Shown here: piece by piece, positions 1-64,000 of the stretch
Layout of the letters: the number at the start of each line of letters is the position of its first letter
How positions within the stretch are numbered: the first letter of the stretch is position 1
Virus record (IMG/VR): IMGVR_UViG_3300026094_000002
Strand: one strand, 5' to 3'
Length of the DNA: 64,000 bases
Source: a virus
Lineage: Duplodnaviria > Caudoviricetes
The notes under the pieces: model-generated
What the model was told of the DNA's origin: nothing
What the model saw: the letters and a program-made list of their open reading frames with translations, nothing else
Database searches by the model: none
Program-made: the position numbers and the translations under genes

Positions 1-1375
1 CTGAAACTAATGGGGCTTCTACGAATGTTATTTCATTACCAGAAACAGTATAGGATGTTCCGGGCACCTGTGCGACACCGTTAATATATACCAGCACACC
101 TGCTGTTGTTGCTTCTTGATCCAAAGTGAACACTGTGGTGCTGTCGTCGCCTTCAATTATTTGACTGGTAATGAATGTAACATCGGTGCCCAATGATTCC
201 CACTCAACGCCGTCATATACTTCTATATAATTGACATCACTATTCCATCTTACTGTACCTGCTTCAGGATTAACTGGTCTTTCGGCTGTTGTGCCAATTG
301 GAACTATAATTCCAGTGGTATTATCAACTGTCACAACACTACTGCTTTCAGCAGAAATTATAAGATTACTATCTGATGAGATTTCATTATTATCAATAAC
401 AATATTATCAATAACGAGACGATTAGCAGTAACATTCCCCGTTACAGTCAAGGTAGAATTGTCAAATGAAAAATTATTATCAGTTGTTATGTGTCCTTGA
501 TTGTCTACAAAATAAACCAAAGTCGGAGTATCATTATCAACTATATTGACATTCGCAGCAGAAACAGAACTACCGTCGGCTGCTTGTAAATTTAAATCAT
601 CTAATGACGAAATAGTATTACCAGATATTTCAATATTATCAATATCAACAGCTACCCCATCAATATCAATTGCCCCCACACCGTCATAACGAACATTAGC
701 ATAAGTTGTCAACGTTTCGTCAGTATTAGTAAAAACTAATGCATTTTTATTTAAATATGGTAGGGTTAGTGCTGAATTCGCTACAATTGAATTGCCGGTA
801 ATCTCCCCGGGTATTGTTAAGTTGCCACCACCCGATATGTCGTTTTCAATATCAATACTATCAACAAATAAGGTTTCATTTACCGTTAAATTGCCTACTA
901 TACCAACATCATCGGTTAATCCAATGGTAAACGTAGTACCAGACAACTGAGATTGTATCTGATCAGTTGTCCCCTGTATTATAATAGTGTCACCAGCGTC
1001 TATTGTTTCGGTTGTCTCGGAATCGCTAATCTCAAATGTTGCATCAGAAATAGAATTCGCGACAAACTGCCGAGTGGCAGCGTCAGAGTTTGCTATAGGA
1101 TCTGCAAGATTATTGATGTTTACACCGGAAACATTAATATTGCCTGTAGGAGATAACTGTATCTCTCCTGCCGACACGATACCAGTTGCAGTAACAGAAG
1201 TGTTTCCTACTAAAATATTACCAACAATTTCAAGTTCTGATTCGGGAGATTGAGTACCGATGCCAACTCTGCTGTTTCCAACATCAAGATACAGAAGATT
1301 TCCTTGGATTGATAGATCGTCATCTCTTTGCAGGTTGTCCTGCAGCATCCGACCTGAAATTCTATTAATAGCCAT
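1..1375 (-). CDS. Virion structural / tail-fibre-like protein, truncated by the window edge
   Basis: Not in the ORF track because it runs off the edge. ATG at 1375 (MAINRISGRMLQDNLQRD...); the same frame reads ...TSYTVSGNEITFVEAPLVS at the edge. Upstream TAAATA (1391-1396) and AAGGA. Contains PIGTTAERP...GTVRWN and GDDSTTVFTL motifs seen in large myophage fibre/structural proteins. Confidence 0.8.
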   Translation of the reverse strand, partial: MAINRISGRMLQDNLQRDDDLSIQGNLLYLDVGNSRVGIGTQSPESELEIVGNILVGNTSVTATGIVSAGEIQLSPTGNINVSGVNINNLADPIANSDAATRQFVANSISDATFEISDSETTETIDAGDTIIIQGTTDQIQSQLSGTTFTIGLTDDVGIVGNLTVNETLFVDSIDIENDISGGGNLTIPGEITGNSIVANSALTLPYLNKNALVFTNTDETLTTYANVRYDGVGAIDIDGVAVDIDNIEISGNTISSLDDLNLQAADGSSVSAANVNIVDNDTPTLVYFVDNQGHITTDNNFSFDNSTLTVTGNVTANRLVIDNIVIDNNEISSDSNLIISAESSSVVTVDNTTGIIVPIGTTAERPVNPEAGTVRWNSDVNYIEVYDGVEWESLGTDVTFITSQIIEGDDSTTVFTLDQEATTAGVLVYINGVAQVPGTSYTVSGNEITFVEAPLVS

Positions 1376-1402
1376 ACCTATCCTTTTGAGTATTTATAGC
1401 CA

Positions 1403-1816
1403 TTAACCCGGTTGGTTGGTTGCTAAGTTATGAATAACATTAATAGTTTCGCCGGGTGGTGGTGGCGAAGTAAATGTGATATCTGTATTAGATCCTGTAA
1501 TTGAGTATGTCACAGGTGATTGGTAGATAGCACCAACAAACACAATTACTTGATTGGCTTCACTGACATCGGTACTCATTGTGAATGTTGTTGTACTACC
1601 ATCTCCTGTAAAGGAGTCAACAAAAATATCAGTCTCACCAGCAATGTTGACTGATTGCCACAATGAGCCATTGTAAAATTCTAAAGATCCAACATCAGTG
1701 TTATAGCGAAAACTTCCAAAAACCGCTGTCTCTGGTCGTGTAGTTGAATCACCAGTAGGAACGACTACACTCTTGGTAGCACTTCGCAATTCTCGGTTTT
1801 TAACAAAGTAACCCAT
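1403..1816 (-). CDS. Small virion structural protein (GDGSTTTF module)
   Basis: Start moved to ATG 1816, which overlaps the upstream stop (TAATG). Motifs PTGDSTTRP...FRYNTD and FTGDGSTTTF are shared with the neighbouring structural gene. Confidence 0.75.
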   Translation of the reverse strand: MGYFVKNRELRSATKSVVVPTGDSTTRPETAVFGSFRYNTDVGSLEFYNGSLWQSVNIAGETDIFVDSFTGDGSTTTFTMSTDVSEANQVIVFVGAIYQSPVTYSITGSNTDITFTSPPPPGETINVIHNLATNQPG

Positions 1817-2142
1817 TATACCTCTGTAAAACTTACGCAAGTATTAATAGCGTTAATTTCACTTGCTTGGATTTGAATTGTATCACCTTCGCTTAATAAT
1901 AATTTTTCACCACCAACAAAGAATTGATATGTGTCGTCCGCTGTTATTTCTAAATTAGATAAAACAACTGCAGATTCTACTATTGTTGAAAAATCATTAA
2001 TGTCACTTGGGACAAGATACACATCTACTGCTACAGGTGAATTACTTGTATTAGTAATGCTAAAAAAAGTTACAACAGTATCATCGACACTGGTATATAT
2101 TGTTTTTACACTGGTATCAACTGTGTTTACTGTTATTGCCAT
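1816..2142 (-). CDS. Hypothetical, probably structural protein
   Basis: 108-aa ORF, translationally coupled within the minus-strand structural run. Confidence 0.7.
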   Translation of the reverse strand: MAITVNTVDTSVKTIYTSVDDTVVTFFSITNTSNSPVAVDVYLVPSDINDFSTIVESAVVLSNLEITADDTYQFFVGGEKLLLSEGDTIQIQASEINAINTCVSFTEV

Positions 2143-2151
2143 TTAAAATCC

Positions 2152-2796
2152 TTAAAGTATTAATGCCAGTTTTCTGGCTCGTTTGTATGCGACTAACTCA
2201 TCTAATTCAGTTACATTTTGTACATAAACACCTGAATCACCGAGGTCTGGGGTGTTGCCATAGACCACTGTAGCGTTTGGAACAGCGGTGGGTGTATTTG
2301 ACTGTTGGAATAATGTCTGGCTACCATCTAAACCAATTGCATTATTTGCAACATCTACTGTGAAATAGTTAGTGCCACCAAATGCTGTTTCACCGGCTTT
2401 GTACTGTACTGCGTTTGTGTCTCCGCCGGGTGCCGCTGCGGATGAAGTGGCAAGTGGCTCATAGTTGCCGTTACCATCAAGGTCAACATCATCTGATACT
2501 TCCCACTGGTTTGCATTTGAGTTATAGCGTAACCCAGCCAAATCATTGGCACCGGTTTGTGCAATTATCCCAACCTCTGGAAAATCGCCGGTATTTTCTG
2601 CACCTAATACAATATAAGGGTCTTTGATTGTAGTTTCTTCAACATTGATGGTTGTTGTATTACCAGTTACAGACAAATTACCATCAATTTTTACGGTATG
2701 CGTTTGTATACTGACGTTATCTGTTGATACATCTCCTGTGCCCGGCTCAACCGTTATTAAATAATAGTTTCCAGCAATTTTATTATAGGTGCTCAT
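2152..2796 (-). CDS. Virion structural protein (fibre-like segment)
   Basis: 214-aa ORF with IDGNLSVTGNTTTIN...IKDPYIVL motif typical of myophage fibre-type proteins; TAAATA at 2815-2820 and AAGGA upstream. Confidence 0.7.
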   Translation of the reverse strand: MSTYNKIAGNYYLITVEPGTGDVSTDNVSIQTHTVKIDGNLSVTGNTTTINVEETTIKDPYIVLGAENTGDFPEVGIIAQTGANDLAGLRYNSNANQWEVSDDVDLDGNGNYEPLATSSAAAPGGDTNAVQYKAGETAFGGTNYFTVDVANNAIGLDGSQTLFQQSNTPTAVPNATVVYGNTPDLGDSGVYVQNVTELDELVAYKRARKLALIL

Positions 2797-2809
2797 AAAT
2801 CCCAGTCCT

Positions 2810-3388
2810 TCAAGTATTTATACTTGCAAGAAATGTATCAATATTGACTTCACTGTAATTTTCAATTTTGTTCAGTTTTGGAACTGTGGCAGATGTTTCT
2901 CCAATTACGCGGATAATTTTTGCATTCTTATATGTACCTAGAAGCGTTTTAATTTGATTAACCCAGTTACCAGCATATGTGGGAGGACCGCCAACTGCAC
3001 GATAGTTATTGGTACCTGCATATACATTGTTGAACACTTTATCAGAACTTCCAAAATCGTGTCCTATTAAATACACTTTGTGATGCCCCTGATCTAACGC
3101 CAATGCTACACTTGCTGGTCCCGAACTCCATCCTCGCCATTGTGCAGGTAAATCTAAAGACCCTTTCTTAGTATCTGGGCGTCTGGTATAAAATTTATTG
3201 TTTTTTGGGTAGCCTGTATTTTCAATCTCTTTGGCTATCCCTTGATCGGTCGCAACTAATACATCTGGGGTCATATCCCTGTATAATGCATTACACCCGT
3301 AGATACTTCCGTGTGATTCTAAAAGACTGATATCAATATTAGTGCGGCTGTTTCCATTGCCAATAGCATATGCAGTATAGTTTGCCAT
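2810..3388 (-). CDS. DUF115/Maf-like (glycosyltransferase-related) protein
   Basis: Likely start at MANYTAYAIGNG (3388). Motifs AIGNGNSR, IYGCNALYRD, PDVLVATD, WSSGP and VYLIGHDF match the DUF115/Maf-type pattern as recalled; not searched. Confidence 0.5.
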   Translation of the reverse strand: MANYTAYAIGNGNSRTNIDISLLESHGSIYGCNALYRDMTPDVLVATDQGIAKEIENTGYPKNNKFYTRRPDTKKGSLDLPAQWRGWSSGPASVALALDQGHHKVYLIGHDFGSSDKVFNNVYAGTNNYRAVGGPPTYAGNWVNQIKTLLGTYKNAKIIRVIGETSATVPKLNKIENYSEVNIDTFLASINT

Positions 3389-3410
3389 TATTTTACATAT
3401 CACATTTTGA

Positions 3411-3439
3411 TAAAAAAGAGTCCCGATTAACGGGACTCT
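3411..3439 (-). terminator. Rho-independent terminator
   Basis: AGAGTCCCG-N5-CGGGACTCT stem followed by a T-run on the minus strand, just after the 3464 stop. Confidence 0.8.
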
Positions 3440-3463
3440 GTAGATCATATTACATATGATAAT

Positions 3464-3967
3464 TTAGCTTGCATCTACTTGAACAGCAGATATTGTGACG
3501 TTGTCAACGCCATCAAGAATTGCCCGGTCACCAACATCTGGATCAGGTGCATTGAATGTAACAATGTAACTATTACCTTCAAAGTCTATTCCCCAACGGT
3601 TTGAGAAACGTGCCAAACGGAAAGCAACAGATGAATCATCAGTTGCTGTAACTGTCATTTCATTGTCTTCTAAAGTGCCATCGTCTTTGTCAACTAGGAA
3701 GCAAGGACCAACATTGCCGCCAACATTAACAAGATATTTTTTACTACCTTTTTGTCGAACGATGAATCCATCGCCTTCAGCGTTGTCGCCGACTTTTGCT
3801 CGACAAGTAATCTGCTTGTTACCAGAAAGTGATACATCACCACCAACAACACCGTAAGTGTTATCAGCACCTTCTGGCTTGTTGTAATACTCTGGATCTT
3901 GAGTTCTAATAGTACGATCTATATCGTTTGCTGTATTAGCGTTTGCAATTTTTAGTGGACGTCCCAT
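3464..3967 (-). CDS. Hypothetical late protein (MGRPLK... N-terminus)
   Basis: 167-aa ORF with strong AAGGAG RBS, its own TAAATA promoter and its own terminator. Confidence 0.8.
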   Translation of the reverse strand: MGRPLKIANANTANDIDRTIRTQDPEYYNKPEGADNTYGVVGGDVSLSGNKQITCRAKVGDNAEGDGFIVRQKGSKKYLVNVGGNVGPCFLVDKDDGTLEDNEMTVTATDDSSVAFRLARFSNRWGIDFEGNSYIVTFNAPDPDVGDRAILDGVDNVTISAVQVDAS

Positions 3968-4058
3968 TTGGTTTCTCCTTTTAGAAGTCCTTTGCGGGTT
4001 CTAGCCGCTACGCAGTGGGTTGTACGCTGCATAAAACACCGAATTGTGTTACTAATAG

Positions 4059-4064
4059 TATTTA
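4059..4064 (-). promoter_or_regulatory. T4-type late promoter (TAAATA)
   Basis: TAAATA upstream of a ~90-nt structured leader and the 3967 gene. Confidence 0.65.
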
Positions 4065-4142
4065 TGCAAATTCTTTTATCATCTTCGCCTTTAAAAGTGT
4101 CCAGTGATACAAATTTTGCATATAATTTTTTATTCCCATAAC

Positions 4143-4166
4143 AAAAAGTGGAACTAAAGTTCCACT
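4143..4166 (-). terminator. Rho-independent terminator
   Basis: AGTGGAAC-N4-GTTCCACT stem followed by TTTT on the minus strand, downstream of the 4217 stop. Confidence 0.7.
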
Positions 4167-4216
4167 AATTCTTTAAGATACTGTTTGTTATCCAATAGTT
4201 AAATCATGATCAAGTG

Positions 4217-4819
4217 TTATTCAACTATCCTATCCCAGTAGGTAGAGTTTGTAGGTTCAGTATTTGCTGGTACAGGTTGTAGTGCACGGTAATAATCCGT
4301 AGAATCACTTTCCTCAGAATAGAACTGCACAACATTCCCTTCAATATATGAGGTTTCTGGTTTCCAATATCGAATAGGTGCAGCACCTACAGTGAAATCA
4401 CACGTCATCGTGCTTCCCTCGGGAATTTTGATTTGCCACTGACCAAACAATTTACTTCTGTCATCTGGCTCGCCAGTATCAAATGGTTCGCCGTCCATTA
4501 ACACGTTATCATTGGTATCGCTGACGACGTCACCGTCGTCCTCGGTAATATAGATAGCATTATCCAATTCAGGATCACTCAATGAGTTTTCGCCGAGAAA
4601 CGTGCTCCGTGCATCACTATAACTCAATTCGCCACTCACTGCAGTTATTTCGAGTTTTCTGGTAACTTGTTCTTTGCCCTCTGTCCACGAAGCAATCTCA
4701 ATATCTGGTCCTGATGAAATAGCACCTGAAAAAACTTCTGAGTCATCAAGTTTAATAACAACTTCAGGGTTTTCTACTTCAGTGCTCCCATTTCCAAAAA
4801 TCTTTATTAGTCTATTCAT
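4217..4819 (-). CDS. Hypothetical protein with C-terminal CBM5/12-like carbohydrate-binding motif
   Basis: C-terminus WKPETSYIEGNVVQF...YYRALQ...YW resembles the W-x-P-x-x-x-Y-x-x-G-x-x-V chitin-binding-type motif; TAAATA at 4846-4851 and GGAG RBS. Confidence 0.6.
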   Translation of the reverse strand: MNRLIKIFGNGSTEVENPEVVIKLDDSEVFSGAISSGPDIEIASWTEGKEQVTRKLEITAVSGELSYSDARSTFLGENSLSDPELDNAIYITEDDGDVVSDTNDNVLMDGEPFDTGEPDDRSKLFGQWQIKIPEGSTMTCDFTVGAAPIRYWKPETSYIEGNVVQFYSEESDSTDYYRALQPVPANTEPTNSTYWDRIVE

Positions 4820-4879
4820 TTTTTAAACTCCAAATGTGTTAATGTTATTTATATTCGTTTTATAGATCATAATATCGCA

Positions 4880-5428
4880 CTATGCTTGTTCAGAACTTCT
4901 GTAAAAATCGTATCCAAATTGAAATTCTACTGCTGAACCATCATAAATTGGAAGATTGCCCATTCCATCATTGCCATCTCCGTGTCCTAATGCATAATGA
5001 TTTTTAAAATCATACCAGCCCGTTTCAGTACTTCCACTGAGTATAGGTTCAGATATTATGTCTCGATAGGGACCATTAGGAGTAAATTTTTCTTCTGTAT
5101 AAGACAAACCGTGCTCTGTGGTGTAGTTTTCTTTTGCGTCGACCAATAAAAGGTCTCCATTTTCTGATTCCACTTTTATATGCATTGATGGCAATCGTGA
5201 GTCCGGTAACTCGATTGGAGATTCTTCTTCATTTGGTGGGTAAGGAGCATCGACATCAACACTAATGACACGCGATTCCTCATGTTCGTGGAATGCAGTA
5301 AATTCTCCAGTATGATCAAAAGAAAAGGATTGGGTTTCTTGGTCGTCAACTGTAAAGTACACATTTGTAGGAACGTCTTGGGTTTTAGAGGTTACCTGAA
5401 AATAAAATTTTATCGTTTTGTTTGGCAT
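4880..5428 (-). CDS. Hypothetical protein
   Basis: 182-aa ORF with TAAATA at 5460-5465 upstream. Confidence 0.7.
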   Translation of the reverse strand: MPNKTIKFYFQVTSKTQDVPTNVYFTVDDQETQSFSFDHTGEFTAFHEHEESRVISVDVDAPYPPNEEESPIELPDSRLPSMHIKVESENGDLLLVDAKENYTTEHGLSYTEEKFTPNGPYRDIISEPILSGSTETGWYDFKNHYALGHGDGNDGMGNLPIYDGSAVEFQFGYDFYRSSEQA

Positions 5429-5515
5429 AGTTTTCTCTTTTTGAGTTTGTTCTATATACTATTTATATTAATGTTGAAATTAAAAGTAACGGATGCCGTA
5501 TTATTAATATCTTTT

Positions 5516-6505
5516 CTATGATGTTTTTTCTATAATCACTTTGTCAATATCTTTATTAACAACTCCTTCATACATTTTTCTGAAAAGGTTAAAGTTATTA
5601 CTGAAAATTTCAGTATGTTCAGCAATATAATCTTTTATATATTGTATATCATATTTTGCAAGTCGTTGGATTTCATCACAAATTTTTTCTATTCGCTTTT
5701 GGGGATCTAAAATTCTGTCATATGATTCATCAACAAGATCAGGAAATGTTTGGAATCCTAAATTATGTAAATCCTCAATAGTACCCGGTGAACTTACCTC
5801 AATAAATGGTCTTTTGGCTAATGCACATTTAACCAGTTTTTCACTATAACAAGGACCGTGTCCATGATAACTTGATTCACAGTTAATTATGATTCCGCAC
5901 CGTTTAGCATTATCAATATCTATTGTTGTCATCAATGGTGCCCATACTTCACCATCTACCCATTGTTCTGGAAAAAGTTCATAATCATGTTCTTTAATGC
6001 CCAAAAATCTATTAAAATTAGAATAAAATTTATTGCCATTTAAAAAAGACCATAGTGTATCTTCTAAAATTCCAGAATTTACTAAAAATTTCATTATGTA
6101 GTAATTATGATCATGTCTGCTTCCACTCAGTCGTTGAAATTTAAACTCTATTTTATCAATCTCTGAATTAGCCTGACTTACTTTGTTACATAATGCAAGG
6201 TCAAAATCAAATTTTGCATTTCCATATATCCTATACACGGCATTAAACCCAGATGATTGCAAAATATCAAAATAAAATTTGTCATTTACGTAGATTTTTT
6301 CATTTTTTAAATGATTAAAATATTTTGAACATAAAAAAACATATTCATCAAATGTTTTTGTAGGTTGTGAATTTTCTGCTATTACAAGTGCATATTTTTC
6401 TTCATTTTCAACACAGTTTTTAGCAAAATCATTGATTCTGAGTAGACACGCATCAAACGTTGATTCTTCAATGTATTCTACTAGTTCATAAAATGATTCT
6501 AACAT
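5516..6505 (-). CDS. Putative glycosyltransferase-like protein (GT10-like C-terminus)
   Basis: YSEKLVKCALAKRPFI...LHNLGFQTFPDLVDESYD; paralogous to 60688-61692. Confidence 0.5.
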   Translation of the reverse strand: MLESFYELVEYIEESTFDACLLRINDFAKNCVENEEKYALVIAENSQPTKTFDEYVFLCSKYFNHLKNEKIYVNDKFYFDILQSSGFNAVYRIYGNAKFDFDLALCNKVSQANSEIDKIEFKFQRLSGSRHDHNYYIMKFLVNSGILEDTLWSFLNGNKFYSNFNRFLGIKEHDYELFPEQWVDGEVWAPLMTTIDIDNAKRCGIIINCESSYHGHGPCYSEKLVKCALAKRPFIEVSSPGTIEDLHNLGFQTFPDLVDESYDRILDPQKRIEKICDEIQRLAKYDIQYIKDYIAEHTEIFSNNFNLFRKMYEGVVNKDIDKVIIEKTS

Positions 6506-6551
6506 TTGATTCTTTCCAATATTATATTAATAATATAATATTATTTAAACT

Positions 6552-7298
6552 TTAAGGTGAATACTTGTGCTTGCAATTTTTGCCGTGCCAGCGGGGGTAA
6601 GTGTTTACTGATATCATTTGATTACAATGAGGGCAGAGTTTTTTGGGCTTTGTTTTACCCAGATTAGATAAACTCCTACGAGCCTTTTCTTCCTCACTCT
6701 GTTTTCTTCCTTTCATTTTTGCACTAATCTTTGCACGTGTTTCTTCACTTACTTCGACACCATAACGGTGATTTTTTTCACCCTTATGTGCTTGGCTCAT
6801 TTTTTCTTTCCACTCTTTACTAAATGGTTTTCTTTTTCTGCCTGTCTGAGCTTTAATTTGTTTTGACCGTTGTTCTTTAGTTAGTTTATTGCCTATGTTC
6901 TTTTCACTAATAGTTCGTCTAGCTTCTTCAGAATGTGTGCGGCCATACATGGGGTTGTTTTCGCCAAGTATTCGTTGTCTTTGTATTTCAGCATATTCTA
7001 TTTTTAAATTTTCATATACTCTTGCAGTAATCTTATTAGTATAACGTTGACCTGATTTGTTTGCTCGCATCATACGCAATGCATATATCATTTTGTCTCT
7101 TTCTTCACCAACCGTAAACTTCGTCAAAAGCCAATGACAAATAAAATGTTCTCTTGCTGTTAAACATACAATGTTATCGGTCGTATCAAGTCCACCAAGA
7201 CTACGTGGTAAAATGTGGTGGCGTTCAAAATATCCATTAAGAACTCTATCTTTTGCACGGTCTACTATTTGCTCATACCATTTTTTATATTTATTCAT
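6552..7298 (-). CDS. HNH homing endonuclease with NUMOD3 repeats
   Basis: HHILPRSLGG...REHFICHWLL HNH core, GENNPMYGRTHSEE and GEKNHRYG...SEETRAKIS NUMOD3 repeats, C-terminal CPHC. Start at 7298, after the gp23 terminator and TAAATA (7304-7309). Confidence 0.85.
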   Translation of the reverse strand: MNKYKKWYEQIVDRAKDRVLNGYFERHHILPRSLGGLDTTDNIVCLTAREHFICHWLLTKFTVGEERDKMIYALRMMRANKSGQRYTNKITARVYENLKIEYAEIQRQRILGENNPMYGRTHSEEARRTISEKNIGNKLTKEQRSKQIKAQTGRKRKPFSKEWKEKMSQAHKGEKNHRYGVEVSEETRAKISAKMKGRKQSEEEKARRSLSNLGKTKPKKLCPHCNQMISVNTYPRWHGKNCKHKYSP

Positions 7299-7341
7299 AC
7301 TTTTATTTATATAAGTAAGCACAAAATAAAATATTGCAGAC

Positions 7342-7370
7342 AAAAAAAAACAGGGCCCGAAGGCCCTGTT
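7342..7370 (-). terminator. Rho-independent terminator after the major capsid gene
   Basis: AACAGGGCC-TTCG-GGCCCTGTT followed by a long T-run; cUUCGg tetraloop typical of T4-type terminators. Confidence 0.9.
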
Positions 7371-7395
7371 CAAACTTAAACTTTTAAGTTTAGTT

Positions 7396-8583
7396 TTAGC
7401 TGAAGCTTAGATTATTAACGGCGATTTCACCGACATAATCTCCAGCGTTACCGAACGAACTGGCAGTATTTGTCAATTCTATATATCCGTACCTCGTCAT
7501 AAAGCTGACTACTGGCTCGAATGTGGACGGATCCAGTACCACACCACTGCTCATCAATGGAATGTATGGGCAGTAGAATGCAGGTGCGTCGGCCTCGCTT
7601 GAACCCTTATAACCAACGAGAACAGGTGTGTTATCATTAGCATAAGAATCAACGAATACACGCATAGCACCGTTGAGTGTACCGACAAACTTGGTGTTTG
7701 TTGGTGCTTCAAATGTACCTTCTGTGCTGCGAGCAAATGCGGATGTTGTAGCACTCTGGAGGACTGTAAGAGCCTGAGGGCTAACAACGGCATAGTTACC
7801 AGCACCACGACGGGTACGCTGTGCAATCTTGTTGGCAACACGGTTAACGAGAACTGCAAGAGCAGCGTGCTCATCACCGACGAATGTGCCAGTACCGGAA
7901 ACTGTTGACTGGTCAAAAGTCTCTTCAACGGCAGCTAGGCTGCGAAGGCTGAGGAGAATCTCCTGATCAATTTCAGCAGTAATTTCCTGTGCAAGAGCAG
8001 CCATGACTTCTGCCTCGACATCGATACCGTGCATGGACTGTGCGTCCTGAGCGGCTTCGAATGTCCAGCGAGCCTGTAGCTTACGTGTCTTGGCTTCAAC
8101 TGCCTGTTTGAGAATCTGTACGGAAATATTACGTCCGCCAGCACCCTCTAGACCGGCTGTTGGTGAGCCACGGAAATCGTTAGCTGTATCGCCGACACTA
8201 GCAGAATATGCCTGTGCAATCTTGAAGGGGCTTAGTGCCTCTTCACCAGCAGTTGTGCTTGTGCTTGCTGCTGAGTTGTCAGTAACACCGTCGCCATAAC
8301 GCACACGTAGTGTGTGGATCTGACCAACAGGTCCTGTCATTGGCTGAACACCAACGAGTTCGTTAGCAATAACTGTTGGCATAACACGACGGATAACTGG
8401 TAGTATTACACGGTTAAGTGTAGCAACGTTACCTGCCATGGTGGTACCTGCAGCAGATTCCTTGAGATGCTGACGCGTATTCTCAAGGATAACCTTCATG
8501 CTGGAGCGACGTGACCCCTGTAGTCCTTCTAACAGGGCGTCTTTAGTCTCGTTCCAACGGCCTTCGAGTAGTTCTTGTGACAT
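7396..8583 (-). CDS. gp23: Major capsid protein, T4 gp23-like
   Basis: ILPVIRRVMPTVIANELVGVQPMTGPVGQI, AKTRKLQARWTFEAAQD, EIDQEI, FYCPYIPL and FMTRYG motifs; strong AAGGAG RBS. Confidence 0.95.
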   Translation of the reverse strand: MSQELLEGRWNETKDALLEGLQGSRRSSMKVILENTRQHLKESAAGTTMAGNVATLNRVILPVIRRVMPTVIANELVGVQPMTGPVGQIHTLRVRYGDGVTDNSAASTSTTAGEEALSPFKIAQAYSASVGDTANDFRGSPTAGLEGAGGRNISVQILKQAVEAKTRKLQARWTFEAAQDAQSMHGIDVEAEVMAALAQEITAEIDQEILLSLRSLAAVEETFDQSTVSGTGTFVGDEHAALAVLVNRVANKIAQRTRRGAGNYAVVSPQALTVLQSATTSAFARSTEGTFEAPTNTKFVGTLNGAMRVFVDSYANDNTPVLVGYKGSSEADAPAFYCPYIPLMSSGVVLDPSTFEPVVSFMTRYGYIELTNTASSFGNAGDYVGEIAVNNLSFS

Positions 8584-8612
8584 TTATATGTCTCCTTTTT
8601 CCTTTTAAAGTA

Positions 8613-9710
8613 TTAAAGCCCTGCTAAACGCTTCAGGTCGATCACGTTTGACTGTGATTCATTGTCCTGATTTGTCTGGGCAGTTTTATCTCCAGTAACC
8701 TCACGAACAGATTCAGTAACAGTTTGTTTTTTGGACTTCTTGTTACCATTCTCTGCCAGCACGGCTGGAAGATATTTGTCAAATGTCTTACGCAACCGTG
8801 AGGTCTGGACATTTTCTAGCAAATTCTTCATGACTTCTTGCTTCTCTTCATTTAGAGGAGCAAGCAACTCTTCCATAACAGCGTTACGTTTGTTGCCTTC
8901 TTCAATCATGCGAATTCTGCGTTCTTTTGACTCAACAATTTGAGTTTGTTTTTTCATGGTTTCGGTGGCCTCGGCCAACTTCTGATCTTTATCAGCAAGG
9001 ATCTTCTTTAGTTCACGCATCTCAGCATTTTCGTTGAGATGTGTTGTACCAAATTCAGATGCAAATGCCTCAAAGATACGGCGACCAAAGGTGTTCTCAC
9101 GAGCAGCTTTGATATCCTCTTTAAGTTGTCCAAGTTCAGCTTTAAGATGCTTGGCAACAGCCTGACTCATTTTGCCAGAACTCTCTTGAACGAATTTCTT
9201 CTTGAGTGTTTCTAGCTTATCCCGAGCCTCAGAAACTAAACGAACACGTGTTTCCACGACTGCTTGTTTGTCTTTCTGGAACTCGGCAATTTCTTCAGCC
9301 AGTGCACGAGTGACAAAGCTTTCCATTTTGGAAATTGCTTTCTCTTGTGTGCCACGTTCTTCACGTAGTTCGCCAATTTCTTCAGCAAGTTTAGAAACCA
9401 TAAAGTCGTTAAACTTCGTGGCATTTTCTTTTAACTTACTGTTGAAACGGACGCGGTCTTCAGCCAAGGCTTTCTTTTCTTCCTTGACAGCTTGGACCTC
9501 ACTAGTGATGCCGTCTGTAACCATGCGATCTAATGCTTCCACCATTACCTGTTTGTCATGCTCGTACTTTCCTGCAAACTCCTCACGAAGTTCTGCACGG
9601 ATTTCATTACGAGCCTCATTAAGTTTAGCTTCCCAAGCTTCGGAGATCTCTTGGCGAGTGTCTTCGTTGATTAGGTCGCTGTCTAGTAATGGCTTGATAG
9701 CATCTAACAT
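8613..9710 (-). CDS. gp22: Prohead core scaffold protein, gp22-like
   Basis: Coiled-coil, E/K-rich 365-aa protein between protease and capsid genes, the canonical 21-22-23 order. Confidence 0.75.
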   Translation of the reverse strand: MLDAIKPLLDSDLINEDTRQEISEAWEAKLNEARNEIRAELREEFAGKYEHDKQVMVEALDRMVTDGITSEVQAVKEEKKALAEDRVRFNSKLKENATKFNDFMVSKLAEEIGELREERGTQEKAISKMESFVTRALAEEIAEFQKDKQAVVETRVRLVSEARDKLETLKKKFVQESSGKMSQAVAKHLKAELGQLKEDIKAARENTFGRRIFEAFASEFGTTHLNENAEMRELKKILADKDQKLAEATETMKKQTQIVESKERRIRMIEEGNKRNAVMEELLAPLNEEKQEVMKNLLENVQTSRLRKTFDKYLPAVLAENGNKKSKKQTVTESVREVTGDKTAQTNQDNESQSNVIDLKRLAGL

Positions 9711-9720
9711 GCGTTTCTCC

Positions 9721-10347
9721 CTAGATTTTCAAATCCTTGATTAGGCGAATTACTTCGCTTTTCAAGTATTTTTGAACTTTGTTGTCCATTCCAGCTTCCT
9801 TTCCCATTTCCAACAACTTATGACCATTCTTCATATTAAGAAGACCTTCATAAATTGCCGTTGGATATGCGTTAGGAGCACTGGGCTGGGCTACTACATC
9901 AACAGTGACTATTTCAAAGTCACTGACATGTCCTGTTGTGTTGTCAACATTACCGCTTCCACGGCTTGAAACACCCAATTTAACTCCGGATTGAAGCATT
10001 GTTTTAACCAGTTCACCCATGGGCGTTGGCAAAACTTTTAGTTTGCCGTAACCATTGGGTCCGTCCATCCACATCTCTGTAATCATGTGTGACACACGAT
10101 CAAGATTGATTTTTAGATCATCTGGATGGTCAACTTCACCTAATACAGAGTTTCCGCTCGTAATTTCTTCGTTAAGAGTTTTTACTGCTGTATCAATTTC
10201 ATTGACTGGATAAACACGCTCATTGGCATTTTTTACACCACCTTGGATGCAAATGCCTTTCATATACAAACTCTTGCCATTATCTGCATCCTCAAGTACA
10301 ATCTGGGCTGCATCGAATGTGAGGTGTTCTTTCAAATAATGACTCAT
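9721..10347 (-). CDS. gp21: Prohead protease, gp21-like
   Basis: GVKNANERVYP, LGEVDHP, LDRVSH, KLGVSSRGSG and DVVAQPSAPNA motifs. Confidence 0.92.
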   Translation of the reverse strand: MSHYLKEHLTFDAAQIVLEDADNGKSLYMKGICIQGGVKNANERVYPVNEIDTAVKTLNEEITSGNSVLGEVDHPDDLKINLDRVSHMITEMWMDGPNGYGKLKVLPTPMGELVKTMLQSGVKLGVSSRGSGNVDNTTGHVSDFEIVTVDVVAQPSAPNAYPTAIYEGLLNMKNGHKLLEMGKEAGMDNKVQKYLKSEVIRLIKDLKI

Positions 10348-10356
10348 TTGATATCC

Positions 10357-11094
10357 TTAGTTAAATGTGCTTTTTGTGTTGACTTCGCTTGGCTCTGAGT
10401 CTGTTGCAGTTGGTGCTTTGTCAAGCTTATCAACGTGCGTGGTATGACCCATGTCCTTTGCGTCAGGTGCGTTGCGGCCTTTTTCGTCGCTGTCACCCAA
10501 CTTGAATGGGTCAGCGTCGATGCCTTTGGCACCTGAGTTTGCAGCTACTGTGCTTTTGTCATGCACAAAGCTTTCTTCTGAATCTTTTGCTTTAGGAGCG
10601 GCTTCAAGTTCAAGGGCTTCGTCAAGTTCAAGCGTTTCGTCTTCCATGTCGCTTGGCTCGTCACCCATTTCTTCTGTGTCTTCCATGTCGCCCATGTCTT
10701 GTACTGATTCTTCGCCTTCTTCAGAAGTCATTAATGTTTCAAACTCAGCCATTAGTTCGTCAAGTTTGTCCTCAACATCAACTACACGGTCTTCAAGTTC
10801 TTCAACTTCTTCCTCGGCGTCATCACCGTTATCAGTATCTTCCATGTCTCCAAGGTCCATATCATCTTCTTCGGAATCATCTTCCGAATCCATTGACATG
10901 CCCTCTTCATCACTTTCGATATCAGTTATAAAGTCATCAGCAGCGTCGCCACCGAGTTCTTCTGTGTCCTCTTCGGACATGAGGTTTTCGTAAATGTCAC
11001 GACTTTTTTCCACGACAATTTCGTGAAATAGTTCGCGAGCTTTTGCCTCTTCATCATTGATCACGTATTCGATCAGACGTTCAAACTTTTCCAT
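10357..11094 (-). CDS. Highly acidic prohead core-type protein
   Basis: D/E-rich 245-aa ORF upstream of gp21; GGAGG RBS and TAAATA at 11126-11131. Confidence 0.7.
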   Translation of the reverse strand: MEKFERLIEYVINDEEAKARELFHEIVVEKSRDIYENLMSEEDTEELGGDAADDFITDIESDEEGMSMDSEDDSEEDDMDLGDMEDTDNGDDAEEEVEELEDRVVDVEDKLDELMAEFETLMTSEEGEESVQDMGDMEDTEEMGDEPSDMEDETLELDEALELEAAPKAKDSEESFVHDKSTVAANSGAKGIDADPFKLGDSDEKGRNAPDAKDMGHTTHVDKLDKAPTATDSEPSEVNTKSTFN

Positions 11095-11218
11095 TAGATC
11101 CTCCAGATATGGCTCGTCTTGATATTATTTACAAAAATGTTACATAAAACGGGTGTTTAGGGCATATTTTTGTAAAAAAATAATGTTTTAGCGGGATATT
11201 ATTGATTTTTGTAGAAAA

Positions 11219-11452
11219 TTACAGTTCCATTGCAGATTCTGCGTCACCACCAGATTGGGAGTATTGTTTTTTTATACGCTCAACTTTTTGTTGTTCCTCA
11301 TATGCACGAACATCTTGCATTCGTCGGAGTTTATTGATTTGCATTAGCGTTAGTCGACTTTTTCTAAGATCATCAAGTCCTATTGTACTGTTATCATCTT
11401 CAATATCTTGAAAATCATCAGGGGGCAAATCAAACATTTCATTTAAATTCAT
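11219..11452 (-). CDS. Small head-module hypothetical protein
   Basis: 77 aa (RKSRLTLMQINKLRRM); TAAATA 5 nt upstream of the ATG. Confidence 0.7.
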   Translation of the reverse strand: MNLNEMFDLPPDDFQDIEDDNSTIGLDDLRKSRLTLMQINKLRRMQDVRAYEEQQKVERIKKQYSQSGGDAESAMEL

Positions 11453-11499
11453 AATAATATTTATTCTTTTATTGATATAAAATTTGTCTGGTGTTAGGT

Positions 11500-12963
11500 C
11501 TAACCTACAGAATTCTCAAGTGTTATTTCTAATAATTTTTGTGCTTCTACTGCAAACTCCATTGGCAACTCTCTGAAAACTTCTTTACAAAATCCATTGA
11601 CAATCATAGAAACTGCGTCTTCTGCTGATATGCCTCTAGACAAACAATATAGAATTTGATCTTCGCCGATTTTAGAGGTAGTTGCTTCATGTTCTAATTG
11701 TGCAGTACTATTATTGATATCAAGATATGGAAAAGTATGAGCACCACAAGTATCACTCATCAACATAGAATCACATTGTGAGTAATTTCTTGCGTTCTCT
11801 GCAGTTGGTGCCACCCTCACAAGACCACGATATACTTGAGTACCTTCGTCTGCTGATATTCCCTTTGACACAATTGTACTATTGGTATTTTTACCAAGAT
11901 GAATCATTTTTGTGCCAGTATCTGCTTGCTGTCGCATCCGACTTACTGCAACACTATAAAACTCGCCCGTTGAGTTGTCTCCTTTTAGCACAACAGAAGG
12001 ATACTTCCACGTTATAGCAGAGCCGGTTTCTACTTGTGTCCAAGATATCTTTGAATTATCACCTTTACACATCCCTCGTTTAGTAACGAAGTTATATACA
12101 CCACCCTTTCCCTCTTTATCACCGGGGTACCAGTTTTGAACAGTAGAATACTTTATTTGGGCGTTATCTAATGCAACCAACTCAACGACTGCAGCGTGTA
12201 GTTGGTGTTCATCTCTCATTGGTGCTGTGCAACCTTCTAGGTATGAAACGGTTGCAGAATCTTCGGCTATAATAAGAGTTCTCTCAAACTGTCCTGTATT
12301 GGCTGCATTAATTCTAAAGTATGTTGATAACTCCATTGGACATTTCACACCCTTTGGAATATAAACAAATGAACCATCTGTAAAAACAGCAGAGTTAAGT
12401 GCTGCAAAGAAGTTATCATTATGTGGTATAACTGTTCCCAGATATTCCTTTACCAATTCTGGATGCTCTTGTACAGCCTCGCTCATTGAGCAGAATATAA
12501 TACCTTTCTCTGCTAATTTTTCTTTATACGACGTAGCCACAGACACAGAATCAAAAACAGCATCCACTGCAACGTTAGTCACCCCTGCCAACATTTCTTG
12601 CTCATATAAAGGAATACCTAACTTGTCATAAGTGGCTTTTATCTCAGGATCTATATCATCTAGGCTTTCTGGGCGGTCTGCATCTGATTTTGGGGCTGAG
12701 AAATAAGAAATTGCCTGATAATCAATTGGGTCATAATGTACATACTGCCAATTAGGATGTTCCATTTTTAACCAATTTCTATAAGCGGTTAATCTCCATT
12801 CCAATAACCATTCGGGTTCATTCTTTTTTGCAGATATAAAACGTATTACATCTTCATTTAATCCGGGTTCAATGGTATCTTGATCAATATCAGTAAAGAA
12901 CCCTGCTTCATATCCTTTACCGGAAAAATCTTCTAGCGTGGTTGCGGCTGTTACATCTGCCAT
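11500..12963 (-). CDS. sufB: Fe-S cluster assembly scaffold protein SufB
   Basis: [51 protein letters not shown]...[35 protein letters not shown] and EHEATTSKI motifs. Start at 12963 behind an AGGAGG RBS gives 487 aa. Confidence 0.95.
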
Positions 12964-13046
12964 CCTTTCGCCTCCTGTATGGTGTTGATGGAAATTTTGC
13001 GTTTCATTTGTTGAAACGTAAATGACTTGTAGATGAAACGAAAAAA

Positions 13047-14804
13047 TCAAGTTTCATCTGGTTCTGCATCACCGCCTACGTCATCTCCACCTTCTAGATC
13101 AAGATCATCGCCTTCTAAATCAAGATCAAGGTCATCAGCGGTTTCAAGGTCACTATCCATGTCACCCGGCATCATTCCTACTGAACGCAAATCTTGGCCA
13201 GATGCTTCTGCTGGTTCTGATTCGCTTTGTTCTTCTGCCCACAGTTGTTCGTTTTCTACTAATTCTTCTTCGGTTAGACCTAAGAAACGTTTTAGGGCAA
13301 ATCTTTTGCTGATGTATCCCAAACCTTCAACACTCTGGAATGCATTGATCCTAGTATTATCAAGTTCAGCCTGACGATAACTTGCAAAGTTTTGTGGCGG
13401 AGTAAATGATAAGTTGAATAAGCTTGCATCAATATTGAACCCTCTCCAACGAAGGAACATTTTGAATTCATCATCTAGTTTTTGTATTATTAACCGTTGT
13501 AGTCGCTGACAATACTGATTAAATCTATGCTCTTGTATTAAGGCAGTTCCCAAACGACCGTCATTTGAAGTTCTTTCTGAATCTTCAGGTCCAGTTGGAA
13601 GATAACTTGATGGAACACGAAGTCCTCGTGCTAACTTGTTGTTAAAATACTTAAGATCATCAATCTCGCCCAAATTCTGGCCGCCGGGAAGTACATCAAC
13701 TGAACTTCCTCGTCCGTCTGCTGATTGTGGGAAGAAATAATCCTCGTGTGTTGACAGAGGATTATAACTTGAGTCTAATACCTGATCACCACCACCATCA
13801 TTTGTAGGAATCCTACGTTGGTGAATCTCATTTTTAATTCTTTCAACAAACTGCATAGCCAAATGACTTGGCATATCGCCGGTATCTATCTTAAATACTC
13901 TGCGTTCTGGTGCACGTTGAACACGGTAAATTAATATAGCATCCTCAAGTAATTCCTTTTGCTTGAATACTTTGAATACCATTTCTAGTATGCTCTGACC
14001 AAACGGCCAGTACATATCAAGTCCTTCAGACAAACTCATATGCACAACGTGCTCAGCGTCAAGGCACATTTCATTCGCTGTAGTAGAAAATCTTCCTTCT
14101 TGACCTAATGGGGCATTGGGAACAGTTCTGTTATACTGGCTTTGATAACCACCGGAAGTTGGTGTTACCTGATAATCCGTAGTTGTTTTTGGTGCAACAG
14201 TTAAATTCTGAAAGTTTGGATTAATGTCTTGAATAACATATTGTTCTGGACGCTTGCCTTCACTTTCATTGACGATTACTCGGTTGACTTTTGTCATATC
14301 AACCCAGTACATCTCAAATGTTTCTGGGTCTCTTACAAATACCTGATCACCATACTTGATAGTGTTACGAAACAGTTTAAAAATTCGTTGGTCTAATTTA
14401 TTGATCTTGCACCACTGCTGAAGTTGCTTTTTGATTATATCAACTTCATTGTCGGTTGGATCATCCATGTAATTTACTTCAAATGGAGTACCATTCTGGT
14501 CATTCTCTTGAGTACAAAATTCTGCCAAAATATCTAAACAAGCATTGATCTCTGCATCCATGTCCATGTTTTCATATTGGTTATATCTTTCAACACGGTT
14601 AGGGTGTCCAGTATAAACTTCTGGTAATCGGCTTTGGTAATTTCTAAAAGATACATCTGAACCTGAGGTAGATCCACCATATCCGGTTCCGTAATTTATA
14701 CCTCGGTTGTTGTTTCCAGATATTGGACTTAAGTTTCCACCGGGATCTGCTACTTTAAAGTATTTTTTCCAGCCACCACTGCTGGTTTTTGTCATTTTGG
14801 CCAT
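13047..14804 (-). CDS. gp20: Portal vertex protein, gp20-like
   Basis: [28 protein letters not shown] and [25 protein letters not shown] motifs. Confidence 0.93.
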
Positions 14805-14818
14805 GTTTTTATTTACCG

Positions 14819-17182
14819 TTATGCATATGAGTTCTGTAGGATTTTACTCATAATGCTGTTGTTTGATTCTGAAACTCTGATTAAACTGTCTAATTTTGTA
14901 GTTTGATCCTGAATACTTCTCAACTGTTCTCGTAAATTGCGATTTAGTGTTTGAGTTTGTTCGTTTGGACTGTTGTCATTGACAGGAGATGTCATATTAT
15001 TTGACAGTGTTTCAATGCCATCAACAAAAGTATTTGTCATATTATTAATATCAGTCATATATGTCATGACATTATTAAAACCACTACTAATATTATCAAA
15101 TGAATTTAAAGTGCCACCAAGGTTATTAGTGAATCCATCTATGATATTTTCAAAATTTCCTAATCCACTTAGAGATACAGGAATTGAATCACCATCAGGA
15201 AGTGGGACTACAGCCTCAGTACCGTGCATTAACGACAGATATCCCGAATCAGGGCCTGTACTAATCCCGCCTGTGCGATAAGAGCTTATTTCATCCAACC
15301 CAATCTCAAGTTGCTTAGATATTTCTTCAGCAACCTGATCTTTATATTGTCTACCAGCAGATGCTTCGTCATGTTTGTCTAAACCTAAGTATCTCTGGGC
15401 GAGAGCACTTATTAGCGTTGTGTCTTCATTTCTTTCTGATAGATTGGTGTCTAAATCTACTCCCGGTATTCCTCTAACAATGCGTCTGGCAGTATTGCCT
15501 TCCGGGTCGCCGGGCCCAGAGAACAAATCTTTAGCTGTGATTGTACTTTTGGTTTTTAAAGCATCAATTAGGCTTCCAACAACGCGGCCTTCTTGTGTCT
15601 CATATGCTGTTTTTCCCGACGCTGAAAACTCTACTTTACCACTGCCCATTATTGATGGGGATTCTGGTATGGCGTCCATTCCTGCTGTAGATCCGCTAAG
15701 AAAATTAGCACCTGCTGCTTGTTCGCCTTCTTCTCTGCCGATAAACGGCATTGTTTCTAGTAACTCAACAACACTTCGTGTGACTCCTGCAAAACTTTCC
15801 ATCATTGCCGTTGCAGGTGCCACACCGTCTTGTACCATAGCCTGAAGTGCATCACGTGTATCCATTTGAGCAATTCTTAAGTCTGTGCTCATTCCGACTA
15901 AACTGTTTTGTTGTTCAGTAGTGTCTTCTTGTGCAAGATAAGCTTCTTTCATCCTCTCAGTAAGATTTCCTTGTGCACTGTTTAAAGCATCTGCACCTTC
16001 AGAAAATTGACCCATAGCTTGATCAAATGAACCTGTCAACCCCAGCACAAGATCTCTGTTTGCTGATTCTCCTAAACTCGTTACAAAATCTTCAACAAAT
16101 TGGATTGGATCGGTGACACCTTCAGCCAAATCCGTGGCTTGCTTAAGTGCTTCGCCGCGTGTTCTGACCATAAGCTGTGTGGCTTCTTCGCCTACTACGA
16201 AGCCTGTTATTAATGATCTAAGACCTTTTTCAGCACCCGGGAATTCTTCTGCTATAAGGCCAAACATCCGCTCTATTTGCTCAGCACGTTCCTCTTCTCC
16301 ACTATTTCTGAGTTGCAACATTTTTGCACGAAATTGTTGATCACGACGAGCAGCTATTATATTTTCCTCTAACTGGTCCCTCTGAATACCAGTGGCACGG
16401 GTGAGTGCATCAACAGTTTTTAAGTATTCTTCTGAAGAATCAGTTAACTGGCGTGTGCTTCGGCTCTGTGTCATCCCAACTTGAGATTGTAATGCAATAT
16501 AATCTACCATTGCCTCATTCATCTCAGGCACGGTATACCCAAGCATCATAAATTCTCTACGAAGGTTTGTTTGTGTAATCCCAGCGGCAATCTCTCCTAA
16601 TTGGTTGGTCGCTTCACCAACTGTTGGAGCGAATTTGGATAGTTCCTGACGATTATTCGCTATCATCTGGGTGAACTGGTCAAGTTGTTCAATACCCATT
16701 GTAAATTTTTGAAGGTTTTCAAAAACTTGATCAAGACCACCAGCGGTAGCTGCACCAGATTTAGCTAAGTCTTGATAGCTACTATAAAGAGTGTCGCCCT
16801 GTTCAGCAGCAGCCTGTAAGTAATTTGACATACCTCTTATTGCAACCGAGGCAATTCCTGCAGCTTTTCCCAGTCCCGGAATTGCAAAGACCAAACCAGA
16901 TAATACCGAACTTAGAGAATCTAGAGAGTCGTTAAATGAAGACGCACCCTGATCACCACGGTACATTGATCTACCTAAATCAGTGGCGGTTCTTCCTAAT
17001 TTATTGAACGCTCCTTTGAGATCATTGGTTTCTTTAGTGGCTTGTTTAAGTTTGTCTTTGAGTTTGTCCATCTCATCATAGACTTCTTTGCTGACATCTT
17101 TGCCACGTTTTTGTGCCTCATTAACCTCTTCCATTAAATCTGCAAGACGGGCTAAAATATCTTGTACTTCTCTTTCATCCAT
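14819..17182 (-). CDS. Tape-measure-like tail protein
   Basis: 787-aa helical A/Q/G-rich protein with a GGISTGPDSGY...HGTEAVVPLP motif near the C-terminus; divergent from the gp26-like gene. Confidence 0.6.
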   Translation of the reverse strand: MDEREVQDILARLADLMEEVNEAQKRGKDVSKEVYDEMDKLKDKLKQATKETNDLKGAFNKLGRTATDLGRSMYRGDQGASSFNDSLDSLSSVLSGLVFAIPGLGKAAGIASVAIRGMSNYLQAAAEQGDTLYSSYQDLAKSGAATAGGLDQVFENLQKFTMGIEQLDQFTQMIANNRQELSKFAPTVGEATNQLGEIAAGITQTNLRREFMMLGYTVPEMNEAMVDYIALQSQVGMTQSRSTRQLTDSSEEYLKTVDALTRATGIQRDQLEENIIAARRDQQFRAKMLQLRNSGEEERAEQIERMFGLIAEEFPGAEKGLRSLITGFVVGEEATQLMVRTRGEALKQATDLAEGVTDPIQFVEDFVTSLGESANRDLVLGLTGSFDQAMGQFSEGADALNSAQGNLTERMKEAYLAQEDTTEQQNSLVGMSTDLRIAQMDTRDALQAMVQDGVAPATAMMESFAGVTRSVVELLETMPFIGREEGEQAAGANFLSGSTAGMDAIPESPSIMGSGKVEFSASGKTAYETQEGRVVGSLIDALKTKSTITAKDLFSGPGDPEGNTARRIVRGIPGVDLDTNLSERNEDTTLISALAQRYLGLDKHDEASAGRQYKDQVAEEISKQLEIGLDEISSYRTGGISTGPDSGYLSLMHGTEAVVPLPDGDSIPVSLSGLGNFENIIDGFTNNLGGTLNSFDNISSGFNNVMTYMTDINNMTNTFVDGIETLSNNMTSPVNDNSPNEQTQTLNRNLREQLRSIQDQTTKLDSLIRVSESNNSIMSKILQNSYA

Positions 17183-17206
17183 TTTGATTGACCTATAATA
17201 TGCGTA

Positions 17207-17237
17207 TATAAATAACTGATATATCTTATTTTATTTA
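17207..17237. promoter_or_regulatory. Divergent late promoters
   Basis: TATAAATA on + (17207-17214) facing the gp26-like gene and TAAATA on - (17232-17237) facing the tape-measure-like gene. Confidence 0.6.
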
Positions 17238-17248
17238 TGGAAGGAAAT

Positions 17249-18091
17249 ATGAACGATTCACAGAACCCACTCGCAGGATATTTTAGACAACCAGCAATTT
17301 ATATCCGGTTGCCATCAGATGGTCAGTATTACCCTGATGGAACATTACAACCATCAGAAAACAACGAATACCCGGTGCTGCCTATGACAGCAATGGATGA
17401 GATTTCTTATAGAACACCTGATGCACTGTATAATGGTCAGGCCGTGGTATCCGTAATACAAAGTTGTGTCCCAAATATCAAAAATGCTTGGGCTGTACCA
17501 GCCTGTGACATAGACACAATATTAATTGGTATTCGCATTGCAACTTATGGGCACGATTTGGATTTAACAGTGCAATGCCCAGAATGCAAAAACAAAGAAG
17601 ACAGAACACTTGATTTAAGACAAGCACTTGACCAGATAGAATCACCTGACTATACACTCCCGATTGCTCGTGGTGATTTAGAAATCTATCTAAAGCCAAT
17701 GAACTACAAAAATCTCAATGAAAACAACTCTATTCAGTTTGAAGAACAAAAAATTCTGCAAATGTTGCCTGACACTGATATAGATGAGAAAGAAAAGATA
17801 GAAAAAATGAACCAAGCATTAACAAAAATTACTGATATGACAGTTCATGCATTGGCACAAAATATCATATCTATAAAAACACCCGAAGCAAATGTCACTG
17901 AAACTGCTTACATAGCAGATTTTTTGAATAACACTGATCGTGAATTTTTTAATATGATCCGTGACACTATCACTGAAAGAAAGAGAAAATCAGAATTAAA
18001 ACCAGTTAGTGTTGAGTGTTCAGAGTGTAATCATACCTTTGAGCAAGGATACACAATGGATATGACAAATCTTTTCGGGGCCGCCTCTTAG
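17249..18091 (+). CDS. gp26: Baseplate hub subunit / assembly protein, gp26-like
   Basis: NPLAGYFRQP.IYIRLPS, two CxxC motifs (CPEC, CSEC), DTILIGIRIATYG. Start set at ATG 17249 behind AAGGA. Confidence 0.7.
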   Translation: MNDSQNPLAGYFRQPAIYIRLPSDGQYYPDGTLQPSENNEYPVLPMTAMDEISYRTPDALYNGQAVVSVIQSCVPNIKNAWAVPACDIDTILIGIRIATYGHDLDLTVQCPECKNKEDRTLDLRQALDQIESPDYTLPIARGDLEIYLKPMNYKNLNENNSIQFEEQKILQMLPDTDIDEKEKIEKMNQALTKITDMTVHALAQNIISIKTPEANVTETAYIADFLNNTDREFFNMIRDTITERKRKSELKPVSVECSECNHTFEQGYTMDMTNLFGAAS

Positions 18092-18108
18092 CAGCAGACC
18101 AAGAAGAG

Positions 18109-18306
18109 GTGGCCACTATTGTGGATAATATGGAGAAAGAAACTAACCAGATCAGACAAGAACTGGTGAAGATGTGTTGGTTTATGCGTGGTGGTATAAC
18201 CTACGACTTAGCACTACAATTAAGCCCACACGAAAGAAACATAATGTCTCAATTAGTCAAAGATAACTTAGAAACCACCAAGAAAACTGGTTTAAATTTC
18301 TTTTAA
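18109..18306 (+). CDS. Small gp51-like tail/hub assembly ORF (possibly expressed as a -1 frameshift extension of the upstream gene)
   Basis: CWFMRGGITY motif. Frame is open from 18043; the GTG start is buried in a hairpin. Confidence 0.6.
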   Translation: MATIVDNMEKETNQIRQELVKMCWFMRGGITYDLALQLSPHERNIMSQLVKDNLETTKKTGLNFF

Positions 18307-18344
18307 TCACCGATCTCACAAACACACACAAAGAACTAACTATC

Positions 18345-25430: not shown

Positions 25431-28313
25431 ATGGCAGATCTTTCATTAGTTGAACTTCTCGCAGGTGGTGACCCAGACGGCTGGAAAGAGTTCTTCCCAA
25501 ACTACGAACCCAACAACGACGTTAGAGTACAAAAAGCAAGAGCAATCTCTCAAGGCATTGGTCCTCAAGAAAGGGCTCTTGCAGTTGATGAAACCCTTTC
25601 AGATAGATCAGCAGCATTCCAATCAACCCCCCTAAGTGACTCAGACGTAGAATTAACTCGGGAGGTAACAGGAGGCCGCTTAGACTTAGGAGATGTTCGC
25701 GAAGTTCCCGGGGTAATTGTAGGTGACTCTGGAACATTTCAATCTTTAGCAGAAGCAGAAGAAACTCTTGCAGAAGAAAGACAACAAGCGGACACAAGTT
25801 CTGGCGATATTGTTGATCAAGCCCAGCGTGCCCGATCTCCAAACTCTAATACACAGCGTCCTGAGTCCGGGCTAGACGCACAAAGAGACACGCTTGCCAA
25901 CGCAGTAGAAGATAGAGAAGACAGAGAAGACAGAGAGAACAGGGAGGATACTGGCGGGCAAGGACGTGGAACTGTATCAAGTGATTCGGGCGGCGTAGAA
26001 AGTACCCCAAGAACTGATGCGTTATCACAAGCAGGAATCGGAGTACAAGGACAAACACCTTTAGGAAATGAGCCCGAAGGGCAGCCAGAGACTGCGTCGG
26101 ATGATGAAGGCGATGAATCGGTCGATGATTTCCAAGGGGAGACCATAGAGCCTGATGTAGTAATTGAAAACGTTAATATTCCCGGAAATTTTGTAACAGA
26201 ACTAAAACCAAAACCAAATATATTATCAGAATTCAGCAGTTACACGTATTCGGTATCAATGTACCTGACCCGAGCAGAAGACTACCGAAATATGGTCCAA
26301 ACAGGCGAAAAAAAATTATTTAACAGTACATTATTAGTACAATCAGGGGGTATAAAAACCCCAGAAAATTCCCGACGAAACCCTTATTTTGATGTTGATT
26401 TCTATATTGATGACCTTGAAATTAATTCTTTGGTTACTGGGAAGGCCAATCAAGGAGCACATAATGCAACAACGTTGCGTTTTAGTTTAACTGAGCCTTA
26501 CGGTATTAGTTTCTTAGATCGCCTAAGGGACGCAGTAGTTGATTATAAAGGTTCAGATGAAAACCCTTTCAGTCAAATATATCTTATGGTTATACGGTTT
26601 TACGGATATGATGAAGCGGGAAATTTGGTCCGACCAGAAAACAAAGCCGAAGAAACCACTGATTCTAATGCAGTAATTGAAAAATTCATTCCATTTATAT
26701 GGAGAAATATAACATTTACTGTACAAAACCAATCTGTTGTTTATTCGTGTGAGGCAGTTTCTGTAAATCAATATGTTGGGCTTGGTCAATTGTATTCAAA
26801 AATTCCTTACAATATAGAAATTTCAGGTCAATCATTGTCTGAAATACTCAATGGAGAGACAGTTTTCTCTTCAACTGATGATACCCCCGGCCCTCCCGAC
26901 GAAGACGATGACAACGCAGGTGATCGCAAATCTCAACGTGCAGCCACACTAAAGCAAGGATTAGTAGCTGCTCTTAACAGGTATGAAAAAAGTGAGGCTG
27001 CCGAAAAAGGTGCATTACCTAATGAATATGACATTATATTGGATGAATCTTCTGGGTTGGCTAACGCAAAAATGGCTCAGTTTGATGAAGCATATTTGGC
27101 AAATTTGCCTATAGGAAATAGAACCAATCAAACACTGGCACAAAAAACAAGCAACGACAACACCCGCCGAAAATATAGTTTAATTGCAGGACAACCAATA
27201 GTCCAAGTTTTGGATTTGTTAATACGAGCCAGTACGTATATTACTGATCAGCAATTAGTTAAAATAACCGAAGATCCGGCTGTTGACAGAGGGGTTGGAC
27301 CAACAGTAGAAAAAGCAAAAAAATATGCGAGGTTGCGTGACAGTTCCCAAGGTCCAGTAGCGTGGTACAAAATCACCACGCATATTGAACCGAAAGAATA
27401 TGATCACAGACGTAATGAGCATTCTTATAAGATAACTTATATTATCTCCAGTTATCAAGTAAATGACTTGGTTAGTGAGTATTTCCCAAAAGCAAGATTC
27501 CGTGGAGTACACAAGGAGTATGATTACTGGTTTACAGGAGAGAATACCGAAGTATTGAATTTTGAACAACAATATAATTCATTGTATTATATTAGAATGG
27601 CACCACAATCTGTCTTATCAGAAGCCGGAATAGATCCGAGAACGAACCGAGAAGGTACGGTAAAGGGAACCACACAAGATACCTCTGACCAAAGCGAGGT
27701 AATGGGATCAGGAGAATCTGCCCGGCCATCAGCCGATGCTGCTAGTTCTTTGTACAGTCCCGCTGACCAAGCAACCGCAGAATTAAAAATATTGGGTGAT
27801 CCAGCATGGATTCAACAAAGTGAAATATTATATAATAATATTAAAGAAATAGATTATAACCCGTTTTTGCCTGACAATTCAGTGAATTATGATAGTCAAG
27901 AACCACTTTTTAAATTAACTTTTAATCTTCCTACTGATTATGATATTGATGGAACAGGGATTATGCCTATTAATAACTTCAACAAGAAAAATGAAGAAGG
28001 AATAGGCAATAACGAATATATCTATAGAGCAAACCGCATTGTTAATACCTTTAGTGGTGGAGTTTTTACTCAAAACATTTCAGCAACATTTATGGACGAA
28101 GCCACAAAGGAGAATCTTAACAGAGGATCTGAAATAGATAGATTAGATAATGACCGCCCCGGTGCTGATCTATTAAATAATATTATATTTCCCGGAACAC
28201 CGGCTGAGGTTGGAGAATCTAAAAATGTTGATACATTTGGACCCAGAAATGGACCATTTGGTATATCAGGAATAGATGTAACCCCGGATAACTCGGGACT
28301 AAATGATGATTAA
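25431..28313 (+). CDS. Large baseplate hub-type protein with acidic N-terminal extension
   Basis: 960 aa, between gp53-like and gp5-like genes; NILSEFSSYTY and ILGDPAWI motifs. Confidence 0.55.
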   Translation: MADLSLVELLAGGDPDGWKEFFPNYEPNNDVRVQKARAISQGIGPQERALAVDETLSDRSAAFQSTPLSDSDVELTREVTGGRLDLGDVREVPGVIVGDSGTFQSLAEAEETLAEERQQADTSSGDIVDQAQRARSPNSNTQRPESGLDAQRDTLANAVEDREDREDRENREDTGGQGRGTVSSDSGGVESTPRTDALSQAGIGVQGQTPLGNEPEGQPETASDDEGDESVDDFQGETIEPDVVIENVNIPGNFVTELKPKPNILSEFSSYTYSVSMYLTRAEDYRNMVQTGEKKLFNSTLLVQSGGIKTPENSRRNPYFDVDFYIDDLEINSLVTGKANQGAHNATTLRFSLTEPYGISFLDRLRDAVVDYKGSDENPFSQIYLMVIRFYGYDEAGNLVRPENKAEETTDSNAVIEKFIPFIWRNITFTVQNQSVVYSCEAVSVNQYVGLGQLYSKIPYNIEISGQSLSEILNGETVFSSTDDTPGPPDEDDDNAGDRKSQRAATLKQGLVAALNRYEKSEAAEKGALPNEYDIILDESSGLANAKMAQFDEAYLANLPIGNRTNQTLAQKTSNDNTRRKYSLIAGQPIVQVLDLLIRASTYITDQQLVKITEDPAVDRGVGPTVEKAKKYARLRDSSQGPVAWYKITTHIEPKEYDHRRNEHSYKITYIISSYQVNDLVSEYFPKARFRGVHKEYDYWFTGENTEVLNFEQQYNSLYYIRMAPQSVLSEAGIDPRTNREGTVKGTTQDTSDQSEVMGSGESARPSADAASSLYSPADQATAELKILGDPAWIQQSEILYNNIKEIDYNPFLPDNSVNYDSQEPLFKLTFNLPTDYDIDGTGIMPINNFNKKNEEGIGNNEYIYRANRIVNTFSGGVFTQNISATFMDEATKENLNRGSEIDRLDNDRPGADLLNNIIFPGTPAEVGESKNVDTFGPRNGPFGISGIDVTPDNSGLNDD
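25908..25952 (+). repeat. In-frame 9-nt tandem repeat (EDR x5, degenerate)
   Basis: gaagataga gaagacaga gaagacaga gagaacagg gaggatact. Confidence 0.8.
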
Positions 28314-28331
28314 TAAACAACAGAGAATTTA

Positions 28332-31052
28332 ATGGCTGAAAATATATTAAGAGGCAAAGGCAAAAGCCAAGGATACAAATTTGACAGAGGTGGTGTTGCG
28401 GTTGAATCAGGACCATACATTGGAGAAATCCGTAACAACATCGACCCACTACGTTTAGGACGTGTTAGCGTTTATATTGAAGAGTTTGCGGGTCCTGATA
28501 AAACAGATCCAGCACTATGGAGAACAGTAAGATACCTATCGCCATTTTTCGGTACAACTGAGAAAACAGGAAATGCTGAAGGCGTTGGTGACTATGAAGG
28601 CAATCAACATTCATATGGAATGTGGTTTACGCCACCTGATATAGGAACGCGTGTTTTGTGTTTCTTCCCAGCCGGAAAACACAATGATGGCTATTATATT
28701 GGTTGTATTCCAGAGCCCGGCGTTAATCATATGGTTCCCGGAATTGCTGGCTCAGACCGTGTAAATTTTGCAAATGACCAACAAGATTTGTTTGGTGGGG
28801 CGTCTCGGTTGCCCGTTACGGAAATAAACAACGAAGATCCAGCAATACTTCAAGATCCAGAATTTTATAACCAACCTAAACCCGTTCATAGTGTGGTTGC
28901 TAATCAACTATTTCAACAGGGGCTTCTTCAAGATCGTGTAAGAGGAACAATTGGCACAACAAGTCAGCGGGAGACACCAAGTTCAGTATACGGCGTTTCA
29001 TCACCCGGTCGGCCAGTTTACCAAACACGGTTAGAAGATGCAGAAATACGACAAAAACTAGAAGATGGTGACATAAAACCAGAAGATGCAAAAGTTGTTG
29101 CACGAAAAGGTGGTCACAGTTTCATAATGGATGATGGCGATTTAGATGGTCGTGATCAAATGGTAAGAATAAGAACTGCACGAGGCCACCAAATTACTAT
29201 GAGTGATTCTGGTGATTGTTTTTATATTACACACGCGAACGGCAAAACGTGGTTAGAGTTTGGCAAGGAAGGAACAGTTGATGTTTATTCGTCAAACTCA
29301 ATTAATTTACGCACACAAGGTGATTTAAATCTCCACGCCGATGAAAATGTGAATATTAATGCAGGGAAATTTCTTAACTTAAATGCAGAGGAAACACTAA
29401 CCGCACAATCAAGCGGCTCCCTAAATATGAGTTCTAAGAATGCTATAGGGATAAGTGGTGAAAAATCTGTAGGTATTCGCTCTGGGGTTAATTTATCACT
29501 ACAATCCAGTGGTATTGGTAGTTTTGCTGCCGGTGGGCCATTATCATTACGTGGTTCAGTTGTTGGGTTAAACACATTCCCCCCTAGTCCGGTATTAAAA
29601 CCAGCACCAATTGTAAAATATCCATTATCAGAATCAAGATTTGACCCTTCACTTGGGTGGCAAGTTGAAGAAGGAAAATTAGAAACAATTGTAACACGAG
29701 CACCAACGCACGAACCATATCCTCAACACAATTTAGGGGTTGCGTTGGATACTCGTTTAAGTTCGCAGACCCCCGGGGCGTTACCAAAAGCACAACAAAA
29801 TGCAGTGGACAGTGTTAAAAATGAGCAAGTTAACGGTATTGATCTTGCAGATGCTGCTCTTCAAAATCAAGCACAAATATCTCTTGGCTCGCTGGACCCA
29901 CAGCAAGTAACAGGACTATTAGCACAAGCCGCGAAAGATACTGGGCAAAGTGTGGATGAAGTTACCGAATCTGGCATAGGAAAATTTGCATTCACGCCAG
30001 ATAAACTTGAAGAAATTGGGGTTTTAAAACCGGGATCAACTGAATTTTTCAACAATAGTGAATCAGGATTAGAAGAATTTCTACAAAATTCTCAAATCTG
30101 GACTGGAAGAGAGGGTGCAACAAGCATTGATTCACTCTTGACTAATTCGGATTTACAAGATTCAATTCAACAACAAGTTATGGGTGATAGATTTTTACAA
30201 TTGCAAGATGCTGGTCTGATAACTGGAGAGGAACCCCCTGAACAATTAGCAGCATTTGTACAAACCGCAACTAAAAAAGGCGTAGGAGTCACTAAACAAT
30301 GGATAGAAAGCTTTGGAGATGGCAATATTAGTGACACAGTAGCAGGTGCAACTGATATTATTCCTGACGGAATTCCGGGTGCACTGGGCGATATTCCTGC
30401 GGGGCTTTCTGGGACTATAGAGTCCATTGTTTCCGAATTTGATGGTCAAGACATCGCCGGTCTTACAGAGAATATCACTGGTGCATTATCCGCACAACTT
30501 GGCGACTCTGCCTCTGCAATAACTGAAAACCTATCCGGAACTATAGAATCCATTGTTTCTGGGTTTGATGGTGGAGATATTTCTGGTATTACCGAGAACA
30601 TCACAGGTGTATTATCTGATGGTATTGGTAGTTTAGATATTTCAGATAGTATTTCTGGTATTACTGATGGAATTGGTGATATAGCAGGTGATTTGGGCGG
30701 TGCTGTATCAGGGATTTCAGATGGGTTCACGTCCGCGTTAGATAGTGGAATAGAGGGAATTACAGACGGTATTGGTGATGGTATTTCGGATTTATCATCA
30801 AATATTAGTGATATTAATGTTACAGCCGCCGGTGCACAATACGCAGTTAATTTTGCAATAGAAAAAATCCCCGCAATTGGTGGTTTCTTTGGCGGTGGCG
30901 GTGCTGGTACTGGTACCAGAAGCCCATTGGTGGCAGTGAATACCTCTGATATTCCTGAGGCATTTGCACAGACAACCGATAGAATAATCACTAACAATAA
31001 AGTTCCACCATTTACAACACCTGATGACGGTGCACCGGATCAATTGGGTTAA
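28332..31052 (+). CDS. gp5: Baseplate hub / central spike protein, gp5/VgrG-like
   Basis: N-terminal OB-fold motifs (NNIDPLRLGRVSV, GMWFTPPDIG), RTARGHQITMSD and beta-helix-like repeats; followed by gp25 and gp6. Confidence 0.7.
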   Translation: MAENILRGKGKSQGYKFDRGGVAVESGPYIGEIRNNIDPLRLGRVSVYIEEFAGPDKTDPALWRTVRYLSPFFGTTEKTGNAEGVGDYEGNQHSYGMWFTPPDIGTRVLCFFPAGKHNDGYYIGCIPEPGVNHMVPGIAGSDRVNFANDQQDLFGGASRLPVTEINNEDPAILQDPEFYNQPKPVHSVVANQLFQQGLLQDRVRGTIGTTSQRETPSSVYGVSSPGRPVYQTRLEDAEIRQKLEDGDIKPEDAKVVARKGGHSFIMDDGDLDGRDQMVRIRTARGHQITMSDSGDCFYITHANGKTWLEFGKEGTVDVYSSNSINLRTQGDLNLHADENVNINAGKFLNLNAEETLTAQSSGSLNMSSKNAIGISGEKSVGIRSGVNLSLQSSGIGSFAAGGPLSLRGSVVGLNTFPPSPVLKPAPIVKYPLSESRFDPSLGWQVEEGKLETIVTRAPTHEPYPQHNLGVALDTRLSSQTPGALPKAQQNAVDSVKNEQVNGIDLADAALQNQAQISLGSLDPQQVTGLLAQAAKDTGQSVDEVTESGIGKFAFTPDKLEEIGVLKPGSTEFFNNSESGLEEFLQNSQIWTGREGATSIDSLLTNSDLQDSIQQQVMGDRFLQLQDAGLITGEEPPEQLAAFVQTATKKGVGVTKQWIESFGDGNISDTVAGATDIIPDGIPGALGDIPAGLSGTIESIVSEFDGQDIAGLTENITGALSAQLGDSASAITENLSGTIESIVSGFDGGDISGITENITGVLSDGIGSLDISDSISGITDGIGDIAGDLGGAVSGISDGFTSALDSGIEGITDGIGDGISDLSSNISDINVTAAGAQYAVNFAIEKIPAIGGFFGGGGAGTGTRSPLVAVNTSDIPEAFAQTTDRIITNNKVPPFTTPDDGAPDQLG

Positions 31053-31060
31053 ATAGTATT

Positions 31061-31435
31061 ATGGCTACTTTTCGCGGATTCACCACCAAAGAAAGATTTA
31101 AAAAGTTTTCTGAAAATGATATTGATTTAATAAAAATTGATTTATTAAATGCTTTTAACATACGCCAAGGAGAGAAGCCCGGTCGCCCAGAATATGGAAG
31201 TTCTATTTGGGCGTTTATATTTGAGCCATTAACAGATGATGTAGTTCAAAAAATAATTGAAGAAACCGAAAGGGTGGTTTCAAAAGACCCCAGACTTAGT
31301 GTTGATACCGTAAATGTTTTTACACGCGACGGTGCCGTTTTGCTTGAAATGTCACTTTTAATTAACTCAGGTGCCACTCCGCTTGATTTAGTACTTCAAT
31401 TCAACGAAAGTTCTCGCCAAGTCCAATTAGATTAA
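31061..31435 (+). CDS. gp25: Baseplate wedge protein, gp25-like
   Basis: DLLNAFNIRQGEKPGRPEYGS and DPRL motifs; TAAATA at 31050-31055. Confidence 0.85.
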   Translation: MATFRGFTTKERFKKFSENDIDLIKIDLLNAFNIRQGEKPGRPEYGSSIWAFIFEPLTDDVVQKIIEETERVVSKDPRLSVDTVNVFTRDGAVLLEMSLLINSGATPLDLVLQFNESSRQVQLD

Positions 31436-31467
31436 CTGCGGTTTTAATTTTTGCCATAAATATTTGA

Positions 31468-34400
31468 ATGGCAAAAACAACACGACAAACCTCAGTTTTT
31501 GGCGTCGAAGATTGGCGGCAAATTTATGAAACATACAGACAAGCAGACTTCCAGAGTTACGATTATGAAACTCTGAGAAAAAGCTTCGTTGATTATCTTC
31601 AACGATATTACCCAGAAAGTTTTAATGACTATGTTGAGAGTTCAGAATTTGTTGCTCTCCTTGATGTTGTTGCATTTATGGGACAATCTCTTTCCTTTAG
31701 GTCTGATCTCAATGCCAGAGAGAATTTTCTTGAAACTGCAGAGCGTCGTGACTCAGTAAACAAAGCCGCTGATCTAATTGGATACACACCAAAACGTGCG
31801 GAGTCCGCAAGTGGATTTCTAAAAGCCCAATCAATCTCAACAACCGAAACAGTACGAGATTTTGCTGGAAACAATCTTGCTGATACAGTTATTAACTGGA
31901 ATGATACAACTAATCAAAACTGGCAAGAACAATTTAATGCAATCATTAATGCCGCACTGGTCGATTCGCAGCGTATCGGCAGTCCTGCAAATAGCAAAGA
32001 GTTGTTGGGAATACGTACTGATGAATATACTGTTAATTTAGCACCGGGACTACTGCCAGTGTTTCCGTTCAATGCTTCAGTTAATGGTGTTGATACCTCG
32101 TTTGAGGCGATTTCCGCAACAAGCGTAGATGAAAACAGAATTTATGAGCCAATGCCCCGGGCAAATGGACAATTCAACCTTTTGTTCAGAAATGATGGAT
32201 TGGGGTTTGCATCTAATAATACTGGCTACTTTTTATATTTTAAACAAGGAACTCTGCGTTTTCAAGATTTTCGCGTAACAGAAAAGGTGCCCAATAGACA
32301 GATAGAAATTGATGTACGTGGAATTAATAATGAAGATGTTTGGTTAAACCAACTTGACTCCAACGGAAGGTTACAGCGTGAGTGGGAACAAGTTGAAAAT
32401 ATATATTCCAGTCGTGCACAGCGTGGACCTAATGACAGATATTACTATTCAGTAAGCAGTCGTGCAAATGACCAAATTACACTTAACTTTGGTGATGGTG
32501 TATTCTCGGAAATGCCTCTGGGATTTTTCCGCACGATATTGCGTGTAAACAATGGTCTTGATTATGTTATTAGTACAGAGGATTTACAATCAGTAACAAT
32601 ACCAATTTCGTATGTTAGCCGTACTGGTCGTAATGAGACGCTAACTCTTACACTTGCACTTGAAACCCCGGTGAGTAATGCCAGAGCAAGAGAAACACTT
32701 GATGAAATAAAGCAACGTGCTCCGGCTCGTTTTTATACACAGAACAGAATGGTAAATGGTGAAGATTACAATGTTTTTCCATTTACTCGATTTGGTAGCA
32801 TAATAAAAAGCAAAGCAGTAAATCGGAGCAGCATAGGAACTAATCGGTATCTTGATTTGCTTGATGTCACAGGGAAGTATTCTAGTACAAACATATTTGC
32901 CAGTGATGGTGCTCTTTACCGGGAACAAGGTCGTCCAAGCCTTACATTTACTTGGAACACTGTTAATGATATTGCTGATGTTATTGTAAATCGTGTTGAG
33001 CCATTGGTTTCTAGAAGATCTACAATACAATTTTATCACGATCAATTTCCGCGTCCTAATATTGCAGTGCAAGAGTTAGAGTGGAATCTTTCAACTACAA
33101 TAATAAATCAATCAACGGGATTTTTCTATTCTGAAAATATTAATCAGCCGCAAAATGTCGCTGGTTTCACCAGTAGTACACGGCGTTATATTGAGCCGGG
33201 TGCATTATTAAAGTTTGAGGCACCAACTGGATATTATTTCAACAGAGATAATCAATTAGAACTTGGTGTTCCAATAAGAAGCGATGAAAAGTCGTTTATT
33301 TGGGCAACACCGGTTGAGGTAATTGAGGATGGTGCCAACTTTGGGACAGGTAATCTTCCAGATGGCACTGGTCCAATTACGCTAAACGAAAGAATTCCAT
33401 CTGGTGCTATTATAACTGAAATAATACCAAAATTTGTTGTTGATTTTCCAGTTGATTTAGAGCAAAAAATTGTTGAACAAGTAAGACTTTTCCGTAATTT
33501 TGGCTTGGGATATGATAACAACGACAGAGAGTGGTATATCATTACCAGTAGCAATTTAGATGAAGATGCAGAGTTTAGCGTTGATAATGCAAAGTCAACT
33601 GATGGTGTTAATTCAGATGCATCTTGGTTGGTACAATTTACTGCAGATGGACAAATTTATACCGTAAAAAGTCGCTCGTTAGAATATTACTTTGCTTCTG
33701 TTCTTGAAACTCGGTTTTATTATAATGAAAATGAAACTGTTTTTGATACAAAAAATGGCACAGTGATTAATGACTTTATTAATGTATTAAAGACCAACAG
33801 CCAGCCTGATAGCCCACAACCACTTGCATTTGATAATAAGTTAGACATTATTGGGCAGCCGCAACAAAGTGATGGTTTTGTTAATGATTTTAGTGTTCTT
33901 GTCAGTTATGCAGACTCAGATTCTGATGGTATAGCAGACGATCCTGATTTCTTCCGGGAAGTTGTAAATCCAACACGAGCCCCTAACCAAAAGCTTGTTT
34001 TTCTACAAAGAATACTCGATTTTGACGATTTAGAAAGGTTACAACTGGTATCAAGTGATACTATAAACACTACCTATGCCACAAAAGATGATCTACTTGA
34101 AAATCGCCGTCGGTTAGTTAATGGACAAATTTTTTATACCACGTCAGAAAACCAATTTTGGGAATTTACAAGAACAGTAAATGGCGGTGAATTTACAGAA
34201 CGTAATGATTTCGTTGCACGAACTGGTCGTCAGGATATTGATTTCCAATACCGACATAATTCTCCAAATAGCCGCCGCATTGATCCCGGTAGCACAAATA
34301 TTATTGATTTGTATGTTATAACAAGCAGTTATAATACAGCATACAGACAATATATCAATGATAGCACTGGGCGTGTATCTGAGCCATTGCCGCCAACAAT

Positions 34401-34869
34401 TGAGCAGTTATCTCAAGATTATAGTGAATTACAAGATTTTAAAATGATATCAGACAATGTCATATTAAACAGTGCAAAATTTAAAGCACTATTCGGCGAC
34501 AAGGCTGATCCTGAACTACAGGCAACAATTAAGGTAGTTAAACAACGCAATTCCGTCGCAACTGATAGCGAAGTTAAAAGTAGGATTATTTCTGAAATGA
34601 ATAATTACTTTAGATTAGAAAATTGGGATTTTGGTGATACATTTTATTTTTCGGAATTGAGTGCATATCTTCATCAAGAATTAGGTGATTTAGCGTCAAG
34701 TATTGTACTTGTTCCGCTTGATCTTAATAAACGATTTGGTGACCTTTATGAAGTTCGCTCACAACCAGATGAAATTTTCGTAAATGCTGCAACTGTAAAT
34801 GATGTAGAAGTAGTAGATTCTCTTACATCATCCACTTTAAGAGTTTCACCAACAACAACACAAATTTAA
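31468..34869 (+). CDS. gp6: Baseplate wedge protein, gp6-like
   Basis: NDYVESSEF.ALLDVVA, ENFLETAERRDSV, FGDG and QNRMVNGEDY motifs; TAAATA at 31457-31462. Confidence 0.85.
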   Translation: MAKTTRQTSVFGVEDWRQIYETYRQADFQSYDYETLRKSFVDYLQRYYPESFNDYVESSEFVALLDVVAFMGQSLSFRSDLNARENFLETAERRDSVNKAADLIGYTPKRAESASGFLKAQSISTTETVRDFAGNNLADTVINWNDTTNQNWQEQFNAIINAALVDSQRIGSPANSKELLGIRTDEYTVNLAPGLLPVFPFNASVNGVDTSFEAISATSVDENRIYEPMPRANGQFNLLFRNDGLGFASNNTGYFLYFKQGTLRFQDFRVTEKVPNRQIEIDVRGINNEDVWLNQLDSNGRLQREWEQVENIYSSRAQRGPNDRYYYSVSSRANDQITLNFGDGVFSEMPLGFFRTILRVNNGLDYVISTEDLQSVTIPISYVSRTGRNETLTLTLALETPVSNARARETLDEIKQRAPARFYTQNRMVNGEDYNVFPFTRFGSIIKSKAVNRSSIGTNRYLDLLDVTGKYSSTNIFASDGALYREQGRPSLTFTWNTVNDIADVIVNRVEPLVSRRSTIQFYHDQFPRPNIAVQELEWNLSTTIINQSTGFFYSENINQPQNVAGFTSSTRRYIEPGALLKFEAPTGYYFNRDNQLELGVPIRSDEKSFIWATPVEVIEDGANFGTGNLPDGTGPITLNERIPSGAIITEIIPKFVVDFPVDLEQKIVEQVRLFRNFGLGYDNNDREWYIITSSNLDEDAEFSVDNAKSTDGVNSDASWLVQFTADGQIYTVKSRSLEYYFASVLETRFYYNENETVFDTKNGTVINDFINVLKTNSQPDSPQPLAFDNKLDIIGQPQQSDGFVNDFSVLVSYADSDSDGIADDPDFFREVVNPTRAPNQKLVFLQRILDFDDLERLQLVSSDTINTTYATKDDLLENRRRLVNGQIFYTTSENQFWEFTRTVNGGEFTERNDFVARTGRQDIDFQYRHNSPNSRRIDPGSTNIIDLYVITSSYNTAYRQYINDSTGRVSEPLPPTIEQLSQDYSELQDFKMISDNVILNSAKFKALFGDKADPELQATIKVVKQRNSVATDSEVKSRIISEMNNYFRLENWDFGDTFYFSELSAYLHQELGDLASSIVLVPLDLNKRFGDLYEVRSQPDEIFVNAATVNDVEVVDSLTSSTLRVSPTTTQI

Positions 34870-34870
34870 T

Positions 34871-37800
34871 ATGGCACAATTAACAAGAACAATTGATTTA
34901 TTACCTGAGATTTTTCGGACTGAGCCAAACCGAAAATTTTTGTCATCAACCCTTGACCAGTTAACTCGCAATCCAGAGTTTGAGCGTGTTCAGGGATTTA
35001 TTGGCAGAGTTAGTACGCCCGGGTATAATACATCAGACAATTATGTTGATGAACTAACCGCAGAGCGAACCAATTATCAACTTGAGCCGGGAGTAGTCTT
35101 TACAGATGAGGACTCAAGCAATGCAGAAGATGCCATCACTTACCCGGGAATGCTTGATGCTCTATCCAATAACGGTGCCGATGTATCACGCCACGACCGA
35201 CTTTTTAAGGCTGAATATTCTGCGTGGGACCCGTTCATTGATTTTGACAAATTCAGCAACTTTAATCGGTATTACTGGTTACCTGCTGGGCCAGATTCCG
35301 TAGATGTTTCTGCTACGGAAATTCCATTTACTGATAGTTTTGATGTCTCTCGCCAAGAGTCAAGTTATCAACTAGAAGGGTTGGCAGGTAACAACCCAAT
35401 TATTACGCTTGTTCGTGGTGGCAGTTATACATTTGAATTAAATCAGCCGGGAAACCCCTTTTGGATACAAACTGAACCCGGCACTTCTGGAACATTAGAT
35501 GGTGCTACTAACCGATCTTCGCGTAATGTTTTGGGTGTTGTTAATAATGGTTCAGATACTGGTACTATCACATTCAATGTTCCTGATCGTAACGAACAAA
35601 GTTTCTTTTACAATTTACAAAGTGTCGGAACAGTTGATTTAATAACAGATATTGGTTTTGATGAAATTAATAACCGCTATGTTGATGAATTTATTGACGA
35701 ATATGGTGGTATTGATGGGGTAACTGATTTCAATGGTAAGTCAGTAGTAATAACACAACCAACTGATAGCAATTCTTGGAATCAAACTACATTTTTTGAC
35801 CCTCTTGAAGAAGCAACCGAAAATAACGGCGAGATTGGATCATTTGACACGCAATCGTGGGACCAGACATCTCCTATAACAAATATTTCAGAAACCAGAA
35901 GTATTTGGAGAATTTCGGTAATAGAAGGCAATGATGGAAGATCTTATCTGTCATTAACTGCTGTTCAAGAAGTGCCTAAATTAAGCAAATTCACCGTTGA
36001 GTTTGGAGAGCAAAACGCCAACAGAAGTTTCTACCGAGATTCTGGGAATGAATTTGAAGAAATACCGCTACTTTCAGCAATAAAAGATACATTATATTAT
36101 CAAGATCAAAACAATCCAGATTTGTTTGGTCGTATACTATTGGTTGGGCAAGAGCAAAGAGGGTTGCTCGATGTCAATGATATTATTGGCAGAAAAGAAT
36201 ATACAAGTCCAAATGGCGTTGAATTTACAAATGGATTAAAAGTACAATTCCGGGGATTAGTAGTACCTGAATCATTTGCCGATAACCAGTATTATGTTGA
36301 AGGCGTTGGAACATCAATTATGTTGCTTCCAGTTGAAGATTTTATCACCCCGGAAACATACACCGATAGCGAAGCAATACGATTTGACCAATTTCCTTTT
36401 GATATTGGTAATTTTGAAGAGTCTCTTAACCAACCACAACAACCAGATTATCTGACAATCAATAGAGCAAGTCCTGATTCAAATCCGTGGACCCGCTCAA
36501 ATCGTTGGTTTCACGAGGATGTTATACGAGAAACCGCAAGATACAATAATACAAATCCAGCGATTAATAATAACCAAAAAGCCCGACGACCAATTTTAGA
36601 GTTTAGATTGGGACTGCGTCTGTTTAATTTTGGCACAAAAAACTTAGACACAGTTGATGTTATTGATTTCTCTCAAACTGATGCATTTACTAATGTGAAT
36701 GGGTCTGGTGGTTACAGTATAGACGGTGTTTCTCTGCTTGATGGAACACGGATTATTTTTGCAAATGATAATGATCGTCGTGTTAGAGACAAAATTTATG
36801 AAGTATCTTTGAGAGACCCCAATGATGATGGCGATCAGCAAGTTCTTTTAAATGAAGCAACATCAACAATTGATATTGATGATAATATAATCGTCAAGAG
36901 TGGTGCTCGCAACCAAGGAAAAAGTTTCCGATATGATGGTGATTCGTGGGTACCTGCACAACAAAAAGAAAGCATAAATCAAGCACCGCTATTTGATGTA
37001 TTTGATGAAAATGGTAATAGTTTCGGCAATCAAGAAATATATCCCGGAAGTAACTTTTCAGGGTCAAAACTTTTTTCATATGCTGTTGGAACTGGTCCCG
37101 AAGATGATATACTAGAATTCCCACTTGAATTTTTAACTATTAACAATGTAGGTGACATAGTATTCAATAACAATTTTTATACTGATACTTTTACGGCTGT
37201 AGATGGTCGTACAAGCAAAACTGTTAATGTTAAATCCGGCTATGTTCGGGAATATGACCAAACCGGTGATTATCAAAGACGCATTGGCTGGCAAAAAGCA
37301 GTCGCACCTGCTCAACAAAAACAAGTATTCCGATATGCATACCAAACAGGCAGAGATTTATCATTAGATATTCCAGTTAAACAAGACACTGACATCCCCG
37401 CAGTAAAAATTACAGCAGATTCTGAGTTTGTATCACCATCACAGTATGAGATAACAGTTAATTCTAATAATACTCTTATAAAATTTTTAGAACAACCAGA
37501 ACCCGGCACAATAATTGAAGTACGGGCATTATCAGACAAAGCATCTAGTGTTGGATTTTATGAAATTCCTGCTAACTTGGAAAGAAATTCATTTAATGAA
37601 GAATCAGCCAATGTCACATTGGGAACTATAAGAAATCATTATCAAACACTTGTACAAAATATTCCTGAACTTCGTGGTCAAATTAATGGATCAAATAACA
37701 GCCGTGATTTAGGAAACATTGTTCCTTTTGGAACAGACATTATACAGCATAGCAGTTCAATGTTACCAACTGGCGGCGTCTTGCGTTCCGGTAGAGTTGA

Positions 37801-40800
37801 GTTTTTTGATGCATTAGAGTTCAACGCTCGTGCTTATGAAACCTATAAAACACGGATTATTGATCTTGTAACAAGACAAGATTTTGGTAATGCCCCGGCT
37901 CGCAGAATACTTGATCAAGTCGTTGCACGAATTTCTTCTGAAAAGAGTGAAAACAGTGCATTTTACTGGAGTGATATGCTACCAAGTGGTCTTGATTTTG
38001 TTGATAGCGAAACCGTTGTAAGAGAAGTGACCGGACAGGATTTTGATACGGTATATTCGTATGATTTTAATAATGCCAACCGTCAAAGTTTAATGGTATA
38101 TCTTAATGATAAGATTCTTTTAAAAGACGATGATTATGAAGTATCAACAGATTCGCCTTCTATAACAATTAAACAAGATTTGACAGTTGGTGATCGCGTT
38201 CTTATACGCGAGTATACAAAAACAAATGCAAGTTTTGTACCTAACACACCAACTAAAATAGGTCTATATCCTGCATACAAACCGGCTAAGTTTGTTGATG
38301 ATACATTTGTAGAGCCAGTCAATGTGTTACGTGGACACGATGGATCAATCACGGTAGCATATGACGATATCAGGGATGATGTAATATTAGAGTTTGAAAG
38401 CAGAGTTTATAACAATCTTAAAGTATCTTCAGAGATACCAATTAACGAGGCTGATATCATACCCGGAAAATTTAGAAAAACCGATTATGATTTAGAAACA
38501 ATAAACAATATATTATCAACAGAATTTTTAACGTGGTCTGGGCTGAATCGTTTGGACTATCGCAATCAGACTTATATTGCTGATAACGACTTTACATACA
38601 ATTATTCTACCGCCAATGATGTTGTTGATGGAGAAGCCCTCCTTGGACACTGGAGAGGGATTTACGAGTATTTTTATGATACTGACAGCCCACATTCTCG
38701 TCCTTGGGAAATGCTTGGTTTAACAACAAAGCCGACGTGGTGGGAAAGCACATATGGCCCTGCACCATATACAGAAAACAACTTAATTTTATGGCAAGAT
38801 ATCGCAGATGGTAAAGTTCGTGATCCTTCTGGAGAATATATTAATGAGTCTAGAGTTCGCCGTGGGCTTCTTGATGTAATACCAGTTGATGGGCACGGAA
38901 ATCTTAAATCGCCATTGGATAATGTAGTAAACAATTATAATTTCCAAGACTTTAGAAAAAAATGGGTATTTGGTGATGGTGCTCCAGTAGAAACTGCGTG
39001 GAGAAGAAGTAGCACGTATCCTTTTGTTATACAAAGGCTTATTGCATTGACTCGCCCAGCGAAATATTTTGCTACTGGCATTGATCGTGATCGTTATCAA
39101 TTTAATTCTGAGTTTGAACAGTATCTTTTTGATTCTCGTTCACGTCTTGATATTACAGATTTAAACAGTTATGGACAGGGCAACCCACAAAATAGTTACT
39201 TTAACTGGGTTTCTGACTACGAAAAACAATTAGGTAACGTTGATCAAGATTGCGTGAATGATTGCTTTTCAAACATTGATGTTAGACTTTGTTATCGCTT
39301 AGCCGGATTCTCAGACAAACAGTATCTCAGACTTTTTGCCGAGAACTTTACGCCTGATACACAAAACAGCAGTTTGTTGGTACCACAGGAAAGTTATCAA
39401 TTATTACTGTATCAAAATGAACCTGATGCAAGAATATCTTTTAGTTCGGTGATTGTACAGGTCAGTGACAATGGTTGGACAGTTTGGGGTAACAGTTCTG
39501 CCCGACCATATTTTGAAATTACCCAAAGCATACCAAATGGCAACTTTAACACAATTACTGTTGATGATGTGTCTGTAAGATATGCACGAGACTTTGATAA
39601 CGAAATCACACGTGTTCCATATGGATATACATTTAGAAGCCGAGACGCAGTTGTTGACTTTTTGATCAGTTATGGACGGCAACTTGAGTCAAGAGGTATG
39701 CAATTCAATACAAGAAGCAATGGAATTGGTATTGATTGGGGACAAATAGCAAGGGAGTTTTTAAACTGGAGTCAACAGGGTTGGGGCATTGGTAATATTA
39801 TTAACCTAAACCCAGCCGCTGAAAACATTTTGGTTAATAGAGCAGCCGGGCTGCTTGAAGATGTTTCCAGTGATCCACGGGTACTGCTAAACCAAAACAG
39901 AAACCCAATAAAATCTAACAATTATAATGTTGATCGTAGTGGTGACTTAACGGAAATATCGGTTTTATCTGAAGAACTTATTGGGCTGGCAGAACTTAAT
40001 TTTGTCAATTATGAACATTTATTGATTTTGGATAACTCAAGTATATTTGCTGATTTGTTTTATGATCCAGCATCAGGAAACAGACAAAATAGATTGCTCC
40101 TCTCTGGATCTAAAACTACAAACTGGGCAGGTCGCCCAGATGCCCCGGGCTTTCTTATATCTGATCCCGATATTCCAGATTGGTCACCAAACAATAGATA
40201 TGCCCGTGGCGAAATAGTTAGGTTTAAAAATCAACTGTGGAGTGCGAAAGAGTTAATAGAACCATCTGAAGAGTTTGATTACAATGATTGGTTGCCAAGT
40301 GATTTTGATGATACCCGACAAGGTCTTTTGCCGAATATAGCGACAAAAGCAGACGATGCACTTGATTATTATAATAAAAACTCTGCGAATCTTAACAAAG
40401 ATTCTGATTTGCTGGGACTTGGTATAATAGGATTCCGTCCACGTGATTATCTTGAGAATCTCAACTTAGATGATATAACACAAACCAATCTTTATAGTAA
40501 TTTCATTGCAACTAAAGGCACTTTGCCCACAACTCAATTATTATCTACTGCTGATTTTGCAAAAGAAAGAGCAGATTATGGTGTGTTTGAAAACTGGGCC
40601 GTAAAACAAGGCACTTATGGTGCTAATGGCAATCGTTCATATTTTGAAATATCACTAAACCAAGAAGAATTACAAGCCAATCCTTCTACTATATCAATTG
40701 TTGAGAACAATGATGATGTAGCCGCAGATCAGGCAGTCCGCGTAGAAAGACTTTATAAAGAAAGCGTAAGATTTTCAAACAGTAATATTTTACCAGAACT

Positions 40801-43800
40801 GACAAGATCTCGACCAGACACAGATCTGCCAAGTGCTGGGTTTGTAAATCGTGATGATGTAGATTTTCAAGTCTTTTCATTTGAAGATATAGAGTCTGAA
40901 ATATCATTTGATGAAATTGGACCCGGTAACACTGTTTGGGTTGCAAAAGATTCTGAGTTTGACTGGAATGTGTATTATGTAGGAAAGTTAAATGCACGTA
41001 TCATTCAACTTGATGACAATCTTAATGGACAATCACGAGTTACATTTTCTGCATTTCACGGATTGGTTCCCGGAGATAAAATTATAATAAAATCTTTCTC
41101 CACGGGTATTAATGGTTACTATGAAATAGAAGGTGTTCCAACTCTTGAGACGGCGTTAATTTCGTTTAGTTTCTCATCAAACCAGACACAGGAAACTGGC
41201 AATGGCATTGTTCTGACGTTTGAATCTGCAAGAGTTGAACAGCCAAGCGATATTGCAAATCTTAGTTTTTCAACCTCTTTGCGTCCCGGTGACCGTGCGT
41301 GGGTTAATAATAGTGGCGATGGCACGTGGCAAGTATTAGAAAAACAAGAACCATTTAAGTCAAACACAAAGTTAGTGCCAGAAATTGAAACAGACCAATA
41401 TGGGACAGCAATTGCACAAGGTTTTGACAATGTTGGCGTTCTGGTAGGGTCTCCAGATGGTGGCATTGACAATAGAGGACAAGTTTTTGCTTATATTCTA
41501 AATCGTGATGGTTCATATAATTCAGTTGCTCCATTATCTCTTCGTACCCCTGAGATAAAAGGGTATGGGCGGTCAATTGCCGCTGGCAACTCTAACTGGG
41601 CTATTGTAGGGGCACCAGATTCTGATGTAAACAAAGGTTATGCCGCTGCAATCTTTAAAGAAAGTTCTGCTGATCCGACTTTCCAACAAACGCAATTACT
41701 GTTAGATCCTAATAGCGACGAAGGCGACAGATTCGGCGACTCAGTTGCAATCAGCGACGATGAGCGTTGGGCGTATGTTGCTTCTCCGGGTGCAAGCCGA
41801 GTTTATGCATATGCACGAGTTGATCGGGAATCACAATTTGTCACGCACGTTGGTGACGGATCAACAACCGAATTTAGTTATGATGGAGAAATTTCTATTG
41901 GTCCAGATAACAGTGGAGATGAACTTTCAGTTATTGTCAACAACACCGTATTCTCCAGAACGGGCGGTGATTATGTAGTTAATACAACAGAAAATCTTAT
42001 TAGCTTTGCGGCTGCACCAAGTTCTGGCGAAACAATTGTAATTATAAGAAAAGAACAAATTTCATTAACATATAACAGCATTGGAAATGGCGTCAAAACC
42101 GACTTTAATATTGCTGTTATTGGAACACCAGATCCCGCTGATTTGCGTGTTTTTGTTGATAATACAGAACAAACAATTACTACCGATTATACAATAATTG
42201 GACAAACACTAAGTTTTAATACGGCACCCGATAATGATAGTACTATAACAGTCTATAATCCATCTCTTGACCAACTTATTGGTGTTAATGATTATACTGA
42301 TAGTTTCTCTGTGTTAAGAGATGGTGTTATTCTCCGTGCCGAAGTTGATTACACTTTTGATAGTAATACCAATACTATTTCATTTACAAACGGTGATTCT
42401 GACATTATTGACTCTGAGATACTAATAAGAGCACGGTCACATTTTAAACACGTTAATACTATTGAAATACCAGAGCAAACCAAGTCTTATATTTCACACG
42501 ATGATACAGTAATAACATTGGATAGTATTTCCGGTATTGAGCCACAAATGATTTTGATTGGTACTGGGTTTAATTCTGGACAATATGTTGAATCAATTGA
42601 TATAGAAAACAACCAAGTCACGCTTAATGAGTCACCAGACTCAACACCATCAGGAAATATACAGTTTAAATTAGAAAACTTTGGATCAAGCCTTGATACT
42701 ACCACAGATGGCAGACAAGTAGCAATTGGTTGTATTGGTAATGAAAAAACACCCGGACAGACTTTTGTTTTTGATAGAACAGTTGAGCGGTTTGAAATAG
42801 ATGATAAAACACAAGACGTATATACGCCACGGCGTGATACAAGTATTTCAAATACATCTGTTGTTCCAGTAAAAATCAATCAAAGATTTTTGACACCCGG
42901 AGAGATAAACTCCGTGCCGCAATTCAATTTAGGAAAAGAATATTCAGTGTTGTCAAATGCAGAAGTCAATGTCTTAGATGCTGATTTTGAACTTGGTGAT
43001 ATATTAGAAATAGAAACCGCTGAATTTTCAAAATTACAAACTTTAACTGCTGAAACCCCACAGTCAGGATCAGAATTTGGATTTAGCCTAAGCCAGTGTC
43101 CAACAAATTGTAGTTTATATATTGGGTCACCCGGGGATAGTCGTCAGGTTAATAATGGCGGATCTGCTGAGAGATTTGTAAACGAGCCAAGAATTTATGG
43201 CATAGCAACATCATCTAACTCAGACGCAGAATTGACTTCAGGAGACACGGTAAGAATCAATAACGTTGATGTAGAAGTTTCTGCTATAGATTCACACGTA
43301 GTTGCAGCAACGTATAACTCTGGAGATTTCCGCAAATCTAATGGAGAGGTATATCGTGCTGTACAAGATGTTCCGGCTGGAATATTATTGACTAATACAG
43401 ATTACTGGGAAGAGTCTTCTTGGTCTGAAGTATTTGTTAAAGACATAAATGACGCAAACATTTCAAATGTTAAAGCCACACTTGATACTCGTGGAAAAAT
43501 TGTTATAAGTGCTGTTGAGCCCAAAGCACAGACTGAATTCAATAAATTACAGATTTTGCCGGGCATTGGCACTGCGTTTACAGACCTTGGCTTTGACCCT
43601 ATACAACGAACACAAACAATATTACCACCTCGCATTCAAACAAGTGCCAGATTTGGGCACGTTGTACAAATTGACACCGAGGCTGATAACTTAGTAATAG
43701 GATCTCCCGGTGCACGATTGGTTATACCAAGTACGTGGCAGACGGAATCAGAGTTAGAGTTTGATAGTGGAGCAACGACTTTCTTTGATTCAGTTTCTGA

Positions 43801-46800
43801 AGCAGGGACTGTTTACACATTTGACTTCTTGCCAAGTTCTGTAAGTTCACCACGAAACCCCGGAAAGTTTGTTTTCGGTCAACAAGTTTTTGTTAGCGAA
43901 ATCTCTACTGGAGACAAATTTGGCACAGATGTTGATTATGTTAATGGTCGATTATTAGTTGGTGCACCAGATCGTGAATCAGGTGCTGTTTTTGCATTTA
44001 ATAATCTTGATCTTGACCCTGCGTGGCAACCAATTCACGAACAGGCAGTAGAAGTAGATAGCAAACTTATTAATACAATTTATGTTTATGATGCCGATGA
44101 CAGAAGAGTACTAAGATATCTGGACTGGATTGATCCTCTCCAAGGAAAAATACTTGGTGCTGCAAAAGAGAATATTGACTTTATCACCCCGGTTGACCCA
44201 GCAGGATACAATCAAGGAAATAATATTTCTGATTTCAATGTATGGCGTGATGAACATGTTGGACAAATTTGGTGGGATGTTACAAATTATAGGTTGACTG
44301 AGTATCACTCTGATGATATCACCTATTCAAGTAGGCGTTGGGCACAGGGGGTCACAGGAAGTCAAGTTGACGTTTACCAGTGGATTGAAAGCACTGTACC
44401 ACCTTCACAATATCAAGGTCCGGGCACACCCAAGGATAACGACTCATTCACAATAATTGGTGGTGTAGTTGATAATCAAATAATTGCTAATCGTTATTAT
44501 TTCTGGGTATCAAATACCGATTCAGTTATTGAGTCAGCAGGAAAAACGCTTGGGATAAATGCGATACAACAATATATTGAGTCCCCTCGTTCAAGCGGCA
44601 TTTCTTATATCGCTCCGATTTCCAGAAATACGTTGGGACTATTCAATTGTACTGATTTAATAAATCGTGCAGATAGCATCTTACACGTAGAATTTGATCA
44701 AATTGAAACGGATAATCAAGTACACGTAGAATATGAACTAATACCCGAGAATCGTGCTGATGGATTCATTACCGGGCAATTATATAGAAAACTTTTAGAT
44801 AGTTTGAGTGGGGCAGACACCGAGGGCAATTTGGTACCTGATGTCCAACTTCCGCCCTCTGAATTATATGGTGTTGACTTTAGACCGCGACAAAGTATGT
44901 TCCGGGATAGAGAAGCAGCATTACAAAACTATCTGAGTCAAGTCAATAATGTTCTCATAGAATACCCTGTTGTTGAATCTCGCGACTTTACTATTCTAAA
45001 TTCGGAAGACCCGATTCCCGAAGCGAATAGTGGTGAATGGAACAAAAAAGTTGAAACAACTTTAGAACTTGAATTCCAAAACTTGGACATAGTTCCAATA
45101 GGTTATCGTTATCTTGTGTTGAGTGATGACAGTGTTGATGGTTTGTGGTCAATTTATGAGGTTGACGAAAATCGCTCACTTAACCAAATAAGAATTCAAA
45201 CATTTGACACCAAACAGTATTGGAATTTTGTTGATTGGTATGCAAATGGATATTCAGATCAAACGATTTTAGACAGAACTGTAAAAACAAAACCAGATCT
45301 TTTTGCACTTGATGCAATTGATGGAGAGTTGGTACGAGTTGATAACGATGGAACAGGTCAATGGGAAATATATGTTCGGGAAAATGATTCTTGGAACCGA
45401 GTTGCAGCACAATCAGCAACAATACAGATTGATCTAACTATAGCAGATAACTCTGCTGGTAGATTTGGTTTTGATAATGAAGTCTTTGACGCTCAATTTT
45501 TTGATGAAAGACCTGTCAGAGAAACACGTCAAATTGTTGAAGCCATCAATGACGATCTATTAATCAATGATCTTGGTGTTGAAAGAAACCGTGCTTTGAT
45601 ACTACTGTTTAATTACATTTTATCAGAACAAATTACACCAGAGTGGTTAGAAAAAACCAGCCTTGTTGATGTTGATCATACAGTACGGTCCTTAGAACCA
45701 TTCCGTGTTTATCAACAAGATAATCAAACATTTGTTTCTGATTATATTAATGAAGTCAAACCATATCACGTTAAAATCAGACAGTTCAATCTAAAATATC
45801 AGGGTGAAGAATTATATCGTGGCGATATAACTGACTTTGATTTGCCAGCCGAGTGGAATCCAGAGAATAATCAATTTATTAGTCCTGTTCTGGATGACAC
45901 TGGCAGATTAAGCACCACAAGCAGCATTGATTCAGAATCTGAAGAATGGAATGATGGGAAATATTCAGAATGGTTTAATAACCGCTTTTTAGAAATTGAA
46001 TCAATATCCGTGTTCTCAGGTGGCACTGGGTACTCTGTTCCACCTGAGGTAATTATTACTGGTGATGCAGAAGTAGAAGCCAAAGCAAGAGCAAGACTAA
46101 ACGTATTAGGAGAGGTATCAAGTGTAGAAATACTTGAATCTGGTTCCGGTTATACAACAACACCATCAATCAATATAGTTGGTGGTAATGGTAGTGGTGC
46201 TCGTGTGGTTCCAATTATGAAAACACTGGGACCAAGAAACGGACTTATCACATTAAAATATGACAGATATGATTATACTCCAAACGTATCAGACTGGCAA
46301 CCAAATGTATTCTATGCTGCTGACGATTTAGTCAGATATGAAAACGAAGTATATCGTGTAGTAGAAACCAACGATAGTAGTATTTTGTTTTCTGGTGATG
46401 AGTTTGTACTTGAAAATTATGAGAGAGTATCAGCCAGTGAGTTAAGTGGGTTAGATAGAACCGCAGGTTATTATGTCCCTGCCCCGCGAACAACAGGAGA
46501 TGATATCTCCTTGTTAGTGGATGGTATAAGTTATCCCGGTGTTCAAGTATCTGCACCTGATTTCAACCAAAACACGGGTTACGATATATCTGCATTTGAT
46601 GTAACACCGTTTGATAACATTGATGTTGGACCAGAAAATGATATTTCGGTTGAATATACAGCAGATGGTTCAACTACAGTATATGAACTTGGATATCCAG
46701 ATGATGGTTTACCTACAAATATTGAGGAAGTATCTGTTTTTGTAGATGGAGTTGAGCAAGAACAAGAGGATGATTTTACTTTCAACCCCAGTATTATTAC

Positions 46801-48859
46801 TGGAGAGATTGCAACAATCACTTTTGAGTCTGCACCTGATGCTGATTCTATCATAGTCATTGAGAGCACAGTCACCAGACCAACTTATAGTGACAGAATT
46901 CTTGATGTAAGTTATTCCAGTAACTTTACTGATACCTTTTTGGGTACTTTACCCGCTCCAGAATATAACGGATCTCCAGAAGATTCTCGATCATACGGCA
47001 TAGAGGTAGACGGTGGTAAGTTTATTGATACATATGCCAGTCATGCACCCGAGGAATTAGTTCCCGGATCAACATTTGATACATTAGACATTAGCGTATC
47101 TACGCGTGTTGGACTTGACACTTCTGGGAATGGACACGCTTGGCAAACTGACAGTCGCAATGTCACAGTAGAATCTGCATCATTGGGCAGAACATACGAT
47201 TTACCAAAACTTGCAACACCAACAACAGCGGTAATAGTAACAAACTTAACTTCTGGAGCAACTTTACCAACAGATTCATATAGTATTGATTGGGTTGATA
47301 ATACTATTACTCTAATTTCTGGCATAGGTACAGGAAATATAGTACGATTTGATATATTTGGATTAGGCGGCGGAAATCATCTTTATTCAAATGAATTTAC
47401 AAGTTCTCAGATTGTGGATGATAATATAGAAGTGCCAGTTGATATTGATGAAATTAATAAAATATTAATTTTAATTGATGGACAAGTATATGAAAACTTC
47501 ACGTTTAGTAAATCTGAAAATCAAACTAACATAGAGTTCTTATCAACTGTTAATAATAATTCATTGATATCAATTTTTGTTCTTGGTGAAACCAGTGAGC
47601 AATTTGATTATTCATATCCAATTCTTCAAGAATTTGAATACGATGGCAATGAACGACAGTTTGAGTTGGAAAATGATTTAGAATATTCAAACAAAAGTCA
47701 TGCCATTGTTGAAGTAAATGGATTCCGGTTACAACCACCAAATGGTATTCATCATGTAGCAGATGAGTCGACTCTAACATATAATGTTTCAAGAGAAGAC
47801 GATTCAATTGAACCAGATCAAATTGGAACAATTGATGTTACGGTATATATTAATGATGAAGAATTAGATCTTAACACTGATTTTGTTTTAAATCCAAGTG
47901 ATGGCAGTTCTATTAGAACAATAACTCTGTCATCACCTCCTGAAAATGGAGATCGTATTTCAATATATGTCCGCACGTTAAGTGAATATGTCATTTCAGC
48001 AGGACAACTTATAATACGCGACTCGGTTGAATTGAATTCTGGTGATGATGTAACAATTCGTACATGGAATGATACGAGAGAGCAAAGATTGCAGACAAAA
48101 GTATTCCAAGGACCAATCGGAACATTATCTACATCTATTGTGCCATTTGATGTACAAGGTTATGACTTGGATAGATATGATGAAGAAAGTGAAGCAGTCG
48201 AGTTTGCTACTGAGTATGCATTAGGAACGATAGGGGCAACAGAGAACAGAGTATGGGCAACATATAATGGACAAAGGCTGCTACCAAATGAAGACTTTGT
48301 TATTGAAACGCGAGATGGTGTAGATGTATTAATTGTAACAAGAAGAATTTCTGGTCCAGAAGATGTTGTTGTTCTAACAATATTTGGACGAGAAACTGTA
48401 CCACTGCCTCTTGATTTCAAAATATTTGATGATATGCGTGGTAATCGCTCAATTTATCGGATAATAAATGAAAGTTCAACAATACTAACAAAATCTTTGG
48501 CTTTTGGTGATGATGTTATATATGTTGATGATGTTAGCGTTTTGGAAGATCCAGAATTAGAACAAAATAGATTTGGTATTCTGTTTATAAACGGAGAACG
48601 TATAACATTCCGTGAGCGTGATATTACTAATAATACAGTTAGTGGGTTGAGACGCGGAACCGCAGGAACAGGCGTATTTAATCATCAAATTGGTGACACT
48701 GTTATTGATGCAAGTCGTGCAAATGAGGCAAAGGGTGCTATTTCTACCACTTGGTATGAGTTAGATCCAGAAAATACCGAGGTTGATGAATTTCGACTTA
48801 CAGGTGATTCATTGCAAGAATCTCAAAATTCAATAGCACGGTTCCTAAAGGGCGAATGA
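34871..48859 (+). CDS. Giant (4662-aa) baseplate-associated virion protein
   Basis: Single uninterrupted ORF after gp6 (gp7-like position), with FG-GAP-like propeller motifs, CBM5/12-like motifs and repeated GDGSTT modules. Confidence 0.8.
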   Translation: MAQLTRTIDLLPEIFRTEPNRKFLSSTLDQLTRNPEFERVQGFIGRVSTPGYNTSDNYVDELTAERTNYQLEPGVVFTDEDSSNAEDAITYPGMLDALSNNGADVSRHDRLFKAEYSAWDPFIDFDKFSNFNRYYWLPAGPDSVDVSATEIPFTDSFDVSRQESSYQLEGLAGNNPIITLVRGGSYTFELNQPGNPFWIQTEPGTSGTLDGATNRSSRNVLGVVNNGSDTGTITFNVPDRNEQSFFYNLQSVGTVDLITDIGFDEINNRYVDEFIDEYGGIDGVTDFNGKSVVITQPTDSNSWNQTTFFDPLEEATENNGEIGSFDTQSWDQTSPITNISETRSIWRISVIEGNDGRSYLSLTAVQEVPKLSKFTVEFGEQNANRSFYRDSGNEFEEIPLLSAIKDTLYYQDQNNPDLFGRILLVGQEQRGLLDVNDIIGRKEYTSPNGVEFTNGLKVQFRGLVVPESFADNQYYVEGVGTSIMLLPVEDFITPETYTDSEAIRFDQFPFDIGNFEESLNQPQQPDYLTINRASPDSNPWTRSNRWFHEDVIRETARYNNTNPAINNNQKARRPILEFRLGLRLFNFGTKNLDTVDVIDFSQTDAFTNVNGSGGYSIDGVSLLDGTRIIFANDNDRRVRDKIYEVSLRDPNDDGDQQVLLNEATSTIDIDDNIIVKSGARNQGKSFRYDGDSWVPAQQKESINQAPLFDVFDENGNSFGNQEIYPGSNFSGSKLFSYAVGTGPEDDILEFPLEFLTINNVGDIVFNNNFYTDTFTAVDGRTSKTVNVKSGYVREYDQTGDYQRRIGWQKAVAPAQQKQVFRYAYQTGRDLSLDIPVKQDTDIPAVKITADSEFVSPSQYEITVNSNNTLIKFLEQPEPGTIIEVRALSDKASSVGFYEIPANLERNSFNEESANVTLGTIRNHYQTLVQNIPELRGQINGSNNSRDLGNIVPFGTDIIQHSSSMLPTGGVLRSGRVEFFDALEFNARAYETYKTRIIDLVTRQDFGNAPARRILDQVVARISSEKSENSAFYWSDMLPSGLDFVDSETVVREVTGQDFDTVYSYDFNNANRQSLMVYLNDKILLKDDDYEVSTDSPSITIKQDLTVGDRVLIREYTKTNASFVPNTPTKIGLYPAYKPAKFVDDTFVEPVNVLRGHDGSITVAYDDIRDDVILEFESRVYNNLKVSSEIPINEADIIPGKFRKTDYDLETINNILSTEFLTWSGLNRLDYRNQTYIADNDFTYNYSTANDVVDGEALLGHWRGIYEYFYDTDSPHSRPWEMLGLTTKPTWWESTYGPAPYTENNLILWQDIADGKVRDPSGEYINESRVRRGLLDVIPVDGHGNLKSPLDNVVNNYNFQDFRKKWVFGDGAPVETAWRRSSTYPFVIQRLIALTRPAKYFATGIDRDRYQFNSEFEQYLFDSRSRLDITDLNSYGQGNPQNSYFNWVSDYEKQLGNVDQDCVNDCFSNIDVRLCYRLAGFSDKQYLRLFAENFTPDTQNSSLLVPQESYQLLLYQNEPDARISFSSVIVQVSDNGWTVWGNSSARPYFEITQSIPNGNFNTITVDDVSVRYARDFDNEITRVPYGYTFRSRDAVVDFLISYGRQLESRGMQFNTRSNGIGIDWGQIAREFLNWSQQGWGIGNIINLNPAAENILVNRAAGLLEDVSSDPRVLLNQNRNPIKSNNYNVDRSGDLTEISVLSEELIGLAELNFVNYEHLLILDNSSIFADLFYDPASGNRQNRLLLSGSKTTNWAGRPDAPGFLISDPDIPDWSPNNRYARGEIVRFKNQLWSAKELIEPSEEFDYNDWLPSDFDDTRQGLLPNIATKADDALDYYNKNSANLNKDSDLLGLGIIGFRPRDYLENLNLDDITQTNLYSNFIATKGTLPTTQLLSTADFAKERADYGVFENWAVKQGTYGANGNRSYFEISLNQEELQANPSTISIVENNDDVAADQAVRVERLYKESVRFSNSNILPELTRSRPDTDLPSAGFVNRDDVDFQVFSFEDIESEISFDEIGPGNTVWVAKDSEFDWNVYYVGKLNARIIQLDDNLNGQSRVTFSAFHGLVPGDKIIIKSFSTGINGYYEIEGVPTLETALISFSFSSNQTQETGNGIVLTFESARVEQPSDIANLSFSTSLRPGDRAWVNNSGDGTWQVLEKQEPFKSNTKLVPEIETDQYGTAIAQGFDNVGVLVGSPDGGIDNRGQVFAYILNRDGSYNSVAPLSLRTPEIKGYGRSIAAGNSNWAIVGAPDSDVNKGYAAAIFKESSADPTFQQTQLLLDPNSDEGDRFGDSVAISDDERWAYVASPGASRVYAYARVDRESQFVTHVGDGSTTEFSYDGEISIGPDNSGDELSVIVNNTVFSRTGGDYVVNTTENLISFAAAPSSGETIVIIRKEQISLTYNSIGNGVKTDFNIAVIGTPDPADLRVFVDNTEQTITTDYTIIGQTLSFNTAPDNDSTITVYNPSLDQLIGVNDYTDSFSVLRDGVILRAEVDYTFDSNTNTISFTNGDSDIIDSEILIRARSHFKHVNTIEIPEQTKSYISHDDTVITLDSISGIEPQMILIGTGFNSGQYVESIDIENNQVTLNESPDSTPSGNIQFKLENFGSSLDTTTDGRQVAIGCIGNEKTPGQTFVFDRTVERFEIDDKTQDVYTPRRDTSISNTSVVPVKINQRFLTPGEINSVPQFNLGKEYSVLSNAEVNVLDADFELGDILEIETAEFSKLQTLTAETPQSGSEFGFSLSQCPTNCSLYIGSPGDSRQVNNGGSAERFVNEPRIYGIATSSNSDAELTSGDTVRINNVDVEVSAIDSHVVAATYNSGDFRKSNGEVYRAVQDVPAGILLTNTDYWEESSWSEVFVKDINDANISNVKATLDTRGKIVISAVEPKAQTEFNKLQILPGIGTAFTDLGFDPIQRTQTILPPRIQTSARFGHVVQIDTEADNLVIGSPGARLVIPSTWQTESELEFDSGATTFFDSVSEAGTVYTFDFLPSSVSSPRNPGKFVFGQQVFVSEISTGDKFGTDVDYVNGRLLVGAPDRESGAVFAFNNLDLDPAWQPIHEQAVEVDSKLINTIYVYDADDRRVLRYLDWIDPLQGKILGAAKENIDFITPVDPAGYNQGNNISDFNVWRDEHVGQIWWDVTNYRLTEYHSDDITYSSRRWAQGVTGSQVDVYQWIESTVPPSQYQGPGTPKDNDSFTIIGGVVDNQIIANRYYFWVSNTDSVIESAGKTLGINAIQQYIESPRSSGISYIAPISRNTLGLFNCTDLINRADSILHVEFDQIETDNQVHVEYELIPENRADGFITGQLYRKLLDSLSGADTEGNLVPDVQLPPSELYGVDFRPRQSMFRDREAALQNYLSQVNNVLIEYPVVESRDFTILNSEDPIPEANSGEWNKKVETTLELEFQNLDIVPIGYRYLVLSDDSVDGLWSIYEVDENRSLNQIRIQTFDTKQYWNFVDWYANGYSDQTILDRTVKTKPDLFALDAIDGELVRVDNDGTGQWEIYVRENDSWNRVAAQSATIQIDLTIADNSAGRFGFDNEVFDAQFFDERPVRETRQIVEAINDDLLINDLGVERNRALILLFNYILSEQITPEWLEKTSLVDVDHTVRSLEPFRVYQQDNQTFVSDYINEVKPYHVKIRQFNLKYQGEELYRGDITDFDLPAEWNPENNQFISPVLDDTGRLSTTSSIDSESEEWNDGKYSEWFNNRFLEIESISVFSGGTGYSVPPEVIITGDAEVEAKARARLNVLGEVSSVEILESGSGYTTTPSINIVGGNGSGARVVPIMKTLGPRNGLITLKYDRYDYTPNVSDWQPNVFYAADDLVRYENEVYRVVETNDSSILFSGDEFVLENYERVSASELSGLDRTAGYYVPAPRTTGDDISLLVDGISYPGVQVSAPDFNQNTGYDISAFDVTPFDNIDVGPENDISVEYTADGSTTVYELGYPDDGLPTNIEEVSVFVDGVEQEQEDDFTFNPSIITGEIATITFESAPDADSIIVIESTVTRPTYSDRILDVSYSSNFTDTFLGTLPAPEYNGSPEDSRSYGIEVDGGKFIDTYASHAPEELVPGSTFDTLDISVSTRVGLDTSGNGHAWQTDSRNVTVESASLGRTYDLPKLATPTTAVIVTNLTSGATLPTDSYSIDWVDNTITLISGIGTGNIVRFDIFGLGGGNHLYSNEFTSSQIVDDNIEVPVDIDEINKILILIDGQVYENFTFSKSENQTNIEFLSTVNNNSLISIFVLGETSEQFDYSYPILQEFEYDGNERQFELENDLEYSNKSHAIVEVNGFRLQPPNGIHHVADESTLTYNVSREDDSIEPDQIGTIDVTVYINDEELDLNTDFVLNPSDGSSIRTITLSSPPENGDRISIYVRTLSEYVISAGQLIIRDSVELNSGDDVTIRTWNDTREQRLQTKVFQGPIGTLSTSIVPFDVQGYDLDRYDEESEAVEFATEYALGTIGATENRVWATYNGQRLLPNEDFVIETRDGVDVLIVTRRISGPEDVVVLTIFGRETVPLPLDFKIFDDMRGNRSIYRIINESSTILTKSLAFGDDVIYVDDVSVLEDPELEQNRFGILFINGERITFRERDITNNTVSGLRRGTAGTGVFNHQIGDTVIDASRANEAKGAISTTWYELDPENTEVDEFRLTGDSLQESQNSIARFLKGE

Positions 48860-48879
48860 TTTAAGGTAAATAACTACAT

Positions 48880-49002
48880 ATGGAAAAAGATAAACAAAAA
48901 AATGCGAATACAACCAATGAAGTTGGTTTAACGCGAGTAGAAGGATTTCTTCGTATATCCGACCCAAAAACGGGAAAAACTATCGTGGAGACAAGAGCAT
49001 GA
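48880..49002 (+). CDS. 40-aa protein below the ORF-track cutoff
   Basis: MEKDKQKNANTTNEVGLTRVEGFLRISDPKTGKTIVETRA*; TAAATA (48867-48872) upstream; its stop overlaps the next start (ATGA). Confidence 0.65.
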   Translation: MEKDKQKNANTTNEVGLTRVEGFLRISDPKTGKTIVETRA

Positions 49003-49601
49003 TCGCAGCACCCATTGAAGTCAAGGGATTTATTAAAATCACCGATCCTTCAACTCAAAAGACACTGCTTGATACTCATAATGCCATTCATTACGAAAAT
49101 ATGAGTGAAGCATTGGCAAACAGTCTTGCTAACAGAGATATTGGCGAAATTTATTCAATGAGTTTTGGGAACGGTGGCAGTGCTGTTGATCCAACAGGTG
49201 TTATTACATACCTACCACCAAACGTTACTGGACAAAATTCTGAATTATATAATGAAACTTTTTCAAAGGTTGTTGATGATAATTCAGCAGCAAACACAGA
49301 CCCAATTAGGAATAAATTAACGGTTTCACACATATCTGGAAATGTTTATTCGGATATTCTTGTAAGTTGCTTGTTGGATTTTGGTGAGCCGAATGGTCAG
49401 CAAGCATTTGATAACTCTACTGATTTAGAGGGAGATTTTGTATTTGATGAACTTGGATTAAAAAGTTGGAATGGTTCTTCTGATAATCTTAAGTTAATAA
49501 CGCATGCAATTTTTCATCCAGTTCAAAAGAGTTTAAACAGACAAATACAAATTGATTACACTATACGTATTCAAACACTTACTAACCTAAGTACATCATA
49601 A
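48999..49601 (+). CDS. Virion structural protein (tail region)
   Basis: 200 aa; NAIHYENMS, FGNGGS, LDFGEP and FVFDELGL motifs. Confidence 0.7.
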   Translation: MIAAPIEVKGFIKITDPSTQKTLLDTHNAIHYENMSEALANSLANRDIGEIYSMSFGNGGSAVDPTGVITYLPPNVTGQNSELYNETFSKVVDDNSAANTDPIRNKLTVSHISGNVYSDILVSCLLDFGEPNGQQAFDNSTDLEGDFVFDELGLKSWNGSSDNLKLITHAIFHPVQKSLNRQIQIDYTIRIQTLTNLSTS

Positions 49602-49661
49602 ATATATGCATATAACTAATGACTAAATACATTAAAGCTATAGCAAACGGAGTTTCTCAAC

Positions 49662-51098
49662 ATGGCGTATACTGTTAATAAAACAGATGGTAGCATTTTT
49701 GCAGTAGTTGCAGATGGTACCCTTAATACCGACAGCAATGTCACACTAGTCGGTAAAAACTTTGCTGGGTATGGCCAGTTTCTCAATGAGAACTTTATTC
49801 AATTACTTGAGAATGCTGCTAACAATTCAGAACCCAGTTCTCCACTAACAGGACAACTTTGGTATGATACCAGTGCTGGACTACTAAAAGTGTTCAGTGG
49901 GTCAGGTTTCAAAACAATAAGTGCCGCAACGGCTAGTAATGATGAACCAAGTAACAATGTTGTGGGCGATATTTGGTATGACACAACCAACGATCAACTA
50001 AATGTTTATAACGGTTCAGACTTTACCTTGGTTGGTCCACTTGGTGCTGGGCCCGGTGCTGGTGAAACTGGTGCAATTCCAACAACCATTGTTGATAACT
50101 TATCTGTAGAACATTTTGTTGTTCGTATTGTTGTAGATGACACCGTGTCAGCCATTGTCAGTAAAGATGCTCCGTTTACCCCGGCAAGTGCAATTACAGG
50201 ATTTTCATCAACTATTAAACCCGGCATTAATTTACCTGATACAGCAGTAAGCGGTCAAACGTTGCTTTTTCAAGGGACAGCCACAAATGCACAGACACTG
50301 GAAGGTGTTCCATCATCTGGCTTCTTGAGTTCAACTGATAATGACACCACTTCCGGGAGACTATCTATTCAAAACAATAGTGGTCTCGTTGTTGGTGAAG
50401 GAAGCGAGGGTTCATTTAACGTTGCGGGAACCAATATTAGAATTGACAACCGTGAAACAAATGGTGACTTGATTCTTCGTGTAAATGCCTCAGGAACTCA
50501 GACAGATGCCATTACAATAAACGGATCAACTGGAGATGTTGAATTTTCTAATGATGTTAGTGTTGATGGAGACATAGAAGCAACAAATATAGAAGCAACA
50601 AGTTCTGTTAGTCTACAAGAAATTATTAAAACAGGCACCGATGGAAGTGGCAATATTGGTTCTGAATCTAATTCTTTCAATGTGGTCCATGCTAAAGCAA
50701 CCAGTGCACAATATGCTGACTTGGCTGAAAGGTTTGCATCAGATGTTGTTTATGAGGCTGGCACTGTAGTTGAACTGGGCGGCACAGAAGAAATAACACA
50801 AGCATCTGAAGATTTAAGCGATAAAGTGTTTGGTGTCATAAGTACCAGAGCAGCTTATTTGATGAATGCTGGTGTTGGTGAAGACGAAACTCATCCACCA
50901 GTAGCAATGACTGGACGTGTTCCAGTTAAAACAATTGGAAAAGTAAAATTAGGAGACCGCTTGGTTTCTGCAGGTAATGGCATGGCCCGTGCTGCAAAAG
51001 AAGGAGAAGCCACCCCATTTAATACTATTGGACGGGCTCTTGAGACAAAAAATAATGATGAAATTGCTTCAGTAGAGGCAATTGTTAAAACGGTATAA
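49662..51098 (+). CDS. Tail fibre protein with C-terminal intramolecular-chaperone (peptidase G2-like) domain
   Basis: LVGKNFAGYGQFLNENFIQLLEN, GQLWYD repeats; C-terminal YADLAE...GTVV...VAMTGRVPVK...IGRALE from ~50712. Confidence 0.7.
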   Translation: MAYTVNKTDGSIFAVVADGTLNTDSNVTLVGKNFAGYGQFLNENFIQLLENAANNSEPSSPLTGQLWYDTSAGLLKVFSGSGFKTISAATASNDEPSNNVVGDIWYDTTNDQLNVYNGSDFTLVGPLGAGPGAGETGAIPTTIVDNLSVEHFVVRIVVDDTVSAIVSKDAPFTPASAITGFSSTIKPGINLPDTAVSGQTLLFQGTATNAQTLEGVPSSGFLSSTDNDTTSGRLSIQNNSGLVVGEGSEGSFNVAGTNIRIDNRETNGDLILRVNASGTQTDAITINGSTGDVEFSNDVSVDGDIEATNIEATSSVSLQEIIKTGTDGSGNIGSESNSFNVVHAKATSAQYADLAERFASDVVYEAGTVVELGGTEEITQASEDLSDKVFGVISTRAAYLMNAGVGEDETHPPVAMTGRVPVKTIGKVKLGDRLVSAGNGMARAAKEGEATPFNTIGRALETKNNDEIASVEAIVKTV

Positions 51099-51110
51099 TA
51101 GGATATATAA

Positions 51111-52100
51111 ATGGCATACTCTTCAGGATCAACAATACTAGACGACGATTACAATATTTTCGTAACAGGAAACGCCTCTGGAACAGGAGACGACAATACC
51201 CCCAACGTGAATACAGTGTGGGGGAATGGAACAGGAAACAAAGGCTATGGACAAAGCAGTACGCTTAGTTCAGTAAGTGTTGGAAACACTATTACTGCCA
51301 CCCAATGGTCTAGTCTTTTAAATAGAATTTCGTCTATGGCAAATCACCAAGGATCTTCAATAACGGCAATATCAAACCCAACAGTTGGTGACACGATTGA
51401 AGCCTATAACGATCTTAGTTCAAATATAGATACTATTTTTAATAATAGACTAAACGCAGCAGCAAACGGAAGCGATATTACATCTGGCGGAAGTGTGTCA
51501 GGAACTACATCTTGGTATACACAAGCAGAGACAACAACCACAGTTTCATTCGCGGATGCTGACTCTGCCCGGTACTTTTTTAACGCTGGCGGAATGATTC
51601 GTTTGGACGCAATTCGATCTGGGACAAACAACAGCAAAAGCACAGAATGGAACGACCTAGCATCGGATATTGGCACTATTGCATTTACAAATGGTTCAAC
51701 GGCAACTATTGCCGGTACTACGTATTCTGGTACTGACAAGATAGGTGGTTCGGGAACAGTATCATCAATATCTGATAATACTGGGTTTTATGATCTTTCT
51801 CCCGGTGGCTCAGCAGTATCTATTTTCAAACAGTTTGCCGATAGTTCACCATACACTGCAAACTTTATTGAAATTAGTGTATCTCTTAATTCTGCATCAG
51901 ATGCTCTAACATTTATAATGACATTTCGTGATGATGCGGCAGACACAAAACAAGATAATGTTGGTAACTCATTGGATTCTGACCAAGTTCAGGGCACAAC
52001 AGGTTCTAACACAGTTGTTCGTCCACCATCTACGACACATATTTCAAATACTTGGGGTACACCAACTATTAGTGGCTCTATCAGTTATATTACATCATAA
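51111..52100 (+). CDS. Tail-fibre-associated / short fibre protein
   Basis: 329-aa S/T/G-rich protein with ARYFFNAGG motif, directly after the fibre gene. Confidence 0.55.
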   Translation: MAYSSGSTILDDDYNIFVTGNASGTGDDNTPNVNTVWGNGTGNKGYGQSSTLSSVSVGNTITATQWSSLLNRISSMANHQGSSITAISNPTVGDTIEAYNDLSSNIDTIFNNRLNAAANGSDITSGGSVSGTTSWYTQAETTTTVSFADADSARYFFNAGGMIRLDAIRSGTNNSKSTEWNDLASDIGTIAFTNGSTATIAGTTYSGTDKIGGSGTVSSISDNTGFYDLSPGGSAVSIFKQFADSSPYTANFIEISVSLNSASDALTFIMTFRDDAADTKQDNVGNSLDSDQVQGTTGSNTVVRPPSTTHISNTWGTPTISGSISYITS

Positions 52101-52122
52101 TAGTAATTTAAAATACTGTATC

Positions 52123-52153
52123 AAAAACACCTGACATTGACGGGTGTTTTTTT
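52123..52153 (+). terminator. Rho-independent terminator ending the structural operon
   Basis: AAAAACACCTG-N7-CGGGTGTTTTT stem followed by T residues. Confidence 0.75.
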
Positions 52154-52185
52154 GTCTGTGAATAGTAAAAATACTAACTATTCCT

Positions 52186-52494
52186 ATGGATTCAGATATC
52201 ATTTATCAACACGCAAAGGCAAGATTTGACCATGCTCGGTCTCAACAAATCTTGCGTGAAAAATACCAAGCCAAATTACAATTCGCATATAATGGAGGAA
52301 TGTGGGAGGCTGGTCCTTTATTAATCAACACACTAAACTGCATGTTAGATTCAGAAACACTCGTAATTGAAGATTTATATAAAAATCCAGTTAAAGTTAA
52401 TACACAAGAACTTTTAGAAATTGCTAAAACCCACTGGCAAGAACAAATGAACGGTTGGTTGGTTGAATACGAAGAAAACAATAAAGAAAGATGA
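52186..52494 (+). CDS. Hypothetical protein
   Basis: 102 aa; first gene of the accessory island, ATGA-coupled to the next gene. Confidence 0.75.
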   Translation: MDSDIIYQHAKARFDHARSQQILREKYQAKLQFAYNGGMWEAGPLLINTLNCMLDSETLVIEDLYKNPVKVNTQELLEIAKTHWQEQMNGWLVEYEENNKER

Positions 52495-53294
52495 AAACTG
52501 GTGCTTTACTCTTTGCCTATAACACGGGTGATACTGATTATCTAAAAATGGCGGAGTTTTCTGCTAAAAATATAAAACGGTGGTTGAACATTCCTACTAC
52601 TGTCGTCACTGATGTTGAATACAAATCATCTACGTTTGATAATATTATTGTAAATGAAAACACAAAGTCTTCCAGAAGATATTTTGATGATAGAAACTCC
52701 GTAGTAGAATGGAGGAACTCAGGCCGTTCTCATGCATATGACTTAACTCCATACGATCAAACTTTATTGTTAGATGTTGATTACATAATTGCCAGCGAAC
52801 AATTACAAACAGTATTGAATAGTTCTTGTGATTTTGTTTGCCCCGATACTGCAATTGAAGTTTCAGGAACAAAAAGCAATAATCCAACATTTGGAAAATT
52901 TCATATGAGAATGTTTTGGGCAACTGTAATAATGTTTAGAAAAACAAAGCACAGCCAAATAATATTTGAACTTATAAAAATGATAGAAAATAATTTTGAT
53001 CATTATGCCAAACTATATGGATTCCCAGAAACACCTTTTAGAAATGATTACGCACTTAGTATTGCTTTGAGTATTGCATCAGGACATTTAGAAACAAAAA
53101 AACATGCAATACCATATCCTATGATTAATATTCATCCAGAACATAATGTTAAGATGATAGACACTGATTGTTTTGAAATAACTTATAAAAAAACAACAAA
53201 AAACCGCGAAAAACTTTTACGCAATAAAATTAAAAATCAAGATGTACATGTAATGGGCAAAACATCACTGGAGAAAATAGTTGAAACCAGTTGA
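52491..53294 (+). CDS. GT-A fold glycosyltransferase-like protein (GT8-like)
   Basis: TPYDQTLLLDVDY DxD motif and FRND. Confidence 0.6.
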   Translation: MKTGALLFAYNTGDTDYLKMAEFSAKNIKRWLNIPTTVVTDVEYKSSTFDNIIVNENTKSSRRYFDDRNSVVEWRNSGRSHAYDLTPYDQTLLLDVDYIIASEQLQTVLNSSCDFVCPDTAIEVSGTKSNNPTFGKFHMRMFWATVIMFRKTKHSQIIFELIKMIENNFDHYAKLYGFPETPFRNDYALSIALSIASGHLETKKHAIPYPMINIHPEHNVKMIDTDCFEITYKKTTKNREKLLRNKIKNQDVHVMGKTSLEKIVETS

Positions 53295-54108
53295 TGATAA
53301 AGGTTATTTAATCACCGCAATAAAGAGTGAAACAACTGATTATCTAACATGTGCCCGGGCATTGGCAAAAAGTATTCGGTATTGGCAACCGGAATCAAAA
53401 ATTTGTCTTCTTACAAATTACGAGCAAGTTGAGAACGATAGCGTATTTGATTATGTAAAAGCGTTTCGGTATTCAATTGACGAGACTAATCCATTTGCAA
53501 ATGATTGGCAAATTTTCTTCTGTAGTCCGTTTCACGAAACAATAAAATTAGAATCTGATATTGTTTTAACTGGTTCAATAGAGCATTGGTGGACACACTT
53601 AAGAAAACGCGATGTTGTTATATCACAAGGATGCAGGAACTTTTATGGACATTGGTCTAAAGAAAGGTTTTACCGCCGGTTATTTGATCAAAACAATTTG
53701 CCTGATGTGTATAATGCAATTACATACTGGAGAATGAGTAAGTTTTCTAAAGAATTCTTTGCTCAAGTCAGACATATTTTTGATAACTGGGATAGTTATT
53801 ACAAATTATTATCTGGAGTTGACAAAGACTTGGTTCCAGACACAGATCTTGTGTATTCAATTGCTGCTGTCATGGTTGGAGAAGAAAATGTAACACTGCC
53901 AAATGCAGAATATCCAAGTTTTGTTCATATGAAAGGAAAGCACAATAATTTCCCCGGTGAAGATTGGACTCGGCATTTGGTATGGGAGTTAGATGAAGGA
54001 CAATTGCGAATTAATACATTTTCTCAACAGCAGCCTGTTCATTATCATGAGAAAACATTCTCACATAAAATAGAGGAACACTATGACCAACTTTTGGCAA
54101 GGTCTTGA
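53281..54108 (+). CDS. Glycosyltransferase-like protein, paralog of the upstream gene
   Basis: SPFHETIKLESDI aligns with TPYDQTLLLDVDY; TTG start behind GGAG. Confidence 0.55.
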   Translation: MKPVDDKGYLITAIKSETTDYLTCARALAKSIRYWQPESKICLLTNYEQVENDSVFDYVKAFRYSIDETNPFANDWQIFFCSPFHETIKLESDIVLTGSIEHWWTHLRKRDVVISQGCRNFYGHWSKERFYRRLFDQNNLPDVYNAITYWRMSKFSKEFFAQVRHIFDNWDSYYKLLSGVDKDLVPDTDLVYSIAAVMVGEENVTLPNAEYPSFVHMKGKHNNFPGEDWTRHLVWELDEGQLRINTFSQQQPVHYHEKTFSHKIEEHYDQLLARS

Positions 54109-54427
54109 AGAATTTAACCAACAAGAAAACAAACCGGTTGAAATAGAGTTTCGTTTATATTATAATGAGTATGGTTATCCGTTGTTTTATACAACAGAAA
54201 AAGTGTCTGGGAAATATATCGTTATAGACCGAGACACTTATGTTCGTGGAGATTACCAAAACATCAAGGTGAAAGATGGTCGTATTTTACAACAAAACCC
54301 CACTGATTCAATAAAGTTAGTACATGATGATTCGGCGGGAACTTGTTGTTTAAAAAATGACATTACACTAATTGACGAGTCTGGACAGGGACAATATTGG
54401 AAATTAAAAACACATGAATATCGTTGA
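54083..54427 (+). CDS. Hypothetical protein
   Basis: 114 aa, GAGGA RBS, overlaps both neighbours. Confidence 0.7.
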   Translation: MTNFWQGLEEFNQQENKPVEIEFRLYYNEYGYPLFYTTEKVSGKYIVIDRDTYVRGDYQNIKVKDGRILQQNPTDSIKLVHDDSAGTCCLKNDITLIDESGQGQYWKLKTHEYR

Positions 54428-55337
54428 TATTGCAGATTTGGATTGTATATTTTTAACATATGACGAGCCCAAGAAAGAAGAATTTTGGACTATTGTAAAA
54501 AACACAGTGCCATGGGCAACCCGCGTTGATGGCGTAAAAGGCTCTGATGCAGCACACAAAGCAGCAGCAGAAGCCAGCGAAACTGACCGCTTTATTTTAA
54601 TTGATGGTGACAACCTACCAAATCCAGATTTCTTTGACTTGCAGTTAGAATTTAAAAACGAGCAACAGGAACAAGCAGTTTTTAGATGGAGAGCAAGAAA
54701 TAACATCAACGGATTAATGTATGGAAACGGCGGCATAAGTTCTTGGACAAAAGATTTTGTGCGAGAAATGAAAACTCACGAAAACTCCGATGGTTCTGAC
54801 AAGACCTTAGTAGAGTTTTGTTTTGATGACCGTTATTGGGCAATGCATGACTGTTATTCTACAACATATCCCAACGGTTCGGAATTTCATGCATGGAGAG
54901 CAGGATTCCGCGAAGGTGTTAAAATGTGCCTTGACAGAGGATATTGCCCTTCTGTCTCTGAATTCCGTGACAGAGTACATGATAGAAACCTTGACCACCT
55001 AAATATTTGGCAAAATGTTGGTTTAGATGTTGAATACGGTGCTTGGGCAATTGCCGGTGCTCGTCAGGGAACATTTTTAACAATGTTAGATAATTGGGAT
55101 TACAGAAATGTTCAGGATTTTTCTTACCTCGCTGATTTTTGGAATAGCGAAGTGCAATCTAAAAATCCGCATGATTTGATAAGTGAGTTTGGTGAACGCC
55201 TATGCCAACAATTAGATTTAACTGATAACTTACTTGATGAAAACGCCAGTAAATTTTTTAAGTATCACTATCGTCCAAATTGGAAAAACATTGGACCTAT
55301 GGTAACCGAGCGTCAAGCAATTACTGGTGTCGTGTGA
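54414..55337 (+). CDS. GT-A fold glycosyltransferase-like protein
   Basis: FLTYDEP, VDGVKGSDAAHKAAA and FILIDGDN (DxD) motifs. Confidence 0.55.
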   Translation: MNIVDIADLDCIFLTYDEPKKEEFWTIVKNTVPWATRVDGVKGSDAAHKAAAEASETDRFILIDGDNLPNPDFFDLQLEFKNEQQEQAVFRWRARNNINGLMYGNGGISSWTKDFVREMKTHENSDGSDKTLVEFCFDDRYWAMHDCYSTTYPNGSEFHAWRAGFREGVKMCLDRGYCPSVSEFRDRVHDRNLDHLNIWQNVGLDVEYGAWAIAGARQGTFLTMLDNWDYRNVQDFSYLADFWNSEVQSKNPHDLISEFGERLCQQLDLTDNLLDENASKFFKYHYRPNWKNIGPMVTERQAITGVV

Positions 55338-56209
55338 CCGATTCTCAAAAGCCGACTCTTCCTTTTGTTGAAACCATGCTAACTCAAGCGTGTAATCTTT
55401 CTTGCAAAGGTTGTACAAACTTTAGCGATCTCAGTCACAAGGGGTATGTCACATGGGCAGAAGGAAAAGAATGGCTAACCGAATGGAAACAGCGTATAGA
55501 GATCCCAGACTTTGGCATCATGGGTGGCGAACCACTAATAAACCCTGAGTATAAAGATTGGCTTATTGGTGTTAGAGAGATGTTACCAGATAGCCAAATA
55601 AGATTTACTACCAATGGATTATTACTAGAAAAACACTGGGATGTATTAGATGTTATACAAGACATTGGTAATACAGTTTTTAAAATAACTGTTCATGTGG
55701 ATGACAAAAAATTAGAAAACACGATCCAAAAAATATTTGAAAAATATGACTGGGAACCAGTATTTGAATTTGGAATTCATCGTTGGGCCACAAAAAACGG
55801 GCTGCGGTTTCAAATAAACCGCCCGGACAAATTTATTAAAACTTTTAAAAATGATTATTCTCACATGTCGCCATGGCATGCTAACCCAAAGGATGCATTT
55901 GACAACTGTATACAGCAGACATGCCCTCTATTGCATAATGGAAGAATTTACAAGTGTAGCACTTCTGCTTTAATAAAAGACACACTAAGTCGTTATGACT
56001 TTCCAAATTGGAAAGAGTGGGAGCCATACATGTCAGAAGGAATACATTGGACAAGTGATGATACCCAAATTGACACTTTTATTAATAACTTTGGCAAGCC
56101 AAATAAAATATGTGCCCAATGCCCATCAGCCAGTCAAACAGATTCTATAGTTGACCACAAGATATATGTAAGTACCCGCAAAGTGAAAAAGTATATTACT
56201 AATGAGTAA
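55334..56209 (+). CDS. Radical SAM protein
   Basis: CNLSCKGC, MGGEPL, TTNG and C-terminal C...YKCS...CAQC; GTG start overlapping the upstream TGA. Confidence 0.85.
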   Translation: MTDSQKPTLPFVETMLTQACNLSCKGCTNFSDLSHKGYVTWAEGKEWLTEWKQRIEIPDFGIMGGEPLINPEYKDWLIGVREMLPDSQIRFTTNGLLLEKHWDVLDVIQDIGNTVFKITVHVDDKKLENTIQKIFEKYDWEPVFEFGIHRWATKNGLRFQINRPDKFIKTFKNDYSHMSPWHANPKDAFDNCIQQTCPLLHNGRIYKCSTSALIKDTLSRYDFPNWKEWEPYMSEGIHWTSDDTQIDTFINNFGKPNKICAQCPSASQTDSIVDHKIYVSTRKVKKYITNE

Positions 56210-57623
56210 AAATAATTCAGGCGATGAAGTAGATAACAACTTCAAGTCAAAATTTCTTTCTGATGCCGAAAAAATGAAGGAAAAGTTGGACGATGTCAGT
56301 CCGTCTATGTGTCTTGCTAAGTGGAAGCAAGTTAGTCTTCACTTAACAACTGGTCACAACAATAGTTGTTATCATCCTCCATTGCATAAAATTGATGCCA
56401 GTGAAATAACAAAAAATCCTGCAGCATTGCATAATACTCAACACAAAAAACAACAGCGTAAGTTAATGCTGGGAGGCACTCGTCCAACGGAATGTAGTTA
56501 CTGTTGGGCAATGGAAGATAATAATAAATTGAGCGACCGACATTATCGCTCTGGAGAACCGTGGGCTGCAGAACATTTTGATAATGTAGTCAATGCAGAC
56601 TGGGATGCTGATGTAACTCCAAGTTATGTTGAGGTAAATTTTAATTCTGCTTGTAATTTAAAATGTAGTTATTGTAGTCCGCAGTTTTCTACTACATGGA
56701 TGGAAGAAATAGATAAGCACGGTGCATATCCTACGTCTGTACCACATAATGCTCCTGAATATTTTAACGGTGATAGACGCAGAATTCTAAACCGTGAGTC
56801 TAATCCTTATGTAGACGCATTTTGGAAGTGGTGGCCAGACTTGTATCCAGAACTAAAGCATTTTAGGATGACAGGTGGTGAACCTCTTATGGATAAAAAT
56901 ACCTATCGTGTATTTGACCATGTTTTGGAAAATCCAAAATCTGATTTGCATCTAGCGGTGACAAGTAACTTTTCTGTCAATCAAAAATTATGGGACAAGT
57001 ACAAACAGTATGTAAGCAAGTTGTGTGAAGGTGAAACAATAGAACATTACATGCAATATGTCAGTGTTGATACATGGGGTGCCCAAGCAGAGTATGTTCG
57101 AAATGGGCTAGATTTTGGTCTACTATGGGATCGTGTTCATGAATTTTTAAATGATATTCCATACAGAAATTCTCTTACGTTTATCATAACTATGAACAAT
57201 CTATCTGTTCCTAATCTGGATAAACTTCTAGAGGGAATTTTAGAACTAAGAAAAACATATAGCGACACTTATCAGAGAATCTGGTTTGATACGCCAGTGT
57301 TGCACACACCAAAATGGCAAAGTATGCAAGTGCTTCCAGATAGCTATGCGTTTAAATTAAAAAAAATTAAACAGTGGATGGAAGAAAACATTGAAACAGA
57401 ACAATCTAGATTCCATGGGTTTAAGGATTACGAAATCAATAGACTAGATCGTGATATTGCATGGATGCAAGAAGAATTAAACGAAGAAGACAAAAAGCAG
57501 AGAATGGCTGATTTTTATAGATTTTTTTCTGAGCACGATTCCAGACGTTCAACAAATTTTATAGAAACTTTTCCAGAGATGTCAGAGTGGTGGCAACAGT
57601 GCAGGTACTCTGCAAATGCATAA
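56202..57623 (+). CDS. Radical SAM protein with N-terminal twitch/SPASM-like Cys domain
   Basis: CLAKW...SCYHPP...CSYCW followed by CNLKCSYC and TGGEPL. Confidence 0.85.
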   Translation: MSKNNSGDEVDNNFKSKFLSDAEKMKEKLDDVSPSMCLAKWKQVSLHLTTGHNNSCYHPPLHKIDASEITKNPAALHNTQHKKQQRKLMLGGTRPTECSYCWAMEDNNKLSDRHYRSGEPWAAEHFDNVVNADWDADVTPSYVEVNFNSACNLKCSYCSPQFSTTWMEEIDKHGAYPTSVPHNAPEYFNGDRRRILNRESNPYVDAFWKWWPDLYPELKHFRMTGGEPLMDKNTYRVFDHVLENPKSDLHLAVTSNFSVNQKLWDKYKQYVSKLCEGETIEHYMQYVSVDTWGAQAEYVRNGLDFGLLWDRVHEFLNDIPYRNSLTFIITMNNLSVPNLDKLLEGILELRKTYSDTYQRIWFDTPVLHTPKWQSMQVLPDSYAFKLKKIKQWMEENIETEQSRFHGFKDYEINRLDRDIAWMQEELNEEDKKQRMADFYRFFSEHDSRRSTNFIETFPEMSEWWQQCRYSANA

Positions 57624-59346
57624 TACTTTTTCTTACGAAAATATAACAGAATTTCAAATTGAGGTAACCACACATTGTAATGCTGCTTGTCCACAATGTC
57701 CTAGGAATATTAATGGTGGAGAGACAAACCCATACCTTGAGGTTCAACATCTCAGTAGAGAAGTAATTGATTCTACTTTTGACGAATCTTTATGTAACCG
57801 CCTAAAACAAATATTTTTCTGTGGAAGTTACGGTGACCCGATTGTTCATCCTGAGTTTTTGAATATAATAAAAGATTTTAGAAAAAAATCTGATACCTTG
57901 TGGATTTATATTCATACCAATGGTGGAGTAAGAAATACAGAGTGGTGGAAAGAACTTGCTGAGACTATTGGCGATTATGGAAAAATTGATTTTAATATTG
58001 ACGGGCTAGATGATACGAATCATTTATATAGAAGAAATGTATCATTTGATAAAGCAATGGAAAATGCAAAAGCATTTATAACTGCCGGAGGCAAAGCACA
58101 ATGGAATTTTATTGTGTTCAAACACAACGAACACCAAGTTGACACTGCAAAAATGATGAGTAATTTGTGGGGATTTGAGAATATTGTCTTTCGTGGTACT
58201 GGGAGATTTCTTGATCATAAGACACTAGAAAAATCTGATGAGTGGAAGGTCACCCCAAAAAGAGGAACGGAGTACTATCTTAAACCAACAGATATTAAAA
58301 GGTATTCAAATCAAAGCATTGAAAATTTGCCAAATCTAAAAAAACAATACACAGATATTAAAGACTATTTTGATAAAACGCCAATAAAATGTGATGCTTT
58401 AACTGGAAAAAAGGCAGTAATAACAGCAGAAGGATTAGTTCTGCCTTGTAATTTTTTTGAACATAATTTATATGATGCGAGGTTCAAAGACGAAAGTGTA
58501 ATGCCCCGGGCAAACGAATTGCATTATGATGAAAACGGCAATAATCAAGTTGAAGAATTTATTAAAAAGTACGGAAAACAGAATCTAAGTATATATCACA
58601 ATTCATTAAAAACTATATTCAAAAATCCGTTTTGGGATGATCTTATAGATTCATGGAATAAAGATATTGACAATGGAAGATTATTTGAATGTGCATTTAC
58701 TTGTGGACAGAAATTAACTAAAACATGGGATCAAAATAAAACAGTGGCTAATACATATAGATATTATATTACAGGTGATAACAGAGGTTTAGGAAAGGCA
58801 TTAAAAGAACATTTCTACGGTGATGGCTCTAGCAGAAGCACAGGATATGATATAACTAATCCAGAGCATATCAAATTAATTGCAAAAGAATCATTGCATT
58901 ATGATGTTTTTATCAATAATGCATTTGATGGTCCACCAGATGAAGATTGGGCAAATTTTGCTCAGATTAATCTTCTTCATGCAGTATTTGATGAATGGAA
59001 ATTACATGAAAAAACTGGATGGATATTTAATATTGGTAGTATAGCAGAAAAAGCAATTGTTGCAGCAGAGCCAAAATGGGAAAGATACAGAGTAGCAAAG
59101 AGTGCATTGAGTTATGCCAGCAAACAATCAAGTACTGCTTTTAAAAATAATCTTGTAAATTTTAAGACAACACTAATAACACCTGACAGGTTAGACACAG
59201 AATTATCAAGATCAAAGCCAACATGGACTGGTAATGGCATCTCTTGTGATGATATTATCAGGTTTATAGAATATTGCACATCAATATCTTCTAACACGGT
59301 AGTTGACGAAATCTCATTATCGGTTAACTTTGATTACCAAAACTAA
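57616..59346 (+). CDS. Radical SAM protein fused to a short-chain dehydrogenase/reductase domain
   Basis: CNAACPQC, CGSYGDP and PCNFF...CAFTC, then TGDNRGLG, INNA and YRVAK (YxxxK). Confidence 0.8.
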   Translation: MHNTFSYENITEFQIEVTTHCNAACPQCPRNINGGETNPYLEVQHLSREVIDSTFDESLCNRLKQIFFCGSYGDPIVHPEFLNIIKDFRKKSDTLWIYIHTNGGVRNTEWWKELAETIGDYGKIDFNIDGLDDTNHLYRRNVSFDKAMENAKAFITAGGKAQWNFIVFKHNEHQVDTAKMMSNLWGFENIVFRGTGRFLDHKTLEKSDEWKVTPKRGTEYYLKPTDIKRYSNQSIENLPNLKKQYTDIKDYFDKTPIKCDALTGKKAVITAEGLVLPCNFFEHNLYDARFKDESVMPRANELHYDENGNNQVEEFIKKYGKQNLSIYHNSLKTIFKNPFWDDLIDSWNKDIDNGRLFECAFTCGQKLTKTWDQNKTVANTYRYYITGDNRGLGKALKEHFYGDGSSRSTGYDITNPEHIKLIAKESLHYDVFINNAFDGPPDEDWANFAQINLLHAVFDEWKLHEKTGWIFNIGSIAEKAIVAAEPKWERYRVAKSALSYASKQSSTAFKNNLVNFKTTLITPDRLDTELSRSKPTWTGNGISCDDIIRFIEYCTSISSNTVVDEISLSVNFDYQN

Positions 59347-59347
59347 T

Positions 59348-60691
59348 ATGAGTATGAATCCAGATTTAAAATTTAAAAAAGAGGTATTAGACAAAAAAAG
59401 TGAAAGTTTTTGTGCGGCTAAATGGTACAATGCTACTATATGGTTAGGGTCTGGTATGACAACGAGTTGTCACCATCCACCAGCCCATCATGTATCCGCT
59501 GATGATGTAAAGAAAAATCCAAAACTTCTTCATAATACTGATCAAAAAAAGAAAGACAGACAGCAAATGATTGCCGGTGAGCGACCACCGGGTTGTGAAT
59601 ATTGCTGGAAAATAGAAGACATGGAAAAAGATGCTATAAGTGATCGTGTCTATAAAACAAAAATATATTCACAAAAAGAAATTGATGATGCTTTCAATAT
59701 TCCAGTCAATGAAGATGTTGATTTAAAAACATTGGAAATTAGTTTTGATAGAACATGTAACTTTGCGTGCTCTTACTGTAACCCTGCGTTTTCTACAACA
59801 TGGGTCAAGGACATCAAGAAAAACGGGTCATATGGTGGGCTACAATCTGATGGTAGAAATCACTTTACTCATACACATGATTCTGCACAACTTTTTAAGT
59901 TTAAAGATACAAATCCGTATGCTGAAGCATTCATGCAATGGTGGGAATCTGATTTGCATAGAACCCTGCAGGAACTGCGAATAACTGGTGGTGAGCCTTT
60001 ACTATCTGGATATACATGGCAGTTGTTTGATTGGTTTAACGAGAACAAAGGTAAAAGTAATACTAGGCTGGCAATTAATTCTAATCTTGGGATAAATCGC
60101 AAAGAGGTTGACAGGTTATTGGATGCAACACAGAATGTTGAACTAGACTTATATACCTCAAATGAATCCATGGGAACACACGCAGAATACATCCGTGATG
60201 GTCTTGAGTGGCAGCAATGGATTGGCAATCTTGAGTACTTGCTAGAAGGCAAACAACTTCGTGGTCTACATTGTATGTGTACTATTAATGCATTATGCTT
60301 AGAAAGTCTGGATGAATTTTTGGATCTAATGTTATACTATAAACAGAATTACGGCAAAGAAGCAGTTAATTTTTCCCTAAATATTCTAAGATTTCCAAGT
60401 TTCCAAAGTGCACTTGTTCTTCCTGATGAAATAAGACAGTCTCGGGGCGATAAATTACAACAATGGTTTGACAAGAACAGTTCGTCAGAATTTTTGCATG
60501 AAATGGAACTAAATCAATTACAGCGATTAATTGACTACCTTGATATTGTAAAAACGCCGCATAGTGAAAGTTTTGAACTTCCAAAGTTGCGTAATGATTT
60601 TAAAAAATTCTTTGAGCAATATGATACAAGACGTGGAAAGAACTTTGCTGATACATTTCCAGAACTAAAGGATTGGTATGAATCTTTATGA
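59348..60691 (+). CDS. Radical SAM protein with N-terminal twitch/SPASM-like Cys domain
   Basis: FCAAKW...SCHHPP...CEYCW, CNFACSYC and TGGEPL; start set at ATG 59348, just after the upstream stop. Confidence 0.85.
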   Translation: MSMNPDLKFKKEVLDKKSESFCAAKWYNATIWLGSGMTTSCHHPPAHHVSADDVKKNPKLLHNTDQKKKDRQQMIAGERPPGCEYCWKIEDMEKDAISDRVYKTKIYSQKEIDDAFNIPVNEDVDLKTLEISFDRTCNFACSYCNPAFSTTWVKDIKKNGSYGGLQSDGRNHFTHTHDSAQLFKFKDTNPYAEAFMQWWESDLHRTLQELRITGGEPLLSGYTWQLFDWFNENKGKSNTRLAINSNLGINRKEVDRLLDATQNVELDLYTSNESMGTHAEYIRDGLEWQQWIGNLEYLLEGKQLRGLHCMCTINALCLESLDEFLDLMLYYKQNYGKEAVNFSLNILRFPSFQSALVLPDEIRQSRGDKLQQWFDKNSSSEFLHEMELNQLQRLIDYLDIVKTPHSESFELPKLRNDFKKFFEQYDTRRGKNFADTFPELKDWYESL

Positions 60692-61692
60692 CTGTACAAG
60701 TAGAGGTTAATGACAATCATGATTTTTGGTTTCATAATGAATCAATAAATCAAATAATCTCAGAACTTATTAACAATGGGCGTGTAACCATAAACTTTAA
60801 TACAGAAGGGCCGTGTGTAAAATCAATGGGACTTTATGAGTTTCTTGAAAATATATCAAGCAATTTAAACATACCTCATAATAATATAGAAATACGAACA
60901 CACAATCAAGTAGAATACCACCCAACATTTAAAATAACTAAACTTCCTCTGGCACATTCTCTGCCCACTGTTCAAAATGAATTGTTTTTTGATGAAAACA
61001 AGCATATGAAGAGTTTTAGTGATAAATCTTTTAAAAAATTTGCTTGTTTTGTTGGAAGAAATTCATGGGATAGGTTACGGATTTCTAGCAGACTTTATAA
61101 AGAATATAAAGAAGAAAGCATCCAAACATATCATTTAAATATAGATGATAAAAAGTCCCTTGAAAGAAGTATTCTTGGTGTTGATACTATTATTAGCAAT
61201 TCTGCTAGTATTGACACTGCGAAAGATGCTTTAAACTTTTTGACAGAATGTCCTTTTAATGGACCAGATAATATAAATCAATATCCGATAACAGTTGATT
61301 CTAATTTAAACATTGATAGTGAGTATTATCGTTTTTTTCTAGAAGTTGTGTGTGAAACTTATATCAAGGGAAATACATTTTTCCCTACAGAAAAAACGTG
61401 GCGTCCTATTGCACTTAAAACCCCATTTGTTGTCAATGGGCCAGTTGGCTTCTTAAAGAATTTAAAGAAATTGGGATTCAAAACATTTGATAGGTGGTGG
61501 GAAGAATCTTATGATTATAATGGGCATGAAGCGAGAATAGAAAAGATTTTTAAAATTATAGATTATATTTCTACTCTATCAATATCAGAATTAAATACCA
61601 TGTATAATGAAATGCAAGATGTTCTAGAGCATAATTATCAGATTCTTTATAAATTAACACTAGAAGATTTTAAAAAAGTATTTCATTATTGA
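60688..61692 (+). CDS. Putative glycosyltransferase-like protein (GT10-like C-terminus)
   Basis: EVVCET...FPTEKTWRPIALKTPF...LKKLGFKTFDRWWEESYD; paralog of 5516-6505. Confidence 0.5.
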   Translation: MTVQVEVNDNHDFWFHNESINQIISELINNGRVTINFNTEGPCVKSMGLYEFLENISSNLNIPHNNIEIRTHNQVEYHPTFKITKLPLAHSLPTVQNELFFDENKHMKSFSDKSFKKFACFVGRNSWDRLRISSRLYKEYKEESIQTYHLNIDDKKSLERSILGVDTIISNSASIDTAKDALNFLTECPFNGPDNINQYPITVDSNLNIDSEYYRFFLEVVCETYIKGNTFFPTEKTWRPIALKTPFVVNGPVGFLKNLKKLGFKTFDRWWEESYDYNGHEARIEKIFKIIDYISTLSISELNTMYNEMQDVLEHNYQILYKLTLEDFKKVFHY

Positions 61693-61710
61693 TTATTAGG
61701 GATTTATTTT

Positions 61711-61953
61711 ATGATTAAAAACATGAAAGACCACTTAAAAAACAGCAGCATGACATATACATACCATATGCTTCACGCTTGTCATTACGGTTTTAGGTTG
61801 TTGTGGGCGGGATTTAAAAGTATTATTCATGGAATTTTCCCACTAGTATGGAAATATGATGGTCCTAGATCGATAATTAAAATGTATAGAGAATTACGCC
61901 GACATAAACACATCCGTAAAATGATGGATGAAGATACCGATGAGCAGAAATGA
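61711..61953 (+). CDS. Small hypothetical protein
   Basis: 80 aa; HLK...MTY..HM.HA...IIHGIFP pattern. Confidence 0.65.
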   Translation: MIKNMKDHLKNSSMTYTYHMLHACHYGFRLLWAGFKSIIHGIFPLVWKYDGPRSIIKMYRELRRHKHIRKMMDEDTDEQK

Positions 61954-62521
61954 ATTTTTTGCGATATCTTTTGATACTTCTATATTAAATGATTTAACAC
62001 AATATTCAAATCTTCCAGAAGTTAATGTCATAAACCCGATTGACTTTTTAAATCAGAGCAAAGTTGATAATTCTAAATACTTCATTAATTTAGTAACACA
62101 AGATTTTGATTTAAGAAAACAAATTTCTCATCATATGGATACTGTTAAGTGTAAAAGATTTAGCATTATTCACCATCAATCTTATGTAGAGGGATCAGAA
62201 ATTGGTGATGGCTCATTTATATATCCCAATGTAACAGCATATCCTAAATCAAAAATAGGAAAAGACGTTATTATACAATCTAATAGTAGGATTTCTCATA
62301 ATGCAACAATTGATGATGGGTGTTTTATTGGTGGTCTTACGAATATTTCTGGATCAGTGACTGTTGGTTCCTTCTGTAAAATATTCCCGTGCTGCAATAT
62401 AGTTGATAAAGTTAATATTGTTGATGATGTTACATTGGGAACTAGAAGCACAATAAGAAAAAATATTACAGAAAGTGGAACATATTCAGAATTACCAAAC
62501 AAAGTTAAAAAGATTAGATAA
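61940..62521 (+). CDS. Hexapeptide-repeat O/N-acetyltransferase (NeuD/PglD-like)
   Basis: Left-handed beta-helix repeats (IGDGSF, IGKDVI, ISHNAT, IDDGCF, VGSFCK) after an N-terminal alpha/beta domain. Confidence 0.75.
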   Translation: MSRNEFFAISFDTSILNDLTQYSNLPEVNVINPIDFLNQSKVDNSKYFINLVTQDFDLRKQISHHMDTVKCKRFSIIHHQSYVEGSEIGDGSFIYPNVTAYPKSKIGKDVIIQSNSRISHNATIDDGCFIGGLTNISGSVTVGSFCKIFPCCNIVDKVNIVDDVTLGTRSTIRKNITESGTYSELPNKVKKIR

Positions 62522-62523
62522 GA

Positions 62524-63813
62524 ATGACATACAATTATAATAGTACTGAACCAGTAAAAATTTCTAGTGATGATTTATCAGAGCGACATAAAGAATTAGT
62601 AACTGAAAGTAAAACTTTTTGCATATATCCTTGGATACATTTACATGCTTATCCAACGGGAGAAGCGTTCCCCTGTTGTCATGCAGAAATGAAAGAAGGT
62701 CCAGTTGGAAATTGTAAAGAGAATACTTTAAAAGAAATTTGGAATTCTAAGGAAATGAAAAATCTTCGGAAAGATATGTTAAATGGGACACCAAATTCCT
62801 ATTGCACAAGATGCTATGAACAAGAAGATTCTGGGTTTTTCTCTGGTCGCCAAAGTGCTAACAAACATCATGGCCATCATATAGACAGAGTTGATGAAAC
62901 TAACGAAGACGGTTCATATGACGAGTTTGCTATGACCTATTGGGATATAAGATTTAGCAACCTTTGTAATCTTAAATGTCGTAGTTGTGGTCATATATTT
63001 TCTAGCAATTGGTATAGCGATCAAGCAAAACTAGCCGGTGAAGACTGGAAGAAACATAATAAAGCACTTAACTTTGCTGGACGATGGGAAACCGATGTAT
63101 GGGAGCAACTTGTTGAGCACTTAGATTATGTTGAACAAATTTACTTCGCTGGTGGCGAGCCACTGTTAATGGAAGAACATTATCGCATTTTAGACGAATT
63201 GGAACGACGTGGAAGATTTGATGTTCGTTTAATTTATAACAGTAACTTTACAGAAACCAGTCTCAAAGGTCGTTCAGTTTTTGATTATTGGAAAAAGTTT
63301 GACTCTGTTGCCGTTGGTGCAAGTTTGGATGCCTCTGGAGAAAGAGCAGAGTATATTAGAAAAGGGACTAAGTGGGATAAGGTATTAAGAAATCGTGAAG
63401 AAATGTTGGAAACATGTCCTGAGGTTGATTTTTATATTTCACCAACGCTTTCAATAATGAATGCATGGCATTTGCCCGATTTTCATCGTGACTGGGTAGA
63501 AAGAGGCTTTATCCGTGCCCAAGATCTTAATGTTAACATCTTACAAGATCCAGTGCATTATAGAATAGATATTGCTCCAGATGCGTATAAGCAACAATTA
63601 AAAGAGAAGTATGAAGAGCATTTAAAATGGTTGCGACCATTTGATAAACTTAATCGGGCCTCTGTGGGGTTTGAAAGTGCTATATCTTTCATGATGTCTA
63701 CCAATAATCAACATCTGATTCCTGAGTTTTGGGCACGTACAAGACAACTAGATGAAATTAGAAAAGAAGATATTTTAGACATATTACCAGAACTAAAGGC
63801 TATAGCGGTTTAA
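62524..63813 (+). CDS. Radical SAM protein with N-terminal SPASM-like domain
   Basis: FCIYPW...PCC...GNCKENTLKEIWNS...CTRC, then CNLKCRSC and AGGEPL. Confidence 0.87.
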   Translation: MTYNYNSTEPVKISSDDLSERHKELVTESKTFCIYPWIHLHAYPTGEAFPCCHAEMKEGPVGNCKENTLKEIWNSKEMKNLRKDMLNGTPNSYCTRCYEQEDSGFFSGRQSANKHHGHHIDRVDETNEDGSYDEFAMTYWDIRFSNLCNLKCRSCGHIFSSNWYSDQAKLAGEDWKKHNKALNFAGRWETDVWEQLVEHLDYVEQIYFAGGEPLLMEEHYRILDELERRGRFDVRLIYNSNFTETSLKGRSVFDYWKKFDSVAVGASLDASGERAEYIRKGTKWDKVLRNREEMLETCPEVDFYISPTLSIMNAWHLPDFHRDWVERGFIRAQDLNVNILQDPVHYRIDIAPDAYKQQLKEKYEEHLKWLRPFDKLNRASVGFESAISFMMSTNNQHLIPEFWARTRQLDEIRKEDILDILPELKAIAV

Positions 63814-64000
63814 TGAAAATTCCTCATGAAAAGTTTTGTGTTTTGCCTTGGGTTAGTATGGAGACTAGCCCTACTGGAACTGTAAGACCATGCTGTTTGG
63901 CTGAGGATGAAATTGCTGATGATAATGGCAACCCATTTGAACTTGCTAGTGCACCATTTTCTCAAATTCAAAATAGCAATCATATGAAAACTCTCCGCAG
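63813..64000 (+). CDS. Further radical-SAM/SPASM paralog, truncated by the window edge
   Basis: MKIPHEKFCVLPWVSMETSPTGTVRPCC matches the N-terminus of the preceding gene; the CxxxCxxC motif would lie outside the window. Confidence 0.7.
   Translation, partial: MKIPHEKFCVLPWVSMETSPTGTVRPCCLAEDEIADDNGNPFELASAPFSQIQNSNHMKTLR

Follow-up and report, generated by a model that had tools for sequence, protein, structure and literature searches.

Near the 3' end of a gene resembling those of the T4 proteins gp26 and gp51, the window (the whole stretch of 64,000 nucleotides that was analyzed) holds a second reading frame, and the question raised by this locus is whether that frame is reached by ribosomes slipping back one base or is translated from a start codon of its own. 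The first frame (ORF1) ends with AAT CTT TTC GGG GCC GCC TCT TAG, the -1 frame is open from 18043, and the second frame (ORF2) has its stop codon at 18304-18306, exactly the layout given in a first-pass annotation that had proposed a programmed -1 frameshift fusing the two. We found support for this proposal in an in-phase heptamer that is invariant in the family, a switch of codon phase at the junction, the lack of a conserved start or ribosome-binding site for ORF2, and natural fusions collinear with the slip product. On this comparative evidence, it is highly probable that a programmed -1 frameshift yields a short and a long protein in the gp26/gp51 family.

ORF1 matched the Pfam model PF12322 (T4_baseplate) with 54.6 bits and an E value of 1.6e-14, exceeding the gathering cut-off of 24.5, and both T4 gp26 and T4 gp51 match the same model. 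Its PHROG match was phrog_150 (baseplate hub), homologous sequences formed 4138 clusters, and the protein carries two zinc-ribbon-like CxxC pairs. An AF2 model of ORF1 (mf0c95cc5b54a) had a pLDDT of 84 and a pTM of 0.80. Foldseek found no match to this model in the PDB, and PDB sequence searches with ORF1 and with the extension found no solved relative; so far, the gp26/gp51 fold appears to be without a solved structure. Taken as a whole, with the frameshift included, the explanation that ORF1 is the hub or tail assembly chaperone gene of an uncultured T4-like jumbo phage is very likely correct. ORF1 has two in-frame ATGs, at 17237 and 17249, and a match to TATAAATA lies upstream of both; an NCBI sister assembly starts the gene at the second ATG (280 aa). 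Judged by the known T4 late-promoter consensus, this match is a candidate promoter.

The features of the locus are collected in the table. The neighboring 787-aa protein lies between the portal gene and the gp26-like gene, as does ORF088 in phage RaK2, and a BLASTP comparison of the two was collinear with an E value of 1e-4. RaK2 ORF088 is a virion protein annotated as tape-measure-like. The 787-aa protein matched no PHROG or Pfam family, and its assignment as tape-measure-like is weak.

Table. Features of the locus in the window
Feature	Position	Strand	Description
Portal gene	13047-14804	-	Neighbor of the ORF1 locus
Probable tape-measure-like virion protein	14819-17182	-	787 aa, helical, divergent from ORF1
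T4-type late promoter consensus TATAAATA	17207-17214	+	23 nt before the ORF1 ATG; read from sequence
ORF1, 0-frame short form	17237-18091	+	284 aa, gp26/gp51-like hub assembly chaperone
Slip site	18070-18076	+	Here U CUU UUC; family consensus U UUU UUC
ORF2, -1-frame extension	18076-18306	+	76 codons plus stop, begins R-G-R-L-L
Stem-loop, candidate frameshift stimulator	18077-18117	+	13 pairs, 14-nt loop, directly 3' of the slip site

We compared the junction with those of relatives identified by tblastn in cultured jumbo phages (about 30% identity) and by a scan of IMG/VR, which gave 80 loci with 44 to 82% amino acid identity and 59 distinct gap-free junctions. In 57 of these 59 junctions, the gene has U UUU UUC in phase, with G as the next base, 2 to 6 codons ahead of its stop. 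The codon before Phe-Phe encodes a varying residue (N, R, T, or S), and its third base is T throughout. The same site and -1 ORF were found in 10 isolates (RaK2, Serratia BF, CBB, XbC2, E. coli A4, ph0011, Atu_ph07, Phosso, XacN1, and PA5oct), with a run of U7 in XacN1. Thus, the slippery site is conserved at the aligned junctions, a check that the first-pass annotation had proposed, and the combination of heptamer, -1 ORF, and frame switch recurs among relatives far beyond chance. A DNA-level search of phage records with the locus gave no match, and a comparison with Rfam found no family at the junction. A +1 slip on CUU was ruled out because ORF2 is in the -1 frame.

Codon-position variability was calculated as column entropy for codon positions 1, 2, and 3. 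Upstream of the heptamer, the values in the 0 frame were 1.01/0.72/1.33, and downstream, those in the -1 frame were 0.81/0.51/1.41; the first seven codons after the heptamer were already phased in the -1 frame (0.74/0.47/1.19). As judged from the alignment, the heptamer marks the exact point at which the variability changes from 0-frame to -1-frame phasing, and -1-frame coding is conserved ahead of any start codon, as a frameshift would predict. The -1 frame consistently reads Phe-Phe-Arg-x-Arg/Lys-Leu-Leu and continues into a conserved domain of about 70 aa, and the 0-frame tails past the heptamer vary in length and sequence. CGN as well as AGR codons are used for the second Arg, that of Arg-Leu-Leu, which suggests selection at the level of the amino acid. 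Furthermore, the extension is intact, length conserved, and under purifying selection in hundreds of lineages. A chance overlap or a decaying, functionless gene is effectively refuted by this conservation, and nothing other than the damaged heptamer in the window copy speaks for it.

If ORF2 were made mainly by independent initiation, a start codon of its own would be expected at GTG 18109, GTG 18121, or ATG 18130. The damaged heptamer of the window and an AGAGG motif 11 nt before GTG 18121 are in line with such an origin, which we nevertheless consider unlikely, because the candidate starts lie inside or just past the stem and because initiation there would lose the Phe-Arg-x-Arg-Leu-Leu segment that is under selection in the -1 frame across the family. 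No such start is conserved in the relatives: the position of the first potential start codon (ATG, GTG, or TTG) in the -1 frame ranges from codon 3 to codon 38, and a start with a Shine-Dalgarno-like motif in that frame was absent in half of the sequences. What is present here is a -1 ORF that is open across the site, selected from the site onward, and devoid of a conserved start, and the failure to find a conserved start and ribosome-binding site for the second ORF favors the frameshift proposed in the first-pass annotation.

Natural fusions of the two frames bear on the same point. When 1.8 billion representatives were searched with a profile built from the extension, 436 matches were obtained, most of which were short stand-alone gene calls with arbitrary starts. 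Among the best 150 of the 436 matches, however, about 20 were single ORFs of 319 to 351 aa with the PF12322 part at the N terminus and the extension at the extreme C terminus. Such single-ORF proteins (P0234, P0237, P0240, P0241, P0245, and others) come from uncultured lineages. An earlier word-based search for longer proteins with the extension had found none, and the fusions were found later by the full profile search. Their junction has one Phe instead of Phe-Phe and therefore no slippery run, and when the -1 slip products predicted for the window and three relatives are aligned to them, no gap falls at the junction. The model of a fused homologue (pLDDT, 89; pTM, 0.83) forms three further helices from the extension and matches a BFVD entry described as a T4-like baseplate hub assembly protein (E value, 3e-15; TM score, 0.61 to 0.74). 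Its junction lies within a helix, which again argues against a separately initiated ORF2. Because the natural fusions are collinear with the slip product and are predicted to fold confidently, they provide independent evidence that the transframe protein is a functional long form. We infer that the locus gives rise to short and long products with a common N terminus, of which the long form is functional.

The slip site of the window itself does not conform to the X XXY YYZ pattern in phase, since its P-site codon CUU cannot re-pair on UCU, and only the tetramer U UUC is intact. Where the window encodes N-L-F, N-F-F is encoded in two sister assemblies of this phage (on contigs 193.5 kb and 305 kb long; proteins P0097 and P0217), whose proteins are otherwise identical to the ORF1 product; these assemblies presumably carry the canonical heptamer. 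Since the sisters encode Phe-Phe, the C at 18071, a T-to-C change, is private to the window assembly, and it is thus either an error or minor variant or the mark of an attenuated site composed of the U UUC tetramer and the stem. The first-pass annotation had named CTTTTC as the slip site and cautioned that the heptamer was non-canonical. That caution is correct for this assembly only, whereas the slip site proper is the U UUU UUC of the family, from which the window deviates by one private base.

It is quite possible, if somewhat doubtful, that the real phage is canonical and that the C at 18071 stems from faulty sequencing or assembly or represents a minority variant. The Phe-Phe of the two sister assemblies and the canonical run in 57 of 59 distinct relatives agree with this, whereas homopolymer errors are usually indels and not T-to-C substitutions. 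Besides, a stable T-to-C change elsewhere in the run, with N-F-S as the 0-frame reading, occurs in the closest IMG/VR relative (L004; 82% identity) and in five more clusters, which indicates that the run varies in this sub-clade. The variant (L004 2334-2340 and clusters P0098-P0103) has five U's followed by CC, so that a canonical heptamer, A AAU UUU, lies in phase one codon farther upstream. Exact-pattern scans of viral, metagenome, and genome collections found neither site variant.

Should the C be real, the site has a precedent. In T7, gene 10A/10B is frameshifted at a functional -1 site, G GUU UUC, and, as this site and motif surveys in E. coli show, slippage of a single tRNA works at low efficiency with a stimulator. 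At the T7 site, as in the window, only the A-site re-pairing from UUC to UUU is perfect; the T7 P-site codon re-pairs at two of three positions versus one of three here, and the genes are unrelated. The strong adjacent stem could partly compensate for the altered heptamer of the window. One paper (PMC12846349) mentions the T7 gene 10 frameshift.

The stem in question pairs 18079-18089 with 18104-18114 over 11 bp with one G-U pair, and RNAfold extended it by two pairs, giving -20.2 kcal/mol (z = -1.66). Since 13 of 200 dinucleotide shuffles folded as well, the stem alone is not clearly beyond chance. The first-pass annotation had described its length, its single G-U pair, and its start 2 nt after CTTTTC correctly; it had also stated that the stem buries both the TAG and the GTG start, and the paired region takes in the first base of the TAG and GTG 18109 in full. 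As to the short spacer on which it had remarked, 2 nt compares with a typical distance of 5 to 9 nt between slip site and structure, and the 5' arm of the relatives starts at +5 to +7. The arms of L004 are identical to those of the window, and the loop differs at four bases.

In many relatives, the 5' arm, formed by the Arg-Leu-Leu codons, has its pairing partner in a 3' arm farther downstream, at a distance that depends on the clade. This 3' arm lies at about +33 in the window, L004, and a marine group, and in other clades at +55 to +61, +67 to +81, or +104 to +118, the last of which falls within the codons of a conserved Met-Arg-Gly-Gly motif. For the arm at +8 to +27, the median best duplex was -18.1 kcal/mol, and 44% of sequences reached a P value of 0.05 or below against arm shuffles, whereas two upstream control arms did so in 8% and 0%. 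A single helix of the 5' arm with a partner at +66 was also examined in 48 sequences; 62.7% of cells were paired versus 59.6% in shuffles, and some compensatory pairs occurred (C-G to A-U and C-G to U-A). Such a helix was rejected as a family-wide structure and is clade specific only. The stem of the first-pass annotation is a candidate stimulator; a 5' arm is common across clades and compensatory changes exist, but they do not define one conserved structure, and the short-range 11-bp stem is specific to a sub-clade. Our reading is that of a fixed 5' arm with movable 3' partners, an arrangement that would fit a ribosomal stimulator and could not act on transcription.

The last point weighs against transcriptional slippage, in which RNA polymerase would add one U in the T run. 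A homopolymer site and an identical protein product are what such slippage would also give, and the title of one paper hints at a non-translational mechanism in T4-like phages. However, the run of six T's in the family (seven in XacN1, five in the L004 lineage, and four in the window) is below efficient lengths, and the L004 lineage retains its in-phase A AAU UUU heptamer. Furthermore, the conserved downstream arm with its clade-specific partners is not yet transcribed when the polymerase passes the run and cannot affect it. We regard transcriptional slippage as very improbable.

Under the favored reading, a programmed -1 frameshift in translation, a fraction of the ribosomes decoding Phe-Phe on U UUU UUC would slip back by one base, read CGN (Arg), and continue for about 76 codons in the -1 frame. 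Ribosomes that do not slip would end a few codons after the site and release a short form of about 280 aa, and the others would make a long form of about 356 aa with a helical C-terminal domain. The slip would probably be stimulated by the RNA helix whose 5' arm, 2 to 7 nt after the heptamer, encodes the conserved Arg-Leu-Leu. By analogy with lambda G/GT, the complex of hub and tape measure might be the target of both forms, with another partner recruited by the extra domain of the long form. In the window, if the C at 18071 is real, tRNA-Phe would slip less efficiently from UUC to UUU, aided by the nearby stem. The predicted -1 frameshift is one of a known kind, found here in the gp26/gp51 chaperone family.

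Xu, Hendrix, and Duda are said to have described (2004, Mol Cell 16:11) a conserved -1 frameshift of tail assembly chaperone genes such as lambda G/GT. The arrangement found here resembles lambda G/GT in that two products share a common N terminus and that, in the family, a -1 slip would take place close to where the short ORF ends, at a canonical heptamer; in both cases, the assembly chaperone gene adjoins the probable tape-measure gene. Unlike in lambda, the ORF1 protein is about twice as large and bears zinc-ribbon motifs, and ORF1 is divergent from the putative tape-measure gene, instead of lying directly upstream of it and co-oriented. None of the Pfam, PHROG, and NCBIfam matches of the gene belonged to the known families of tail assembly chaperones (TAC). 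The G/GT analogy drawn in the first-pass annotation therefore holds in outline, given the paralogy of gp26 and gp51 and the likeness of gp51 to the long form, whereas the placement directly upstream of a tape-measure gene does not apply.

In T4, gp26 (208 aa) and gp51 (249 aa) are the hub assembly chaperones (Leiman et al. 2010, PMC3004832, Table 2). Both belong to PF12322 and are paralogous, with a pairwise E value of 2e-6, and gp51 homologues have an extra C-terminal Pfam domain. We compared the extension with gp51 by hhalign. The whole extension family matched the C-terminal end of gp51 with a probability of 55% and an E value of 1.2e-4, the RaK2-like extension subset matched gp51 with a probability of 30%, and the fused and gp51 families aligned collinearly from the N domain to the C terminus with a probability of 60% and an E value of 8.7e-5. 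The C-terminal tail of gp51 shares with the extension the patterns F-K/R-x-L-L...P-D/E-E-I/V at the junction and P-x-E-R near the end, and it is shorter (about 50 aa versus about 76 aa). These matches are suggestive, not conclusive, of a correspondence between the extension and the C-terminal end of gp51, and T4 gp51 looks like the fused long form and gp26 like the short form. T4 differs in using two separate genes and no frameshift, whereas one gene in two frames would serve for both forms here. T4 gene 26 also has an internal-start product, 26'. It is directly followed by gene 25, and therefore no equivalent of ORF2 exists there.

None of the ten GenBank/RefSeq records inspected annotates a frameshift. 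The -1 extension ORF is unannotated in the RefSeq records of RaK2 (L003 3343-3564) and PA5oct (L091 3226-3453), and it appears as a separate hypothetical or predicted ORF with an arbitrary start in Serratia BF, CBB, XbC2, A4, ph0011, XacN1, Atu_ph07, and Phosso. Neither this frameshift nor a transframe protein is mentioned in the proteomics papers on CBB, Atu_ph07, and phAPEC6, and the papers on phage G and P1 likewise do not report this frameshift. According to a second-hand summary of Vladimirov, Gautam, and Davidson 2022 in PMC10885494, T4-like phages have a short TAC gene and a longer fused one, and another summary, in PMC12846349, refers to poly-T -1 signals in "TAC-N genes of T4-like phages." This second-hand account, with short and long fused products and poly-T signals, agrees with the pattern described here. 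The study by Vladimirov et al. (2022, Virology 566:9-15), which reportedly identified the TAC genes of T4-like phages, may already cover the finding.

We put forward only tentatively, as a possibility, that the frameshift in PF12322 hub-chaperone genes is both unpublished and the ancestral way of making the gp26/gp51 pair. If this is true, T4 with its two genes and some uncultured lineages with a fused ORF would be resolved derivatives, and thousands of lineages would form a natural series from a frameshifted gene to separate genes. The phage analyzed here and its nearest lineage would then be cases in which the slippery run drifts in the presence of the strongest and closest stimulatory stem. 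Besides, the frameshift would explain mechanistically a gene pair whose annotation in the inspected genome records is wrong, and the same arrangement may exist in thousands of metagenomic lineages, as the homologue search suggests. It would also make gp51, the long-puzzling "catalyst" of the T4 hub, the long form of a chaperone whose short form is gp26 and would extend the frameshift logic of G/GT to T4-like myoviruses. For the window itself, there is a smaller practical point, namely, that the odd heptamer is a one-base private difference. About 40 nt past the stop codon of the extension, a short hairpin (GATGTGC/GCACATC; 18345-18372) may end the transcription unit.

Follow-up and report, generated by a model that had tools for sequence, protein, structure and literature searches.

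A radical-SAM and glycosyltransferase cassette beside the tail-fibre genes of a T4-like jumbo phage

Described systems and their resemblance to the cassette

The virions of mycobacteriophages and chloroviruses are glycosylated by virus-encoded glycosyltransferases (GTs), and protein glycosylation is also the activity of glycogenin, UGGT and GlyE. LPS-core building is a common role of bacterial GT8 enzymes. BtrN, a radical-SAM (rSAM) enzyme with a twitch domain, oxidizes a sugar-like secondary alcohol ahead of transamination. In phages, the “host recognition cluster” of pelagimyophages is a fibre-proximal variable region with GT8 and LPS-type genes and rSAM-related cassettes (PMC7029224), and a T4-like environmental genome carries 12 rSAM genes together with Fe–S assembly genes (PMC5332604). 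Both are annotation-level reports only, whereas the phage studied here is an uncultured T4-like jumbo phage of 305 kb, a relative of the PA5oct/Atu_ph07/RsoM2USA group. A sequence-only reading of its DNA had proposed an undescribed system; no rSAM/GT cassette near fibres is characterized, although the pattern had already been noted in these two papers. Our literature search found neither a definition nor a test of the core cassette (ORFs A, B and C with rSAM paralogs carrying an N-terminal twitch domain, here N-twitch).

Three cassette proteins, T1–T3, score 314–432 bits against NF033640, “twitch domain-containing radical SAM protein” (N_Twi_rSAM; cut-off 170 bits), and have in common with it an N-terminal Cys cluster (CxxC plus an upstream Cys) followed by CX3CX2C and GGEP. 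NF033640 is a sequence model only, for which structure and literature searches returned no solved structure, characterized member or functional paper; in this phage it is present as five paralogs. The cassette resembles BtrN, anSME and MoaA in combining an rSAM core with one auxiliary Fe–S domain, and here an SDR lies nearby; however, the auxiliary domain is N-terminal in the T proteins and C-terminal in those enzymes, and cassette matches to such families are weak (E of 1e-5 to 1e-8, far below the cut-offs). As for the GTs, the model of ORF A superposes over about 230–250 columns on glycogenin (GT8; UGGT, of GT24, and GlyE are also comparable) and keeps a DxD, but at about 13% identity and a TM-score of 0.42–0.45, and ORF B has ExD. 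Soluble GT-A genes likewise adjoin structural genes in virion glycosylation by mycobacteriophages (capsid/tail GTs) and chlorovirus PBCV-1 (A64R), systems in which we know of no rSAM enzymes and no carbamoyl/acetyl tailoring set.

Organization and gene content

Within the window (the whole 64,000-nt stretch analyzed), every ORF from 52186 to 64000 is on the + strand, and the 14 cassette ORFs overlap or abut at junctions of −26 to +18 nt, the packing from which a single operon had been proposed and which we confirm. A contig identical to the window over 11,477 nt (L092, 100%) extends the operon by about 5 kb, which brings the rSAM total to seven and adds a NodU/CmcH-type carbamoyltransferase just beyond the window; the order on this contig is T4, T5, a 361-aa ORF, the carbamoyltransferase and, after these, three convergent D-type paralogs.

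The cassette does lie directly 3′ of the tail-fibre genes, as first read, but probably not as a continuation of their operon. Between the last fibre-like gene (51111–52100) and the cassette is a terminator-like hairpin (52123–52151, +; an 11-bp stem, then a T-run), and a comparable GC hairpin occupies this position in relatives. A promoter-like stretch, by consensus match only, follows 5′ of the first cassette gene (52152–52185, +). The window's own −10 upstream of 52186 is degenerate (TAAAAAT), while, of 65 unique upstream regions in relatives, 64 have a TAyAaT hexamer ending 5–7 nt before the ATG and 42 of them a −35-like element in addition, again as consensus matches only. Judged by these predicted signals, the cassette is transcribed separately from the fibre genes. 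Since its promoter-like element is nearer to the sigma-70 type than to TATAAATA, the late motif at structural genes, its expression may precede that of the fibres. None of the 26 locus proteins checked, fibre and L092 genes included, has a hydrophobic segment, which argues against Wzx, Wzy or lipid-carrier enzymes and for soluble, cytoplasmic cassette proteins. The fibre protein at 51111–52100 is 30% Ser+Thr, and cysteine is absent from the fibre proteins.

Of 404 IMG/VR stretches with matches, 80 loci were retained for comparison; per-gene counts below are over 87 loci, and all coordinates are on the + strand. The first cassette ORF (52186–52494) encodes a conserved 102-aa protein with homologs in 82 loci, and a second small protein of 114 aa (54083–54427) is found in 79; neither has a Pfam or PHROG match. 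The three GT-A-like ORFs of the sequence-only reading are upheld. ORF A (52491–53294) has no Pfam match, PF01501 included, yet its AlphaFold model (pLDDT 95.5) has a GT8/glycogenin-like retaining GT-A fold: Foldseek matches it to glycogenin (E 5e-7, probability 1.0), UGGT, alpha-3GalT and GlyE (E 5e-7 to 1e-5), and its DxD (D95-x-D97) is invariant. ORF B (53281–54108; phrog_1903), present in 83 loci, is a paralog of A by hhalign (99.3%, E 2e-20), with E91-x-D93 in place of the DxD. ORF C (54414–55337), the most conserved of the cassette genes, combines a GT2-like GT-A domain (residues 4–147; motifs TYDEP and LIDGDN, the latter with DGD) with a helical C-terminal domain, PBCV-1 A64R being among its structural matches.

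The rSAM calls are backed by PF04055 matches and CX3CX2C motifs, which confirms the five complete proteins noticed earlier and a sixth at the edge. Five of the seven operon rSAMs (T1–T5) belong to NF033640, with mutual identities of 20–30%, and T1, T2 and T3 cover the full model. T1 (56202–57623; CNLKCSYC, 324 bits) and T2 (59354–60691; CNFACSYC, 314 bits) each occur in 77 loci, and the T1 ortholog in RsoM2USA is 37% identical. T3 (62524–63813; CNLKCRSC) is the top NF033640 match at 431.6 bits, has a SPASM domain at its N-terminus (PF13186, 8.8e-13) and has 7788 homologs at E ≤ 1e-10. T4 (63813–64000), whose start matches SPASM/twitch, is cut by the window edge and complete on L092 (402 aa, CNLKCRIC). 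The remaining two are R1 (55334–56209, its start as called on L092; CNLSCKGC, PF04055 3.9e-14), a small, variable accessory found in only 9 loci, mostly adjoining a D-type gene, and R2-SDR (57616–59346; CNAACPQC, PF04055 1.7e-12, TIGR04317 4e-17), an rSAM with C-terminal auxiliary cysteines fused to an SDR. The SDR domain, at about residues 383–575, is visible from its motifs (TGDNRGLG, NNAF and YRVAK), as the sequence-only reading had it, with weak HMM support (NF005672 3e-5, PF00106 0.015). Such fusions are rare (a 586-aa example is P0362), and the SDR also exists as a stand-alone 196-aa protein (P0386).

A NeuD/PglD-like acetyltransferase had also been recognized and was recovered at 61928–62521, a hexapeptide acyl/acetyltransferase (PF00132, 63 bits) whose match to TIGR03570 (NeuD/PglB/VioB; 3.4e-25) is nonetheless below the model cut-off. 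This gene and that of the neighbouring DUF6356 small protein (61711–61953; PF19883, 7.7e-14) are accessories, both absent from the 87 loci. ORF D (60688–61692) belongs to an orphan phage family of variable position with an ETY..FPTEKTWRP..TPFVV motif and no Pfam match. Its earlier reading as GT10-like is not supported: the TEK motif alone is in common, and hhalign gave less than 1% probability against six bacterial GT10 proteins. D-like domains in other phages (atlas neighbours) are fused to Epimerase/GDP_Man_Dehyd or to MTS methyltransferase domains, and ORF D is a candidate nucleotide-sugar enzyme or glycosyltransferase.

Recurrence in other phages and bacteria

About 80 IMG/VR contigs share the order fibres, 102-aa protein, A, B, 114-aa protein, C, T1, T2, T3. 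The cultured Ralstonia phage RsoM2USA has a minimal cassette, A-B-x-C-T1-C′, adjoining its structural genes. In the unrelated Vibrio phage K566, two Pfam GT8 genes and one that is GT4-like are interspersed among four N-twitch rSAMs, and the distance from this array to the LpxC and PagP genes is 1.7 kb. In Bacteroidota, N-twitch rSAMs, often in tandem, lie beside GT2, GT4, GDSL, epimerase and UDP-glucose dehydrogenase genes, a weak GT11-like match and a carbamoyltransferase that shares 34% identity with that of the phage. In two of the five bacterial loci with clear N-twitch genes, a gene no more than two away from the rSAM encodes a secreted protein that is fibre-like and has an endosialidase-chaperone (Peptidase_S74) domain. 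At one Elusimicrobia locus, rSAM genes number at least 10, N-twitch members included, and the ORFs scanned there include no GT. The rSAM–GT co-occurrence on which the sequence-only reading depended is, accordingly, conserved. The conserved core is A and B (GT8-like, retaining), C (GT2-like), the two small proteins and the five NF033640 paralogs; the lineage-specific accessories are the small rSAM, the rSAM–SDR fusion, D-type putative nucleotide-sugar enzymes, the NeuD-like acetyltransferase and the carbamoyltransferase.

What the cassette may make

We put the odds at about even (roughly 0.5) that the cassette enzymes are soluble, are transcribed as their own operon and build a glycan that is then tailored by radical chemistry. 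The sugar pathway first proposed is in part supported, by the GT-A folds, acetyltransferase, SDR and carbamoyltransferase, and the tests run here all agree with it; the GT10 assignment, with a motif as its sole basis, is not supported. The GTs would put sugars on an acceptor produced in the infected cell; the likeliest acceptors are virion surface proteins whose genes lie immediately 5′ of the cassette, the Ser/Thr-rich fibre among them. Each of the twitch-type rSAMs would take a hydrogen off a sugar carbon, yielding keto, epimerized, deoxy or cross-linked sugars, which could finally be carbamoylated, reduced by the SDR or acylated by the NeuD-like enzyme; the phage's SufB homolog may contribute to Fe–S cluster supply. 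Against a virion acceptor, the promoter-like element may permit expression of the cassette earlier than that of the fibres.

An early, sigma-70-like promoter would also be compatible with remodelling of the host envelope, which would alter the infected cell's LPS core, O-chain or capsule, for instance as a block to superinfection or as a way to keep progeny from attaching to debris. We regard this as unlikely, though the best placed of the alternatives. LPS-core transfer is the typical role of GT8 enzymes in bacteria, the bacterial homologs are located in polysaccharide-type loci, and the K566 array, being close to LpxC and PagP, points to the host envelope rather than the virion. Such remodelling has been suggested for the GT-rich fibre-proximal clusters of pelagimyophages, and that proposal concerns GT8-rich host recognition clusters that also have rSAM cassettes (PMC7029224). 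However, the locus of about 20 kb encodes no membrane protein, flippase, polymerase, ligase or lipid-carrier glycosyltransferase, the cassette is tied to fibre genes in the IMG/VR contigs and RsoM2USA, and the phage is apparently lytic and T4-like.

SPASM/twitch rSAMs modify peptides more often than sugars, being chiefly peptide or protein maturases (PMC11002830), which counts against a glycan product. The target might then be a fibre protein, the product of one of the two small conserved ORFs or some other protein or peptide, undergoing RiPP-like epimerization, cross-linking or formylglycine-type oxidation, with the GTs acting in parallel or later. T3 weakly matches anaerobic sulfatase and sactipeptide maturases, rSAM paralog arrays are typical of RiPP clusters, and both the GT-free Elusimicrobia array and the S74 proteins near bacterial N-twitch genes would suit this. 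It is nevertheless improbable: the cysteine-free fibres exclude thioether links, the small ORFs resemble folded proteins and show no leader/core pattern, and the link of N-twitch genes with GT genes recurs in four independent contexts.

We consider it very unlikely that the product, instead of a polymer or a decoration on protein, is a free small-molecule metabolite of aminoglycoside-like or nucleoside-sugar type. All the enzymes are soluble, and as a set they are reminiscent of aminoglycoside pathways, with their BtrN-type twitch rSAM dehydrogenase, TobZ-type O-carbamoyltransferase, SDR, acetyltransferase and GTs; a cyanomyovirus is also reported to have “antibiotic-synthesis-like” genes (PMC12801897). 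Yet no cyclitol synthase, exporter or resistance gene is seen, GT8/glycogenin-like enzymes are atypical of such pathways, and the fixed fibre-adjacent position is left unexplained. Least probable is DNA hypermodification, the glycosylation and further tailoring of phage bases to evade restriction: the enzymes are soluble and the promoter is of early type by consensus match, but the locus has no hydroxymethylase, base kinase or DNA-binding domain and lies in the structural rather than the nucleotide-metabolism region, its bacterial homologs sit in glycan loci, and the DNA glycosyltransferases known to us are not GT8-like. Phages do glycosylate DNA, and some thymidine hypermodification pathways have an rSAM enzyme (PMC5889632, PMC8989533).

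Assembly and radical tailoring of a glycan remains the reading that we favour. Because the pairing of rSAMs with GTs recurs in other phages and in bacteria, it probably reflects a real, unstudied pathway, and for this phage the operon is probably a route to a chemically unusual sugar coat.

Radical SAM and glycosyltransferase-like genes of the cassette

From 52186 on, all notable ORFs lie on the + strand with junctions of -26 to +18 nt, which agrees with the dense operon proposed in the sequence-only reading. The radical SAM (rSAM) array described there also holds: the CX3CX2C motif is present in R1, T1, R2, T2 and T3, and again in T4 and T5 on L092, a metagenome contig identical to the window that runs past its edge. 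Membership in the N-terminal-twitch (N-twitch) family NF033640 was defined by a full-length HMM score above the curated cut-off of 170 bits. T1 (56202-57623, +, 324 bits), T2 (59354-60691, +, 314.1 bits) and T3 (62524-63813, +, 431.6 bits) all exceed it and match across model positions 1-398. R1 (55334-56209, +, PF04055 3.9e-14, CX3CX2C) and R2 (57616-59346, +, PF04055 1.7e-12) reach only about 30 bits and are different rSAM types outside the family. PF04055 itself is above cut-off in R1, R2, T2 and T3 and below it in T1 (21.4 versus 29.5).

NF033640 describes an auxiliary-cluster twitch domain N-terminal to the rSAM core. T4 (63813 to the window end, +, cut by the edge) carries such an N-terminal SPASM/twitch domain, and PF13186 (SPASM) aligns with residues 33-98 in T3 and 9-62 in the cut T4. 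In the N-twitch alignment, invariant C52, C94 and C97 precede C148/C152/C155, the arrangement expected of a putative auxiliary cysteine cluster placed at the N-terminus, and GGEP, the SAM-binding GGE motif, is invariant. T1–T5 are mutually only 20–30% identical and yet each is kept across phages; therefore, they probably have distinct jobs. About half of the closest T3 homologs (P0018, many of 545–579 aa) have some 125 extra N-terminal residues without a Pfam match, either a genuine domain or an artefact of gene calling. Searches of PDB with T3 and R2 using phmmer found nothing.

The three GT-A-like ORFs of the sequence-only reading, A (52491-53294), B (53281-54108) and C (54414-55337), survive closer inspection, each on different grounds. 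Neither Pfam, searched to E 5, nor NCBIfam assigned a family to A, B, C or to ORF D (60688-61692). The 102-aa ORF that opens the cassette (52186-52494), A, the 114-aa ORF (54083-54427), C and D had no match in Pfam, NCBIfam or PHROGs even at E 5, and the sole match of B in these databases was phrog_1903, a function-less PHROG. Assignment of A and B to GT8 by sequence profile (PF01501) was consequently rejected, there being no Pfam match even at E 5. Profile searches of PDB sequences with A, C and D returned only noise, and a Pfam domain is absent from all 120 listed homologs of A. A, B, C and D each belong to large families, those of A, C and D being almost exclusively viral in the protein Atlas.

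The structure predicted for A from a 46-sequence alignment is confident (pLDDT 95.5, pTM 0.92). In PDB it comes closest to glycogenin, UGGT, alpha-1,3-galactosyltransferase and GlyE (E 5e-7 to 1e-5, probability 1.0), all retaining GT-A enzymes of GT8 type; 390 PDB entries match in all at E<=1e-3, and the TM score on glycogenin is 0.42–0.45. Residues D95 and D97 are invariant and would form the DxD of a GT-A fold that, as modelled, superposes on solved GT8 structures. By hhalign (99.3%), A and B are paralogs. Of the cassette genes, C is the best conserved (mean column identity 79%). Its model is moderate (pLDDT 77), with residues 4-147 resembling the GT-A glycosyltransferases PcManGT, PBCV-1 A64R, TarP, RmlT and STIV A197 and named AFDB cluster matches that are GT2-like; its strand-end motifs TYDEP and LIDGDN are presumably those of GT2 enzymes. 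A homology between A and C was considered and rejected (hhalign probability 4%, no relation).

ORF D had been called GT10-like, and this did not withstand comparison: its family aligned with six GT10 proteins, all from Bacteroidota, at an hhalign probability of only 0.1–0.9%. D shares ETY..FPTEKTWRP..TPFVV with the alpha-1,3-fucosyltransferase motif, and only the local ..TEK.. aligns. Nor does a Pfam match support D as a GT10 fucosyltransferase (PF00852), and the Atlas feature score, 0.79, is at chance level. GT10 genes sought in three MAGs and control genomes were not found, and tblastn of D against phage records gave no match. In other phages, D-like domains are fused to an NAD-dependent epimerase/GDP-mannose dehydratase or to a methyltransferase, and these fusions tie D to nucleotide-sugar chemistry in general.

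Between D and T3 lie a DUF6356 protein (61711-61953, +) and the ORF 61928-62521, earlier read as a NeuD/PglD-like acetyltransferase. The latter is a hexapeptide-repeat transferase (PF00132, 63.4 bits, above cut-off) and a candidate member of the NeuD group: the best NCBIfam match, TIGR03570 (NeuD/PglB/VioB, E 3.4e-25, model positions 39-200 of 202), scores 88.8 bits against a cut-off of 160.8. R2 is a probable rSAM-SDR fusion. Its C-terminal 190 residues contain the motifs TGDNRGLG, NNAF and YRVAK at about 385–520, and the SDR profiles are weak (NF005672 3.1e-5; PF00106 15.3 bits versus a cut-off of 26.6). The fusion is rare, being shared with one 586-aa representative, and the SDR homolog also occurs standalone (P0386, 196 aa).

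L092 is 100% identical to the window across 11,477 nt, and its gene calls extend the operon with T4 (402 aa), T5 (436 aa) and two ORFs of 361 and 38 aa. Also included, just past the window edge, is a 501-aa carbamoyltransferase (PF02543 plus PF16861); in its L003 ortholog the two domains exceed their cut-offs with 129 and 173 bits, as in NodU/CmcH carbamoyltransferases. Three convergent genes follow, with C-terminal domains that are D paralogs (blastp 1e-8 to 1e-15). The operon therefore has seven rSAM genes and the locus four D-type genes.

Recurrence of the pairing in phages and bacteria

A search with ORF C returned 404 IMG/VR stretches, and 80 loci, about 65% identical and on contigs of up to 347 kb, were kept. 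Among the 87 loci compared, the dominant gene order is fibre genes, 102-aa ORF, A, B, 114-aa ORF, C, T1, T2 and several T3-like genes. Homologs of A, B and C are each found in 83 of the 87, of T3 in 79, and of T1 and T2 in 77 each. The remaining genes are less widespread: D has a homolog in 21/87 loci, R1 in 9/87 and the R2-SDR fusion in 1/87, while the NeuD-like and DUF6356 genes have none (0/87). Synteny had been proposed as a check on the cassette, and the rSAM-glycosyltransferase pairing is indeed conserved across related phage loci, one of the four independent settings in which it recurs.

The cultured Ralstonia phage RsoM2USA (344 kb) encodes homologs of A (31% identity), B (28%), C (38%) and a T1-type rSAM (37%), together with a small ORF between B and C and a second C-like gene. 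This cassette, ORF353-348, lies just downstream of a giant structural protein and the virion proteins ORF356-361; all of its genes are annotated as hypothetical, and the RsoM2USA paper gives it no annotation. The pairing also occurs in Vibrio phage K566 (255 kb), whose four N-twitch rSAM genes are interspersed with a GT4-like gene and two GT8 genes recognised at Pfam level. Just downstream of this array, at 22026-23292 of the K566 locus, are homologs of the lipid A enzymes PagP and LpxC.

NF033640 has thousands of environmental members, and in Bacteroidota it is rare: 8 of 401 sampled genomes have it at E 1e-20, 4 of them above the cut-off. The genes are often in tandem, up to four copies. Among the genes around them are those for GDSL-like acylhydrolases, GT2 enzymes (in one case with a methyltransferase fused on), GT4, an epimerase, a UDP-glucose dehydrogenase, a weak GT11-like match and a carbamoyltransferase that shares 34% identity with that of the phage. 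In two Bacteroidota genomes (L089, 5199-6665; L103, 12076-14604), a protein with Peptidase_S74 and a T9SS sorting domain is at most two genes from the rSAM. The endosialidase-chaperone (Peptidase_S74) domain is of a kind occurring in phage fibres; the bacterial Peptidase_S74 proteins gave no phmmer match to phage fibre proteins.

A genome scan with a single N-twitch protein gave four MAG loci, one of which is the same phage cassette (148 kb, in a Haliscomenobacter bin; T1 64%, T2 65% and T3 69% identity). Here a phage contig has probably ended up in a bacterial bin; as a pointer to a Saprospiraceae host it is weak. A puzzling bacterial super-array is seen in an Elusimicrobia MAG (L091, 1-16926), where at least 10 rSAM genes stand in a row, among them SPASM types, one B12-binding, two N-twitch and one with fused TPR repeats.

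The phage and the expression of its cassette

The phage is a T4-like jumbo myovirus: the window encodes a gp20-type portal (PF07230 1e-101), a gp23 capsid protein (2e-99), SbcCD-like nucleases and proteins of the baseplate hub and wedge. Its portal shares about 50% identity with the portals of PA5oct, Atu_ph07, XaC1 and relatives; megablast found no DNA match to the cassette locus among 50,697 phage records, and tblastn with the tail-sheath-sized ORF was likewise without a match. Metagenome contigs as long as 305 kb contain the window sequence, and the sequencing runs listed for it are of soil, lake water and aquatic metagenomes, with no RNA run among them. A single ORF of 4662 aa (34871-48859, +) separates the baseplate wedge gene from the three fibre-like ORFs; its RsoM2USA counterpart is the virion protein ORF361 (>288-kDa).

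A full SufB/SufD-type Fe-S assembly protein (11500-13050, -, PF01458 3e-79) is encoded between the portal and prohead genes and shares 66.5% identity with the gene product annotated as sufB in Microcystis jumbo phage MaAM05. It is plausibly an Fe-S supplier for the many rSAM enzymes of the phage, and the cassette likewise offers a plausible reason for Fe-S assembly genes in such phages.

A terminator-like hairpin (52123-52151) stands behind the last fibre gene. The exact T4-type late motif TATAAATA occurs seven times in the window, six of them a short way before the start of a structural ORF on the same strand (1391, 2815, 4846, 5460, 17207 and 24140); none lies after 24147, and the 40 kb from 24154 to 64000, with the region upstream of the cassette, has no copy. 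Before the first cassette gene of relatives, a -10-like TAyAaT ends 5–7 nt from the ATG in 60–64 of 65 unique regions, and a -35-like element lies 15–19 nt above it in 42 of the 65. An upstream hairpin is seen in many of the relatives' regions printed, and the window's own -10-like copy is degenerate (TAAAAAT). These elements, which are consensus matches and not proof, suggest that the cassette is a separate unit, possibly read by host sigma-70, and not just the tail of a late fibre operon. With the hexamer only 5–7 nt from the ATG, the mRNA of the first gene may be translated with no leader, or almost none.

A putative route to radical-edited glycans

A phage sugar pathway is the best available reading of the cassette, unproven, with product, acceptor and chemistry putative. 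The strongest argument that N-twitch rSAMs act on sugars or glyco-conjugates is recurrence, i.e., their link with glycosyltransferases in four independent settings. By analogy with the twitch enzyme BtrN, the rSAMs would take hydrogen from a sugar carbon to give keto intermediates, which could then be reduced by the SDR domain, transaminated, acetylated or carbamoylated.

We favour a cytoplasmic, phage-made acceptor. All locus proteins appear soluble: none of 26 (products of the cassette, of the three fibre-like ORFs before it and of the L092 genes after it) has a membrane-type hydrophobic segment, and no flippase, polymerase or lipid-carrier transferase is among them. A and B resemble protein-glycosylating GT8-type enzymes, and the cassette is locked beside Ser/Thr-rich fibre genes (30% Ser+Thr in the last, 51111-52100). 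The fibre-like neighbours of bacterial N-twitch genes point in the same direction. The main rival is that the cassette remodels host LPS or capsule, for which the early-type promoter and the K566 neighbourhood with LpxC and PagP speak, set against the soluble proteins that favour a phage-made acceptor. Peptide-level (RiPP-like) modification, to be weighed against the recurrent glycosyltransferases, and a free aminoglycoside-like metabolite are further rivals. DNA hypermodification we list last.

Returning to a phage-made acceptor, we hypothesize that NF033640 is a dedicated glycan-tailoring class. Its paralogs, one-to-one with glycosyltransferases, would add C-H oxidations, epimerisations or C-C/C-O cross-links to a protein-linked glycan of phage tail fibres and of Bacteroidota secreted fibre-like proteins, giving a new kind of radical-edited glycan coat with a role in host recognition or in protecting the fibres. 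We give this full proposal roughly one chance in four.

Virus-encoded glycosylation is already known, and the cassette would be a form of it with a real chance of new radical glycan chemistry; no glycan pathway is known to us that employs five to seven radical SAM enzymes. Pelagimyophages have a fibre-proximal "host recognition cluster" with GT8, LPS genes and rSAM cassettes, also carry curli genes, and were proposed to modify the O-chain (Zaragoza-Solas et al., PMC7029224). A T4-like environmental genome has 12 rSAM genes plus Fe-S assembly genes (Nishimura et al., PMC5332604). Our literature searches turned up no paper that addresses what NF033640 does or a role of rSAM enzymes in glycosylating virions; the rSAM-glycosyltransferase pattern has been glimpsed in papers and never defined or tested.

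Since RsoM2USA is cultured and carries a minimal cassette, the question is directly testable, and a substrate for one NF033640 member would annotate the whole family. If the cassette remodels the host envelope, it would be a new superinfection-exclusion route; if its product decorates fibres, host range or stability would be under a further, new level of control in jumbo phages that abound in lakes and soils.
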